DNA from: an uncultured virus (IMG/VR IMGVR_UViG_2061766007_000145)
Lineage: Duplodnaviria; Heunggongvirae; Uroviricota; Caudoviricetes
Reading direction: 5' to 3' (one strand)
Virus record (IMG/VR): IMGVR_UViG_2061766007_000145
Length of the DNA: 64,000 nucleotides
In this document: positions 1 through 64,000 of the stretch, in pieces
Position numbering within the stretch: position 1 is the first letter of the stretch
Layout: every line of letters begins with the position of its first letter
Notes under the pieces: model-generated
Told to the model about the DNA's origin: nothing
The model's input: only the letters and a program-made list of their open reading frames with translations
The model's database searches: none
Translations under genes and position numbers: made by a program

Positions 1-185
1 CCTGCGTCTACCATGCCCTCGCTGAGTATGTATGCTATTACAGCGCCACCAGCCATGATGATTGCTGCTACCTGAGAAGCAGTGTTTTCAGTCGCCCCGA
101 ACGCAAGAAGTGTGGGTGTGACAAATCCAACCAATGCAGCCCAAAACTTGCGGCTTGACAGTTTTGCTTTCCAATCAATCTTCAT
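1..185 (-). CDS. Phage holin (runs off the left edge)
   Basis: Not in the ORF track. Read by hand from ATG at 185: MKIDWKAKLSSRKFWAALVGFVTPTLLAFGATENTASQVAAIIMAGGAVIAYILSEGMVDA. The W..KL.SRKFW start and two hydrophobic helices are typical of Firmicutes phage holins, and it sits in the lysis module. Confidence 0.8.
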   Translation of the reverse strand, partial: MKIDWKAKLSSRKFWAALVGFVTPTLLAFGATENTASQVAAIIMAGGAVIAYILSEGMVDA

Positions 186-426
186 GTTTACCACTCCTTT
201 CAAGGTTGTCAATTCTATGATTGGCAACCTTTATTTTTTCCGCTTGCAGTTCAACTTCCTTTTCTAGCCTGTATGTCCTCTCAATCACTGCATTGTGCTT
301 GTCCTGCTTTTTTTCGAGTTGCTCTATGCGGTAGGCGGTCAGTTTGCTGTTGACAAAAATGCCACCGAAAGTGCCTAGTGCACTCCCCAGCAGCGTAATA
401 AGAGATATAATGATTTCCGTAGCCAT
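175..426 (-). CDS. Holin-like / XhlA-like small membrane protein
   Basis: N-terminal TM helix, then YRIEQLEKKQDKHNAVIERTYRLE...KVANHRIDNLE, a motif common in Clostridia phage lysis cassettes. Confidence 0.7.
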   Translation of the reverse strand: MATEIIISLITLLGSALGTFGGIFVNSKLTAYRIEQLEKKQDKHNAVIERTYRLEKEVELQAEKIKVANHRIDNLERSGKHED

Positions 427-428
427 TT

Positions 429-1232
429 CTACCTCACCGCCCTTTTCAAAGCCGCCCGCGTCTTGACACCCACGATCCCATCCTGCGTCAGTTTTTTCGT
501 CATCTGGAATTTTAGCACCGCTGCCCGCGTCTTAACGCCGAAGCCGCCGTCCACTGCCAGCTTGTCGCCGGCAATGCCAGAAAAATTCAGATGCCACTGC
601 ACCCAGCGCACGCCGTTTCCCTTTGAGCCGCGCCGTAAGTCCCTGGACGGTTCGGCATAAGGGCATTTGGGAATGGTCTTGGGTTTGGGCGCGGGCTGTA
701 CTTCCACCGTCAATTTGGACGCATAATCCGGCAGGCCGAAGCCACGGATATATCTTCCGCTTACATTTACAAATCTTGTTTCAACGGCATTGTTTTTGTT
801 GCCCTCGACCACGGTGATCACCCTGCCGGAAACGCCGGTCACAATCCCGACATGCTCCGGGCTGCCTGTGTTGTCGGTGGTCGCGAAATCCTTCCCATCG
901 TCCCAATCGTAGAAGATCACATCGCCGGGCTTCGGTGTGTAATCATCCTTCTCCTGCCAGCGTCCGAGTTTTTTGTAAGCGGCAATCATGTACCCGCAGC
1001 CGCATTCGGGCGGCATGATGTCCGTCAGTCCGCATTCAATGGCGATGGCTGACACGAATGTCGCGCACCAGGCGGCGGTGTAGGTCATCCTGTGATTCCT
1101 GGGCAGCGGCTTGAAGGAATTGTAGCGGTCGATAAATTGCCTGTGACTGCCGTCCTGCTCCTTGCGGCCGAGGTATTTCTTCGCGGTTGCGACTACCTTC
1201 TGCCTGATTTCGGATTCTGTCATTTTTATCAC
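429..1232 (-). CDS. Endolysin: CHAP amidase plus C-terminal peptidoglycan-binding domain
   Basis: AWCATFVS (Cys), EHVGIV (His) and VEGN mark CHAP. LRRGSKG..VRWVQ..L...DGGFG.KT.AAV.FQ...L.QDGIVG marks PG_binding_1. Confidence 0.9.
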   Translation of the reverse strand: MIKMTESEIRQKVVATAKKYLGRKEQDGSHRQFIDRYNSFKPLPRNHRMTYTAAWCATFVSAIAIECGLTDIMPPECGCGYMIAAYKKLGRWQEKDDYTPKPGDVIFYDWDDGKDFATTDNTGSPEHVGIVTGVSGRVITVVEGNKNNAVETRFVNVSGRYIRGFGLPDYASKLTVEVQPAPKPKTIPKCPYAEPSRDLRRGSKGNGVRWVQWHLNFSGIAGDKLAVDGGFGVKTRAAVLKFQMTKKLTQDGIVGVKTRAALKRAVR

Positions 1233-1241
1233 CTCATTATT

Positions 1242-1922
1242 TTATAAATTTGATGGTAGTGTGATACCATATAGAGAAGCCCAAGCCTGTAATTTGCTCA
1301 ATTTGATATCAAACGTAATGCCAACTTTTCCCCATTTCATGTCAGTCTTTACGCTACTATTTCTAGTAGCGCATATTATTAAGAAGCATGAATCAGAGTC
1401 TACCGAAAAATCTCCGTATTTCGCGCTACTGCTACTATATATATAGTGCGAACTCCAATGCGAGAGATTTTTATAGTAGTTTGTACTGCTGTTTGCCCAC
1501 GCGTAATCGTCTCTATCGGTTGTAGAGATGATTGATATATCATTTATATCATGTCCGCCTGTGTGAAGAATCCTGTCAACATGAATACTCGTAATATGCA
1601 CGTTTTCAAAATGTTCAGGAAGCAGGATTCTGAGTTGGCTACCACTGCTAGTACTACTGATGTTGCCGGATTTCATCTGTAACTTGCTATCAGTATTACT
1701 AAACGGATAATTGATTTTGCCAGATGTTATAGCAGACGGTGGGTTAGTTACAACAGAAAACCCTAAAAGATTATCATCTGTCATATAAATTGAATCGGCA
1801 TAAGGAAAGGTAAATGATACCATCCGGTCGACCAATTCAATATCATTGTACTTGCAACTAGACAGTGTATCTTCATTGTACTTTATTAAGATCTCACTCT
1901 CATTATAAAATAACATACCCAC
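1242..1922 (-). CDS. Hypothetical protein, AT-rich, next to the tail fibre
   Basis: 226-aa ORF between the fibre and the endolysin; no recognised motif. Confidence 0.55.
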   Translation of the reverse strand: MGMLFYNESEILIKYNEDTLSSCKYNDIELVDRMVSFTFPYADSIYMTDDNLLGFSVVTNPPSAITSGKINYPFSNTDSKLQMKSGNISSTSSGSQLRILLPEHFENVHITSIHVDRILHTGGHDINDISIISTTDRDDYAWANSSTNYYKNLSHWSSHYIYSSSSAKYGDFSVDSDSCFLIICATRNSSVKTDMKWGKVGITFDIKLSKLQAWASLYGITLPSNL

Positions 1923-1928
1923 ACCACC

Positions 1929-4900
1929 TTATTTGTATCCTACCACTTTATAAATTTTAAAACTGCTAGAAGAAGATGTTACAATTTCCAATGTGGTGGC
2001 ATTGGTTAAAGTTGCTGTTCCAGCTATAAAGGAAAGAGATGCAGAACCGGAATTAAATGTCCAACTTAATAATTGGATCGCATCAGATGTTCCACTTGCA
2101 GGAGTTGTTATTCTACCTTTTGCGCACGCCTCACCGTCTGCTTGTTTATAGTATATTTCTACAAAATTATAATTAGCAGCGCTTGTTGTAAGAGTTATTG
2201 TTCCATTATTAGCAACATCGGTTCCGCTTGCATTAGTATATAGGTCTGCACGAGTACTAAATGTAGTACCAGATAATGCTAAACCAGTTCCTGCTGAATA
2301 AGTGGTATTCGGTGCTGTAGTAAAAATAAAACTATTACCTCCAGCAGTTAATGCATATTTAGTACTTGCTGCCAAAGTTAATGCATTAGTTCCAGATGAG
2401 TTCGCAATTGATGTGGTGTGAGTGTGATTACCCGCGGCAGCAGTGGTGGAAGTAGTACCAATTGCAAGATTTGATTTATTATTCCAAGCATATTTCTCAC
2501 CGGTAGTACAGAGAGAAACATCCGTACCGCCCGAAGCTGCCGTTTTTGAAGAATAGGTGGTATTGGTATCGGTAAATTTTGGTGATGACCCCACTGTTAC
2601 CCCATTGATCTGTGTGACCTGCAAGTTGCCGGTCGAAGGATTGAATTTCAGATTGCTGTTTTTCCTTGCGCCCTCTGTTCTGGTGGTGTTGTCAGCGGTT
2701 GCGGAAAACAACACTTCATAATCCGCGCTTGCAGTGGTTGCGGTCTGCGCCACGGCATTGTTGGTATCGGGATTGGCAGGCATGGTCATGGTAGTCGTGC
2801 CTTTTGCCGTAATGTGACCCTGTGCATCATAAGTGATTGTAGGTACGGTGAATGTCCCACCAAATGTAAGGGTCTTAGACGCGTCGCCCTGCGCTGTTCC
2901 TGCCGTTACCGAATTTGAATGATTGAACGTAGTGCCGGATAATGAAAGCCCCGTGCCGGCAGAGTAGGTGGTGTTAGTATTTGGGTTGGCTGGCATCTTA
3001 ATAGAATCTACTGCGACACCAACTACGTGTCCCTTAACATCTCTTTTAATATCAACTCCGGTTACCAGTGAAGTGCTGTTCCAAGTGGCTGATGTTGAAC
3101 TGGAAGCATCCGCTGATAATACCGCCGAAGTGTCCTCTGCCGGAGCATAATGATTCCCCACAGAAGTAACTTTTGTGTCGGTGTTTGGATTAGCAGGTAT
3201 CTTCCCGGAAGTGACAGACATTCCGGTGACATGCCCTTTCCCATCCGTGTTCAATGTTACGCCTTTGACTACATCAATACTCCAAGCTGCCGTCGCGCCT
3301 GTCGCGGATGCAGATACATCGGATCCGGAAACAGTAGTCGGCGCGTAGTGATTCGCTGCTGATGTCACCTTTGTGTCTGTGTTTGTGACCGTTTCCGTCG
3401 CACTTGCAACACCAGTTACATGACCGTAATCGTCCAACGTAATATTCTGAATATACGTGCGCCCAGAATTATTGACAGATGTCTGTGAGCTTGTATCTGC
3501 GTGAGAAATGGTCGTTCCCAACAGAGAAATCCCTGTGCCTGCTGTCAATGCGTCCTGCTTTGCGTTTAATGCTGCCTGTGTTGCGGTTGAAATAGGCTTG
3601 TTTGCGTCGGAAGTATTATTGACGTTGCCAAGCCCGATATTAGCCGGTGAAATATTAATATCTCCCGTTCTGTAATCGTTCTCAGCGTTGCCCTTCACGC
3701 CTGTGACGGTGTTGACTTGCGCCCCAGCGGAGATACCTGCGAGCTTTGTCTTTTCATCTGTAGTGTAATTGTTGTCGGTGTGAACATAAGAAGCATCCTG
3801 CACCAGATCTTCAGGCTTGTTTTTTATAAAGTCATCAGCAGTCGTAACAGTCTGATTCCAGTCGGATTGCACATTGACCTCTGCACCGCTTTCAATACCA
3901 TCTAACTTACTTTTTAGCGAGTCGGTAAAATCATTTTCGGAAAGCCCCCTATCAGGGTCAACACTGACACTTCCACTTTGCAGTTCATTGATTGCCGCAA
4001 CAAGATTGCTTTTTTCGGATGTGTTAAGACTTGCCAATACACCAATAGCGGCATGATCGGCAGTACCCCAGTCTCCTCGGTAGGCGGTTGAATCAGTTGA
4101 GCCGAGCGCCAATGAAGGAGACACTTCGGCAAAAACTGAGCCACTCCAACGGTATGACAGATTGGTGTTGACATCAACATAAATTTTGTTTGATTGTCCC
4201 TGAATTTCAGTCTGATGCTGTGCGTCTGCATAAAATTTATGAGTTGTCTCACTGTCGTAATAACCGTCAATAACGTCACTGACGAAAGACGGTAACTGAC
4301 TGACAGGGACATGACCATATTCGTCAAGCTCTGCTACACCGCCAGCCGTGCCTTTTTCAGTTGACTGAATAGCCCCATCCGCCTTTGCTTTTTCTGCGTT
4401 TGTAAAATTATTGTCAGTATGCACATAACTTGCATCCTGCACCAGATTGGCAGGTTTGTTTTTGATAAAATCATCAGCATTGGAATTATTCTGTTCCCAG
4501 TCTAACTGTACATTGACCTGCGCTCCGGCTTCAATGCCGTTTAGCTTTGTGTGTTCGTCAGCGGTCATCAGACTTTTGTTGGTTTCTTTGTCAACTTTTC
4601 CCGCAAGAGCGGTTTCCGTCGCAGTGGAAATTGGCTTATCTGCGTCGCTTGTGTTATCCACATTATCAATACCGAGAGCGGATTTTGTTACATTTGCCGC
4701 CAGCGCATACACTGACAAATCAGGCTTATGCAATATCTGCGCGTCACCGCTTTCGGCGTTCCAGTCTGCATTGACATTCTGTTCTGCCGCGTCCCATGCC
4801 TGAATTTTTGCGGCTGTAATGCTGTCAAGTTTAGTCTTGTCCGCCGTAGACATAAGCCCGTGCGCCTGCTGTGTTGCGTCTGAGTAAGTGGTGTCAATTG

Positions 4901-5303
4901 CGGAAATTGTCAATTCGCCGTTGATAGTTTCAATACTGATGTTGTCTCCTGCCGTCAGTGCGTCTTGCTTTTCTGCAAGCGCCGCAGTCGTGACAAAATC
5001 GCTCACATCGGGAATATCTGTGCTGTCGGCTTTGCCGTCAAGCGCATTGTCAATGTCAGTCTTATTATAATACCCTGACAGTTCATCGGATAATTCCTGT
5101 TCTGTGACAATATCGGCATCATGGCTATTTAAATATGCTTCAATTGCAGCATCAATCTGTTCCGGTGATACCGAGCCGCCGTCAATCTCTTCGATGATTT
5201 TTTTCAAATATTGTTCTTGTCGTGTGATAGGCGCGGGGAGTTCGCCGTCATACTCGCCCGCCGCCGCCGCAAAAAAACGCTCACTTCGTGTAATCGCGTC
5301 CAT
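1929..5303 (-). CDS. Long tail fibre / adhesin with internal repeats
   Basis: The true start is probably ATG 5303 (GGAGG RBS; the upstream gene stops at 5305). Fibre motifs include LG.GNVNNTSDANKPISTAT, DK.KL.GI..GA.VNVQ.DW, D.YGHVTG and NTTYSAGTGL.LSGTTF. Confidence 0.8.
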   Translation of the reverse strand: MDAITRSERFFAAAAGEYDGELPAPITRQEQYLKKIIEEIDGGSVSPEQIDAAIEAYLNSHDADIVTEQELSDELSGYYNKTDIDNALDGKADSTDIPDVSDFVTTAALAEKQDALTAGDNISIETINGELTISAIDTTYSDATQQAHGLMSTADKTKLDSITAAKIQAWDAAEQNVNADWNAESGDAQILHKPDLSVYALAANVTKSALGIDNVDNTSDADKPISTATETALAGKVDKETNKSLMTADEHTKLNGIEAGAQVNVQLDWEQNNSNADDFIKNKPANLVQDASYVHTDNNFTNAEKAKADGAIQSTEKGTAGGVAELDEYGHVPVSQLPSFVSDVIDGYYDSETTHKFYADAQHQTEIQGQSNKIYVDVNTNLSYRWSGSVFAEVSPSLALGSTDSTAYRGDWGTADHAAIGVLASLNTSEKSNLVAAINELQSGSVSVDPDRGLSENDFTDSLKSKLDGIESGAEVNVQSDWNQTVTTADDFIKNKPEDLVQDASYVHTDNNYTTDEKTKLAGISAGAQVNTVTGVKGNAENDYRTGDINISPANIGLGNVNNTSDANKPISTATQAALNAKQDALTAGTGISLLGTTISHADTSSQTSVNNSGRTYIQNITLDDYGHVTGVASATETVTNTDTKVTSAANHYAPTTVSGSDVSASATGATAAWSIDVVKGVTLNTDGKGHVTGMSVTSGKIPANPNTDTKVTSVGNHYAPAEDTSAVLSADASSSTSATWNSTSLVTGVDIKRDVKGHVVGVAVDSIKMPANPNTNTTYSAGTGLSLSGTTFNHSNSVTAGTAQGDASKTLTFGGTFTVPTITYDAQGHITAKGTTTMTMPANPDTNNAVAQTATTASADYEVLFSATADNTTRTEGARKNSNLKFNPSTGNLQVTQINGVTVGSSPKFTDTNTTYSSKTAASGGTDVSLCTTGEKYAWNNKSNLAIGTTSTTAAAGNHTHTTSIANSSGTNALTLAASTKYALTAGGNSFIFTTAPNTTYSAGTGLALSGTTFSTRADLYTNASGTDVANNGTITLTTSAANYNFVEIYYKQADGEACAKGRITTPASGTSDAIQLLSWTFNSGSASLSFIAGTATLTNATTLEIVTSSSSSFKIYKVVGYK

Positions 5304-5304
5304 A

Positions 5305-6966
5305 TTATACCTCCTTTGTAAGATGATACAATATCCGGTTGTAATAGGCGTCGGCGATATGCAGATAACCGTACACCGACGGATGGACGTTGTTGGTCTG
5401 GACGGTGATCTGTTTCGGATTTCTCGCGGAGACGGCCATTTCCGTTGTGCCGAAATCGTTCTCCGTGTCAAGGAATAAATACGGCGCCGAAATGTCCACG
5501 TTGGCCTTGTCCATGAATTTGTCCATGCAGGCGGTTCTCAAATCGAAAGCAGCGCTCTCAAACTGCGCCTTTGTAGACGAACCGGCATAATACCCCCAGC
5601 CCGCCTGAGAAGCCGACGGTGTGATTAATGACACAAGCACGATAATGTTGGCGTCATACTCATGGACAGAGGCGACCATCTCTTCCAGAGCAGGCACGGT
5701 ATTGGCGTTGGAAACGCCGTTGGTTCCCAGATTGATGCATACCACGTCCACTCCGGTGTAGCCGTTCTGGGACATATACCATGAGAAATTGAACTTCGAC
5801 CCATCCCAAAAAGCGTTTGGCACATCGGTTTTGTAGTTCGGCACAGAGCGTGTGTAGTCATACGCAGCCCAACCGCTTCTGCCCTCGTGATGGACGGTGA
5901 GCTGTGTGCCGTCAATGGTCACAGTATCGCTGCGGGTGCCGATTGACACGATACCGCCGCCGGAGAGATTGTGCTGGATTTCAGCGGGATAAATTCCTGC
6001 GTCCGTCAGGCTGTCGCCGATAAACAAAACCTTTTTGTTTGTAACCGCTGTATCGGCTATAACAACAATCTCCATTGTCTTTTGCACAATCGTCGCGGTT
6101 TTCTTTTTGTCCCTGATTCTGAAAGTCAGGGTGTGCGTGCCGAGCGCGTCCGAGGTAGGTGTGAAGCGTAGGAAGTTGCCGTAGTTTTTGAATCCGCTGA
6201 TAGCAGGGGAAACCGAAGCGTAAAGCTCGTAGCTGTCAATATCGGACGTTCTGACAATGTTCTTCCAATAGATATTGAATTCATGCCCGACCACGGCAAT
6301 GGCTTTGGAAGGAACCACCATCTCCGGCGTTTCGATACGGCTTTCCAACTCCGTAACATCTTCTTCCAGCTCAGCAGCTCTTTCCTCTATATCGGCGATA
6401 TCAGCTTTCATCCCCGTTTCTTCACCGTTGTCAATACATACCCATGAATAATCAGAAACGGAATTCATCCGGCAAAAATACAGACTGTCAACCGTCGGAT
6501 AGGCTGTCAGCAATGCGCTCACATCAATCTCGCAGCAGTCGCTTTTTACGGTGTACCATGCGTTGGACTGCTGATAGGCTGATCTGTTGATGATGGCTTT
6601 CACTTTGTTGTCAGCATCCACCGCGCAGACAAAAAACATGCTTAACTGACCGGATGGCTCAACATACAGTTGAGTTGTTCTGATTACGTCAAAACGCGAA
6701 ATGTTTTCGATTTTGATATGCTGGCAGTAATTATTGCTGTTGATATTAGGTTCTTTTGTGGTAGTGTCGTAGCTTGAGATATTGCCGGTTTCCCAAGAAG
6801 AAAAATCCTCTATGGGTTTCGCTGCGGGAACAGCGATTCCGATAATGTCGGTCAATTCGGAAATCTGCCCTCTCACCTCGTCTGCGCTCTCTGCCATCGT
6901 TTCTTCCAATTTTTCGCGCAAATATTTTGCCATATCGTAAGTTATAAGTTCATTCCCTGTTGGCAT
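5305..6966 (-). CDS. SGNH/GDSL hydrolase-domain virion protein
   Basis: FIGDSLT (block I), EGRSGW (block II), NLGTN (block III), NVHPSVYG (block V). Confidence 0.85.
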   Translation of the reverse strand: MPTGNELITYDMAKYLREKLEETMAESADEVRGQISELTDIIGIAVPAAKPIEDFSSWETGNISSYDTTTKEPNINSNNYCQHIKIENISRFDVIRTTQLYVEPSGQLSMFFVCAVDADNKVKAIINRSAYQQSNAWYTVKSDCCEIDVSALLTAYPTVDSLYFCRMNSVSDYSWVCIDNGEETGMKADIADIEERAAELEEDVTELESRIETPEMVVPSKAIAVVGHEFNIYWKNIVRTSDIDSYELYASVSPAISGFKNYGNFLRFTPTSDALGTHTLTFRIRDKKKTATIVQKTMEIVVIADTAVTNKKVLFIGDSLTDAGIYPAEIQHNLSGGGIVSIGTRSDTVTIDGTQLTVHHEGRSGWAAYDYTRSVPNYKTDVPNAFWDGSKFNFSWYMSQNGYTGVDVVCINLGTNGVSNANTVPALEEMVASVHEYDANIIVLVSLITPSASQAGWGYYAGSSTKAQFESAAFDLRTACMDKFMDKANVDISAPYLFLDTENDFGTTEMAVSARNPKQITVQTNNVHPSVYGYLHIADAYYNRILYHLTKEV

Positions 6967-6968
6967 AA

Positions 6969-9326
6969 TTATTCCCCCATTACATAAGATTTAAATTCGT
7001 CAAAACCCACAGCGTCATTCAGCTCATTGTCAATAAAATTACATCTCATTCTGTACCAATTCATTATCCGCTCAAGTGTTTCGGTGGATGTGCCGGGCTT
7101 GAGGGGGTATTTCCGGTTATCCTCGTCGATGATCACCTGCGGAATCCTCACGCAGAAATTGTAGAGCGTCATGTAGACATTTTCCTCGGAGAGAATACCG
7201 TTTCTCAGCTCGTTGTAACGCGCGATCACATCCGCTTTGTGATTCTCCCAAAGAATCCGGAATAATCTTGAAGTGCCGGCCAGCCAAGTGAATGACGTTT
7301 TATTGTCGTCGTCACCGTTCGGAGCGTAATACTTGCCGCCCGTCCAGTAATTTCCCATGATGGAGTCGAGGTCGTAGGCATTTAAGAACCACTTGTCCCC
7401 GTCATAGGTGGTCAGAATGAAATTCTTGTCCACGCCGTCGGTGTTGGCAATGAGCGCGGAGAATATCATGTAGTCAATCGCCGTGCCAAAGTCGAGATAG
7501 TTCCACATGCGTGAGTCAAATGTGCTGACCATATCAAGCATAAGATTGATTGACGCCTTTACGTCATAGTCAGAGGCAGCGTCCGGTCTGTACTCGATTT
7601 CAAAATCCAGTGCTTTGTCGTTTGCGTCGGCAGCAAAATCGGTCGTTGTTCTGAATTTTGTTGGGTCGGAATGCTGCTCAGCCGTGACAATGTACTCGTT
7701 CGCGCCGGAACCCATGCCGAACGCCCAGATATCTTTCGGAATGTTCCATGTGTACAAGCCGAGGAATTTGCCGTTGAGCATGAGAATACACGGAAAACCG
7801 TCCATCGCACCGTTGTTGGGTGCGTTATGTGTAATCGCTGCGTGTGTGCCGCGATCCGCGACAATCTGCGACCAGAGCCGCGCCCCGCAGACGTTCAGGG
7901 CGTTGGAATTGTCCACATAGTTGGCTTTGAAGCAGTATTTCTTTTGACTGCCCCAGCCAACGTCCAAAGCGGAGTCAAATTTGATCGTGTAATTCTTTTT
8001 GGTGTACGCGATTGAACTGGAACCTTGCCATTTAACCGAGCAGGAGCCTGTCGTATTGCCGTATTGGTACGACAGTGTAACGGCGTTGCTTTTGGACATT
8101 TCTGCTGTGTTTCCGCTCAGATAGAGAATCGGCAAGCCGACCGTCAGATAGTCTGACGCGGCCGTTTCACTGTATTTCGTGATATCTGTTCCTTCGCACA
8201 GTTCCCAGCCGTAATTGTTCGCGGCTATAGTGTAGAACGTGTCGGCGTTCTGATCGTCCTGCGGATTGTTGGAAATAAACCGTCTGTAAACCGTCGCAGG
8301 GTCGGCGGATTTGACCGCCGTCTGCATAATCCACGAACCGTAGCGCGAATTGGTAACGATGTAATTGGCGTTGTTGGTCGGCAGGTCGTCCCAATTGAAG
8401 GGCGTGACATAGAAGGTGCCGTCCTTCTTGTATTCGTAGGCGTGCCGGTTGTAGGTCGCGGACTGCGCGTTGATTCCCTCGCGGCATTGTACAAAATTGT
8501 CACCGCCCTTGCGCCACGGGTAGCCGCCGGAAGGATGACCTCCGTTAGGCTCCGACATAGGCACTATTCTCCGATAGAACACATCGGGTGAATTCTCCTG
8601 AATCGCGGTCTGCGTCATCCAATTGTCACCGTAGCGCGTATTGGTAATGATAAAATTATTCTCCAAATCCGGCAAATCCCAGCGCCGAACGGTCGCTCCT
8701 CCGACCGAGTCAGTTTGAGTCGCGTAGAACGCTCCCTCTTTGGTGTATTCGAACAGGTGATAATGATAAGTCTGATACAGCGAATTAATACTTTCACCAT
8801 TGGCGCCAGTTCTGTATTGTGAACATTGATCGACCTGTACCCGCACAGCGTCACCAGCAGATGAGTATTGTGCTCCATTCCAGCCCACTCTAATATCTCT
8901 TAATTCCGTTCCAACATCGCCGCCGGTTCCGGCAGGCGACGCCATAAGAGTATTCATTCGACTGACTAGTTGATCATATAGCGTTGTACTAATTGATACG
9001 CTTTGTGCGTTTGCTACGAGTATGTTTTCGTCTATTGTTAGTATTAGGTAATTAGTAGTAGCTTTTATTTCTCCGCCTGTGCCATACAAAGTAAGCCAAC
9101 ACTCACCTTTTGTAATTTCAGCAGGAAGATAAACGCAATTATTCTCATCAAGGTAGGTATTGTATGTATTGCCATTTTGCTGAAATTGAGCAAAAACAGT
9201 TAATCCATCCCAATCTGAATCCAAGTTGAAAACAAATTTTACAAAATTTTGAGAGCCGGAGACAAACTCTTTTTTATTTGTAACAATTTTTAACCTTTGA
9301 CCGGTTACATCTATATATACCTTCAC
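6969..9326 (-). CDS. Baseplate upper protein (BppU-like N-terminus) fused to a CotH-like kinase domain
   Basis: N-terminus FVKFVFNLDSDWDGLTVFAQFQQ (BppU_N-like), linker ELRDIRVG..G..YSSAGDAVR, then QGSSS..Y.KKNY.IK, KANYVD, GLYTWN, D...KN and YDLD of CotH. Confidence 0.75.
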   Translation of the reverse strand: MKVYIDVTGQRLKIVTNKKEFVSGSQNFVKFVFNLDSDWDGLTVFAQFQQNGNTYNTYLDENNCVYLPAEITKGECWLTLYGTGGEIKATTNYLILTIDENILVANAQSVSISTTLYDQLVSRMNTLMASPAGTGGDVGTELRDIRVGWNGAQYSSAGDAVRVQVDQCSQYRTGANGESINSLYQTYHYHLFEYTKEGAFYATQTDSVGGATVRRWDLPDLENNFIITNTRYGDNWMTQTAIQENSPDVFYRRIVPMSEPNGGHPSGGYPWRKGGDNFVQCREGINAQSATYNRHAYEYKKDGTFYVTPFNWDDLPTNNANYIVTNSRYGSWIMQTAVKSADPATVYRRFISNNPQDDQNADTFYTIAANNYGWELCEGTDITKYSETAASDYLTVGLPILYLSGNTAEMSKSNAVTLSYQYGNTTGSCSVKWQGSSSIAYTKKNYTIKFDSALDVGWGSQKKYCFKANYVDNSNALNVCGARLWSQIVADRGTHAAITHNAPNNGAMDGFPCILMLNGKFLGLYTWNIPKDIWAFGMGSGANEYIVTAEQHSDPTKFRTTTDFAADANDKALDFEIEYRPDAASDYDVKASINLMLDMVSTFDSRMWNYLDFGTAIDYMIFSALIANTDGVDKNFILTTYDGDKWFLNAYDLDSIMGNYWTGGKYYAPNGDDDNKTSFTWLAGTSRLFRILWENHKADVIARYNELRNGILSEENVYMTLYNFCVRIPQVIIDEDNRKYPLKPGTSTETLERIMNWYRMRCNFIDNELNDAVGFDEFKSYVMGE

Positions 9327-9383
9327 ATAGTCTCTCCTTTCATATTTTTATATTCGTCCTTTAAATATCACTGTCTTGAGTAT

Positions 9384-10922
9384 TTACGTTCCGGTTAATC
9401 CATCTACTCCATTCACAATGTTTTGAATGTACTGTGCGAGAGAAACAACATTTGTACCATCAGTCAAGTACACATTCCCGAAAAAAAGTGTATTCATTTC
9501 AATTTCGAGATTGTCAGACTCGGCAATTCTACCTATACCAAGTCCTTTTCCACCAGCCTTAAAGTCGAGTAAGACCGCATTTGTGGGAATAAATGCCATA
9601 CTCTGCGCCTTTGACGACAAAGAATCGGTTATATCAAGCCTAAAATCATATGCAGATAGTTCAGAAAAGCCGACAGAGTAATCCCCGTTTAATGGAGCAT
9701 ACAGTTTTAGTTCTGCACCACTCGTAAGCGTTATCCCCGTATATTCAATCCACGAAGCGGAGCTTGTTAATTTGTAATATAGTTTGGGAGTAACCACGTT
9801 ATTGTTGCCTACGGATGAATAAAACCATGTCCCTTTCACAACTACTGCCGTAGTACCTCCAGAATATTCGGACAAAGTTCTCGTTACCGTGAATGAATCA
9901 ATTTCAGGCGTATTATATGGATAAAAATATATCGACGGTGATGTAAGCGTTTGCGAAGTATATCCTCTTGAATCTGTTGCGTAAATTGAAACTGTTTTGT
10001 TACCGCTAGAAGACACTACACCACCTGTATATGGAAGTGAGGCGTTTACGCTGGTTGAATATGCTCCGGACAAATTGTAATCACTGATTGTTGCACCATA
10101 CAAAGTTGTTGATATTGCGGATATAGCTAATTTTGTATAACCTGCAACTGCAACATTCCATGAATTAACTACGGTATTTAATGAATTGTCTATTGACACC
10201 GCAAGATTTGACAGGCTCGGAGCAGTTGTTGATGGTACCGTAACAGTGAATGTTTTATTAGAAACAACACCGCGCTGTTTGGTCATCGCGCTATCAGAGT
10301 ATGTATATAAATACGCTGTCATCGTTGTTGTTTTAGCGTTTGTTATTAAAGGCGCAATGTTTGCCAAAGGTAGCTGATAACCACTATAAGTGTAAGCTGT
10401 TGTTTGATTTGGATGGATCCCACTAATGGTGTGACTCCAGTCTCCCAACGCAAATTTCAATTTATAATAATAACTGGCTGATGTTGGCGTCCATTGAATA
10501 GAACAATTATTACCTAGTGTTACGTTGCCAGCAGATGTAATTGTTGAGCCGAGGATAATTTGGTTGAGTGTAAAAGTAGTTTCAGAACTACTACAGTTAA
10601 TGCTGCTGTTATATATGCCCGCCTCGACTTTAACCTTAAATGTTCTCGTACCATTAACAGCGTCATGAGAAACGGTTTTACTACCTCTCGTGACTACCGT
10701 CCCATTATAGCACTGAATATCTGCGTTTTTGATATAAGTAACAGTTCCGTCTACTGTAACTCTAACCTCATGAATTTTTACCCAACCGCTCGCGCTTCCA
10801 CTGCCCTTTAGTGTCCAGCTAATCGTTGATTTATTATTCGCGGTATCCTGTGTTGCAGTCCACGATAATGTCAGACTCCTGCTGTGACTGGCAGAAGTTG
10901 TTACGTCCCCAGATAATGCCAT
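9384..10922 (-). CDS. Minor tail/baseplate structural protein (DUF859-like)
   Basis: LSW..QD.ANNKSTISW start, ATDSRG motif and LDFKAGGKGLGIG..AE C-terminus typical of this family. Confidence 0.7.
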   Translation of the reverse strand: MALSGDVTTSASHSRSLTLSWTATQDTANNKSTISWTLKGSGSASGWVKIHEVRVTVDGTVTYIKNADIQCYNGTVVTRGSKTVSHDAVNGTRTFKVKVEAGIYNSSINCSSSETTFTLNQIILGSTITSAGNVTLGNNCSIQWTPTSASYYYKLKFALGDWSHTISGIHPNQTTAYTYSGYQLPLANIAPLITNAKTTTMTAYLYTYSDSAMTKQRGVVSNKTFTVTVPSTTAPSLSNLAVSIDNSLNTVVNSWNVAVAGYTKLAISAISTTLYGATISDYNLSGAYSTSVNASLPYTGGVVSSSGNKTVSIYATDSRGYTSQTLTSPSIYFYPYNTPEIDSFTVTRTLSEYSGGTTAVVVKGTWFYSSVGNNNVVTPKLYYKLTSSASWIEYTGITLTSGAELKLYAPLNGDYSVGFSELSAYDFRLDITDSLSSKAQSMAFIPTNAVLLDFKAGGKGLGIGRIAESDNLEIEMNTLFFGNVYLTDGTNVVSLAQYIQNIVNGVDGLTGT

Positions 10923-10942
10923 TTATACAACTCCTATTCTTC

Positions 10943-13900
10943 TCATCCTTGCCAAACTAAAGAAACACCGCCGTCTTCCTTTGGCACAAAAGCATATTTG
11001 CCGAGCCAAAGAGACTTTTGAACTACAGCATTTGGAATATATAGCTGCTTATTACTGATAAAAGCAACTACATTTCCCTCATCTAAAAACGCCATCTGTT
11101 GATTGTCAATCTTAGTTTTAAACGCACTTTCCTGTCCGTTCACTCTTGCCCCGATAGTCAGCCCGTTTTCTCCGAAATCCATGTACTGACCTACTTCTGC
11201 TTTATATTCATTCAACACCCTGTCTGTATAGGCGGTTATGCTTTCTTTAGCAGTAATTATTTTTTGTTCAATTTGTTCCGATGCATCATCAACCGCGCCT
11301 TTAATACGCTGATCAAATCTTGATGGATCGGAAATATCTTCAAGCGTTTCCGTATCTGCTGCGGTGCTAATCCTGACCGAGCCATCCAATACAAGGTTTC
11401 CGGACGTATCAACGCTTAAAATCGGGTTATATGCGACTACTGTATCGTTCCCGTCCGCTTCAGTAACTTCTTTTCTAATGAGAAAAACAGCCTGATTGTC
11501 ATTATCCTCGTCGTCGGCTTTTGATGATGTTGTAACAATTATGCCTCTATGGTCTATAGTCACAGAAGCATCACTGTTATATACACCAACTTCTTCAGAC
11601 AGAATAAGATTACCTATCAATTTGTCTGCAATAACTCCATAGCCTTCTTTTTGTTTTCCGTCACTTGGGTCAAGATATTCAAAGTTTCCAATACCGGCTT
11701 TTGCGGTACGCCAATTATCGTCAGTTAAATACAGCCCTTTATTTAAAACCTTCAACTGCTTGTCGTCATATGAATCTGTTTCCGGCACATATTCTCGGCA
11801 TAACATTCCGTGTTCGTCAATGCTGATATTTTGGTTGTCGGCGTCATTAACTATTTTCATATTAGTTAAAGCTAACCCATCATTAACCCAATTATCAAGT
11901 TTCTTTTTCCCTTTGTTTCCTTGCTTTGCTTGTCGCATTACACCGCCATAAGAAGATGACATTGAGGCAGCTTTACCAAGAATTGATGCAACTTCAACTG
12001 TTCCATTTGAGTATAATTTCACATCAGAAAACTCGACCGACAAATCTTCAAGTCGATTAAAATTAATCGAATATGAAAGTAATCTTAATTTATAAACCTT
12101 ATCATCCGTCTTAACCCGAATCCAATTTCCTACAGAAAAATTATCTATTATAGGCTCAAATTCTTTCATCACCAGAAGATTTTTTAGACTTGCTGTTAAT
12201 GAGTGTTGTTGCGTTGCAGATTTGTATATTTCGTTTCGTGCAGTTTCTAAAAATTCTTGCGCATGTCGAATTACCTCTGTGTCGGTCAACCCGTCCGAAA
12301 TATAGTTATCATTTTTATAGATATCCTCTCTTCGGTATGCAACAAACTCCAGCCATAGTTCATCTCCAAGATAGTCATGAAAATTCAAAGCTGATTGTAT
12401 CATACTTCTTTGAGATTCTACATCGGTTCTCAGCGCGGATATCGTAGCGATTTCGCCCTCTCGTGTTTGAATCTCGCTCTCAATAGCAAGTAGCCTTTCA
12501 TAATAAGGCGTGTAAATCTCATTGTATATTTCAGAACCGAGAGAATTTTCATCTGCCACGCCCTGCTCAATAAGCAGATTGATGCATGCTTGACACGAGT
12601 CGTGATATATCTTCAGGTTCGACAAGCAATGCTCTTTCATATCGTCAGCAAAATCTGATGCAGATAAGCCAAGGTCAAACAGATTTTCAATACCTACAGT
12701 TGTTTTCGATTTCTGATTTTTTAAAAGCTCGTTCAGCCTTCTCTTAACATATGTATCGTATTCGTCAGTGATTGTTACTGTGATTGCCGACGGACTAGTG
12801 GCGGTCTGAGTTTCATCAATCGCACTGGTCACAGTCAATGTTCCGCTCCACAAATGCGTTGATGCGTTGTACGTTGCATTGCTCGTTGTGACATTGAAGG
12901 ATGAATCAATCTTTGATTTTGCAACAGACATCACAGCGCTTGTAGCTACCGTCAACGAGCACGTTTCTATCTTTTTGACATACGCTCTAGATAGCCCGTT
13001 GGTTAGAATAGCCAATTCTGTTTGCGCCGTTTTTTCTGCTGTTTCGATTGTAGGCATCATTTCATCTCGCAAATACATTTCAAACTGAATTGTGTTGTAA
13101 TATAGGTTCATCAGGCTAGGATAACCTGCAATGTTTGAAACAGAGGAATATGAGGCATGAGTCGGGTCATATTTTTGAATTAACGTATTGTATGTGCCAA
13201 CTAAATCAGATAATAATTCCGGCACATATTCATTTTCGTAGTAGCCGCAATCGTTATCATAATCATCAAGTTTAGAAACTAGTTCGTCTGACATATCTGC
13301 TTTCATTGAATCAGAGAGATACCATATGTACTGACTCCCGTTCGGATTACAATTCCTAACAGTAGCGGTCATTAGTTCGTCCCCACATTCAAGCCTGAAA
13401 CAATTTTTTACAGAGCCGACATCAGTGGAATAAGTAATTTCGTCGGCTAAATTATCGACAGATATTAAAATAGCCGTGTCAATTCCATAACACGGCAGGA
13501 TATTAGTAGAGCCACATTCAGTACACACATGATCAAACGAGCCTCTTTTGTGACAGGCAGTACAATACGATTCCAAATCATAAACGCTTATACTGCGCTC
13601 GATTTTTCCATTGCTATCCGTACCGGAATTTATCACAAACAGGCAGTCAATTTCTTCTGAGATTTCCTGAAGCGCATCGTACAGGCTCTTATTATCGAAA
13701 CTAAATGTTCTCTGAATCGGGACAAGTCTGCTCTCAACGTATTCAATCGAATAATGAGGAACCTTGTCCATAATCCTATGGAGTAAAGACGCTTCGTGGT
13801 TGCTTGCGTCATATAAATGTGTCGGAACATAGTCTTCTCTTGCGATGTCGTCCTCAGTATTAATCTCAATGTCGTATAAATAGACTTGGGACAATTCCGC

Positions 13901-14215
13901 TTCGCCGATCGAAGTACAAGATATTTGTTTTACCACGCCATCGCTGTCTTTAGTTATGACTTCAATCTCAAACCACACATCCCATTCTTTGCACCATACA
14001 ACTGCAAAATCTACCAACTTATCCCATAGTGCATATTTTTCACCGTTAAGGAATTTGTGTACTTCAAACTGAAGCTCGAATTTTGAATTAAATGTATCTG
14101 ATATGTTAATGTTGCAAGCGGGGATAGTGCCGAGTTTATTTCCGCTCCGAGTACCCAGCACAAAGGTAGGAGTTATGGCGTTATGAGTATTGTCGAATCT
14201 GATTTGTACTGCCAT
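10943..14215 (-). CDS. Tal / baseplate hub (tail endopeptidase-like) protein
   Basis: 1090 aa directly after Dit, with prophage tail-hub motifs (NPNGSQYI, F.VGNWIRV, TDDNW.T...IG). Confidence 0.75.
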   Translation of the reverse strand: MAVQIRFDNTHNAITPTFVLGTRSGNKLGTIPACNINISDTFNSKFELQFEVHKFLNGEKYALWDKLVDFAVVWCKEWDVWFEIEVITKDSDGVVKQISCTSIGEAELSQVYLYDIEINTEDDIAREDYVPTHLYDASNHEASLLHRIMDKVPHYSIEYVESRLVPIQRTFSFDNKSLYDALQEISEEIDCLFVINSGTDSNGKIERSISVYDLESYCTACHKRGSFDHVCTECGSTNILPCYGIDTAILISVDNLADEITYSTDVGSVKNCFRLECGDELMTATVRNCNPNGSQYIWYLSDSMKADMSDELVSKLDDYDNDCGYYENEYVPELLSDLVGTYNTLIQKYDPTHASYSSVSNIAGYPSLMNLYYNTIQFEMYLRDEMMPTIETAEKTAQTELAILTNGLSRAYVKKIETCSLTVATSAVMSVAKSKIDSSFNVTTSNATYNASTHLWSGTLTVTSAIDETQTATSPSAITVTITDEYDTYVKRRLNELLKNQKSKTTVGIENLFDLGLSASDFADDMKEHCLSNLKIYHDSCQACINLLIEQGVADENSLGSEIYNEIYTPYYERLLAIESEIQTREGEIATISALRTDVESQRSMIQSALNFHDYLGDELWLEFVAYRREDIYKNDNYISDGLTDTEVIRHAQEFLETARNEIYKSATQQHSLTASLKNLLVMKEFEPIIDNFSVGNWIRVKTDDKVYKLRLLSYSINFNRLEDLSVEFSDVKLYSNGTVEVASILGKAASMSSSYGGVMRQAKQGNKGKKKLDNWVNDGLALTNMKIVNDADNQNISIDEHGMLCREYVPETDSYDDKQLKVLNKGLYLTDDNWRTAKAGIGNFEYLDPSDGKQKEGYGVIADKLIGNLILSEEVGVYNSDASVTIDHRGIIVTTSSKADDEDNDNQAVFLIRKEVTEADGNDTVVAYNPILSVDTSGNLVLDGSVRISTAADTETLEDISDPSRFDQRIKGAVDDASEQIEQKIITAKESITAYTDRVLNEYKAEVGQYMDFGENGLTIGARVNGQESAFKTKIDNQQMAFLDEGNVVAFISNKQLYIPNAVVQKSLWLGKYAFVPKEDGGVSLVWQG

Positions 14216-14225
14216 GATTCCCTCC

Positions 14226-16222
14226 TTATATATTAGGTATGTCTTTTACAATTGGTGTGTAGGTAATTTTCACTTCGCACGGGAGTGAAAACGTATAGTT
14301 GGTATACCGATTGTCTATACTGTTGACGAGCGTTGGGAACTCAAAGTTGAAATCGTTTTGGATTTTGTGGGATGAGAGAGATGTTGTAATGATTTGATTC
14401 TTCCCATCAAGATTTATCACTTCTCCGGTAGAACAGTTTTTGATAACAGTCGTGTGGCTATCCCGGTCGTTGGAAATCGTTAAGTTCCCCGCTTGCCCAC
14501 ATGTGATATTAAATACGGGGTAAGAATATCCTACCTCATCGTTGCGGTCAAAAACGCTGTGGCTTACAGCACTGTTGTTTGCCGTAATATAAACCGTTAC
14601 GTCATCACCGTAACCGAACGGCGAGTCAGTTTCCATTGTGAGACGAACCCCATACAATATTCCATCAATATATATCTTCTCAAGGTTAAATGAGGCGTTG
14701 TACCAAACGNNNNNNNNNNGAGCTTCGGGAACTCAAAGTTGAAATCGTTTTGGATTTTGTGAGATGAGAGAGATGTTGTGATGATTTGATTCTTCCCATC
14801 AAGATTTATCACTTCTCCGGCAGAACAGTTTTTGATAACAGTCGCGCGGCTATCCCTATCGTTGAAGATAGTTAAATTCCCCGCTTGCCCACATGTGATT
14901 TTAAATACGGGGTAAGAATACCCCACCTCATCGTTGCGATCAAAAACACTGTGGCTTACAGCACTGTTGTTTGCCGCAATATTAATCGCTACGTCCTCGC
15001 CAAAGCCGAATGGTGAGTCGGTTTCCATTGTAAGCCGGATTCCGTATAGCGTTCCATCAATATATATCTTCTCAAGGTTAAATGAGGCGTTGTACCAAAC
15101 GTCAGAGTTTACGATTTGAAATTTGTGAAAGCTCCTTCGGTTGAGCCATCTCGCTAAGTCTCTGTACTCGTCGCTTGAGATTTCCATTTCAGCCTGTGTA
15201 ATATCGCACGTATCTTTACAAATGTCAAACGTCGCGGTTATACATTCCTCGTACTTTGAGCTTGTTAATTTGTGAATTTTACCACCGTGCATAGAGNNNN
15301 NNNNNNTGTTTCAAGCTCAGAGGAACGGTTAAACCTGCACACAACAAACCCAAAATGACTTAAGTACTCATTGTCGTATTTAAAATCATAAGTTAAATCT
15401 TCCGTCACAAAACCCTCCCTTACCTTTTATTCATCGAATGAATAAGCTTCACGGAATCTTTTTCAAACTCTTTTTGTGCAAGCGCCGCTTCGCGTATGAG
15501 CTTATTGTAAGTTTCTTTGAGTTCGGTTATCTCGTTTATGCCGTTTTCATATCGTTCCCTGAGAACGTCAATATCTTTCAAGCCGTTACGAGCAATAGCC
15601 AATTCGTTTTGGAGAACCTTCTCCCTTTGTTTAAGTAAGGCGTTCTCGGATTCCAATGCCTTTATCTTCTCTTCGAGAACAGTCAGCAACGTATCTCCGA
15701 GAACAGTGCCTTTCTTTTTCTCCATTCTATTCCTCCAATCACAAAAGAGGCTACCCTTTAACGAACAGAATAGCCTCTTNNNNNNNNNNATTTTTTGCGA
15801 GTTTGCTTCCTCCAACCAATCTGTCGGTGGTCGCAGCACGAAGAAAACTCTCGAACTTACCATCAGCAACAAGCTGATTTACAAAGTCGTTGTAATCAAG
15901 CACACGCTCNNNNNNNNNNACTCCTTCGGTTGAGCCATCTCGCTAAGTCTCTGTACTCGTCATTGGAGATTTCCATTTCAGCCTGTGTAATATCACACGT
16001 ATCTTTACAAATATCAAACGTCGCGGTTATAGATTCTTCGTACTTTGAGCTTGTTAATCTGTGAAGTTTACCTCCGTGCATAGAAGCTTTTTCAAAAACT
16101 ACTTTTGCACCGCCGGAGTATGTTTCAAGCTCGGAGGAATGACCAAATCTGCATACAACAAATCCAAAATGACTCAGGTACTCGTTGTCGTATTTAAAAT
16201 CGTAAGTTAAATCTTCCGTCAC
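14226..16222 (-). CDS. Distal tail protein (Dit), fragmented into two interleaved alleles by the assembly
   Basis: Pieces 15896-16222, 14720-15408 and 14226-14709 overlap in sequence (FKYDNEYLSHFG...RDLARWLNR...TDSPFG...NDFNFEFP) and are separated by 10-N gaps. This is one gene of about 270 aa. Confidence 0.75.
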
Positions 16223-16234
16223 AAAACCCCTCCC

Positions 16235-16540
16235 TTACCTTTTATTCGTCGAATGAATAAGCTTCGCGGAATCTTTTTCAAACTCTTTTTGTGCAAGCGC
16301 CGCTTCACGTATGAGCTTATTGTAAGTTTCTTTGAGTTCGGTTACCTCGTTTATGCTGTTTTCATATCGTTCCCTGAGAACGTCAATACTTTTCAAGCCA
16401 TTACGAGCAATAGCCAATTCGTCTTGGAGAACCCTCTCCTTTTGTTTAAGTAAGGCGTTCTCGGATTCCAGTGCCTTTATCTTCTCTTCGAGAATAGCCA
16501 GCAACGTATCTCCGAGAACAGTGCCTTTCTTTTCCCCCAT
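16235..16540 (-). CDS. Coiled-coil hypothetical protein (allelic copy at about 15420-15725)
   Basis: 101-aa ORF with GGAGG RBS; near-identical second copy across N-gaps. Confidence 0.65.
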   Translation of the reverse strand: MGEKKGTVLGDTLLAILEEKIKALESENALLKQKERVLQDELAIARNGLKSIDVLRERYENSINEVTELKETYNKLIREAALAQKEFEKDSAKLIHSTNKR

Positions 16541-16557
16541 TCTATTCCTCCAATCAC

Positions 16558-16595
16558 AAAAGAGGCTACCCCTTAACGAATAGAATAGCCTCTTT
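16558..16595. terminator. Intrinsic terminator-like hairpin after the TMP gene
   Basis: AAAAGAGGCTA...TAGCCTCTTT inverted repeat with A/T tails just past the TMP stop at 16601. Confidence 0.6.
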
Positions 16596-16600
16596 ACGAT

Positions 16601-19600
16601 TTACCACCTGTATTTATTTTTTGCGAGTTTGCTTCCTCCTACTAATCTGTCGGTGGTCGCAGCATGAAGGAAACTCTCGAACTTGCCATCAGCAACAAGC
16701 TGATTTACAAAGTCGTTGTAATCAAGCACACGCTCAATCGGAATGTTAATTTCGTATGAAATATTTCCAATCTTTGTGCCTGAACTGTCAGGTATTGCGC
16801 CTACTTTTGCTAATTGTGCAAGAGTATTAGACTGCCCGAACAGTTTTGCCAGTAATCCGTCTCCATCAGAAGCCTTCTTCATAGCGTCTTTCAGAGCGAT
16901 AAAGTTTGCAGTATCGCTCGGACTCAGCACTATCTCGGGATTACTCGGGGAACCGTCAACATGAGCTAACCCTGTGTAGTCCACAAGACCGCCTCGGGCG
17001 TACTTCTTGAGTGAAGATGTCACTCCGTTGATTGTTTGATTGGTAGACGTCTGAGCTTTGGAGAACGACGAATCATAAACCGCCAAAGTCGGGTTGTTCC
17101 TTGCGCTCCATATCTTAGCGGTTTCCTGCGAGATTATATATCCGACACTTTCACTCTCGGCTCTAATTGTCTGGCAGATAGCAGAGGCGTTATCGTTAGC
17201 GTAAGCAATCTCTTCGGCAATCAGAGCATCTACATCGTCCAAGCGCTTATTGAGAACCGTCTCATACTCGTTGTATAGATTGTCGATGAGCTTCTTTTGT
17301 TCGCTGATTGACTGCTCGTACTGGGTGTCTTTGAGGTTTTCTCGGGCTTCGGTGAGTTCAACCCGAAGCCGTTGCTTAACAGCCTTGCTTTCCTCGGATG
17401 AATCGTTGGAATAAGCAAGCATCTGTTTTTCAATCTTGGTAATTTCAGAGGTCTGATCTTTAACCTTTTTCTGATAGTCGTAGAGGTCTTTTGCGTTGTC
17501 AAGAGCGTCGGTGTATTTGTCTGCCAAATCTTTAAGAGCATCCAGTTCATAGTTGATTCCTTCCTCGACCATATCTCTGATAGCAAATTTTTCACCTTCG
17601 GCAGAAAGGATAGACTCTCTCTGCTTTTTCAGCAGTTCTTCTCGCCTGTCAAGAAGTTTGGTATTGTTCGGGTCTTTTGCAATCTCTTTGTTTATCTTCT
17701 TGATTTCGTCGGCATACTTGTCAGCCTGAGACATGTACACATTATAGGTTTGCCCATGAAGTCCAAGAATCGCCTTCCCGATATTGGTTAGTTGCCCAGC
17801 CCCAGCGCCTTCTTTGATAAACGAATCCGACTTTTCTAGCAGTTCCATCATAAATCCAGCTTCGTCGGTAATGGCTGTAACTTGAGAAAGTATATAGTCA
17901 AAGTGTTTCCACCCAACTTCACGGATTACGTTCGTGTATTTTACTACCTCGGTTTCAGAATCCTGAATTGCTTCGGAAGCACTATTGATAGCGTTTGTCA
18001 GTTCATACCATGCTTCAGAACCTTCCTTAATATAGCCAGACCTCGTTGCCTCGTTCAGATATTTAGTCAGCTCGTCGCGTTCTTTTTTCTGAAGCGATAA
18101 CCTCTTTTCAGCGTCTGTTCTGAGTTTCTCATAGTGTGATTCATCAACCAAATACCCATGTTCCTCGATATTGGCTATCTTGTTATTAAGTGTTGCAGCG
18201 TCGTGCGCAATAATAGAAAGCCGGTTCTCGTAATCCTTTTGAACCATGCTGAATCGCGTCTTGTAAAGTTCCGCCAACGACTCTTTTAAGGTGAGTACAG
18301 CATCGGAGCAAGCAAGAGACTTTTCATACCACTGCTTATAAGAAGTGATGAGCTTCTGAGTATTCTCGTCGTACTTCTTAATATCAATGGTTCCCTCTCT
18401 GACTTTCTTCTTTAGGTCGCTTGAGAGCTTGACAGAATCAGCCTGCTTCATGTAGCGGTCTGCGCCCTTTTGCTGAATTTCGATTTCCTTATTCAGCTTG
18501 GGGATTTCGTCGTCAGTAGCTTTCAGCCTTGTGGTAAGAGTCTGGAATGTACTCTTAACCTTTGTTTCGAGATTTTTGATTGCTCTCTCGACTCTGCTAA
18601 TTTTGACTTCAATCCAATCGACAAAATCGCTATCCTTAGAGCTGCTTGAGCTGCTACTTTTCTTTGAGCCGCTCTTTTTGGTCGATGATTTTTTGGTACT
18701 CTTCTTGGTAGTTTTCTTTTTAGACGCTTTAGCAGCGGCTTTCGCAGCTTTCTTCTGAGCCTCTTGAGCTTTCTTGATCATAGCGGCAATGTCGTTCGTA
18801 CTCATTATTCCTTCTGAGTACGCAGTTCCATTAACAAAAGCGGTTCCACGCCCGTTGATATAACCATCCCTCAACAACTCTTCGGTCTGCTTGTGATTGA
18901 AGACAATACTACCTTTAGGTATATGACGGAATTCTGCACCGTTGTCACCAACCGTATACCATTTTCCAGTTTTTACATCTGAAATAATTTCACGACCGGC
19001 TTCACCAACCAGAGCGGTTTCACTCTTTTTAGTAGCCCAGCTTCCGCGAGCGTGAGCAGTTCCATCTGCGTTACCGCCGCCACCATCCGGAGTTGTAGCT
19101 CTGAACCCGCCAAACGGAGTTTGCTCGTATCCGATTTTAATGGTTTTCTTCTTGAACGTGTAATTGTTGATAACATCAAGTTCTGCTATAATGTCATTTG
19201 CTATGGTTACTTTTATCTTCTTTTCGCCGATACTGAATTCGTCAATATCCTTAACACCTTTAAAGATACTATTAATGAGTGTCAAGTCATCCTGACTTAC
19301 CCCGACATTAGCCTTAACATCAATTGTTGAGTTGCTTATGTTGTCAAGCGCTGTATCCCATTCGTCTTTGTTAATGTTTAAGGTCGTCAGAATTTCGTCC
19401 GGGATAGTTTCCTTCATTTCATTCGCAGCAGAACGAAGCTTGTTTTGAGTCTCAGTGGTATCTACTCCGAGCGTAGTCTCTAACTCAAAATCGTTCATCA
19501 AGCGCTGATAGTTCTGTATTTGCTCAATTGCAGATTTNNNNNNNNNNGGAGGATGCCACGCCGTTGATTGTTTGATTGGTAGACGTCTGAGCTTTGGAGA

Positions 19601-22600
19601 ACGACGAATCNNNNNNNNNNAACAGAATCAGCTTGTTTCATGTAGCGGTCTGCGCCCTTTTGCTGAATTTCGATTTCCTTGTTCAGCTTGGGAATTTCAT
19701 TATCAGTGGCTTTGAGTCTTGTGGTAAGAGCCTGGAATGTACTCTTAACCTTTGTTTCGAGATTTTTGATTGCTCTCTCGANNNNNNNNNNNNNNNNNNN
19801 NNNNNNNNNNNNNNNNNNNNNNNNNNNNNNNNNNNNNNNNNNNNNNNNNNNNNNNNNNNNNNNNNNNNNNNNNNNNNNNNNNNNNNNNNNNNNNNNNNNN
19901 NNNNNNNNNNNNNNNNNNNNNNNNNNNNNNNNNNNNNNNNNNNNNNNNNNNNNNNNNNNNNNNNNNNNNNNNNNNNNNNNNNNNNNNNNNNNNNNNNNNN
20001 NNNNNNNNNNNNNNNNNNNNNNNNNNNNNNNNNNNNNNNNNNNNNNNNNNNNNNNNNNNNNNNNNNNNNNNNNNNNNNNNNNNNNNNNNNNNNNNNNNNN
20101 NNNNNNNNNNNNNNNNNNNNNNNNNNNNNNNNNNNNNNNNNNNNNNNNNNNNNNNNNNNNNNNNNNNNNNNNNNNNNNNNNNNNNNNNNNNNNNNNNNNN
20201 NNNNNNNNNNNNNNNNNNNNNNNNNNNNNNNNNNNNNNNNNNNNNNNNNNNNNNNNNNNNNNNNNNNNNNNNNNNNNNNNNNNNNNNNNNNNNNNNNNNN
20301 NNNNNNNNNNNNNNNNNNNNNNNNNNNNNNNNNNNNNNNNNNNNNNNNNNNNNNNNNNNNNNNNNNNNNNNNNNNNNNNNNNNNNNNNNNNNNNNNNNNN
20401 NNNNNNNNNNNNNNNNNNNNNNNNNNNNNNNNNNNNNNNNNNNNNNNNNNNNNNNNNNNNNNNNNNNNNNNNNNNNNNNNNNNNNNNNNNNNNNNNNNNN
20501 NNNNNNNNNNNNNNNNNNNNNNNNNNNNNNNNNNNNNNNNNNNNNNNNNNNNNNNNNNNNNNNNNNNNNNNNNNNNNNNNNNNNNNNNNNNNNNNNNNNN
20601 NNNNNNNNNNNNNNNNNNNNNNNNNNNNNNNNNNNNNNNNNNNNNNNNNNNNNNNNNNNNNATAGTTTCCTTCATTTCGCTTGCAGCAGAACGAAGCTTA
20701 TTTTGAGTCTCAGTGGTATCTACTCCGAGCGTAGTCTCTAACTCGAAATCGTTCATCAAGCGCTGATAGTTCTGTATTTGCTCAATTGCAGATTTAAGCC
20801 CGGCGTCATCAATTTCGTCCGTCTTAATCTTCATTATAGCAGGCTCGTTGAGAACCTGCTTTTGAGAGATTAGTTCGGTCATTATTGCGACAAGTTCGGT
20901 GGCACCCTCGGCTTGGAAGTTGATTGTCCCATCTTCGTTACGAAGCTTATTGAGAGACTCTTGCAGGTATCTAATTTCTTCTTCTCGTATATCCCAACTC
21001 GTTTTATCAATATCGAAATTAATACTAAGGTCTGTAATTCCAAGCTTATTTAGCTTTGCGTTTGCCTGCTCAAAAGAACTTACACCGTGGTTGTAATAAT
21101 TCTCGACGCTTGACTTCAGTTTACCAAGATCAGTCTCAGTTATGCCATCAACCTTGATTTGAATTTTACCCTCATCATTGAGCTTTGTGATGTAATCAGC
21201 GATTTGAGGAATCGTAGCCCCGCTCTCTTTAAGAGCGTTCACCATTTCATTAAGGTTGACATAAGAAACTCCTTCGGAATCCTCTCCGACAAGTTTCAGC
21301 TTGTTGAGGACATCAATAATGTCTTTAGAAGAACTGCTTGTAGTAAGATCTATTAAGATTGTATTCTTGTCCTTCTTCAGCAGGTCAAGCACATCATAGA
21401 CCTGTTTATCTGTATACCCATCTTCTCTGAGTTTTGCTTCGAGCGTAACGGAGTTAATAACGTCTTTGCCGTTAAACTTCTCACTCATTGTCGCGCCGAC
21501 CGCTTCTGCACGGAGTTTAATCTCGTCGATATTTTCAAGCACGACATTACTGTGAGTAGCCAACGCCTGAATGCTCGCAGCCAAACCGTCTTTAGTAGTT
21601 CCCAAGACTTTAGCAACGTCTTCGAGGTGACTGTTGCTCACCCACCACTTGCCAGTCTTTTTGTTATATGTCGCTATCGTTTCGCCGTTTTCGTCGAGTA
21701 ACTTGCCACTTTTATCGACAACCTGACTAAGCCTCGCAACCATTCCGGTTCCGAGGTCTTCTGCGTCACCATACATGACTCGAACTGTTTCAAGAGCCTT
21801 CTTAACCTTCTTAACATTGTATCCGAGTTCTGCAACTCTATCTTTGCCGAGTATATATTCGGCGTAAGCGAGAAGCTTTCCGTTGTCAAGGTCTGCCCCT
21901 TTGCTGATAAGCTCCATTGCGTCTTTGTACGCATCGGCATAACTCTCAAACGATTCTGTGCCAGATTTGATGTCTTTAAGAGAATCGGCAAAATCCGTTG
22001 CTGCTTGCGAAGCACTGTCAAACGCTGCGATTATTTTTGATGATGCATTTTCTATCATCAACTTGTGATTGTTAAACGCAGCCTGCCATTCCTCCAATGA
22101 AGCTAATGCGTCTCCATTTTCACAATACACCTCGTAGACAAGCTCCTTATCCTTTGCGGAGAGTTCGTCGAGCCATTTGTCAAAATCCTTGATTTCGGCT
22201 TTAGCTTTTTCGATTGCGCCGTCCTTCCACTCAAGAATCTTTCTATTGTTGGTGTCGATATTGCCGAAAACAGTCTGAGTGAGGTCTACGCCTAAATCCT
22301 GCGCTTCTTTTTCTATCTCGCTCAATCCGGTTGTTTTCTTGAATGCAGCCTTCATCTTCTTGACAGAGCCTTCAAGGTCGAAATCCATTGATGTCCCGTT
22401 AAAAGCGTTTGCAATTTTTGCCAAGCTCTTTTCAGAACTATCAGCAACTACCCCGATGTCAACAAGATTCTGAATGAAATCAGCATACTTGGAATCTGAG
22501 AGCATAGTCGCGGTAACTCCGCCCTGTTCGCCGAGTTTCTTTAGGTCACTGGTTACATCGGAATACTTATTATTGGCAAGGCGATTTAGCGCATTTTCTG

Positions 22601-25600
22601 CCGCTGTCGCAACGCCTGTAATAATTGCCAAACGGTCTTGCGTGTCGTAAACCCAGTCTAAATACGCGTTTACTCTGTGTTCACGCAAAGTTTGCGGATT
22701 TTCAATATACTCCAGATCGTCTGCATATTTCTCAATTCCTTCAAATATGTGAAGTGCGTTTTCGAGATACTCGTCTCCGCCGCTCTTTAAAGACTCAAGT
22801 TTTTCCTGAAGCTCTAACTCAAGATTATGCTTTACTACACTGTTAGTTTCTTTGTTTATTTTTTTACTATATTCTTCACGAAGCCTTTTGCTCTCAGTTT
22901 CAAATCTTTCTTGAAGTACTTTATAATTTTTAAGGTTTCTTTCAAACTCGCTCGATGCGGTTCTCTCGCCATTCACTATTTTGCCTATGCCGACCGCAGT
23001 ACTTTTGTCATAGTTGTAAGTGAACCCCTCAGACTGCATTTTGTTGTCAAAGATTCTGTATGCTTTATTCAGGTTTACGTTGTTTTTTGCTTTAAGTAGA
23101 TCGATGCTTCTTTGCAGCTCGTCGTTTTGCTTCTTTAACTTTTCAAGCTCGTTNNNNNNNNNNGCTTCCGGCATTTGACAAGGTATTCGGCGGCTGGTAA
23201 GTTTTTTATTATTTTTAAAGGAGTGATTGGATGCAAGGGCAGCTGGAAAAAAGAGAGAAAAGAGAGAGAGTCTATGTGAAAGTAACTTCCGATTTTGACG
23301 CGACAGGCTATATGCTGCCGCGCACAATCATATGGACGGACGGCCGCATATTCAGAATCGACGAGGTGAAGGACTTCCGTCCGGCGTGTACCTTCGGGAA
23401 CGGACGCACCGGCGACTGCTACACCGTAGTAATTGGCGGCGTAGAGAAGCACTTATTCTTTGAAAAAACAAGCGAACTGTTCGCCGCCCGCGTCGGCCGC
23501 TGGTATGTGGAGCGTCCGGTTATTCAGGAGCAATGGAGGAAAGCAAAATGCGCTACCAAATGAAGCTGCGGTCGCAACCCTTTGAGATGATACGTTCGGG
23601 GAAAAAGACCTTTGAACTGAGATTGTACGATGAAAAACGCCAGCAGATTAAGGTGGACGATGAGATTGAATTTTCCTGCGCTGACGCAGAAAAAGAGCCG
23701 TTTGTCGTGGTGGTGACCGGACTGCATTTGTTCAAGAAATTTGCGGAACTTTACGCTTCGCTGCCGCTGCTGCAATGCGGCTACACGGAAGAGAATGTGG
23801 ACAGGGCAAGTCCGGATGACATGAACCGCTATTACAGCGTGGAAGANNNNNNNNNNNNNNNNNNNNNNNNNNNNNNNNNNNNNNNNNNNNNNNNNNNNNN
23901 NNNNNNNNNNNNNNNNNNNNNNNNNNNNNNNNNNNNNNNNNNNNNNNNNNNNNNNNNNNNNNNNNNNNNTTGACCACCAATCTTGTGGTCGCCGATTCCT
24001 CACGAACCGAGAAAACCATCTGCCTTGCCGTTTCGCCTTCGCTGAAAGCCTATGGCATTCCGGGCAGGGCGCGGTTATTCGAGGTCATTCAGAAGGTCAG
24101 GGAGGTCAACCGGGAACGCCTGTCCGCCGGCATAAAAAGCGGGCATATCCGCAAGGGCGAGGACGGGCAGTATCGGTTTGTTTCCTCTTCCTTTGACGCG
24201 CCGACGCTGGCGGCAGACCCTTCGTTGGAACTCTCCTACTACGTCGCGCCGCCGCGCATGAAAATGTACGAGGAATACAGCACCCGGATTTATTCCATCT
24301 ATTTAAAGTACATCGCACCGGAGGACATTCACGTCTATTCGATAGACGAGGTGTTTATTGACGCGACCTGCTATCTTGATACCTACCGGCTGACCGCGCA
24401 CGAACTTGCCATGACGATGATCCGGGAGGTGCTTTACACCACCGGCATCACAGCGACCGCCGGCATCGGGACGAACCTGTACCTTGCGAAGGTGGCAATG
24501 GACATCGTCGCCAAGCACGTTCCGGCGGACAAGGACGGCGTGAGAATCGCTGAGCTGGACGAAATGAAATACCGGGAATTGCTGTGGTGTCACCGTCCGC
24601 TTACTGATTTCTGGCGCGTGGGCTACGGCTACAGCCGGAAGCTGGAAAAGCTCGGACTTTACACGATGGGCGACATCGCGCGGGCTTCGCTTGACAAATA
24701 CCAGGAGGCGAATCTCTACAGAATCTTCGGCATCAACGCGGAACTGCTGATCGATCACGCATGGGGCTGGGAACCGACCACCATGGAATACATCAAGGCA
24801 TACCGACCTTCCACTAATTCCCTGTCTTCCGGGCAGGTGCTGAAGGAGCCGTATGATTACGACAAAGGCCGGTTGATTGTGCGTGAAATGNNNNNNNNNN
24901 TGAGAAAGTATGTAGTCAAAGTGTTTCCACCCAACTTCACGAATCGTGTTCGTGTATTTTACCACCTCGGTTTCAGAATCCTGAATTGCTTCGGAGGCAC
25001 TATTGATAGCGCCCGTCAGTTCATACCATGCTTCAGAGCCTTCCTTAATATAGCCAGACCTCACTGCCTCATTCAGATATTTAGTCAGCTCGTCGCGTTC
25101 TTTTTTCTGAAGCGATAACCTCTTTTCGGCGTCTGTCCTGAGTTTCTCGTAGTGTGATTCATCAATGCTTCTTTGCAGCTCGTCGTTTTGCTTCTTTAAC
25201 TTTTCAAGCTCGTTNNNNNNNNNNCTCGATTTTTGAATTTTTTTCGCACTTTATTTTGCTGTGTATTATCTATATGCTGCAAATAAAAAAGCACAAGTTC
25301 CAGCTTTATTCTCTCGACATAAGGCTCAATAACGGTATCGTTTAAAATTGATAACATATGCTCATAATCGTCTGCATTTTTGTCTAATAACTGTCCTCTT
25401 TTGGTTGATNNNNNNNNNNTTCTTCTGTAAAAGTTAGCTTTTTCTTACTATTAAGCTCATCAATCCTATCTCCGGTAGATTTAAGCTCTCGTTCATCGAA
25501 GCAATCTTATCGTCGTTTTCTTTTATCTCAGATTTGAGAGAGTTCAATTCCTCGATTTGCTTCTCTTCGGCGTGAATAAGGTTGTCGAGTAAGGTGATAA

Positions 25601-28600
25601 TACCCTGTATCGCAAGGGAGATGCCAAATGAGAGGGCTACATTGAATGCGATAGTTGCAGCAGTGGCGGCTNNNNNNNNNNGTCGTTCATCGAAGCAATC
25701 TTATCGTCGTTTTCTTTTATCTCGGACTTGAGAGAATTCAATTTATCGATTTGCTTTTCTTCGGCGTGAATAAGGTTGTCAAACAAGGTGATAATACCCT
25801 GTATCGCAAGGGAGATGCCAAATGATAGGGCTATGTTAAATGCCATGGTCGCAGCGGTTGCGGCTATCGTTGAAGCTGTAGAGGTTTTTACCATTGAGTT
25901 TAAATCCCCAAGCTCTACCTTACCTTGTTTAACAGACACCGCCATTCTTTTTCCGGCGGCGCTGGCATTAACCATTGTCTCGCCCCATGCTTTACCGACA
26001 GGAATGCCGGACTTAATTTTATTGATAAAATCCGTGATATATCCAACATCGTTCTTTGTTATCCCCTTTCCAAAGAGCGAGTAAGACAACCCTTGTTTTG
26101 TTCCAATATCCCTGCTAATATCGCCAAACGATTTACCAAACAGACCAAAATTATTAGTTAAATAGTTACCACTATACTTATCTCCGTATTTGCTACCAAT
26201 TTTATTACTTAGATTTATAGTTTTGGTGAGGATCAGACTGTATCAAAATTGCTTGAAAATCTTGACATGTAAATATTTTCAGTATATAATCAAAATGATA
26301 ACAAATAGCAAATAAGATTTGGAAGTGTAAACGTGAAGCCAAAACAGTACAATGCGTATAACGCGTCTGGAAACAAAATTGAAAAGCTAAATAAATACTG
26401 CCCCAAGTGTGCTAAGTATTACGTCGTATCAGATTACATGTCTAAATGTCAGGTTTGCAAAACCCCTTTTGCCCATGCAAAACCAGTTGAACAACCCAAC
26501 ACTCCCCATTGCCCCACCTGTGGTTCAACCAACCTAAGAAAAATTGGTAACTTAGAGAGAGGTCTTTCTGTGACGGTCTGGGGATTCGGGTCGTCAAAGA
26601 TGGGGAAGCAATTTGAATGCAAGGATTGCGGGTATAAGTTTTGAGATAAGGAGCAACATATGTCGTTAGAAAGAATTAGAGATGTTTTCAACGCAATAGC
26701 CGACACGTCAAATCGTTCATGGAAACTATGTCTTCTCAGGTTTAATCAGACAAAACGGAATGGTACGTCGTATTTTACTCGGACGATTCGACTCGAACCA
26801 GAAGGGGCATTGACAGATTTTGTTTCCGGGTTGGCGGACGTGTATATTGGCGGTAATAATCCGAAACTTAACATGTATGAAGCATTAAGAAATTATGATG
26901 GATCAGTGGTCGGAAATTATATTTACAAAGTTGATTTCACCCAGCTTCAGATTCAAGATGTACTCGAAAAGTTTACGACTGTCATTGAAAACCCGGATAC
27001 AGAAATTAAGATTTCAGATACCAAGTTTAATGCTTATGTTATTTCCGGAGCCATCAACCAAGACGGTGATCACGAACAATCTGTCGCACTCGTCACTCTA
27101 AGGGCTCCTCTGTCAATACTTAAAAATAAGTTTTGGTTTTCGGAGGGAAGATTTGTAAAATCAGAAAAGGATATACTTACTCTGTCTCCGTTTGTAAATG
27201 TCGTGATCGTAGACGAAGACGTTTATTTCTTGGATTTAAATGCAGAGAGCCTGTTTGGATTTGAGCGTACATATAAGGATATTTGTGCGAAAACTTCTCA
27301 GGAAATTGCAGAGTTAAATATCGTTTCAGACGCGGAGCAGTTTACGGAGTTTGCAAATAAAGGTCATAATCCAAGACGCTTCCTATCCTTGAAGAAAGAA
27401 AACATTACCTATATTCAAAACGCCGACAACCTGATCTATATATCAGAAACATTTAGGATTAAGCTATCTGATAATAAGGTGGATGCCAGCGATGAGAAGA
27501 GTGTGGAAAACTTTATTAAGTTTATTTGCGGCAAGGCGATGATAAACCCGGTAGATGGTAGCCCGAGAGAAGTTCCATCATCCTATGATTGGACGTAATC
27601 AAATAGGAGCTGGGCGTCATTGTTAATTTGATACGCTGTCACTTCTGCTCCGATATTAGCCTCAAGGTCTTTTTGCTTAGTTGCGACTAAAAACAAATGT
27701 CCGTTTGCGTCTTCATCAAATCTGCATTTATAGTAATTGTAGCCTACAATCATAAGAGCAGCATTTGGAAAAACAATATTGTTCCTTATGCAAATAATCA
27801 TTATCGGAATAAAGAACAGCAGAAATGATATAACTCCATCGTACTGAGTAAAATTAAATGCACAAAGGGGAAGGGCAAAGCTGAAGATAAAAGTGGGCAA
27901 AATGTCCTTATCTTTTTCTGCGAAACAGACGATTCTTTTATGGCTATCAAACTTTTTAAAATGCCGAATCTCTAAGAACGTATCGGTCAGGCTTAATAAT
28001 ATCAGAATTGAGATTATCGGAATACTGATGGTTTCAATAAAAATATTGCTGTTGCTTTGATAAATACTAACTGCGTCCATATATATTATTACAAGCCACA
28101 ACGGAATAAAAGATGAAAAGAACAAGCTCGGTTTGAACAATATCGTCATTTTGATCGCCTCCTCTTGTTATTATTATATGCTAATTATAACATGATATTC
28201 TCAAAAATGCAACATGCATATTGTACAATATTTCTTTGATTATTATGCTTACGTTTTCAGTGTCCCATCTTCGGACTGTGGCATGAAATCTCAGCCAACA
28301 CAAAATTTTAGCGATACATCTCATCACCCATGTATCAAGGGTCAAGCATGTGTGATAAAGTGAGAGATGAGTTCACACTTTTGCTACCGTCACACTCAGT
28401 TAGTCCCGAGCGCATCTTATCACAGCATCGTTCCGTATAACTGTGATCACCTGTTGTCGCTACTGTGAGGGCTTACCCTATAAGGGTTTATCCCTGCNNN
28501 NNNNNNNCTTATAAACTCTACGGGAATAAATATTTGATACATCTCATCACCCATGTATCAAGGGTCAAGCATGTGTGATAAAGTACAAGATGAGTCTGCA

Positions 28601-31600
28601 CTTTTGCTACCGTCACACTCAGTTAGTCCCGAGCGCATATTATCGTGACATCGTTTCATATAATCACGACCACCTGTTGTCGCTACTGTGAGGGCTTACC
28701 CCATAAGGGTCTATCCCTGCNNNNNNNNNNACCGTCATAGCGTCCTTTCGGCACTATTGTGGTGTAGGGCTTTAGGAGTTACCTGCAATTAGATGTATTA
28801 TTTTACGCACATTTCTGTACGTACTGGNNNNNNNNNNGAACCATCAGAGCGCAGTTCTGTTACGACTCTTTCTTCGTTGCCGAATCAGAGGAGTGACTGC
28901 GGTGTACTGACTTCCTCGCATATTGAGGTGTTTAAACTGCTGTATCTCAGCAGCCGTAATATCTAAACTGCTCGTATCCGAGCAGAACTGTTATTACTGT
29001 CGGCACATTCACCTTTAGCGTGAGAGAAAACATTTTATCCCTACCGACGTTATTTTTTGTAGCGATTAATCCGGTCGCTACACCGACCAATGCGGCAAGT
29101 CCTATCCTGAGTTTTGCTACGGCGTTTACCGCACTGAGAATACCAGAGCCGAGATCAACGAAAAACTTAATCATTCCGCTTTGCATTATGTTTGCAGAGA
29201 GTTCTTGGAAAGTAGCGCTGAATTGTTTGATGTGATATTCAGTGCTCTTTTCATATTGTGAATAAGCTTTGTCGAGTTCTCCGGCGCTGTTTGCCATAGC
29301 GTCCATTGCACCAGAGGCTTCTTTGAAGCCGTTTATCATGCTAAAAAATATTGATTGCTGACGAGTCAAAAATATTTAGTTGGGTCATAACTCCAACTCA
29401 AGCTAATATGCCTGCTCATGCTTTCGCATGAGGTTAGACCATTTCTTCACCCACAGCCCTACTGTTTGGGGCACACCTTTTCCGATTAAGGGAATCTCAC
29501 CCGCGCCTTTATTTGCGCCGTACTTCTGTTGGCATTTCTGCCCTACGGAATGGTCGTTGAACATTACGCATATTACCGGAGTAACTTAGCGTCTTTGCTG
29601 CATGATCATCCATTGTCGCTGAACTTAGGCGTTTCCACCATATTCAATCCCTACGTTGTTTCTGCTTTTCGCGCCGTCATAGCGTCCTTTCGGCACTATT
29701 GTGGTGTAGGGCTTTAGGGGTTACCTGCAATTAGATGTATTATTTTACGCACATTTCTGTACGTACTGGCACGTATGTTTACCAGACAATGTTTCAGCAA
29801 GAGCAGCCTGTTCCATACTGCTCATGTTATCCCACTCTTTAGCAATATCCGCTACGATGTCGTAAGTGCTTCTGAACTCATTGTTTGCGTCAGTAAGCCT
29901 GACGTTGTGATTTGATAAACTTTGAACGAGTTTGTCGTATTCGGCATTAGTCATCGACTCGCCGAGTTCGTCAAGCTCTGTTTTTGTATTGCGGATNNNN
30001 NNNNNNTTGCTCCATGCTACTCATGTTATCCCATTCTTTAGCAATGTCAGCTACGATGTCGTAGGTGCTTCTGAACTCATTATTTGCGTCAGTAAGTTTG
30101 ACGTTGTGATTTGATAGGCTTTGAACGAGTTTGTCGTATTCAGCTTTAGTCATAGACTCGCCGAGTTCGTCAAGCTCTGTTTTTGTGTTGCGGATTCTTG
30201 CTGCGATTGTTCGCAGACCGGTTGAAGATTTTGCGGCATTTTGTCAATCTGTTACTTTCGGTTGAACCTACTGACCGCCTGTGGCGGCGGGGAGGAATTT
30301 CTTCCCCCCTCTGCAATTTCATTATTGACATATATTTGCAGTTCAGACCATACCTTCGTCCTGATTAATAGGATGGTAGCATACGCGCATAGTTACCTAT
30401 GACGCTGTGGTCGTTACGGGATTTGTTATATAACAATCTTACCCTCGGGGTTGTCCTTGCCATAGGAGTTTCACCGATTTGAGCTACTTTATTTCATGCG
30501 TATTACTACGCAGCACGACATAAATTTATCGTGGTGTTTGCCGCTGTGAGCAATGCAACCGACTGCTCGAATGAGTTTCCGGCAGCAGCCAAGGCTGATG
30601 AAGCGTTAGTCATACCTTCTGAAATCTGGCTGACGTTGATTGGGAAGTTATTCAGTCTGTTACTTTTGTGACCATAATCAAATATGGCGGGTAGGAGTTT
30701 CTTCCTACCTCTCGCGCTTATTTGGCTTATACGCGAGTTCGGACTGTATATTCACCTCTATTTAGAGGGATAGGCTGAGTGAGCAATATTACTATTATTC
30801 ACATGACAGTCTCTCGGGATAAATAATATTTGCAATTTTATTTTTTTATTTGATCTTCGGTGTTGTTATAATCTATTTCTATAAGTGGAATGTTATTAAT
30901 CCTACAAAACTCTCTCTTCCCTTTGTCAAGCTCTATTCGTCTTGCATACTCGTCTTGCCCACCGAATGGTACAATTGGGCTAAAGTGTTGTTCTCCCTGA
31001 TATTCAATAGCCGCATTATATTCTGGAAGAAAGAAGTCAAATCTTTGATTAGCGCCAATAATATCATTTAAAAATGGCAACTCTTCAATGGAATCCAGTC
31101 CAAGACTATTTAATAGATTGGCAATCCGGGTTTCGCCGGACGAGCGTCTAATACATCCACACGATTTAATTTTTCCGTTTAGGACAGACGCAGGCAAAGC
31201 CACAAATTGCGTGCCGCACTTTCCACACTGACATAACCACATCCACGTTCCTTTTGTATTTTTGTACTCTCTCCGAAGAAATTTAACACCATACATGGAC
31301 GTTACACCTGAGAAATCTTTTGTTAGGGCTTTACTTGCCCTTTCTTTTTGGAGGCACCCACATGATTGCGTATCTCCTGTTGTGAGATATGTGATTGGCT
31401 TTATTACCGTATTTCCACAATCACATATACATTCAGCTTTGCTCATTTGATTTGGTTCGCAAATCATTTTTGTTACGACAAGTCTACCGAATCTTCGCCC
31501 GGTAAGGTCTTTTCTGAGTCCGTTAGCTTGAATAGTTTTATAGTATTTTTCCATACACCCACAATGAGCGGGATTTATCGAATGAAGAATCCTGTACGTA

Positions 31601-34600
31601 GGTTTAATACATTCGTTACCACACTCACAAATACATCTTACGTAACTCTCTCCAGAGTTGCCATAACCATATAACATCTCTATAACGGTTAGATGCCCAA
31701 TCTTTTCGCCTGTATAATCCTTTCTTCTCGTTTTAATCCTCCTATTTTGCAAATATTAAATCTTTCCACGGTCTCTGAGGCAATCATCCCAAACCTCCTT
31801 TGACCGTTATAGCCTATTACTTTAACATATGTCGCCATATGTTTGGGCAATTTGTTTACCCACTGTTATCAGTTTGTCCATTACCTTATCGATCTGCATC
31901 GGGTCAATATCGAATGCTTTGATAATAGAGGTAACAGCATCCTGTGCGTCAGAAACATCAATCTCACCAAGCGCTTGTAACTTCGCTGTATACTCAGCCA
32001 TCCATTCGGACTCTTCCATCGTTTGGCCGAGTCTTGCATAAGTGGTTGCGCTACTGACAAAATCAGTTATGTCTGAGCCGACACGTTTTGCAGCCTTGGC
32101 AGCACTGTCAGAAAAAGCTCTCATCTCTGAATCGCTTGCCTTGGTGACAATCTGCATCTGAGTTAGAGCGGAATTAAGCTCAACAGACGCAGACACCATT
32201 TTCTTTATTGAGCGAATGGTGTACATTATCACCTGAGTGATAGTGAACCACGAACTGAACTTCTGCACCAAGTTGCCTATTTTGGCTGAGAATTTTTCTG
32301 TAGCATTGCCGTTCCGTACAAGTGTAGCCTCAGTTTCTTTGAGCGTACTATTGACAGAAGAGGTAGCACCTTTCAGATTCCGCAAGGATTCGGCATCTTT
32401 GTTCGCTCCGCTTGCAGCAGCTTTGAGCTGATCGACCTCTCTTTTAAGAGCAGCGTAAGCCTCTCGGCTTTCCGTATTATGACTATGTTCTGCGGCAGAC
32501 CAATTCCTCAGAGCTTTCTCGCCACTGAGTATGGCAGAATTTGCGGCATTCTGAATTGATTCACGGTTCTTTAGGATGGCGGCTTCTTCTTTGGCAGCGA
32601 CGCCGGATTGACTTGCCGCCGCCTTAAACTCTGACATTAATCGGTTAAGTTCGGATAAAGCTGTCGCTCCGTTTTTGCCCATCGACGATAGAGCCACTTC
32701 AAGTGTTTGGCTTCCTTTTGCACAATCTTGCAATTTGGGAGACAGCTTGTCGATATAGTCACTAAGTGCTTTATAGGAACCGCTCTCGTTTAGAGCACTG
32801 TTACTGTTAAGCAAATTTCTCGCAGCAGACACTCTATTTGTCAAGGTGTCAAGTGGAGTACCCATTAAACCTTTTTCGGTTAGCGAACCCTTCATTGTAT
32901 TTACGACACCGTTAATTTCGTTTATTAGATTATTGACGCCTTTTATTCCTTCGCTACCCGACGACGATAATATTGCTTTTAGCTTCCCGGCATCACTGTC
33001 GCACGTTTTAAGCTGGACGTCGAGTTTTGAAAGCAACGTAAGCAGCTTGTCGTACGGCTCAGATATATTTTTTGCTTCGGCATTTTTGTTTAAGAACGCA
33101 TGTGTATTAGCCGACGTCTTTTCTATATCCTGTAATAACTTCTGATATGTCTTAGCATCGTCTATGCTCTTTGTGACACGGTCGGTTGTTGTAATATTCC
33201 AAAATTGGTTCCCGTCATTATCAATAGTGCTTTTATAATTGAAAGTGGTTTGCAAGGCGGTGTTCATCTTGTCAAAAGAGTCAACAACAACTTTTGCCGA
33301 CTTGACAGTGCCATCTCCAAGTTTGTCCACGGTGAGAGATAGCTTCGATACTTCGCCGGTTGCCTCAACCATGTCTTTTGCAATCTTATCGGCAAAATTT
33401 TCCTCTACGCCTTTACCGACTAAGACGCTTTTTAATTCGGCAGCTTTTGATATTGGTGTATCAAAATTAATCGTATCAAACGATTCTTTAACAGTCTGCG
33501 CTGCTCCACGCACAGCCTCTCCTGTTTTATCTGCTCCAGCAGAAGCACTATCGAGAATTGCTTTAAACTTAGCTTCCTCCGCAGTCGCAGCCGCAACCTG
33601 CGCAGTCTCTTCAGAGATTTGCTGTCTAACTTGATTAATTGATGTTGTGTCAACACCTATCCGGGCTTGACTCATCGTATCAAGCTTCGCAAGAAACTCA
33701 GATATAGTTTGAGTTGCCGATGTCATAGCCGACACGAAAGAATTAACCGACTGTCCATTCTCACCAAGAGACTGAACCGTAGCAATGACCTTGTTGATGG
33801 ATTCGTTAATAGCATCTAACTGAGCGGTAAGTTTCTCTGGCTCAATGCCAGAGCTAAAAATCCCCTTCATTTTTTGAGCGGCAGTTTCAAACTCAGCCTC
33901 ACCGGTCATAATCTTCTGAACTTGAGATTTAAGTTCGTCCGCTGTGTGCCCAAACGAAGAAGTCGTAGCAGAAATATCTATCCCTTTAATAGAAGACGCA
34001 TCTCTGAGAACTTGGATATATTGCCTCAATGCGTCTGCTTTCATATACAAATCGGTTTTTGAGTTAATCGGGGTATCTTTGACCTCAAGCATACTTAAGA
34101 TGTTTTTGCCTTGAAGAGCCTTTAATCCTTCTCCCTCAATTACTTTAGAAAAAGCAACGGAGCCGTGGACAGATTGTTTTGTAACGCTCTGGTAGTATTT
34201 TGAAAGCGCCGTCTCAATAGCTTTTGCCTGCTCTTCCAGTTCATGTATGTATTGGGTCGCAGCGGTTCTTCTCGCTGATACGTTACCGCTTCCCATATTA
34301 AATCCGATGTTAACTCCACTAAACCCGCTCATCGCCGTCTGTAACGAAGTAATCTCTGATTTCAGCCCTTCGATAACCGGAGTCACCTGCTGCAAGTCAT
34401 TTACAATATTACCAGCGCCGGAGTTAGAAGCAAGCTTTCTGAACTCGTCCGATAGTGTTTTTATATTTGTGCTTGCTTTCTTTATTGACTCGCTCAGTGT
34501 ACCGCTTGCTTTAATAATATTACCGAACTCACTGCCAGCCTTTATCTCTATCTTCTGACCATTTAACGCGGCTATCTGATCTTTGATGGATGTTAGTTGG

Positions 34601-34764
34601 GTTTTGATTAGTGAGTCGTCAAGCTCAAGCTTAACCTTTTTGGGAGTCTTGTTTAAGCTATTGACAATTTCACTAATATCCTCTTGCATTTGGGTGACAC
34701 TCGTACTGACTTGTGCGCCCACTATTATTTCAATATCTGATTTCTTTGCTGACAAAATTTTCAC
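16601..34764 (-). CDS. Tape measure protein, about 3,200 aa after splicing four group I introns and removing assembly duplicates
   Basis: Exon 1 is 34764-31858, exon 2 is 30652-30528, exon 3 is 30244-29781 (contains an allelic duplicate; 265 nt net), exon 4 is 29366-29043, and exon 5 is 26233-16601 (gapped). Spliced junctions read LITVG|NNFPINVSQISEG...AANTTI|QNAAKSSTGLRTI...ETLSG|TRQQ...KNNVG|ILTKT. The first three rebuild TP901-type TMP core motifs. The length is a hand estimate. Confidence 0.85.
23231..23563 (+). CDS. Conserved small protein of Clostridia umuC/dinB-type cassettes
   Basis: VKV...FD..G..LP..I.W.DGR.F.IDEV...GDCYTV.I.G....LFFE...RWYVE; lies on an N-flanked, higher-GC contig piece. 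Confidence 0.6.
   Translation: MQGQLEKREKRERVYVKVTSDFDATGYMLPRTIIWTDGRIFRIDEVKDFRPACTFGNGRTGDCYTVVIGGVEKHLFFEKTSELFAARVGRWYVERPVIQEQWRKAKCATK
23548..23846 (+). CDS. ASCH domain protein (truncated by gap)
   Basis: MKL...PFEMI.SGKKT.ELRL.DEKRQ.IKV.D.I.F is the ASCH signature. Confidence 0.8.
23970..24890 (+). CDS. Y-family DNA polymerase (UmuC/ImpB-like), partial
   Basis: VAPPRM..Y, HVYSIDEVFID, TAGIGTNLYLAKVAMD, LTDFWRVG; both ends lie in N-gaps. Confidence 0.85.
26262..26290 (+). promoter_or_regulatory. Perfect sigma-A promoter for the Zn-ribbon and KwaB-like genes
   Basis: TTGACA (26262-26267), 17 bp, TATAAT (26285-26290). Confidence 0.85.
26333..26644 (+). CDS. Zinc-ribbon protein (four CxxC pairs)
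   Basis: CPKC..CQVC and PHCPTCGSTN...G.GSSKMGKQFECKDCGYKF; antisense to the late operon. Confidence 0.75.
   Translation: MKPKQYNAYNASGNKIEKLNKYCPKCAKYYVVSDYMSKCQVCKTPFAHAKPVEQPNTPHCPTCGSTNLRKIGNLERGLSVTVWGFGSSKMGKQFECKDCGYKF
26660..27598 (+). CDS. KwaB-like (DUF4868) Kiwa anti-phage protein
   Basis: 312 aa with AAGGAG RBS. Recognised by pattern (YDG, E.LF.FE..Y, ISE.F.I, FIK.IC.K...P), size and pairing with a 4-TM partner; not HMM-confirmed. Confidence 0.6.
   Translation: MSLERIRDVFNAIADTSNRSWKLCLLRFNQTKRNGTSYFTRTIRLEPEGALTDFVSGLADVYIGGNNPKLNMYEALRNYDGSVVGNYIYKVDFTQLQIQDVLEKFTTVIENPDTEIKISDTKFNAYVISGAINQDGDHEQSVALVTLRAPLSILKNKFWFSEGRFVKSEKDILTLSPFVNVVIVDEDVYFLDLNAESLFGFERTYKDICAKTSQEIAELNIVSDAEQFTEFANKGHNPRRFLSLKKENITYIQNADNLIYISETFRIKLSDNKVDASDEKSVENFIKFICGKAMINPVDGSPREVPSSYDWT
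27583..28149 (-). CDS. KwaA-like four-TM membrane protein
   Basis: 188 aa with GAGGAGG RBS. LFFSSFIPLW N-terminus, F.FSFALPL.AF.F, IRNN..FPN..L...GY.YYKC, as in DUF4868 partner proteins. Confidence 0.6.
   Translation of the reverse strand: MTILFKPSLFFSSFIPLWLVIIYMDAVSIYQSNSNIFIETISIPIISILILLSLTDTFLEIRHFKKFDSHKRIVCFAEKDKDILPTFIFSFALPLCAFNFTQYDGVISFLLFFIPIMIICIRNNIVFPNAALMIVGYNYYKCRFDEDANGHLFLVATKQKDLEANIGAEVTAYQINNDAQLLFDYVQS
28184..28212 (-). promoter_or_regulatory. Sigma-A promoter (extended -10) for the KwaA-like gene
   Basis: On the minus strand: TTGCAT (28212-28207), 17 bp ending in TGT, TATAAT (28189-28184). Confidence 0.75.
29367..29780 (-). ncRNA. Group I intron 3 of the TMP gene (414 nt, no ORF)
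   Basis: P1 CUGGU|/GCCAG; R GUUCAACGACCA; S GAAGAAAUGGUC (29448-29437); ends UUUUG|ACU CGU CAG, restoring LSG|TRQQ. Confidence 0.9.
30245..30527 (-). ncRNA. Group I intron 2 of the TMP gene (283 nt, no ORF)
   Basis: P1 CACGAU|/GUCGUG; R CGUAACGACCA; S GAAGGUAUGGUC (30357-30346); ends ACAGAUUG|A CAA AAU, restoring TTI|QNAAK. Confidence 0.9.
30653..31857 (-). mobile_element. Group I intron 1 of the TMP gene (1205 nt) with an endonuclease ORF
   Basis: P1 UGGGU|/GCCCA; R CCGAGAGACUG; S GAAUAUACAGUC (30753-30742); ends ACAGACUG|AAU AAC UUC, restoring TVG|NNFP. Confidence 0.9.
30838..31752 (-). CDS. Intron-encoded endonuclease: three CxCxCG...SCGC zinc repeats plus a PD-(D/E)XK/Vsr-like domain
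   Basis: Repeats ...CICECG/CICDCG/CQCGKCG...; C-terminal RFDFFLPEYNAAIEYQGEQHF...D..K..FC..NNI.LIEI. Confidence 0.75.
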   Translation of the reverse strand: MQNRRIKTRRKDYTGEKIGHLTVIEMLYGYGNSGESYVRCICECGNECIKPTYRILHSINPAHCGCMEKYYKTIQANGLRKDLTGRRFGRLVVTKMICEPNQMSKAECICDCGNTVIKPITYLTTGDTQSCGCLQKERASKALTKDFSGVTSMYGVKFLRREYKNTKGTWMWLCQCGKCGTQFVALPASVLNGKIKSCGCIRRSSGETRIANLLNSLGLDSIEELPFLNDIIGANQRFDFFLPEYNAAIEYQGEQHFSPIVPFGGQDEYARRIELDKGKREFCRINNIPLIEIDYNNTEDQIKK

Positions 34765-34812
34765 CGTCCTTTAAAATCTGTTTCGCCGTAGCCTGACAAG
34801 AACGGCTATAGT

Positions 34813-35394
34813 TTACATTCTGTATTTACCACTTGGCTCTATGCCTGTGACGTTATACTTACCGGCATAATCTCTCATAAATACCCTAATTGCACTTTCG
34901 ATAAAGTGTGCACCATTTCGATATGGCAAGGTACAGATTTGTTTTCCGTTCCAATTACCCCTTATTGACTTCCCACTCTTAGTTTCAAATCCGGCGTTTA
35001 ATAGATCAATAATATTATCTGCGCCACGGTACCTTTGTGGGGCAACAGAGTCTCTGTGTAAACTGTCTGCAAAATAAACAGGTATCTTGTACACGCCGTC
35101 TTTTACTTTTTCAGGGTCACCACACTCTATGTTCATAAACTCATTAGCAGCTTCTTGGCTGATTCTGCCTCCAGAGTAATTGGAACCTACCGAGCTTTGA
35201 ATTTCAGCCCGAAGGGTATCAATAAACAAATATGCGGCATGATAAATATTCACAGAACTTTTTGAACTTGTAAAAAAGTCAAACCCACCCAGAATCTTTT
35301 TGTCGGCTGCTTCTTGTACCCGCTTTTTACCCTCTGGTGTTTTTAAATACCCGTTGGTTTTTCTCATTATCGACGCCATATTAACCGACGGCAT
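34813..35394 (-). CDS. Hypothetical virion/tail protein
   Basis: 193-aa ORF with RBS, immediately upstream of the TMP. Confidence 0.55.
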   Translation of the reverse strand: MPSVNMASIMRKTNGYLKTPEGKKRVQEAADKKILGGFDFFTSSKSSVNIYHAAYLFIDTLRAEIQSSVGSNYSGGRISQEAANEFMNIECGDPEKVKDGVYKIPVYFADSLHRDSVAPQRYRGADNIIDLLNAGFETKSGKSIRGNWNGKQICTLPYRNGAHFIESAIRVFMRDYAGKYNVTGIEPSGKYRM

Positions 35395-35406
35395 ACCATC
35401 ACCTCG

Positions 35407-36006
35407 TTATCCTGCGCTTACCGCATCGGGATATTTCTCTTTAACAATCGCTTCTGCAATCGCGTCTTTATCAAGTGCTCCGGACGCAATAGCGTTAATC
35501 ATCTTGCCAACCGAATCTCCGTCCACACCGGCTAACACTCTTTCGATGTCACGCTCCATATCCTCAAGTTTTGCTGTTGCGTCGTTAATCATCTTATTTG
35601 TCTTGTCGATATTATTTCGCACTTTGTATTTAATCTTTTCATCAACGGCGTTCATTATGCCGAAAAACTGATCTTCGTCAATATACTGTTCAATAAACTG
35701 TACAATATCTGAAGAATAAATAATCTCGTAACACTTCTGCACATTCTGAGGAAGCGCTACGTTGGTGTAGTTTTCAATAATGGCTCGCTTCACCGCGAAG
35801 TCCTTTACCTCCGGCAGATATTCTTCTTCGCTATCAAAACACAAATCCACGACGCTTCTGACAAATCTCAACATCTGTTCAAACGATAATGCTCTTGATA
35901 CCTCAATATCGAGTTCTCTCCATCGTGCAACAATTACCGGTTCATAATCTTCGGATACTGCCTTTTCGAGTTTATTTATTGATATTCTATTTTGTTCTTT
36001 TGCCAT
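35407..36006 (-). CDS. Hypothetical protein (possible tail assembly chaperone)
   Basis: 199-aa acidic helical ORF with AAGGAG RBS; position in the tail operon. Confidence 0.55.
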   Translation of the reverse strand: MAKEQNRISINKLEKAVSEDYEPVIVARWRELDIEVSRALSFEQMLRFVRSVVDLCFDSEEEYLPEVKDFAVKRAIIENYTNVALPQNVQKCYEIIYSSDIVQFIEQYIDEDQFFGIMNAVDEKIKYKVRNNIDKTNKMINDATAKLEDMERDIERVLAGVDGDSVGKMINAIASGALDKDAIAEAIVKEKYPDAVSAG

Positions 36007-36020
36007 ACTATTATCTCCTT

Positions 36021-36599
36021 CTACTCTTTCTTCGTCTTATCATTTGCGGGCTTATATTTTGAACAGACACCATTTGTTATCTCCGGTTGAATCCTCCCAA
36101 CCTTTGCCCTATTGAGAACAGAACAATTACCGGAATAACGAGCACAGCCGACGCAGATAGAGGTAAACTCCTCTAACTGAGACGCATTATCAAATACGCC
36201 TATGTAATCCACGGGGTAGATTGTTAACTCTACCCTCGGATTACTGGAGTCGTAATAAATCCGTTGTACTCTTTCACAAACTACATTGTCATCCAGCCAA
36301 ATCATCTGTGTGTCGGTTATTGCATCGAGCATTACCTTAAAATAGTTATTGCAATCCCTGTCAATTCTGTCAAAATAAAAAACCGCGTCTACATAGAAAT
36401 GCTGTCTTTTATCTGGTATAAGACACCAACCTTGGTGTATAACCTCTTTGGACACATACTTTGAAAACTCTTTTCTGTATCTCGACGCTTCTTGCGTTTT
36501 GTACGACATAGCCATTGGCTTGCCATTTTTCATTATTGCCCGGTAGCTCAAATAATGGTTAACCGATGGCGGTATCTCACTTACGAGCTGAAGTTTCAT
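36021..36599 (-). CDS. rusA: RusA-family Holliday junction resolvase with a C-terminal Cys cluster
   Basis: PPSVNHY, RDCNNYFK.MLDAIT...W.DDN.V, NPRVELTI. Confidence 0.85.
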   Translation of the reverse strand: MKLQLVSEIPPSVNHYLSYRAIMKNGKPMAMSYKTQEASRYRKEFSKYVSKEVIHQGWCLIPDKRQHFYVDAVFYFDRIDRDCNNYFKVMLDAITDTQMIWLDDNVVCERVQRIYYDSSNPRVELTIYPVDYIGVFDNASQLEEFTSICVGCARYSGNCSVLNRAKVGRIQPEITNGVCSKYKPANDKTKKE

Positions 36600-36673
36600 A
36601 AATCTCTCCTCTCGAAAAACAAGGCTGCTCTCAAAAAGAAAGCAACCTTGTCCTATATGCTGAAAATGCAGTC

Positions 36674-36946
36674 CTATTCAGACTTCTTATTATCCGGTTC
36701 TGTTGCGAGAGACCGTTCTCCCGTGGAATTCGGAGTTCGAGTCTCTTTTGGCTTTGCGGATTTCTTCGCCTTTTTAACAGGCTCAGTGTCTTCAGCACGA
36801 GAGGCGATTACTCTTTGGAGATAAATACTGCCGTGTTCAGGGCAGCACGCCACATCTTGATAGCGAAATACTCCGTCAACATGGCGTACGGTGTGGCAGT
36901 ATTCGTATTCTTTACCGCACACCTTACATATCTTTGTAGCAGTCAT
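36674..36946 (-). CDS. Small Cys/His protein, paralog A
   Basis: MTATKICKVCGKEYEYC...FRYQDVACCPEHGSIYLQRVIASR; ATG 36946 follows GGAGGTG. Confidence 0.65.
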   Translation of the reverse strand: MTATKICKVCGKEYEYCHTVRHVDGVFRYQDVACCPEHGSIYLQRVIASRAEDTEPVKKAKKSAKPKETRTPNSTGERSLATEPDNKKSE

Positions 36947-36989
36947 AATCGTGATCACCTCCAAAATAAAAAATGGACGAGGCGTTTTG

Positions 36990-37337
36990 TTAGCCATCGT
37001 CTTTCTGCGACCCATTTAAATACTCAATAAAATCCTCCAGAGTACCAACTTCCCAAGAAGCAAATTCGTGAGTGTCAATAAACTGATTGAGCGCTTCAAG
37101 AGCTACCCTCACATAAGTCTCCTCCTGAGAATTACCGGTAGGATCGTTCCCCTCTCCACCGCCATTGGGGTCTTCTTCTTCGCCACGAGCAACGATTACT
37201 CTTGCAAAATATTCTGCTCCATGTTCGGGTGAGCAGGCAACATCTTGGTACCTGTACAAATCACCCTCACTGCGAGGGTAGTAGCTGTATTCATATTCAT
37301 TGCCGCATATTTTACAGATTCTTGTCGCAGTTGCCAT
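36990..37337 (-). CDS. Small Cys/His protein, paralog B
   Basis: MATATRICKICGNEYEY...YRYQDVACSPEHGAEYFARVIVAR. Confidence 0.65.
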   Translation of the reverse strand: MATATRICKICGNEYEYSYYPRSEGDLYRYQDVACSPEHGAEYFARVIVARGEEEDPNGGGEGNDPTGNSQEETYVRVALEALNQFIDTHEFASWEVGTLEDFIEYLNGSQKDDG

Positions 37338-37354
37338 TTACATCACCTCGTTAA

Positions 37355-38140
37355 TCAGGCAACGTCGGCAGCGTTTTCACCAAAGATGGTATATGTCCAC
37401 AGAGCACCGTTGGCTCCACAAGCGCCTGCGAGAGAAGTTGCCTCAAACTCGTGTACGGTCTGGCTGTCACCAAATTCAAGGCTGTATTCACCACTGAAAT
37501 CCGCTTTAGGAATGAAGAACTGCACCCTGTAAACATTGGCACACTTATCCTCTGCGAGAGCGTCGATATAAAGAGTAAGCTTCTTAGAGAAGACGTCACT
37601 CTCGTTAGTAAGCACGTCGGCAGTAATCTTTCTCTTGTAGTAAACGACAATTTCTGTGCCATCGGCAACACCAGAAAAGCTAAGAGCTTTTGTAGCAGGG
37701 GCATAGGCGAACTTGCCAGAGGCAGCGGCACTATCCTGAGTGAGTTCCGCGCCAAGGGTTCCGTCGGTGTTCTTAATATACAGTGCTTCAATTTCTGCGC
37801 CGGTGGTACCTACTGCCTTGTAGGAAGTAGTGGCCGCGTTGGAGTTTACAGTAAGATAGTCTGTCCACTGAACCTCGGTAGCCTTGTTTTCAAAGGTACC
37901 GCCAGACTGTGCCTCAAGCAGACCGCTGGAGATCATGCCGTTCGTGCCGCTAACAGTAACGCCTTTATTCTTCTTGAGGGTGGAGATTTTTCTGCCCTTC
38001 TTACCTGTGATGTCTTCGGTTTCCTGAGTGTTAGCAATTGTGGCACTCTGAAGCTCGTCAAGTGTAAACTTATACGCACCCGTAACAACGTCAAACGCAG
38101 TAATAGTTTCGAGACTGGTAATTACAAGATCTCTAATCAT
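37355..38140 (-). CDS. Major tail (tube) protein
   Basis: 261 aa, A/T/G-rich, strong AGGAGG RBS, biased codon usage and expected position. Confidence 0.7.
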   Translation of the reverse strand: MIRDLVITSLETITAFDVVTGAYKFTLDELQSATIANTQETEDITGKKGRKISTLKKNKGVTVSGTNGMISSGLLEAQSGGTFENKATEVQWTDYLTVNSNAATTSYKAVGTTGAEIEALYIKNTDGTLGAELTQDSAAASGKFAYAPATKALSFSGVADGTEIVVYYKRKITADVLTNESDVFSKKLTLYIDALAEDKCANVYRVQFFIPKADFSGEYSLEFGDSQTVHEFEATSLAGACGANGALWTYTIFGENAADVA

Positions 38141-38154
38141 ATGGTTTCCTCCTA

Positions 38155-38871
38155 TTATAGATTGTTGTTTTTGTATAGCCAGATAAGTTCGTCATTCTTT
38201 ACGTCCTTCGCAGAAATGCTACCAGAGTAAACACCAAACATTAGGTGCTCGTAATCGGTCTTTTTAATTATCTGTCTTACGCTCACATTGAATTGATAAA
38301 TGGAAAGTTCTCTTGTCCCCTCAAAATCATATTTGAATTGCTCGGCGTTGACCAACGAGATGATAAACGATTCGAGCTGTGAGTCGTGATATTTGTTTTT
38401 GTTTCTGCGTAGCTTCTTTCTGGCTCTTTCAAGCATGAACTTTTTAGCCTCTTCATTAGCAGGCTTACGTCTGTCCCGTTCGAGACTGTGAATTTTTCGT
38501 AATGTATTTGAAATCATACTGTAGACAGAACGATCGATCGTAATGTCGTTCAATTCGTCCCTCAGTACGATGTTGTTGTTTTGCTGATTTACCATCAGCT
38601 CAAACCCTGATAAATCTAAATCCCCAAAAATCATGCTCGTATCTTTGGACTTTAGCTCCGGGAATAAAATTAAAAGTAGGTCGTATTCATTTATGGAAGT
38701 GAAATCAATTCCTAAATCATCAAGCTGAACCATAAAATCAATCGGCATGGCTGTCAGGATTGACACAAGAGAGTAGTAGTCATCCTCGCACTCAATGATT
38801 TCTCCCACCGTCGGAACGTAAATATTGATTTTATCGTTTACGGGAATCCATCTTTCGTACAAAAGATTCAA
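38155..38871 (-). CDS. Tail-associated hypothetical protein (SPbeta-like tail region)
   Basis: 238 aa; IY.PTVGEI and LSIYQFN.S...I.K...G.YSG.I motifs. Confidence 0.55.
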   Translation of the reverse strand: MNLLYERWIPVNDKINIYVPTVGEIIECEDDYYSLVSILTAMPIDFMVQLDDLGIDFTSINEYDLLLILFPELKSKDTSMIFGDLDLSGFELMVNQQNNNIVLRDELNDITIDRSVYSMISNTLRKIHSLERDRRKPANEEAKKFMLERARKKLRRNKNKYHDSQLESFIISLVNAEQFKYDFEGTRELSIYQFNVSVRQIIKKTDYEHLMFGVYSGSISAKDVKNDELIWLYKNNNL

Positions 38872-38878
38872 CTATCCG

Positions 38879-39379
38879 TCACCCCATTTTACGGTTAACA
38901 GGCACCGGCTTCTTTCCGTCATATTGCCTGTTAAAATCGGTTGTATAGAATGTCATGACCTTTCCGATATAATCGCTCATTGGGGCAAATCTTTTGACGG
39001 AGTACAAATTAAGTTCTCCAAGCCCGTAGTACCTGCTGCCGTTGATAGCTTTGCTTATTTCTTCACAAATCTTGTCAGGTCTGACTCCTTTACCGTCCGG
39101 CAATCTTAGTCTGCTCTTATGTGAAAACACCCAAACGTATATCGTCGGGAGAAGGTATGTCTTGCTTGTAGATTTTTGAATATCGACGTCAAAGCAGATA
39201 TAGGTATATCCGTCCTGAATTGTCTCTGGGAAAAACTCATAAGGGAAAATTTGATTATATGGGAGGGTATCGGCTTCCCTTCCTTCCCCTACGAGTTCTA
39301 CAATTGATTCGTTTGTAATGAGGTCTTCCATGAGCTTATTCTTGTAGTCGAAAAATTCTTCAAGCTGCATTACAGCCAA
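38879..39379 (-). CDS. Tail terminator / neck-type protein
   Basis: 166 aa; IFPY...PETI....YICFD, R.D.I...I...ING...G.G.L; position. Confidence 0.55.
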   Translation of the reverse strand: MAVMQLEEFFDYKNKLMEDLITNESIVELVGEGREADTLPYNQIFPYEFFPETIQDGYTYICFDVDIQKSTSKTYLLPTIYVWVFSHKSRLRLPDGKGVRPDKICEEISKAINGSRYYGLGELNLYSVKRFAPMSDYIGKVMTFYTTDFNRQYDGKKPVPVNRKMG

Positions 39380-40801
39380 GACCTCCTCTCTGATTCTGGG
39401 CTATCGTCAGAACCTTGGGAGTTTTCTTTTGGGAAGTGTACATAGTAATCTGCAATGCCAAGTTCATAGTTGTCATCTTGGGTACTTGACACTTCCTGCA
39501 AAACGAATTTGAATATCCCTAATCCGTTGAACGTATATCCAAGCTTCATCGGCTTTGTAAGTTGATACGAGAGTTTCATTTCAGATTCAGGGTCGTCAAT
39601 TAAGAATCGACTTTTTCTGTCAAATTTAACGGTGTGTTCATTTCTGGCGATTACCATAGCGATACGTGAATCGCCACGGGTGGCGATGAAATGTCTCTGT
39701 TAATTAATCTTTACCTTTCGGTAAAGCACGGACTATATCTTCATCCTTTCGGATGCCTGCCACTTCGATCTTGTTAGACCTACTCCCTCACGGGATAGTC
39801 TCTGAACCTTCCTCTGTTCGAGGCTTGGCTGCTGATTGTCCAATCCTTATTGTTTTCAAACCTTTGCCGCATACGACTGTTCGCCGTTTCGTTTTGGTAA
39901 CAAGGCTCTAAGGAGTTTCCAGCAATTCAACAGGTATTTATTCAAACACATTTCTGCGTAAGCGGACTAACTTCTTAATCCTCCATCTCGCCAGTCAAAT
40001 CTTGTTTGTTTAGACGGTTCGCTAAACCGCCCGATTATTTGCCTTGCAGTTTCCTACAAGAACAGACCATATCTTCACCCATTCGGGTGCTCACCACTTC
40101 GGACTGCCAAACGCTTGCAGCCCTACGAGCTTTTGCTCTGGTCGTTGAACCTTCTCCTGTTTGGAGCTTGGCTGCTGATTGCCCATTTAAAAGCACTTAG
40201 GGTTTGACCTTATGCCATCTCATTCTTTCTTTCTGCTTTCGCCGCCATCACGCTTAGTCTTATTTCATACTTACGTTGTGGCAGAATGAGCTTTAGGACT
40301 TCCCAGCAATTCGATGAGATATTTTTCACGCAGATTACTCTACGCGGAAACTATTTCTAATTTCGTTCCGTCAGAAATGATACACCATTGTTCGTAAATT
40401 TTTCCGTCATCTTCCACCCACCGAAGAAGGAAGTTGCATTGTTCCATCAACGCTCCCGAATAAACTGTCCGGTCGGCATCCTTCTCTGTAACAAGCCATC
40501 GGTTGTCTTCCCACTCTACAAGCGCACCAAGCTCAATATCGTCACCAGCCTGAGAATACAAATACTTCTCGTTAAGGTTATCCGACTTGATTATGGCAAG
40601 CTGTTTCGTGATAGCCTTGCTGGACATTTCTTCATCGGTGATATTGTAACCACAATCTTGCCTGTAAAGCTTTATGGACTTGAATGACAAATTATCTTTT
40701 AGTCGCTTGTTGATAAATCGAACCTCTCTCTTAAAAGCGGCTCCTCGTTTCGTTCCGCCTCTGGTTTCAATTCTGTGCTCATAAGTGTCCCAGCAGCTCA
40801 T
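39370..40801 (-). CDS. Head closure / connector protein, 263 aa after splicing two introns
   Basis: Exons 40801-40360, 40000-39978 (23 nt) and 39696-39370 total 792 nt. Joined: SDGTKY LTGEMED|RHFIATRGDSRIAMVIARNE. Function inferred from position. Confidence 0.75.
39697..39977 (-). ncRNA. Group I intron B of the head-closure gene (281 nt, no ORF)
   Basis: P1 GGAU|/GUCC; AAUUGCUGGAAA; AAUCAGCAGCC; R UUCAGAGACUA; S GAAGAUAUAGUC (39742-39731); ends AACAG|AGA CAU. Confidence 0.92.
40001..40359 (-). ncRNA. Group I intron A of the head-closure gene (359 nt, no ORF)
   Basis: P1 GAAAU|/GUUUC; AAUUGCUGGGAA; AAUCAGCAGCC; R UUCAACGACCA; S GAAGAUAUGGUC (40076-40065); ends ACAAG|AU UUG. Confidence 0.92.
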
Positions 40802-41136
40802 TCGATCACCGCCTTACTTATACGCTTGTCTAACTCTCCGCAAATGTTAATAGCTTTGAACACTTCTCTTTTGACTTCTTTTACAGAACAGTCAGGGTTC
40901 TCGGAAAAGTATTTTAGTATCGCTATCAGACTGAGAAACCTTGCATCGCAGTCAAGCATATAAATCAGTTTTTCACAACCGACAAGCTCAACGCACAAAC
41001 TCCGGATGTAAACGGGGAGCGTGGGCTCGTTTTCTTCCTTCATAGGGAGTATCTTGTAAAATCGGTTAATAAGATTCCTGAAATACTTGCACAAAATCTC
41101 GTCTGGTATTTGTGTATGTTCGGTAGTTTCTATCAT
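40798..41136 (-). CDS. Hypothetical protein, head-tail region
   Basis: 112-aa ORF overlapping both neighbours by 4 nt. Confidence 0.6.
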   Translation of the reverse strand: MIETTEHTQIPDEILCKYFRNLINRFYKILPMKEENEPTLPVYIRSLCVELVGCEKLIYMLDCDARFLSLIAILKYFSENPDCSVKEVKREVFKAINICGELDKRISKAVIE

Positions 41137-41579
41137 AAGTGCAACACCGTCAAATCTCCGTGAACAAAGCTATACTCACGAATCATCTGGGTATAGTCTT
41201 TTTTGGTGTCTTTGTAAGCGTTACCAACGCGCATAAGTAATTCTGCCGGTGAATAAGTAGTATAGTCGGACGTATTCAACACGGACTCCAGGTTCTCCTG
41301 CTTATTCACATAAGGTTTCAACCACTGAACAACCATCCCTTCCGAAATGATTTCAACGATTTCATCAACGTCGTCTTCAGCAAAATCATCTGTGAACGCA
41401 CCGGACTCGTCATCGTGCATATTGAGGTCATAAGCGCATATCTTTTTGAACTTAGACACCGCCCGCTTCATATACCCACTTACGATAGATTCTCTGTCTT
41501 CACTTTCCATGCCCAGAAACTCAAACTCGGAAATTTTATTCAGAAAAGCATCGACGATAGTATCATAAGAAATATTCAT
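41133..41579 (-). CDS. Head-tail adaptor-like protein
   Basis: 148 aa; EI...GMV..WL.P......D...YSPA.LL pattern; position after the capsid gene. Confidence 0.55.
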   Translation of the reverse strand: MNISYDTIVDAFLNKISEFEFLGMESEDRESIVSGYMKRAVSKFKKICAYDLNMHDDESGAFTDDFAEDDVDEIVEIISEGMVVQWLKPYVNKQENLESVLNTSDYTTYSPAELLMRVGNAYKDTKKDYTQMIREYSFVHGDLTVLHL

Positions 41580-41590
41580 GCATCATCACC

Positions 41591-42148
41591 TTACTTTTCT
41601 ATAAGATCAATCCCGAGCACTTCCTCAAGGGTGGCAATTGTCTTTCTGGAATCAATCTCTCCCGATTCTATAAGCCTCGCAGCTCTATATGCGACAGAAC
41701 GCTTCTGCCCATCGGAAAGACCGCTGATAACCTTCCTGAGTTCAGCGGGAGTCTTTTTAAAGATGTCGTCGAAATCAGAGATGTCGATGGCATTTCTGTA
41801 AAACTGCTTTACGCCAAGATACTCTATAATCCAGTCCTCATCGAACATGAACCAATTATTGATAAAGAAATTCTTGTGAGCGTTTTTAGCGTTCTTCAGC
41901 TCTCTGAGTTCCATCTCCTGTTCAGAACCAAACCCGTCCCAAATAAACGTCTCGCCTGTTCTTGAGCTTCGATAGACAAGCCTTCCTTGAAATCCGTTTT
42001 TAACGGTAACATACTGAGAGGGGTCGATCTCTTTTGGAATAACCGGGGTGTGGGATTCGGCTGTAATAGCAACCGCCTCGCCCTCTGTGGATACTTTCGC
42101 TTTTGTTGAAGTTTTCGTATTTGCCATATAAGTTTTCCTTTCGTTCAA
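41591..42148 (-). CDS. Hypothetical protein following the capsid gene
   Basis: ORF with W..FG.E.EM...EL and GEIDS...I..LE..LG motifs; the start may be at 42127. Confidence 0.6.
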   Translation of the reverse strand: MNERKTYMANTKTSTKAKVSTEGEAVAITAESHTPVIPKEIDPSQYVTVKNGFQGRLVYRSSRTGETFIWDGFGSEQEMELRELKNAKNAHKNFFINNWFMFDEDWIIEYLGVKQFYRNAIDISDFDDIFKKTPAELRKVISGLSDGQKRSVAYRAARLIESGEIDSRKTIATLEEVLGIDLIEK

Positions 42149-42154
42149 ATATCA

Positions 42155-42191
42155 AACCCGCGAAACTCATCAAGAGCATCGCGGGCAAAAA
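42155..42191. terminator. Hairpin after the capsid gene
   Basis: CCCGCGA...TCGCGGG inverted repeat flanked by A-tracts. Confidence 0.45.
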
Positions 42192-42205
42192 TCATCTTAG
42201 CCAGA

Positions 42206-44337
42206 TTACGCAATCTCGTAACGACCGATACCAGCATTAGTGCCAGACAGGATAATACCGGTACCCCACTTCTCGCCGAAGAAATACTCCTGAGTGAAGT
42301 CCGCGTTGTCAATGGGATTACCCATAATCATAATCGGATCACCCTCGTAGATTCTGTTGTGTTTAACTAAAGAAATAATATATTATGCATTTTAAGTTGT
42401 TAGAGCTCTCTCTGCGCTCCATCCAAGATAGACTCGTTTATACAATTTTTTGTATGGCATACCGAGTTCTTTTGCCCAATCAGATACACTCATTGTCTTC
42501 CCTTTATATGTGAGGTACCTCGTGTTTGTTCGGTTGTTAGCCTGCTCTGTCCATGTTGCCCATCTACAATTCTTGGGTTCGTAATTTCCATTAACGTCAA
42601 TTCTATCAATTGATAGGGTATCATCGTAGCCATGCGCGATCGACCAGTCACGGAATGTTTCGTAGCTTTCGTTCCACTCGTCACACACCTTGATACCGCG
42701 TCCGCCGTAATCAGAATAATTTTGAACATTAGGATTATTGCATCGTTTCCTCATATAATTCCATATCTTATATAATCTCGTCTTGCTTTCTCCATGTGTT
42801 GAAAACAGCTCTCTTGCTTTATCAGCCCGATGCCCAACATGACAACCACATGATACCGATGCTCCACTACGTAACGTTGTTCCGATTACGTCTCTGACAT
42901 TACCACACTCGCATCGACACTTCCACCTATGTACGTTATAACCCCTGTAATCCTTTAACGGCTCTGCCAATTCAATAACAGTCCACTTGCCAAATTTCAT
43001 CCCAGTCATATCAATAAATTTAGGCAAGTATTCACCTTCTTTTCGTTTTATTTTTTTGCATAATATATTAATTCAAGGATCGCTAATCCTGTCGGTATAA
43101 ATACCCTCTGCGTTTCCGCAGAGCACAGACTATATCTTCGTCTAAACAGACGTCTACCACTTCGACGACGCTTGCCGCCTACTCCCTTTTGGGATAGTCG
43201 TTGAACCTTCTCCTGTTTGGAGCTTGGCTGCTGATTGCCCATTGTTTAGTGTTTAGGATTTAACCTTGCACCATATTATAACTTTTTTCTGCTTTCGCAA
43301 CCGTCACGCTTAAAGCTGTTCGCTTTTACGTTGTGGTGTTATAACCTTTAGGGGTTTCCAGCAATTCGATAGAATATTATTCGCACACATCTCTGTATGC
43401 GCAGGCTATTTTACGCGGCGTGTGCCGTTTCTTTAACCTTAATGGGTTTCTCTCCGCCAGCAACAACGGTTATTACGTTGTCAGGCATGACAAACTGGGT
43501 GCTACCAATCTTATGTCTCTGCGGAATAGCAATAATATCAGTTCCGTAGAACTTACCATAGAAGCCGTTATTGTAAACATCCTCTCTCGCAGACTGACTA
43601 TTGTTAGCGGCAGTGCTGAACGGAGTGCTACCTACAAGCAGGTTGCGCACAGCCTTCTTTGTACCGATAATAGTAGCGGGCTGTCCGTTAGCACCAGCCT
43701 CTACATGTGCAATGAGGTCGAGCAGAGCGTCTTCGCTGTAAGTACCGGCAACCGCGCCGGGATTCGGATAGTATGTAGCACCGCCAAGCTGCGCCTGAGT
43801 TGCGCCGCTCCACAGACCGTAAATGTCATTGAGAAGCTTCTGCTTAAAGGATTCAGAAACCTTAGCAATCATAGCGTTGAAGTCTACTCTGTCAGCAAGA
43901 ACTCTGTTGAGCTCCTCATAGATTCTGACCACCTTGAGAGTTGTGGGGATGGAAACCTCAGACACACCGCTGAGTCTCTGACGTCTGATGCCCTGTGTGC
44001 CGTCAGCAGCTTCGGCTACGACGAACAGGTTGTTATCCTCGGTAAGAAATACGTTCTGATCGCCCTCTGCCACATTGCGGAAGTCAACAAACGAATTGAA
44101 GAACTCGTCACCCTGAAGCCCCTCGACAACGGTACGACTCAGAATTTCCTCGATAAGAGTGAAGAGACCGGAGCACTTACCGTCTCTGATGTCCTTGTAA
44201 TTAAGAGATGTCTTGCCGTTGTTTGCCTCGATAAGAGCCTGACGAAGTGTATCCTGAGACTGCTCTACGGAGTACTTCTCAACTCTGCCTTTGTAACCAT
44301 CAACGGCGAGCTTTACAATATCTTTCATATCAGCCAT
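42206..44337 (-). CDS. Major capsid protein, 349 aa after splicing
   Basis: Exons 44337-43436 and 42353-42206 total 1050 nt. Joined: KPIKV|IYEGDPIMIMGNP...GIGRYEIA*. Follows the protease and decoration genes; high-expression codon bias. Confidence 0.85.
42354..43435 (-). mobile_element. Group I intron in the capsid gene (1082 nt), HNH-type ORF in the P9 region
   Basis: P1 AGGU|/GCCU; R UUCAACGACUA; S GAAGAUAUAGUC (43139-43128); P9 CUCUGC-GGAAAC-GCAGAG; ends ACAACAG|A AUC UAC. Confidence 0.92.
42392..43027 (-). CDS. Intron-encoded HNH-like homing endonuclease
   Basis: CRCECG...SCGC, YGGRGIKVCDEW, LSIDRIDVNGNYEPKNCRWAT..EQANN. Confidence 0.8.
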   Translation of the reverse strand: MPKFIDMTGMKFGKWTVIELAEPLKDYRGYNVHRWKCRCECGNVRDVIGTTLRSGASVSCGCHVGHRADKARELFSTHGESKTRLYKIWNYMRKRCNNPNVQNYSDYGGRGIKVCDEWNESYETFRDWSIAHGYDDTLSIDRIDVNGNYEPKNCRWATWTEQANNRTNTRYLTYKGKTMSVSDWAKELGMPYKKLYKRVYLGWSAERALTT

Positions 44338-44362
44338 ATTATTTAACCTCCTTCATGTGTAA

Positions 44363-44887
44363 TTAGCCCACAAGAATAGCGTAGTAGGTATATCTGCCGA
44401 CAACATCGACAGCGATAACCCTACCAACGGTTGTGGAACCGGACGTTGCAGAAGCAACAACCTTGAGCTTAGTGTCTGCCTGAAGCTCGACAACATTGCC
44501 AACCTCGGGAGTTGCGGCAGCATCAAGAGCGTCAATTGTGACGGAGAAAATATCTCCCTTATGCAGACGATAACCTCTGCAAGCCTTACCTGCAACATTA
44601 ATGAACTCATTGAGATTGCGCTTTCTCTCGTCGTACATTACTTCAGGAGAGGCGATAAGTACAACCTCAGAAAGCTCAGAGTCGGCGGCGGGAACAACAC
44701 CCTCAAAGATTTCGCGCTCTCCATCCATCAGGTCACCGACCTTAAGGATTCTGCCGTTCTCAATTTCAGTCTCGGTCTTAACCGCAGACGCACCAGACCC
44801 AGTGGTAACGATATACTTGATAGATACCAGACCGGCTCTGACATCAGTGCCGAACATATTGTCCGTGCGAACAACACCATATGCCAT
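44363..44887 (-). CDS. Capsid decoration / accessory head protein
   Basis: 174 aa between the protease and the capsid gene; IENG....G, L.KGD.FSVT motifs. Confidence 0.6.
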   Translation of the reverse strand: MAYGVVRTDNMFGTDVRAGLVSIKYIVTTGSGASAVKTETEIENGRILKVGDLMDGEREIFEGVVPAADSELSEVVLIASPEVMYDERKRNLNEFINVAGKACRGYRLHKGDIFSVTIDALDAAATPEVGNVVELQADTKLKVVASATSGSTTVGRVIAVDVVGRYTYYAILVG

Positions 44888-44908
44888 AATGTTTTACCTC
44901 CTATTTTG

Positions 44909-46441
44909 TTACTTTTCTTTTGAATATTTCACAAACAAACCGCCATAAGGTTCGTCTGCGTCCTCGGGTCTTACGACCGCAATTTTTGGGACTGCGTTCT
45001 CAAGAGAGAATTTAGCCGCAGTGCCATATCTTCCTCTGAGCGCATAACATTTTTCTTCAAGCTCTTCGAGGGAGTATTTCATGCAATCCTGACAGAGCGT
45101 ATCAAAGCCTTCAATACCGGAAAGATCGGTGAACTTTGAGAACAATTCCTCGCGTTCACCCCTTGCGACGTTTTCATCAAAATCCGCCTTGAAGCGTCTG
45201 AGAACGCCAAGCTCTGACTCCATCCGTTTGATTGATTCGGTTGCATCTGAAAGCGACATCTTCATCTCTTCGTTGGCAGACTTCAGCTCTGACAAACTTG
45301 CTTCCGCAACAGCCTTTTCTGCAAATGCAGACTTGACATTTGCAAAACTTGATTCAAGCAGAGAACCTTGTTCTGCCCCGTCAAACTCGACGATGGTGTA
45401 CTTCATTCTCTTTTTGGAATCATAGTCAATGGAAACTGCGTCACCGTTAACAGTAAGCGCAAAGCCGTAAAGCAACATGTCGTCCGTGTCCCACGCATAT
45501 ACAGTCTTGCTCTCAATATCGCAATCAGCATACATATAACGAGGACATTCTCCCCAGTCGCATGTGACTGTAACTTTGCCAAGTTCACGAATAACTTCGC
45601 TTGTAAATCCTTCGACAAGCGCAAATTTCTGTTCCTCGTCAACGGGCTCATCGCTTACCGTCGAATCCCTTTCGGCGGGCTGTTCTGCCTGATAAGATTC
45701 AGACTCGATTTTTTCCTCCGTTTCAATCTTGGTTTCTTTTTCCAAATCATTTCCTCCTCTCGTAAGCTGATTAGCATTTATATCGTCAACCTCTATTGAG
45801 GTATTGACCAAATTAAAACTCTCCTTGAAATCTCGCATCATCTCTTGCATCTGTGATTCAAAATCCGCAGACGAAAATACTTCGATGGCGGAACTTTCAA
45901 AACAGGGCTTCACCCCAATAATCGCAAATGCAGTAAATTCAAAATCATTGACGTAATAAATTCCGTCTTTGAGTTCGCCACTCTTTACGTTGATTTCCAT
46001 TGAGTGAGCGCTGATTCCGTCGCGTTTAAGTTTTTGGTATCCTTCCTGCCGTTTCCAGAGCAGTACCTCCGTAAACAAATATTCTCGTTCCGTACCGTCG
46101 TCTTCAGTCACTGTATCCCACCAGTGCTTAGATGATTCACAAATTACACCGATAGGGGTGGTTACGTTGACCATATGAAGCCCGCCGGATGTATCTTTTA
46201 CAATTTCAACATCGTGACCGCCAAATGTATCCGTCTCTCTATCGTAATTGCACACGACAGGGCAGTTGTACATAGTGGCGATACATTTCTCAAATGTCTC
46301 TTTGGAGATGCAACTCTTGTTCTGATTTACTCCTGGGTACGCTATGCGAAGAACACCTTTATCAAATGACGAGTTAAGCGCACACATATCGGTGAGAGAT
46401 GATGCGTAGGTTATGCTCATAAATTTTCCCATCTCTATCAC
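44909..46441 (-). CDS. Prohead protease / scaffold
   Basis: FGGHD, LWKRQ, HSMEI, F.F.AF.IIG..PCFES N-terminal domain plus an acidic coiled-coil C-terminus. Confidence 0.75.
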   Translation of the reverse strand: MIEMGKFMSITYASSLTDMCALNSSFDKGVLRIAYPGVNQNKSCISKETFEKCIATMYNCPVVCNYDRETDTFGGHDVEIVKDTSGGLHMVNVTTPIGVICESSKHWWDTVTEDDGTEREYLFTEVLLWKRQEGYQKLKRDGISAHSMEINVKSGELKDGIYYVNDFEFTAFAIIGVKPCFESSAIEVFSSADFESQMQEMMRDFKESFNLVNTSIEVDDINANQLTRGGNDLEKETKIETEEKIESESYQAEQPAERDSTVSDEPVDEEQKFALVEGFTSEVIRELGKVTVTCDWGECPRYMYADCDIESKTVYAWDTDDMLLYGFALTVNGDAVSIDYDSKKRMKYTIVEFDGAEQGSLLESSFANVKSAFAEKAVAEASLSELKSANEEMKMSLSDATESIKRMESELGVLRRFKADFDENVARGEREELFSKFTDLSGIEGFDTLCQDCMKYSLEELEEKCYALRGRYGTAAKFSLENAVPKIAVVRPEDADEPYGGLFVKYSKEK

Positions 46442-46445
46442 CTAA

Positions 46446-46468
46446 TAAAAAGCCCGCGTTTAGCGGGT
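46446..46468 (-). terminator. Intrinsic terminator-like hairpin
   Basis: CCCGC-TAAAC-GCGGG followed by CTTTTT on the minus strand. Confidence 0.5.
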
Positions 46469-46471
46469 AGA

Positions 46472-46648
46472 TTAAAATGTCAGCTTATCTGACAAAATAT
46501 AACTGATGTCAAGTCCTTCTGGAGACGAATGTTCTTCGTTCAAAAACACATACATCTTATTTTGTTCATCTGATTTCAGCAAAAGAAATCCATTCAAAAG
46601 CATTTTATCCCTGTCTGCTTTACTAAAAACATAGATAAACTTATTCAT
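46472..46648 (-). CDS. Small conserved hypothetical protein
   Basis: MNKFIYVFS..DRDK.L..GF.LLK......Y.F.N...SDKLTF. Confidence 0.6.
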   Translation of the reverse strand: MNKFIYVFSKADRDKMLLNGFLLLKSDEQNKMYVFLNEEHSSPEGLDISYILSDKLTF

Positions 46649-46659
46649 TCTGTTTCTCC

Positions 46660-48174
46660 TTACCAATCGTCAGAGTCTTCAGAAGACTGTTCTCCGCTGT
46701 CTGTTAATTCTCCGATGTCTTTTTTTGGAGCGCCGCCTTCATCAGTAGCCCCTTTGCTTTCCAGATCGTTAGAACTCATTTGCGTGGAACTCTGTATGGG
46801 TCTGAACATATCCTGAAGCCCGAGTACCGTTCCCTCAAGGAAACTCATAGAGTCAAGCTCTGCCTGTCCGATTCCTTGTGACGCTGAGTAAGCACTAATT
46901 GTTGGGAGCCCATATGACGCAGCTTTGAGGTAAGCGTCTCCAACTTCCTTTCGATTAAGCGGAGAGACATCAAGGAAATTCACTTTGAAATTTTTGCCAT
47001 ATCCCTGAGATTGAATAAACCTGTTTATCGCATCCTCAACACTTTTAACAATTCCGTATGTCAACGCTTGGTCTGCTTTGATAGAAAGCAATAATGCGTT
47101 TGCGCTTGCTTTACTGTTATTGAAGAGCAAAGATGATACGCCCGCCGCTGTAAACAAATTCTGTTCAGCAGCGGAAATAGTATCAGTGTCCCCCGTGTTC
47201 GATTTCTCAAAGCTGATTTTGCTAATTGGCATGGGAGTAAGAACTGAGCCGACTTCTTCCGGCAGAACCGCATCGAGGTTGCGCCAGAAGTCTTTCGCTT
47301 TGTCATAGTCGATTCCCCAGTTGCCGTCCTCGTCCATCGGTAATGTCATGGCAAGCATGGCGTAGTTTTCAAGCTCTGTTTTGGTAAGCTTTAACGCACG
47401 GTAATCCTCAAGCTCGTAGATTTCTCTGAGTATTCCCATAAGCGGCGGTATGGCATACTCAGGAATGTCCGCAGCGCATTTTATCGCAAATGACAACGGA
47501 GAGTTGAGTTCTATCCATCTATTCTTCCGCTCCTTTTGATACAGCCTATACTTTTCGCTGAACTCAACAGGATAGTATTCAAGAAGCTCTGGGTGAGCGT
47601 CAAAATACGAGAAGTCAAATGTGACGTTAAATACATTACCTTCGATAGATGAAATAGCGCACTGATTGCTCGGGAGAATCTGCATTATCACGCTGTCCGA
47701 AGTAACGTGCATAGTTACAAAAACCACGTCTTCTCTCAGACAAATGGTAAGTAGCTTTGGAATTTGCGATTTGATTTTCATTGATTCCAGTGTACTTAAA
47801 ACCTTCCGGTAGTTGTTTCCGATTATTCTGGCGTTCGCCTTTCTTGGGTCAATCCTGTATGGCTCAACTATATAGGACAAATCCGACAAACCAACGAAAT
47901 ACTGAATCAGCCTTCTGAAGTGAGGACTCGCCCCGTAAATATATCTCACAGCCATACGAAGCTGCTTTTCGTATCTATACGGATTTGAAAGATACTCGGC
48001 TATCTGACTTTTTGTGTAAAGCGAAAACGTAGGAGTAATTCGATAATTGTTCAGGTCTCGTGTAATAAGTTTGTTAATCGCAGCGAACCTGCTTGAGATA
48101 CCTATACATCCGCTACCGAAGTTTTCATTTCGTATTCGTTTTTCAGAAACGGTTTCCTCCGTATCCAAACGCAC
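46660..48174 (-). CDS. Portal protein
   Basis: About 500 aa directly after the terminase; AGVS..LF motif and acidic GGAPKK...D.G tail. Confidence 0.8.
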   Translation of the reverse strand: MRLDTEETVSEKRIRNENFGSGCIGISSRFAAINKLITRDLNNYRITPTFSLYTKSQIAEYLSNPYRYEKQLRMAVRYIYGASPHFRRLIQYFVGLSDLSYIVEPYRIDPRKANARIIGNNYRKVLSTLESMKIKSQIPKLLTICLREDVVFVTMHVTSDSVIMQILPSNQCAISSIEGNVFNVTFDFSYFDAHPELLEYYPVEFSEKYRLYQKERKNRWIELNSPLSFAIKCAADIPEYAIPPLMGILREIYELEDYRALKLTKTELENYAMLAMTLPMDEDGNWGIDYDKAKDFWRNLDAVLPEEVGSVLTPMPISKISFEKSNTGDTDTISAAEQNLFTAAGVSSLLFNNSKASANALLLSIKADQALTYGIVKSVEDAINRFIQSQGYGKNFKVNFLDVSPLNRKEVGDAYLKAASYGLPTISAYSASQGIGQAELDSMSFLEGTVLGLQDMFRPIQSSTQMSSNDLESKGATDEGGAPKKDIGELTDSGEQSSEDSDDW

Positions 48175-49924
48175 TCACCGCCTTTCCTTTATACGCCGGT
48201 GGCTTGATAATAAACATATCCTTACCGCTCGACGAAGATTTGTTTTTTTTGTTCAATTTATTTTCAAGCTGAATTGCAACATAATAGTTGTATGACAGAC
48301 TGGAATACCTGTCCTTTCGCATCCCCGACTTTTCAGATATTCGTATTTTTCCGCCCGCTTCTTCGTGTTCGAGATTCACGAGCTCATCAATCAATAAAGT
48401 TGTGTGAATATACGGTAACCGAAACTTTAGTTTATCCGTAGGGCTTAATGACGAATATCCTTTGAGTGCTGAAAGCGCTTCTTCGGCATCGTACTCATTT
48501 AAGAGCAGCCGGATTCTTCCACTTCTAAATCCCTCACGAAGTAAAAAAGCGCAGTCCGAATTGAACTGTGCGTTTGCTTTGATTGCCCATATTACTTTCT
48601 TTGCTCCGGGAACTGTACATCTCGCAGCCATCTCGGGGTTGTTACAACACGACAGAGCCGGATAAATCTCACCCGTATTGCTATCTACAATATCACCGGC
48701 GAGAGCATCATAGCACCCTAAACCTATACCGCTCGCGTCGATTACAAGATAGTCGCAGCTATATTCGTCAAATAGCTTTCTGATCTTCAAGGCTTGCGCG
48801 TCTGTCCTTAAACCCTCATCGACATCGGGATATACAATGTTGCTTGAATACCTGCCTGCCTTTGTCGGAATGAGCCGATTAATAAAAATTGAAGCAGCAT
48901 CGTTCTTGTGCTTCTTGCTTGACATAAGCGCTATATCAGCTGACAATATTCGTATCTCTCCGTTTTGTTTCGGCGGGATTCGTACTAACGGAGACGGGAG
49001 CTTCGACGATAGGTTATCCGGGAGCAGGGGATATTTGATGTTCCTATTTTTGGATATGGAATCAAAGTCGAAGAAAGCGTCTTCGGCAGAGCCGTAAAAC
49101 ATTGCCTCCATTTCCATACCAAACTTTATTTCGCTAAAGTCGCTCTCCGCCATATCGTCTATCACAGAGTCAGGGTCGAGCAAACCCTCTTCTAAAGCTA
49201 ACTGATAAGGAAACCCGCAAATAAACTGTTTTCTCTTGCCGCTTATCATAGCGGCGTATGTATCTTCGCATTTTGTATAAGCCCAGTGGTCTTTGAAATA
49301 AGCAGAGCTGAGATATACAGTAAGGTTCTTCTCTTTGTTGTACTCTGCTTTTCTTTCTTCGTCCGTGAGCTTTACATAGTCCGGGAGTCTTCTGTATGTA
49401 AGGAATTTTCTCAGGATTGTGTCAATAACATCTTTGGATATTAATCTGAACTCATCAAGAAGTAGTACGTTACAACGATTACCTCTACTGCTGTCTGAGG
49501 CTGTTACTACTTTGATTACGCTCGTGTTCTTGAATACAATTTGCCCAACGGTATTATTAACTTTTGTTTCTTTCCAGTCTATCTCCGCTCTGAGTTCCTC
49601 AGATCTCGGAACAAGCTCTTGTATTATTTTTTCAAGTACAAGAATCGCCTGCCCCCTTGTCCCGGACGCAATACAAATCTTTGTACCGGGATATAAAATA
49701 CACCGTATTGCGCAGTAGATAGCACTTAAAAAGGTCTTTCCCAAGCCTCTGGCTGCTATCCAAACAAAGATATTTACCCAAAACATCATTACAAGTGAAA
49801 ATTTTTGAAATCTTTTTAGGTTAAGATGGAGATAGTCTTTTGCACACTTGTCAGGGTTATACCTATAATACGCTCCCCAAAATGCAGCGCCCCTCAAAAC
49901 CTTTTCATATCTCGTCATCTTCAT
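48143..49924 (-). CDS. terL: Terminase large subunit
   Basis: Walker A ARGLGKT, Walker B LLLDE, motif III YLSSA, nuclease SADIA...DA.G.G...KDRYSS. The start is 49924 or 49918. Confidence 0.9.
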   Translation of the reverse strand: MKMTRYEKVLRGAAFWGAYYRYNPDKCAKDYLHLNLKRFQKFSLVMMFWVNIFVWIAARGLGKTFLSAIYCAIRCILYPGTKICIASGTRGQAILVLEKIIQELVPRSEELRAEIDWKETKVNNTVGQIVFKNTSVIKVVTASDSSRGNRCNVLLLDEFRLISKDVIDTILRKFLTYRRLPDYVKLTDEERKAEYNKEKNLTVYLSSAYFKDHWAYTKCEDTYAAMISGKRKQFICGFPYQLALEEGLLDPDSVIDDMAESDFSEIKFGMEMEAMFYGSAEDAFFDFDSISKNRNIKYPLLPDNLSSKLPSPLVRIPPKQNGEIRILSADIALMSSKKHKNDAASIFINRLIPTKAGRYSSNIVYPDVDEGLRTDAQALKIRKLFDEYSCDYLVIDASGIGLGCYDALAGDIVDSNTGEIYPALSCCNNPEMAARCTVPGAKKVIWAIKANAQFNSDCAFLLREGFRSGRIRLLLNEYDAEEALSALKGYSSLSPTDKLKFRLPYIHTTLLIDELVNLEHEEAGGKIRISEKSGMRKDRYSSLSYNYYVAIQLENKLNKKNKSSSSGKDMFIIKPPAYKGKAVSAFGYGGNRF

Positions 49925-50933
49925 CGCCGCCACTGTCATCATAACCTTCGAGCGCGTCCATGAGGAAATCCTCATCGTCTTCATCGGCGAACTCGGGTCT
50001 TTCAATCCTCAGTCTTTCTATTTCTTCTTCATACATTTTGGAAAATCCGTTTTTCTTGTTAAGCATTTTGAAAACGTGCCCCAACCAAGTAAAGAAATAT
50101 TTAAGCAAGTGATTAACGTCTTTTAAATCATCGTCCACTTCAGGCAAAGGACGCTCGTGTTCCCACCGACGTATCCATACGCCAAGCGGGTTGGTCAGAA
50201 CGTCAGAGTCAACATCTCCGCTCTGTCTCTGGGATGGCTTGAAGTTCAAGCTGCCAAGCAGATTATTCAAAACCGTAACGCTCTTATCCACACTCTTACC
50301 TTGTGATCTATCTCTGCTTATATCCATTTCCATAGAGCACACCTGCTTCAGCAGGGCTTCTGTGCCAATGTCTATGTCAGCATCCTTTGGAAACTTCGAT
50401 AGCCAATAAGAGTAACGCTTCTCAAGTTCAACATACATTTCAGGAGTATACCCTGTTCCCCAGAAGTTAACGGCATCCTCAGAAACGCTCTCTGGAGATG
50501 TAGCCGATGTATGCCCGACGGAAGAATGGTTGGATAGTCTATTTTGTGACAGTCCAAAAGTCCACAGCGTGCCCTCTTTCTCAAGTGTGTCATCGTAACA
50601 TCGTCCTGCGTATGATAGGCTGTTTGTCTTCGTAATGTAATTTGTTATCACCGATTTGGTAGAGCTTTTCACAACCGCAATCTTGAACAGCTCTTCATCC
50701 CAATATAAGTCAAGCTTCCGGCAAACCTGCCTAACGGCTGTTTCTGTATCGTTACATTCTGATAGATATTTTCTGTAAAGCTTATCAAGGCACTCTTTGC
50801 ATACAGGAATATAGCCCAATCCTTTATACATAGCAGCGTAGCTTACCGGAAAATTTCCCTTATATTTTGAAAACGCCTTGCCACATTTTGAGCACCGCGC
50901 CCTATCTGTATTAACTTCCATCGGCAATATCAA
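49905..50933 (-). CDS. Zn-finger protein upstream of terL (candidate terminase small subunit)
   Basis: CSKC...CKEC, WG.GY, LGVWI..WE..RP; position. Confidence 0.55.
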   Translation of the reverse strand: MILPMEVNTDRARCSKCGKAFSKYKGNFPVSYAAMYKGLGYIPVCKECLDKLYRKYLSECNDTETAVRQVCRKLDLYWDEELFKIAVVKSSTKSVITNYITKTNSLSYAGRCYDDTLEKEGTLWTFGLSQNRLSNHSSVGHTSATSPESVSEDAVNFWGTGYTPEMYVELEKRYSYWLSKFPKDADIDIGTEALLKQVCSMEMDISRDRSQGKSVDKSVTVLNNLLGSLNFKPSQRQSGDVDSDVLTNPLGVWIRRWEHERPLPEVDDDLKDVNHLLKYFFTWLGHVFKMLNKKNGFSKMYEEEIERLRIERPEFADEDDEDFLMDALEGYDDSGGDEDDEI

Positions 50934-51421
50934 TCACCGCCCTCGTCGTCCTCAAAAATCGGCAGTGGTTCGTGCGAGATTTTTTCGTTCAGTGACATTT
51001 CATAAAGTTTTGCACACCTGCGAAGATCATTTCCAAATGCAAACTTTGGAATATACCGTGCATCTACTGCAACCCATTCATCGGTTCCCGGCATCTTTGT
51101 AGCTCTTTTCTTTCTGTACTTCAAACCAAGGGTTCCAAATCCTCTAATAGTAACTTCATCGCCTCTCGTCAGAGCCTTTTCGACAGTTTCAACAAGCGCG
51201 TCAATTACAGCTTCGACATCACCCTCGGTATACATAACAGTCTTTTCGGTCTGACGCACAGAGAAATCCTTGCTGTGTCCCTCTGAATCTGTAATGCGAA
51301 AAGTTTGCTTCGGCACATATATTGGCTTTCGTACATCGTTCTCTCTCATGGTCTGCGCGACCAGATGAGATAGTTCCTTTTTATTCATTTCCCTTTTCTC
51401 CTTTGATTTCTTTTTACTCAC
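50930..51421 (-). CDS. HU/IHF-family DNA-binding protein with an insertion
   Basis: MNKKEL...A, L..GDEV.IRGFGT, PGT.E...V.A...PKF..G..L. Confidence 0.85.
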   Translation of the reverse strand: MSKKKSKEKREMNKKELSHLVAQTMRENDVRKPIYVPKQTFRITDSEGHSKDFSVRQTEKTVMYTEGDVEAVIDALVETVEKALTRGDEVTIRGFGTLGLKYRKKRATKMPGTDEWVAVDARYIPKFAFGNDLRRCAKLYEMSLNEKISHEPLPIFEDDEGGD

Positions 51422-52691
51422 ACTTCAAAGCATATTCGGCGTCAATACCCTCTACCTCGTTTACAATTAATAAAAGCTGGGATGGCTGTGAGTATAGCCT
51501 TTTTGTATTCGCGTATTCATCTGTACCGCAAAGAGAGCCGCAAATACGAGCGGTAGCATTAAGCCCCTCAAAACTCTCTCTGTGGTGTTTGTCGCCAAGC
51601 AATATGTATTCTACGTTCAAGTGAAATTTAGTACGCAACAAAGATGGCAACAACTGTGTTGCTGAACGAGGGTTGTCTAAATCGCCATGAACGGCAACTA
51701 TGTCATGTCCGCGCGCTCGGATAAAACAAAACTCCGTACCAGTGTCCGGAGCAATAGAAATATTCAAGTCTTCGTTACGCTTCCAGCATTCAGCAGCGAT
51801 TCGCTGTTCAAGCCAGCTCGGAATAACTCTCTCCCAATTGTCTCTGTGAATATTGTCTGTCTTGTTAGGCATTACCCTCAGATGATTCCCGTAAGTACAG
51901 TGAACCTCAATATTGGGTATGATTGAGTAAAGCTCGAGGACTGTCTGAGCCAGTATCTCAGCTACCTGCAAAAATTGATCGACAACCAACTCTTCTGAGG
52001 CTACCCGCGTTCCGGTGTGACAATGCCCATGTGCGCCGTCACCAAGAAAAACTATGTATAATTTGTTGCACCCATGAAGAGCTATTCTTTCTTTGGCTTT
52101 TTCTGTCGTTGTTCTTACACGAGCCTTACATATTTCCGTGTTATATTCGTTGAATGCATTATTTGTAATCATGCCGTAATGCCAGTCGCTCAATACGAGT
52201 ATCGCTTCATTCTCGCTGTCCGGCAACGTGTATGTTACATCACTCGGTTCGAATATTGTACCTACCGAATCCGGGAGCCTTTTGGCGGCTTCGAGAAGTT
52301 CATCACGGAGATGTTCCCACCTGCCATCCGAGTTCATCATCTTCCTGTACTCTCTTGCCTGATCTCTCGTTCTTTGTGTTTGCTTCTGAAGTTCAATAAT
52401 CTTGTCATTAATCTCAGATGTAATGTCATCTTTTGTCGCATTATCAATTCTCTGAGAACCCAAAAGCTCAAGTGTATATCTGCTCCCATACGCCATGCGC
52501 CTTGCTACGTCGCTCGAATATCTTTTGCCGTACATCAGTTCGGACAACTCGGCATAATCCATATCGGACAAGGTGTGATCAACGAGCTTGCCATAAACCA
52601 GCCTCTTGTGATAGTCAAGCTCGGATTCATTATCCCTTCTTGTTATTTCTATGAGAGCCAGCCTCCTCTGCCGTTCCTCGCATGGTGTCAA
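51414..52691 (-). CDS. Calcineurin-like metallophosphoesterase
   Basis: LSDWHYG, LGD..HG, GNH, VHGD, GD.HH, GSLCG.DEYA. Confidence 0.85.
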   Translation of the reverse strand: MTPCEERQRRLALIEITRRDNESELDYHKRLVYGKLVDHTLSDMDYAELSELMYGKRYSSDVARRMAYGSRYTLELLGSQRIDNATKDDITSEINDKIIELQKQTQRTRDQAREYRKMMNSDGRWEHLRDELLEAAKRLPDSVGTIFEPSDVTYTLPDSENEAILVLSDWHYGMITNNAFNEYNTEICKARVRTTTEKAKERIALHGCNKLYIVFLGDGAHGHCHTGTRVASEELVVDQFLQVAEILAQTVLELYSIIPNIEVHCTYGNHLRVMPNKTDNIHRDNWERVIPSWLEQRIAAECWKRNEDLNISIAPDTGTEFCFIRARGHDIVAVHGDLDNPRSATQLLPSLLRTKFHLNVEYILLGDKHHRESFEGLNATARICGSLCGTDEYANTKRLYSQPSQLLLIVNEVEGIDAEYALKCE

Positions 52692-52842
52692 GCAATTTGA
52701 CTATACGAGATGTTTCCTCACAAAAATAATGTCCTCTCTTGGATTTCTGCTTCATTGTCCTGACGATATGAGTATCAGGATACACCTTCAAAATAGCTTC
52801 TTTTTCCGCTTTGTTAATAGCGATCATTGTTGAATACTTCAT
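52630..52842 (-). CDS. Small basic hypothetical protein
   Basis: I.INK.EK..I...YP...IVRTMKQKSKR.HYFCEE. Confidence 0.6.
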   Translation of the reverse strand: MKYSTMIAINKAEKEAILKVYPDTHIVRTMKQKSKRGHYFCEETSRIVKLLDTMRGTAEEAGSHRNNKKG

Positions 52843-52904
52843 TCCTTTTGTTCTTTTATTTGGCAGAAAACAAAAACATATATTCCCTACCATTATAGTA
52901 TTTC

Positions 52905-52949
52905 ATCAAAAACCCCGCGAAGCCCTAAAATTGGAGCCTTGCGGGGTTT
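52905..52949 (-). terminator. Terminator-like hairpin after the 52975-53736 gene
   Basis: AACCCCGC...GCGGGGTT inverted repeat with a T-run on the minus strand. Confidence 0.5.
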
Positions 52950-52974
52950 AATTATTTTCAACAGAAACAGTCGA

Positions 52975-53736
52975 TTATATGACGCTTCGTTTTTTCATTA
53001 CAGAGTCTATGCGTTGTTTTGCTGCAACCTCGATAGCACAAGCGCTGCAATATTTTTGCTTTGCGCCCTTGCCGCTGTTCTTTTCTCTCGTAACCACACC
53101 ACAGTTTTGACACTCAAAATACGGTTCACCCTTATACCTCAGATATTGATACCCAAGATTTCTGAAGTCTGTGACGTTTAGGACTGTAGTTCCAGATTCG
53201 ATAAAACAAACTCTGACGTTGGTGTTGTCTATCTTCTTGGAGAATTGGAGCAGCCCTTCTGCGTTCAATGTATGGAACAGGAGACTCTGACGCCGAACAG
53301 ATGTGTTTATGTTCGCCATAGTCATTATCTCGCTGTCTTTATTATTTACCCATCCGTTTGAATTAGGATTTGCAATTTCCCAATATTTTGCAAGACATAG
53401 TAAAGTAAAGGCGAGCCTCTGAAGCTGTTTGCCACTCAGAGATTCTATTTTCCGCATTTCCGGTTCCGTTATCTGTATGCCATTAACATTAATTGAATCA
53501 CGTTTCAATGCCCTATCCAAAGCGCAGTCGATGGTCTTTTCCCATTTCGGCAGAGACGCCGTAGGGTCGCATTGAATGAGAAAGGTATTCAGCATTTTCT
53601 TCACATCTTTTTTGGAGTAATTATTCTCAATGTAATATCTTGCTACCCTGCTCAATGTTTCAAACGGATGTTTCCCCAATGATCTTGAAATAATTTTATC
53701 TTTAGCCCACTCTCGCTCGTTTAATACAATTGTCAT
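52975..53736 (-). CDS. Hypothetical protein with a C-terminal Zn finger, coupled to the RNAP gene
   Basis: CQNCG...KYCSAC; overlaps the RNAP stop by 4 nt. Confidence 0.65.
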   Translation of the reverse strand: MTIVLNEREWAKDKIISRSLGKHPFETLSRVARYYIENNYSKKDVKKMLNTFLIQCDPTASLPKWEKTIDCALDRALKRDSINVNGIQITEPEMRKIESLSGKQLQRLAFTLLCLAKYWEIANPNSNGWVNNKDSEIMTMANINTSVRRQSLLFHTLNAEGLLQFSKKIDNTNVRVCFIESGTTVLNVTDFRNLGYQYLRYKGEPYFECQNCGVVTREKNSGKGAKQKYCSACAIEVAAKQRIDSVMKKRSVI

Positions 53737-56700
53737 TCATCCACCTCAATTTTCTGATACTCAACTGTGAACCTATTTCCACAGTATTCCAACGTACCGT
53801 TCTCATCAAGCGTGGGGTAGGCTATCGTATTATTATTTTTTCTCAGCAAGTTATCTATTATTTCTTCTCCGCACATACTCCACGCAAACCGCTTCGTCCC
53901 GCTGCGTGTATAACAAATATCCAAAACAATATCGCACAGAACTTTTTTGTTCGGACAGATCGCCGCACATTCCTTTACAAATTCTTGGTTCATTAAAGCT
54001 ATTGTCGATGAGGATTCTATCTTATCAATCTTTTCATAATCAGTAAACACAGAGTATATTTTCAACCTCTTATTATACTCATTGTATAATCGCTTAATTG
54101 CATTGAACTGCCTCGGTGTGTATTCCTGTCCGTTCTTCATTATTTGATAATCGAACGATTCGTTCCCCCCGTTCCTTGCAATATATCCGTCAAAGTTTGC
54201 CTCGAACACTCTGCATATCTTATTCATCACACAATCGCTCTGACCCACCGGCATTCGGTACTCATAATATTTTAGGAAATCGGATTGTTCGTTTGACAGG
54301 TCATCCGGACTTAATAACTGCAACTCCGCGACGGTCATCTGATATTCACGCAGCGCTTTTTTGTTTGTGTTTTTTATGTATGTATTGTACTTCTTGGCTA
54401 AATCGGGATAAATATAGCGCATGAAGTACGGCTTTCGGTCTGCAACTATCTTACGACACAAGCTCCTTTGCCCTTCGTCTTCGAGTTTGTTTACAGCGTG
54501 TTTGTCGTGCCAATAACGAGGCATTGGCTTTGATATGATGCCTTTGGCTTTGTCTCCTTAATACCCTCGGTTTCCCGATATTTATTAGGGGAGTAGACTA
54601 TATCTTCATCCTGCATTACAGGAGCACGGCACTTCCCAATATGGAATTTCACCACATCGGTACAGACTTCATAATCTCAGAGAGATCGTTTGTCTTAGTC
54701 GTTTCACCTTCTGGCTTGTTGCCAAACCAGCTTGGCACAGAGTTAGCTTATGTGTTGACTATAATCATGATTATCTATTCTACGTTCTTCCATCTTCTAC
54801 GAGTTACGATTAAATAAACTGTGTGTCTGTGAATATTAAGTGCGTCAGAGATCTCCGTTATCGTCATCCCATCCATTTCATGCATGGAGCGTATTTTGCG
54901 AATTGTATCCACATCATACTTTGCTCCATTTGGCTTGATGGACTGAGCCTTAGAGAATCGGTCCCGACTGTCCTGCGACCATTTATAGCCTCTCGCTTTA
55001 CCCGCAGTCTTTTTATACCAATCGACCTTATCATCGTCACTCATATTCTCAAACCTCTTCCTTTGCGACTCTGACATTTTTGCTCTCGTTTCTTGTGAAA
55101 GCTTTCTTCCTGTCATATTCACCCGATTCTTTTCTCCAATTTTTCTTTTTGTTTCGTCGCTGAGATGCTTTCCTAAACATGAGCCTGTATCCCCACCGTC
55201 TGCTATATTATAACACAGACCTAATTCGCGGTAACTCGCAATACATTGACGTTCTTTCTCATTTAGAGTATCTTTAGATTCCAGAGGTTCTATGACGACG
55301 AATTCAAAATTATCCTCCCCATATTTGTCCCATGCGTTTTGCAATGGTTTGTTGTCATGGTAATGTCCCCTAAGTTGTGCTTTGTGGCAATCCCATCTGT
55401 CTCCGAAGCTTACTCCTGTCTTACCGATATATGTCATTCCGTCAACCATATTGGTTATTCTGTAGATTCCGTATGTATGATAAATATTTTCTATGTCGAC
55501 CACCCTTTCATTAGCAATCAACACACTTAGCTTTTCTCTGTTAGCAGCATTTATTGCCACACCCTACACTTGTAGGTTCACCGTGTTTTACACAACTGTT
55601 ACCAGTTGAGGCGACGTTAGTTCATCGCACACTGTTGATAGTGTTGCCCCGAATCTATCCTATACGATAGCTGTTGATACTCAAGACTATCGGGAGCAAA
55701 ATTTGCCCTTACTTCAAACATCGAAGTTATCCAGTTGGTTGTCTGTCCGATGTCGTTCCCGAAGCTCTCAATATTTGACTTAATAAAATCTTCCTCAGTA
55801 GGAATTTTCTTTGCTGCTTTTCTTTGGATGCACATTAAGGCTGGCAACTCTTGATGCTTTCTCACTAACACGGGATTATCAGTAAGCATTACCAAATCCC
55901 CATCATAATCCATTCCGTTGAGTGCAGCACTTGCCGTATCCCACCCATTAAAAACNNNNNNNNNNCATCTGTGGGTTCACCGAATTTTCACTGCGCCATT
56001 ACTGCCGCAGGGGACTATGTTGTTAATCCATTCCGTTGAGTGCAGCACTTGCCGTATCCCACCCATTAAAAACCGTGCACGTCGTCATATATCGGAACCA
56101 ATACCGTACATCCTCTGAATTAGCCGTGTGAACTTTTCTGATATTGGAATGAGTAGTCATGGGAGCTCTGAAGCAAACCAAGCTATCCGCTCCGCTATCA
56201 GCCCAATACTTGTTGTAAATTTCTCCTGCCTTTAGTAGTCCGATCTTCTCCAATCCAAACATACTCTGGCACAACAGGTAGAGATCTCCCGACACAATGG
56301 AGTAATTCCCGTGAACTTTAATTACCCCCACCTTTGCCTCGTTTATCCGATTCCGTATCAGGCTGTGAATGTTGGACTTAACAAATGGGTCGTTGGCAAT
56401 TCTATGATCTATCATCAGAGCTTTGATGTAATCGTTCTCCAGACGCAAAACATTTCTCTCGTTCAAGCCGCAACCTTTCAAGAATAAAACTGACTTGCGC
56501 CAATCGTCGTGCAAAACCTCGTGGAACTCATTTAACGTAGGCTCAATTAATTCCTGAATGTCATCGTCGTCAAGGCTAAAGGGCTGTAAAAATTGATAGT
56601 TAGTGCTACGCTCGTTCTCCAAAACCTTCGGGCATGTCTTGGCGACTCCAAAAGTGTACCCGTTCTTTTTGGATTTCGTTAAATAGTCGTCACAGCTTTC

Positions 56701-57639
56701 GTAGCTATCCCAAAGCTTTACCATTGATGTAGTGAGCACAAGCTCGACATCTCTGACGTCGACCTCGTTCCCCCAAGCATCCTTTACAAGATATGTACCC
56801 GCAACTTTCTCAGCGAAGTCCACAAAGTCAAATGTGAACACCATGCCCTTTTCAAAGCTCATCCTCGTGTTGGCTCCGCTTACCATATAGTCAAGCCCGA
56901 GTTCCTCGCTCCACCTCTGAGCGAGCGACGGGAGCATCATGCCGCATCCGTCTGAAGCGTTAAGAGTTATTTCTTGGTTTGCACGAAACTCAGCAACAGG
57001 CTCTCCTTCTGCCTCATCACTAATATAAACGATGTCAGACAAAAAGGTTGTCTCACAGTCGTTTACAACAAGCACTCCATTTGGGAACGACACAGGAATC
57101 GCCGCACTGCATGTCAGTGCTTTGTATGCTTCGAGCTTGGCGGTTACAAGTTCCTTCGTCGGGTCGCGGTCATTCTCCACTCTCCGTCTTAGTTCATCGA
57201 CCAACCTCTCGCTCACAAATACAATTGTGGAATTTTTGATACCGCCATTGGTGCCAAGAAGCCTTTTATATTGTACACCATTGATGCTAAAACCTCGGCA
57301 CGCTCGGTAATAATCCTTAACCTTGTCAATAATGAGACACAAGTAGTCTGGTTTGAACTGTATTTCATCTAACTCTGAATAAAGTTTTCGGATTGCTCTC
57401 TTATTCTGAATACTGTTGTCTTCTTTGCGAAGCCGCTTAATTTCTTCTTTGATGCTTCGCGCCCTGTCGTCGGCGTCGGTTACGCCGTTTAATTCATCTA
57501 TCCAGCGCAACATCTGACTGTCAGCCAACGATATTACCTCATCGTTTCTTCTGGCTTCTTCGAGCGGCAGAGATAACCTCCACCGCTCTTTTCTTAATCG
57601 CTCTGAGTGAATCTTGAATATGTATTTTTGGCAAGCCAA
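53733..57639 (-). CDS. yonO: YonO-like single-subunit phage RNA polymerase (RdRP-like double-psi-barrel), about 906 aa after splicing
   Basis: Exons 57639-56026, 55907-55624 and 54555-53733. Motifs SDG.G, KGM, FRAP, NGMD|YDGD (catalytic DxDGD), IGQ.TN, QCAI|DKAKG. Confidence 0.85.
54556..55623 (-). mobile_element. Group I intron 2 of the RNAP gene (1068 nt) with a GIY-YIG ORF
   Basis: P1 GCGAU|/GUCGC; R AAACGACUA; S GAAGAUAUAGUC (54607-54596); ends UUAAGG|A GAC AAA, restoring CAI|DKAKG. Confidence 0.92.
54775..55560 (-). CDS. Intron-encoded GIY-YIG homing endonuclease with NUMOD3-like repeats
   Basis: GIYRITN..DG.TYIG.T, R...H, E..CI...YNI..GG, LSDETKRKIG and LSQETRAKMS. Confidence 0.9.
   Translation of the reverse strand: MAINAANREKLSVLIANERVVDIENIYHTYGIYRITNMVDGMTYIGKTGVSFGDRWDCHKAQLRGHYHDNKPLQNAWDKYGEDNFEFVVIEPLESKDTLNEKERQCIASYRELGLCYNIADGGDTGSCLGKHLSDETKRKIGEKNRVNMTGRKLSQETRAKMSESQRKRFENMSDDDKVDWYKKTAGKARGYKWSQDSRDRFSKAQSIKPNGAKYDVDTIRKIRSMHEMDGMTITEISDALNIHRHTVYLIVTRRRWKNVE
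55966..56025 (-). ncRNA. Group I intron 1 of the RNAP gene (5' end only; remainder lost in a gap)
   Basis: GGAU|UAACAACAUAGUCC (P1 with U-G), P2-like CUGCG..CGCAG and P-like UUCGGUGAAC matching intron 2. The intron-less allele is adjacent at 55861-55955. Confidence 0.75.
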
Positions 57640-57647
57640 TTGTTTGC

Positions 57648-57860
57648 TTATACTACGTCACCCCAAGTCCTCGCTTTTCTCTCTTCCTCGCCGCTCTCGT
57701 CTATGTATTCGAGCCATGCGTAATAATACTCTTTCTTCTCTTTCTCAATCTTATCTTCAACCTCCGCATCTATGCCCTCCTCGTCTGGATCGTAAAACCT
57801 ACAAGGAGTGAACCCTTTACATATATCGTTGTAGCAGCAGTATCTACAACTCTTAGCCAG
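57648..57860 (-). CDS. Small Cys-rich acidic protein (CTG start; not in the ORF track)
   Basis: The 213-nt frame reads (M)AKSCRYCCYNDICKGFTPCRFYDP...YYYAWLEYIDE...VV*, follows a GAGGGGG RBS and fills the helicase-RNAP gap. Confidence 0.55.
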   Translation of the reverse strand: MAKSCRYCCYNDICKGFTPCRFYDPDEEGIDAEVEDKIEKEKKEYYYAWLEYIDESGEEERKARTWGDVV

Positions 57861-59100
57861 CTTTCGTGCCCCCTCTCGTTACTTCGTCCATCCAGTTCAT
57901 CAAAAGGCTCCTCATTCTCCTGCTCGGAATATAGATGTAAATTTCCTCGCCGCAGCGTATAGCCGACCGCCATATCCACTGTATCATTATTGACAGGGCA
58001 TACAAATCCTCGTCAACGTCTATCCCGTGCTTATAGTAAAACTTCTTCTCATTTACGTTCATAAATGGATTGGCTGCGTATATGAGGTACTTCCTGTTCC
58101 GATACTCATTTGTAGCTTTCGCGTTAAACATCAAAAACGCCTTTGTGTATCCTTTGCCTCGCAGTTTAGTCTTGCCAGAACTGTATGTTCCCCATAGTCG
58201 GTTCTTTGCGTTAGAATCTTCCCACACATTTCTAAAACAGTTATAGATGTTTCGTTTGAGCTGCTCCACTCCCTCACTGTTATTTTTGAACCAGTTTATT
58301 GACAGCGCGTGGTAATTCTTGCCTATGCTGTTCAGTCTGTCGTTATCCAAAATGTGGATCCTATCCTTGAGTGCGAGGACGCAGCTTGGGTAATAATCCT
58401 GCGTGTCACTAAAGCTATACCTACCATCTTCTGATCTGTGAATGCCGAAGTAGTCGTATGGAATGTGGTAAATGTCAAACAACCATTTTAGGCTTTGCCC
58501 CTCGAACATATATGTGAGGACTATTACCTCTTTGAACGAAGTGATAAGCTCGCACGGCAACGTCCAGAAGAAAAGGTCTTTAGCCTTGCCGTTCTCTACC
58601 TCTACTAAATTTCTCGATCTAAGCAGCGTAAAGAGCTTCGAGAATGTGTACCCGTGGTACTTATCCTCTTTTAAGAAATATGTATCCTCTCGCTTCTCGA
58701 CCCACCCTGAGTCAAGGGTAAGCTGGAGGTCGTCTGGGTGATAATCGAACTCCTGAAGCACATCAACGCTTTCATCAATAATCAGCGTGTACCCATGCTC
58801 TCTTATCTTATCAAGCATAAATCGGCTATATGATTTAAAAGCTGCGTGAGTGCTTGCAATGTTGCGCCCCTCTTCGATCAGAGCTTCCGTATGCTCAATT
58901 TTTTTGAAGTCGTAGTCTCCGATTTTATTACTCGGCTCAACAAAGTGAGCATCCGGACACCCGTTCTTTATTCTTCTGGCTTCATCCAAATAAGGCGTTA
59001 TATACACGAATTTCTCTTCAGGGTGCTCGTTTATGTATGTAATCGCCGCTTCTGTCTTACCGCTTCCCATTATTGCGTCGCAAACTTTAACCAAACGCAT
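57853..59100 (-). CDS. SF2 (DEAD-like) helicase/ATPase, SPbeta YonV-like
   Basis: DAIMGSGKT, YITPYLDE, LIIDE, QWIWRSAIR.GE. Confidence 0.75.
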   Translation of the reverse strand: MRLVKVCDAIMGSGKTEAAITYINEHPEEKFVYITPYLDEARRIKNGCPDAHFVEPSNKIGDYDFKKIEHTEALIEEGRNIASTHAAFKSYSRFMLDKIREHGYTLIIDESVDVLQEFDYHPDDLQLTLDSGWVEKREDTYFLKEDKYHGYTFSKLFTLLRSRNLVEVENGKAKDLFFWTLPCELITSFKEVIVLTYMFEGQSLKWLFDIYHIPYDYFGIHRSEDGRYSFSDTQDYYPSCVLALKDRIHILDNDRLNSIGKNYHALSINWFKNNSEGVEQLKRNIYNCFRNVWEDSNAKNRLWGTYSSGKTKLRGKGYTKAFLMFNAKATNEYRNRKYLIYAANPFMNVNEKKFYYKHGIDVDEDLYALSIMIQWIWRSAIRCGEEIYIYIPSRRMRSLLMNWMDEVTRGGTKAG

Positions 59101-59552
59101 TACTCCTTTTCCTTTAAATAGTAAACTGTTATTTCAATGTTAGTATCTCCGAATATACGCTTAACCATGTCGCTCACTGTACTCCAGTCCAAGCGGTCAA
59201 GCCCACAGCCTATCCTCGGCATAGCTATTCTGTCAATTCCAAGCGAAATACATTGCTCTCTCATATCCAAAAGCGCAAGCTGTAGGCTGTTGTATGTAGG
59301 CTTGTTGAAATATCTCGGTTTCGTCACCAAGTTGAATACACCGTCGATCAACACCGCACTACCTATTTTAACCTCCCGCCCCGGTCGGTCAGCCCACTCA
59401 AACAATCGTTCCCTCATATTGTACAGTTGGTTGAACCTCTTTGCGATACCAGCCCCGAGAGCAAAGTCAGCCGAGACACAGTGTGCATAGTAGCATTCAC
59501 TCTTTTCTGCGAACAAATCGCCTTCTATCTCTCGATACCTTACCATTGTCAC
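59100..59552 (-). CDS. Macrodomain ADP-ribosylhydrolase (TARG1/OARD1/DarG-like)
   Basis: GDLF, AHCVSADFALGAGIA..F, NLVTK, KPTY, AMPRIGCGLDRLDW. Confidence 0.85.
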   Translation of the reverse strand: MTMVRYREIEGDLFAEKSECYYAHCVSADFALGAGIAKRFNQLYNMRERLFEWADRPGREVKIGSAVLIDGVFNLVTKPRYFNKPTYNSLQLALLDMREQCISLGIDRIAMPRIGCGLDRLDWSTVSDMVKRIFGDTNIEITVYYLKEKE

Positions 59553-59669
59553 CCCTTTTCTTCTTGATCTGCTTTTTTTCTTCTCGCTAAGTGAATTGTT
59601 CCCGTATTCACCAAGCTTCTTATGTGTTTGGATTACATCGCTATCGCCCCTTTCACTTTATCCAAAGCA

Positions 59670-60506
59670 TTAAGCTGTTGTACCGGCTACAGCGTCGTAT
59701 GCGCTACACTCGTGAATAGCTCCGCTTACGATTTTACCTCTTATACCCCCGCCGAGATTCAGCTTGTAGTAGGCGTCGGCTATCTCGTCATCCGTTATAC
59801 CTATATACTGTAGGGTTTGAGCCGGAGAAGAATGGTTGAATATCTTCTGAAGCAGCATGAGCTGGCGGTAGTCGTTATTTCCAAAAACCATAACCCAGTA
59901 GCCAAAGGTCTTTCTTAGTGTGTGGGTTGATACCTTCGCTGTAATATTCAGCTCTGAGGCAATCCCTTTGAGTATGTTGTCAACCGCAGCTCTGCTAATC
60001 GGCTCGTTCTTATCCCTGCCGTTGGGTGATAAGCTTCTGAACATATAATCGCTCAGACACACATTAGGGGTGTTCTCCAAGTAGAGAGTCACAGCTTCTA
60101 TTACCGCGTTGTTGATCGTAATGTATCTGTTCATCTTCCGAGTCCTCGTATTACGAGTCTTCTTCTCGAACACAGGGAACTTATCCTTAAAGGTTAGATT
60201 AGGGTTGATGAGGTCGGAGAACCTCAACACACGAAGGTCACTCACTCTCAATCCAAAGTTGATACCTAAGATGAAGAGCATGTTATCTCTGAACCGCTTG
60301 TGTACAATGAGGTGGTCTGAGATGCGGATGAGGTCATCCATACTCTTAATGGCTTCTGCTTTGTGTTCAGGAGCAAGCTCGGTGGTGGTGTCTTCCAATG
60401 CTGGAGAGATCAGGGTCTCAGCAAGTGCCTTGCTTATATTTTGTTTGAGTGATGCAACATTAATGGTATCACGGTTTGAAGAATAGAGCTTTAATTCGAT
60501 TGACAT
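59670..60506 (-). CDS. Tyrosine recombinase (catalytic domain only)
   Basis: GLRVSDL (R), EKKT (K), HTLRKTFGY (HxxR), FNHSS...TLQYIG (H, Y). Confidence 0.9.
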   Translation of the reverse strand: MSIELKLYSSNRDTINVASLKQNISKALAETLISPALEDTTTELAPEHKAEAIKSMDDLIRISDHLIVHKRFRDNMLFILGINFGLRVSDLRVLRFSDLINPNLTFKDKFPVFEKKTRNTRTRKMNRYITINNAVIEAVTLYLENTPNVCLSDYMFRSLSPNGRDKNEPISRAAVDNILKGIASELNITAKVSTHTLRKTFGYWVMVFGNNDYRQLMLLQKIFNHSSPAQTLQYIGITDDEIADAYYKLNLGGGIRGKIVSGAIHECSAYDAVAGTTA

Positions 60507-60754
60507 AACGGTCGTCCTTTCATGGTAAAAATGTGATAATATACAGCTTTAGCACTAAGGTGGTGCCAAGCGCTCTGAGATGCCCGTCTGGTGGGCGTTC
60601 CAGAGGTGTGTCTTACAAAAAAAATTTTATTATTTCATAATATATATAATGCATATTCTCTGCATATTATCATTCATTAATTCGGTCTAATTGTGTTATG
60701 TCAGCCAAATTCAAAGCCGCTCGAGAGCGACTCGGTATCTCAACTACCACTATT

Positions 60755-60783
60755 ATTATAGATCAGAAATCCAAAAATGTCAA
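60755..60783 (-). promoter_or_regulatory. Perfect sigma-A promoter for the leftward (recombinase-RNAP) operon
   Basis: On the minus strand: TTGACA (60783-60778), 17 bp, TATAAT (60760-60755). Confidence 0.85.
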
Positions 60784-61175
60784 GGGATATTTTCAACTTT
60801 TTGGAATTAAGCGTCAAAATGATGACCAAATAATTGAAAAGCATTACGAAGGGATTTGTTTATTATTTTAATTATTTATTTCACTTTATTTGTTTCATTT
60901 TAAAACCGTTGTTTTCTTTTTGGATTATTTAAAAATGCCGTATTTACGCGGGTTTTAGGTGATCAGTGGATGGGTTTGAGGGCAAGGTGGGAGAAGGAGT
61001 AACTTCCCGTCTTCGTCGTGGCGGCTCCACTGAAAATACCATAACCACCGGATTGACTATACATAGTGGTAATTTGTAAAGTTAGGAATTATCACAAGAG
61101 ATAAATGTATCGGATTGATACATTTTTAGCAAGCCTTGATTTTCAAAATTTACAAATTGTTTACAAGTTGACGTC

Positions 61176-61204
61176 TTGAAAAGCCGTTCTGTTTGGTGTA
61201 TAAT
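61176..61204 (+). promoter_or_regulatory. Sigma-A promoter for the rightward block
   Basis: TTGAAA (61176-61181), 17 bp, TATAAT (61199-61204). Confidence 0.7.
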
Positions 61205-61347
61205 CCTGAATGTAAAGGCAAGTACTACAGTCAACAAACACAACAAAAATCAACCGTAATACTTGCCAATACAAGCACATTGCAAGGAGGTGAAAATCAA
61301 TGTGCGAAAAAAGCGGCTACTCACCAACTATTGAAGGAGGTGATAGC

Positions 61348-61497
61348 ATGATAACAATTGAAGAAGTTGCAAACATAACCGAATGGCTTGAATATATCGG
61401 CTGTAATGCAAGCGATATTAAAAACTTCTTCTTATTCGTCGCTAACAAGACAAAAGACAAAACCGTTAGCGGCAAAATTCAGCCGGATAACAAATAG
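61348..61497 (+). CDS. Small hypothetical protein
   Basis: MITIEEVANITEWLEYIG... after AGGAGGTG; an alternative start at 61300 also has an RBS. Confidence 0.5.
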   Translation: MITIEEVANITEWLEYIGCNASDIKNFFLFVANKTKDKTVSGKIQPDNK

Positions 61498-61520
61498 TTA
61501 GCAGTTATCCACTCATTCCA

Positions 61521-61560
61521 AAGTCAATAGGAGGTTGAGCCGCTTTTACCTCCTATTGAT
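61521..61560. terminator. Strong hairpin after the small ORF
   Basis: TCAATAGGAGGT...ACCTCCTATTGA inverted repeat. Confidence 0.5.
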
Positions 61561-61606
61561 TATACACCAAAAGCGGCAAAAAGTCAATCAATGGAGGATA
61601 AAAAAA

Positions 61607-62599
61607 ATGAGTAACACAAACACAAAAGCAACGACAGCCGCAAACAATAAAGCCGCATTCCTTTTACTTTTGGATAATTTCAATCAGCTTGCAAACAACG
61701 ACAGCGACAGCGCCGAATATATCGCCGCGCTTGACGAATTGGCATTTGCAACCGCTTGCGCCGTACTGAAAAAAGTAATTACGGCGTCAGCGAATAAGAC
61801 GCTTGAAAAAATCCGTGCTGAGATGATAAAGGCGCGGTATAATCTCAGGGGGCTACAGTGGGCGAGTGATAACGAACCGGAATACACCATTTCAAAGACT
61901 GGAAAAGTCACCGTCACATACAACAAAGATAAAACCGATACGGAAAACAGATTGATAAAAGAGAATTTGGGCGCCGGGTATGATTTAGTACAAGCCGCGA
62001 CTCTTGAAATTCTTGAACAGGTAAAACGACAGCGAGACAATAACGAAATAATAGACTTGTCACGCCCGTACACATTCCGCAAACTGGATAAACGTGTTAT
62101 TATCCGCGACAGCGACAGCGCCGCATTCCGTGATGTTACGACAACGCCAATTCAACAGGTGTTTAAAGCTGTACGCCGTGAGATTGAGAACACGCGCTCC
62201 GCGCGCTGTATTGATAGCGGCTACAGCTACATTGAGAAATCCGTTATTGATAGCGAGTCAGGCGCGGTTGCTACAGTTTATGAACGTCAAGAAAAATATG
62301 CGGATATTGGCGGCTATGTATGCGACTTTAACGGAAAAGAGACAGTCTACACGGCGAGTGCCGCAACTGTAGAAGAGTTGGAGGCAAAAAAAACGGATAT
62401 TATCAAAAGGGCGAATTTTAACGAAAAACAAATATTAATCCTGTCGTTGCGCTTGCGTGGATATGGAGATAAAGCTATAGGCACTTATTTAGGCAAACAG
62501 CCGCGACTTATTCGCCGTTATCGCGGACAAATGCAACAGGCTTGTTATGATATAGGCTTTAAGCCTGTAGGAATGAAGGAACGCCCAATTATCAAATAA
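61607..62599 (+). CDS. Hypothetical protein with a C-terminal sigma/LuxR-like HTH
   Basis: ATG 61607 after GGAGG; C-terminal EKQILILSLRLRGYGDKAIGTYLG..PRLIRRY. Confidence 0.65.
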   Translation: MSNTNTKATTAANNKAAFLLLLDNFNQLANNDSDSAEYIAALDELAFATACAVLKKVITASANKTLEKIRAEMIKARYNLRGLQWASDNEPEYTISKTGKVTVTYNKDKTDTENRLIKENLGAGYDLVQAATLEILEQVKRQRDNNEIIDLSRPYTFRKLDKRVIIRDSDSAAFRDVTTTPIQQVFKAVRREIENTRSARCIDSGYSYIEKSVIDSESGAVATVYERQEKYADIGGYVCDFNGKETVYTASAATVEELEAKKTDIIKRANFNEKQILILSLRLRGYGDKAIGTYLGKQPRLIRRYRGQMQQACYDIGFKPVGMKERPIIK

Positions 62600-62646
62600 A
62601 CCGACAGCGACAGAACAACGACAGCGACAGCTAAATAACTAATTTT

Positions 62647-62684
62647 AAGCGCTTATTATCCATTTTGGATAGTAGGCGCTTTTT
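62647..62684 (+). terminator. Intrinsic terminator
   Basis: AAGCGCTTATTATCC-ATTTT-GGATAGTAGGCGCTT followed by TTT. Confidence 0.7.
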
Positions 62685-62772
62685 CTGTGAGCGCGGCGGC
62701 TTGCACGCCCGACAGCGCCCCTGACCGCCCCCTGCGGTACTCTGTGAGCGCGGCGGCTTGCACGCCCGACAG
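62684..62772 (+). repeat. Two exact 32-nt direct repeats
   Basis: TCTGTGAGCGCGGCGGCTTGCACGCCCGACAG at 62684-62715 and 62741-62772. Confidence 0.9.
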
Positions 62773-63176
62773 TCTGACTGAAAGACTATAAACAACAGTT
62801 TAGCTGATAAAATCAGCCGTCGCCGGTGCTGTGGAATTAAGCCACAGGTTGCGAGATAGTGAAAATCCCCGGGGTGATTATCGACTGAAGTAGACCAAAC
62901 GCGGCTTGCGTGAACTCAGCTATGCGGTGAATAATACCGTATCAGACTAACGCTGTCTGATTATCCCACCCAAGGGTGCTTATGTTCTTAGGAACCGGAT
63001 AGGAAGGCATTAAGGCGTGAAATGTGAGGTGTTAAAGTAATCGTGAATGTGAGCAGTTTACGCCGAAAGGCGTTCTATAAACCCGTATCAAGCGCGTCAG
63101 CCTGTAGTTATGAGATGCACGTTGACGCGCTTCATTATGGGCTTATAGCTCAAATTTTCATCAAGGAGGTATTCGT

Positions 63177-63923
63177 ATGAATACTATGAGAACTCTCGAA
63201 GAAATCAAGGAAGCCGCCGAAAAAAAGGTTGAGGAATACAATGCTCTTATCGTCGAAGAAAAGTATAAGGAGGCATTCCGCCTTATGCACGAAATCGACG
63301 ACCTTGTCGGCGAATATTCCGCGACATCGCTTGAGCGCACATTTGCGGGACTCAAAGCAACCGAAGACCCCATGCTCGGAGCCGTCCTGCGCCTGACCTA
63401 TCCCACTATCAAGGCAAAAGATGCGAAGAAGGGCGAGTCGGCTGTCGCTCAGAAGACTATCGAAGACAGCGAAAAGACTATCGACCTGCGTAAGCTGCAC
63501 AAGTATTGCGGCGGAATTGGTACGTGTCAGGACTGGATCTACAGCGTGGAAAAGTTCAACTTCCTGCTCACACTGAGAACTGCCGAAGAACTCGGCATCC
63601 GCGACGTGACCACAATCAACGACAGTTTTGCTATGAGCGAACTGTCCCGACAGCGCGATCTCGGACAGAACCCCTGCTCAAACACCAAGATTCTTGCCAC
63701 CTATCGCCGTATTATCGGCGAGATGATCGGCGAGGAATACGCGAAGAAAATCACGTCGCATGATGTGGCGTTTCTGCTCAAAGTTTACAACAAGAAGGGT
63801 AAGGCTGCTCTTGCGGTAAATTGTGCCAATCATCGCTATCTGACGAGCTATATCGCGGAAACCTGTCACAAGATTCTCACCGAAAAGGAATACATCGTCG
63901 AGTTCAAGGCTAAGAAAGCCTGA
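63177..63923 (+). CDS. Hypothetical protein
   Basis: 248 aa, AAGGAGG RBS, strong codon bias. Confidence 0.75.
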   Translation: MNTMRTLEEIKEAAEKKVEEYNALIVEEKYKEAFRLMHEIDDLVGEYSATSLERTFAGLKATEDPMLGAVLRLTYPTIKAKDAKKGESAVAQKTIEDSEKTIDLRKLHKYCGGIGTCQDWIYSVEKFNFLLTLRTAEELGIRDVTTINDSFAMSELSRQRDLGQNPCSNTKILATYRRIIGEMIGEEYAKKITSHDVAFLLKVYNKKGKAALAVNCANHRYLTSYIAETCHKILTEKEYIVEFKAKKA

Positions 63924-63934
63924 CCCCGTATCTT

Positions 63935-63983
63935 TCCGGGTTTTTGATAAAATCTGACTATCCGGGTTTTTGATAAAATCTGA
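63935..63983 (+). repeat. Two exact 23-nt direct repeats (26-nt period)
   Basis: TCCGGGTTTTTGATAAAATCTGA at 63935-63957 and 63961-63983, with a degenerate third copy at the window edge. Confidence 0.85.
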
Positions 63984-64000
63984 GCCGGGTGTTTCAGAAA

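Follow-up and report, generated by a model that had tools for sequence, protein, structure and literature searches.

The stretch of DNA analysed here (hereafter the window; 64,000 nt from an uncultured virus, IMG/VR record IMGVR_UViG_2061766007_000145) carries on its minus strand a tape-measure protein (TMP) gene whose reading frame is interrupted by a long insert. The frame ends ...KNNVG at 29043, where the exon before the insert (29043..29414, ending ...ATKNNVG) stops, and reopens 9 nt ahead of 26233, the first position of the exon after the insert (25682..26233), which begins ILTKTINLS... and reaches the next scaffold gap. As the first-pass annotation had stated, the frame is free of stops from 26233, and it stays open for 184 codons; its earliest ATG, GTG or TTG lies at 26089, and no ribosome-binding site was found for this downstream half. 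An uninterrupted TMP of 3,634 aa (L003) aligns with both halves, residues 4-95 of the upstream exon matching its residues 1311-1392 and residues 25-182 of the downstream exon its residues 1428-1595, and is collinear with the predicted spliced product. Between the aligned blocks L003 has 35 residues and the spliced product 38, and the predicted junction NNVG/ILTKTIN corresponds to NNSGFFKTIN in L003.

Two contigs from different studies, X1 (12,790 nt) and X5 (11,368 nt), each run gap-free from TMP exon through ribozyme and cargo to TMP exon, demonstrating that the insert is contiguous with both TMP halves. Both join 28497 to 28838 with zero letters between, which reduces the insert from 2,809 nt to 2,469 nt, 340 of the window's bases being scaffolder insertions; the break after KNNVG and the later resumption of the frame hold as first described, while the original length of about 2.8 kb does not. 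The segment skipped by X1 and X5 (28498..28837) is foreign to the molecule, with visible repeats, and consists of three N10 gaps and two stray pieces, one of 213 nt (28508-28720) from a paralogous intron and one of 97 nt (28731-28827) that nearly duplicates the beginning of the neighbouring intron. That the ribozyme core spans N-gaps is true of the window; these gaps are scaffolder-made, and the core is contiguous in X1 and X5. Over its whole length the window has 18 N runs, and its TMP region holds duplicated variant pieces as well as foreign pieces.

Predicted architecture of the ribozyme

The corrected RNA can be folded into a full group I layout on the minus strand, with P1 carrying a U.G pair, P2-P2.1, P3 to P8 and a terminal G, and in the coordinate model the core helices follow the order P3, P4, P5, P4', P6, P7, P3', P8, P7', which gives the P3/P7 pseudoknot. 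P1 (28999..29048, with P1a as a small hairpin in its loop) is found by unconstrained minimum free energy (MFE) folding and by covariation: exon GUCGGU (29048-29043) pairs with the guide GCCGAC (29004-28999) in 6 bp that place the U.G at the 5' splice site, as noted at first sight. The 5' half of the ribozyme (28838..29042) would comprise P1a, P2, P2a, P2.1, the 5' strands of P3 (28930-28926) and P4 (28919-28915), and P5-P5c with a GCAA loop. The 3' half (28400..28497) would comprise the 3' strand of P4, completed across the corrected 28497/28838 joint, followed by P6/P6a, J6/7, P7 (5' strand 28461-28455 with bulged A28457, 3' strand 28414-28409), P3' (28452-28448), P8 (28447-28419), J8/7 (28418-28415) and J7/9, which is GGACU at 28406-28402. 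Several elements had been placed differently in the first-pass annotation, with R/P7 at 28400-28410, S at 28273-28280 and P3' at UGAGAUGU; these were misassigned, covariation among four homologues placing P7, P3' and J8/7 elsewhere.

The far end of the insert is predicted to be tied to this core by a P9.0-type pairing, in which the five bases preceding the terminal G (26239-26235, in the feature 26234..26239) form 5 pairs with J7/9; this replaces an earlier P9.0 drawn as AGAUG/CAgUCU. The terminal G itself lies at 26234, where it had been placed from the start, and the element there reads ACAGUCUG up to the splice site, paralleling the end motifs of TMP introns 1 and 2 (ACAGACUG and ACAGAUUG, at 30653 and 30245). 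P10, previously judged formable beside the guide, joins exon 26233-26225 to 29013-29005 with 7 of 9 pairs in exact register. Between core and cargo lies a P9-type peripheral region (28230..28399), with an MFE z-score of only -0.39 and no counterpart in the homologue L009, in which AGUCC followed by G (28277-28272) could pair with J7/9 instead and looks like a 3' splice site.

In the window, none of the 83 modelled pairs departs from standard pairing, and unconstrained MFE folding of the corrected RNA recovers P1, P2, P2.1, P4, P5-P5c, P6 and P8, with P3 contained in a longer fold; the MFE z-score of -2.36 gives no advantage over a coding control, which scored -3.78. The Rfam model RF00028, proposed as a check, found zero matches in 26234-29042 at E<=10 or on either half searched separately, and zero on L009 or L010 at E<=1, though both of these cores are contiguous. 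As a control, intron 1 of the same TMP gene (31857-30653), which is exactly absent from the relative's contig X5, is likewise missed by RF00028 at E<=10; this intron contains a 0.9-kb ORF. A stretch skipped in the same relative fits the loss of intron 2 (30527-30245). Nor was the insert found by a sequence profile derived from the window's five RF00028-type introns. Among RNA-library contigs no spliced junction was seen, and the single one covering the 5' splice site (X18, 28894-29056) crosses it unspliced and could be precursor or DNA.

Passenger genes and their promoters

Three genes lie between the core and the terminal G, as first reported, and Pfam and PADLOC matches agree with that description. 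The kwaA-like gene (27583..28149, minus strand, the sense strand of TMP) encodes 188 aa, matches PADLOC KwaA over residues 3-178 (E 3.9e-15; 12 models) and phrog_7312 (E 1.1e-17), and is preceded by an AGGAGG ribosome-binding site. The kwaB-like gene (26660..27598, plus strand, antisense to TMP; 312 aa) matches PF16162 (DUF4868) with 68.7 bits against a cut-off of 26.3 (E 8.6e-19) and PADLOC KwaB (E 1.7e-12), and a protein 98% identical to it is encoded on an 11,368-nt contig. These matches demonstrate, at the level of protein families, membership of KwaA and KwaB. The two genes are adjacent and convergent, their 3' ends overlapping by 16 nt, and form no operon. The third gene (26333..26644, plus strand; 103 aa), first in the antisense unit, matches Pfam Zn-ribbon families, including Zn_ribbon_IS1595 (27.2 bits, cut-off 25.4), and its product shares 44% identity over 52 aa (E 6e-14) with that of the sole cargo gene of L009 (4140-4604).

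Of the two sigma-A promoters originally proposed, the antisense one (26262..26290, plus strand) is borne out: it reads TTGACA-17-TATAAT, matches the sigma-70 consensus at 12 of 12 positions and lies 28 nt from the 3' splice site. The one ahead of kwaA amounts to an extended -10 only (TGtTATAAT, 28192-28184, by reading) and is not listed in the promoter scan. No homing endonuclease was found in the insert, which leaves its mobility unexplained; the three cargo proteins include no transposase (tnpA, tnpB) by Pfam and no recombinase by Pfam or PADLOC, and along the window's cargo the TMP strand shows no terminator-like site.

Homologous introns and covariation

Three homologous introns occupy the same TMP codon on other viral contigs (L009, L010 and L013), which are N-free and share the architecture described above. 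Their cargo differs: L009 carries a Zn-ribbon gene alone, L010 and L013 carry DUF2513 together with small membrane/Zn-ribbon genes, and the window carries KwaA, KwaB and the Zn-ribbon gene. All four introns have a consensus antisense promoter 27-47 nt away from the 3' splice site (12/12 in L009 and L010, 11/12 in L013). Among close relatives we found no allele lacking the intron or its cargo at the 29043/26233 site.

When the 83 modelled pairs were scored in a sequence-only MAFFT alignment of the window, L009, L010 and L013, 316 of 329 cells were standard and 37 pairs showed compensatory double changes, 35 being invariant, whereas slid controls were 32.4-41.7% paired with 1-8 double-change pairs; the covariation sought in homologues is thus present. 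In P1, 2 of 6 pairs are double-changed, tracking the exon (GC/AU/GC and UA/UA/GC), and the U.G is kept in all four. The P9.0-type pairing counts 5 pairs in each of three introns, those of the window, L009 and L010, 2 of the 5 positions being double-changed; it ties the far intron end to J7/9 across the cargo and co-varies in doing so, as demonstrated by comparison of the homologues. P10 forms 7, 7 and 6 of 9 pairs in the same three introns, in exact register with differing exon sequences, while L013, by reading, has about 5 bp in P10 and 4 bp in P9.0. A G directly precedes the 3' exon in every case. Within the core, P3 has one AU/GC double change and P8 has 4 pairs double-changed relative to the stray paralogue; P4, P6 and P7 are invariant among the four introns, and the case for these catalytic helices therefore lies in conservation and layout, not in covariation.

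Discussion

Taken together, contiguity, architecture, homologues, covariation and the collinear L003 protein support the original proposal of a group I intron within TMP that holds cargo genes as its interior. The first-pass annotation proved right on the frame, P1, the 3' end, P10 and the cargo, and wrong on the insert length, several helices and a promoter. We consider it probable that the insert is a single group I intron, 2,469 nt long, interrupting the tape-measure gene of a large phage from the cattle gut, its splicing being predicted from sequence. Its first ~430 nt would be the ribozyme, from P1 to P8 with the P3/P7 pseudoknot, followed by a peripheral RNA region of ~170 nt and passenger genes spanning ~2.0 kb, and its last six bases would be the short strand pairing back to J7/9 plus the terminal G. 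Late transcription would traverse the whole insert, the guide sequence would hold the 5' exon through P1 and the 3' exon through P10, the P9.0-type pairing would draw the far 3' end to the core, and splicing at 29043/26233 would restore a single TMP reading frame.

A different account is that the ribozyme is a relic, the cargo an ordinary moron beside it, and TMP made as two polypeptides or the phage defective. The failure of RF00028 to match, the missing spliced RNA together with the RNA-library contig unspliced across the 5' splice site, and a relative's gene call (P0001) that begins near the same place would all fit, but the downstream half lacks the start codon and ribosome-binding site it would need near its beginning, both halves are one protein in L003, and compensatory changes maintain P1, P10 and the P9.0-type pairing in diverged phages, for which a relic would have no need; we regard this account as unlikely. 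Even less probable is a short intron spliced after G28272 (ACAGUCCG up to the splice site), with the Kiwa cassette outside and TMP truncated or restarted. Its AGUCC (28277-28273) does pair with the J7/9 bases that the distal tail would also use, is followed by G and is similar to the terminal motifs of introns 1 and 2, yet the product would read ...NNVG-KMGH-stop, P10 to the proximal site is poor by reading and L009 has no such region, whereas in all four members P10 connects the distal end to the adjoining exon (5-7 of 9 pairs) and a P9.0-type pairing of 4-5 bp is present.

Removal of the insert from DNA by recombination before late expression would explain the interruption, and an integrase-like gene lies at 59670-60506; little else speaks for such an element, which we hold to be highly improbable, because none of the DNA contigs, at 53x depth, links 29043 with 26233, the cargo lacks a recombinase and the RNA pairings would go unexplained. 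The faintest chance falls to an assembly artefact in which a scaffolder or chimeric contig joined the cargo to TMP pieces: the window's N runs and its duplicated and foreign pieces invite that suspicion, but the separately assembled contigs of two studies show the same order, as do the three N-free viral contigs.

The passengers comprise an antisense unit, with the Zn-ribbon gene followed by the kwaB-like gene, and the kwaA-like gene in sense orientation. Given a host-type consensus promoter for the former and an extended -10 for the latter, they may be expressible independently of late phage transcription. The earlier idea of a splice-out slot gains from the finding that the four introns differ in cargo but share the placement of the ribozyme and of both splice sites, since different passengers at the same codon in other phages suggest that the P9 region is an exchangeable slot. 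We give even chances to the broader view of a phage TMP intron family whose P9 region has become such a slot, the five-base pairing and the guide tethering the far 3' splice site so that kilobases of self-promoted, mostly antisense passengers could be swapped harmlessly in an essential late gene, in one case with a complete Kiwa pair, and so that a spreading intron may carry passengers between phages.

The passengers usually ascribed to group I introns are homing endonucleases or, for IStrons, insertion sequences, and our literature search returned no account of a group I intron that contains defence genes, or of similar cargo introns. A close likeness is to the IStrons CdISt1 of Clostridioides difficile and BcISt1 of Bacillus cereus, in which the ribozyme likewise comes first, 5' of a long protein-coding passenger that precedes a distant 3' splice site; the element is believed to be excised in full from the transcript of its host, and the IS200/IS605 passenger also moves the chimera. 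The present intron has no transposase by Pfam; the passengers in this intron family are instead the Kiwa pair and small genes of the Zn-ribbon or DUF2513 type, most of them antisense and equipped with consensus promoters, and the host gene is a phage TMP. The phage T4 nrdD (sunY) intron likewise has an ORF 3' of its catalytic core, in the P9 region, and a far 3' splice site chosen by P9.0 and P10, but that ORF is one sense-strand homing endonuclease gene of <1 kb, in contrast to two endonuclease-free convergent transcription units of ~2 kb here. TMP genes of Bacillus cereus-group prophages contain the group I introns TMP-IVS1, 2 and 3 of classes IA1/IA2, with P1 and P10 fitted to the insertion site (Tourasse and Kolsto, 2008; PMC2504315); in the accessible part of that article, these introns have a homing endonuclease or, mostly, no complete one, and independent cassettes or defence genes are not described.

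Kiwa is a two-gene operon, whereas here the genes for the KwaA-like membrane protein and the KwaB/DUF4868 protein, although side by side, are convergent with overlapping 3' ends, kwaB follows the Zn-ribbon gene and the pair appears to lie within a phage intron. KwaA and KwaB constitute a defence system according to the available portion of a preprint (bioRxiv 10.1101/2023.02.26.530102), and we infer that the pair serves in defence here too. Like morons and prophage-borne defence genes, these are autonomously promoted accessory genes in the late structural region; unlike them, they lie within the coding sequence of an essential gene and would be rendered harmless by predicted RNA splicing rather than by an intergenic position.

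Should this reading be correct, the intron interior, with its variable, self-promoted accessory genes including a defence system, would be a new hiding place for phage-borne immunity genes, and introns may serve more widely as safe parking places for accessory genes. The cargo lies within coding sequence, where gene callers report merely a 'split' tape-measure gene. The intron would also represent a natural ribozyme that copes with a separation of 0.6 to 2 kb between core and 3' splice site by means of a defined short tether, a property relevant to engineered splicing and circular-RNA designs. The proximal AGUCC-G is a possible competitor for J7/9 and, if used, would yield a shortened product.

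Results

The insert that separates the two halves of the tape-measure protein (TMP) gene, on the minus strand between exon ends 29043 and 26233, is real, and it is very likely a group I intron that houses a Kiwa cassette. The window was scaffolded from cattle-gut metagenome data, and part of it was found in 20 of the 22 runs listed (11 studies, mostly labelled bovine gut); its minus strand carries a phage structural module with portal, terminase, tail genes and endolysin. It contains 18 runs of N. The surroundings of the TMP gene are a patchwork, in which variant duplicates flank N10 gaps (at 29808-30006 and 19538-25681, tandem variants of TMP exon sequence with N gaps between them) and foreign pieces lie within 23231-25118 on the strand opposite to TMP, namely an ASCH-domain gene (23533-23846) and a Y-family polymerase fragment (23970-24890). 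The region is either an interleaving of two strains or mis-scaffolded.

Contigs of four runs (X1 and X5, from two studies, and the RNA runs X18 and X19) were compared with 25682-31960. An X1 contig of 12,790 nt, from what may be the source sample, and an X5 contig of 11,368 nt, the latter from a separate study and a few percent diverged, join 28497 directly to 28838 with zero letters between. Since both skip 28498-28837, the three N10 gaps and the pieces 28508-28720 and 28731-28827 are scaffolder insertions, and the corrected insert (29042-28838 plus 28497-26234) measures 2,469 nt. In both studies it runs uninterrupted with TMP coding sequence on both flanks, which bears out the first-pass annotation in placing the cargo genes contiguously with both TMP halves. 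A contig joining 29043 to 26233 was found among neither the DNA nor the RNA contigs of the four runs on this stretch. The stray 97-nt piece (28731-28827) is a near-copy of the neighbouring intron's start. The other stray piece (28508-28720, 213 nt) is paralogous to the insert's 3′ half and diverges after 28536, so the sample also contains, at low depth, a second member of the same intron family with another downstream part; the piece is touched by an X1 contig of 402 nt (depth 4.2). Set against the insert's structural model, 75 of its 76 cells are paired, with double-sided changes in five pairs (four in P8), a result matched by 11 of 500 shuffles.

The coding sequence on either side reads as one gene. 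The upstream exon terminates in ...ATKNNVG at 29043, and downstream the frame stays open from 26242 on, with no ATG, GTG or TTG until 26089. In L003, a related viral contig, the TMP is uninterrupted (3,634 aa): its residues 1311-1392 align with exon residues 4-95 and 1428-1595 with downstream residues 25-182, leaving 35 residues between the blocks in L003 versus 38 in the predicted spliced product. The predicted junction, NNVG followed by ILTKTIN, falls on L003 NNSGFFKTIN.

An unconstrained fold of the corrected sequence yielded P1, P2, P2a, P2.1, P4, P5-P5c (with a GCAA loop), P6, P6a and P8, and P3 was also recovered in a longer fold; the 3′ strand of P4 is complete only once the scaffold insertion is removed. 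P1 pairs exon 29048-29043 with 29004-28999 and places a U.G at the splice site. Adding P7 (28461-28458 and 28456-28455 with 28414-28409, A28457 bulged) gives the canonical group I order with the P3/P7 pseudoknot. The joining regions are of the usual size (J3/4 of 6 nt at 28925-28920, J7/3 of 2 nt, J8/7 AAGA), and all 83 modelled pairs are standard in the window. Folding energy does not discriminate, the z-scores being -2.36 for the candidate core, -2.88 and -2.5 for two checked introns and -3.78 for a TMP coding control. The first-pass annotation had assigned parts of this core differently. Its R (28400-28410) and S (28273-28280) are instead J7/9 and a downstream partner of it, and its P7 (28406-28402 with 28277-28273) and P3′ (28322-28315) were rejected as core helices because they leave almost no J8/7, because the region is absent from the homologous intron of L009 and because covariation favours the other assignment.

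Profile searches did not detect the element. The Rfam model RF00028 gave no match to the insert on the window, on its two halves alone or on the homologues L009 and L010 with contiguous core. RF00028 also misses intron 1 of the same gene (31857-30653, 1,205 nt, its P6 holding an HNH-type gene of 304 aa) and scores intron 2 (30527-30245, 283 nt) at only 24.4 bits. A sequence-only nhmmer profile of the window's five RF00028-type introns likewise found neither the candidate nor the confirmed intron 1. Both upstream introns, with their predicted ends ACAGACUG and ACAGAUUG, are confirmed by natural intron-minus alleles in the X5 relative, a contig of which lacks exactly 31857-30653; the stretch that it skips also fits loss of intron 2. 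Other searches came back empty, namely blastn of the phage collection with 25682-28497, a search of the nearest record (G001), scans of viral contigs (one with exon 4, one with a single core motif), two metagenome scans and a genome-contig scan with KwaB.

Two conserved core motifs led to three more family members, in viral contigs of 103-141 kb: L009 (3773-4681, 909 nt), L010 (4304-2431, minus strand, 1,874 nt) and L013 (4323-6273, 1,951 nt), each interrupting a TMP after ...KN-x-G. Covariation was counted by applying the window's model to a MAFFT alignment of the four introns that was not fitted to any structure. Standard pairs fill 316 of 329 cells (96.0%), and 37 of the 83 modelled pairs show a compensatory double change while 35 are invariant; in slid controls 32.4-41.7% of cells are paired and only 1-8 pairs change on both sides. 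The earlier proposal had made covariation in homologues a test of the intron, and it is present. P3 includes an AU to GC change, and P4, P6 and P7 do not vary among the four.

At the splice sites, P1 tracks the exon across the window, L009 and L010 (first pair GC, AU and GC; second UA, UA and GC) with the U.G retained. The last five bases ahead of the terminal G form a P9.0-type pairing with the five J7/9 bases that directly follow P7. It reads GGACU/AGUCU in the window, GAACU/AGUUU in L009 and GAACA/UGUUU in L010, with double-sided changes at two positions. P10 joins the first bases of the exon to those directly 5′ of the guide; in exact register, 7, 7 and 6 of its 9 pairs form in the three introns, on differing sequences. 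L013 has the same arrangement by reading, with a P10 of about 5 bp and a P9.0 of about 4 bp. These pairings bridge 0.6 to 2 kb of cargo and constitute the strongest argument that the cargo lies inside a working intron.

Within the insert, ACAGUCCG at 28272-28279 looks like the 3′ ends of the candidate and of introns 1 and 2. Its AGUCC-G (28277-28272) could compete with the distal tail for J7/9, being able to pair with the same bases, and the site is a possible alternative 3′ splice site, either cryptic or regulatory. Splicing there would give ...NNVG-KMGH-stop, a TMP truncated after four extra codons.

The window's cargo comprises a kwaA-like gene (27583-28149, minus strand; PADLOC E 3.9e-15, phrog_7312), a kwaB-like gene (26660-27598, plus strand; PF16162, 68.7 bits), convergent with it and overlapping by 16 nt, and a Zn-ribbon gene of 103 aa (26333-26644, plus strand). 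L009 carries a single antisense Zn-ribbon gene (154 aa), homologous to that of the window (E 6e-14); L010 carries a membrane/Zn-ribbon protein, a 46-aa membrane peptide and a DUF2513 protein, all antisense; and L013 has a DUF2513 gene, a sense gene of 157 aa and an antisense Zn-ribbon/membrane gene. No cargo protein matched a nuclease family in Pfam, and PADLOC gave no convincing match in the cargo of L009, L010 or L013. In all four introns a sigma-70 consensus promoter (12/12 or 11/12) faces inward 27-47 nt from the 3′ splice site; the kwaA promoter is an extended -10 only. No terminator-like site was found on the TMP strand within the window's cargo.

Inside the L010 intron, a further 12/12 consensus promoter stands before the DUF2513 gene (3339-3367, plus strand), giving that cargo two antisense transcription units. 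In L013, a run of about 14 G (4836-4852) in the cargo region of the intron, just upstream of the end of the antisense DUF2513 gene, may reflect a sequencing artefact or a tract prone to slippage. An 8-nt direct repeat, ACTGAAAA, has a copy close to each end of the cargo. Its reading as a target duplication was rejected, since the repeat is compatible with chance and one of its copies falls within the antisense promoter.

The RNA runs yielded few and short contigs, covering 28131-28390, 28894-29056 and 31707-31921 (X18) and 26721-26882, 27409-27807 and 28392-28432 (X19), which show neither splicing nor transcription; one of them (X18, 28894-29056) crosses the 5′ splice site unspliced.

Discussion

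Splicing of the insert, use of its promoters and defence by the Kiwa pair are inferred. The nearest known architecture is that of IStrons, from which the window's insert differs in having no transposase. In our full-text literature search, no paper turned up that describes group I introns carrying defence genes or independent gene cassettes. Group I introns are known in prophage TMP genes, where, according to an excerpt of PMC2504315, they carry a homing endonuclease or none; the term "cargo" denotes a different concept in an excerpt of PMC10448857.

The phage is unusually intron-rich. Three RF00028 introns lie in head or structural genes (39709-39987, 40043-40351 and 43106-43481; 101.7, 76.4 and 84.3 bits), the last with an HNH gene (42392-43027) just downstream. 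A match to the nhmmer profile of the window's group I introns (54592-54713, minus strand, E 3.8e-05) adjoins a GIY-YIG homing endonuclease gene (54775-55560), and the two sit between two parts of one gene (phrog_35857: 55617-55913 and 53733-54524); it is probably a further intron, missed by Rfam's gathering threshold. The window also contains a match to the RAGATH-16 RNA at 62803-62874 on the plus strand (80.5 bits; gathering score 65.6).
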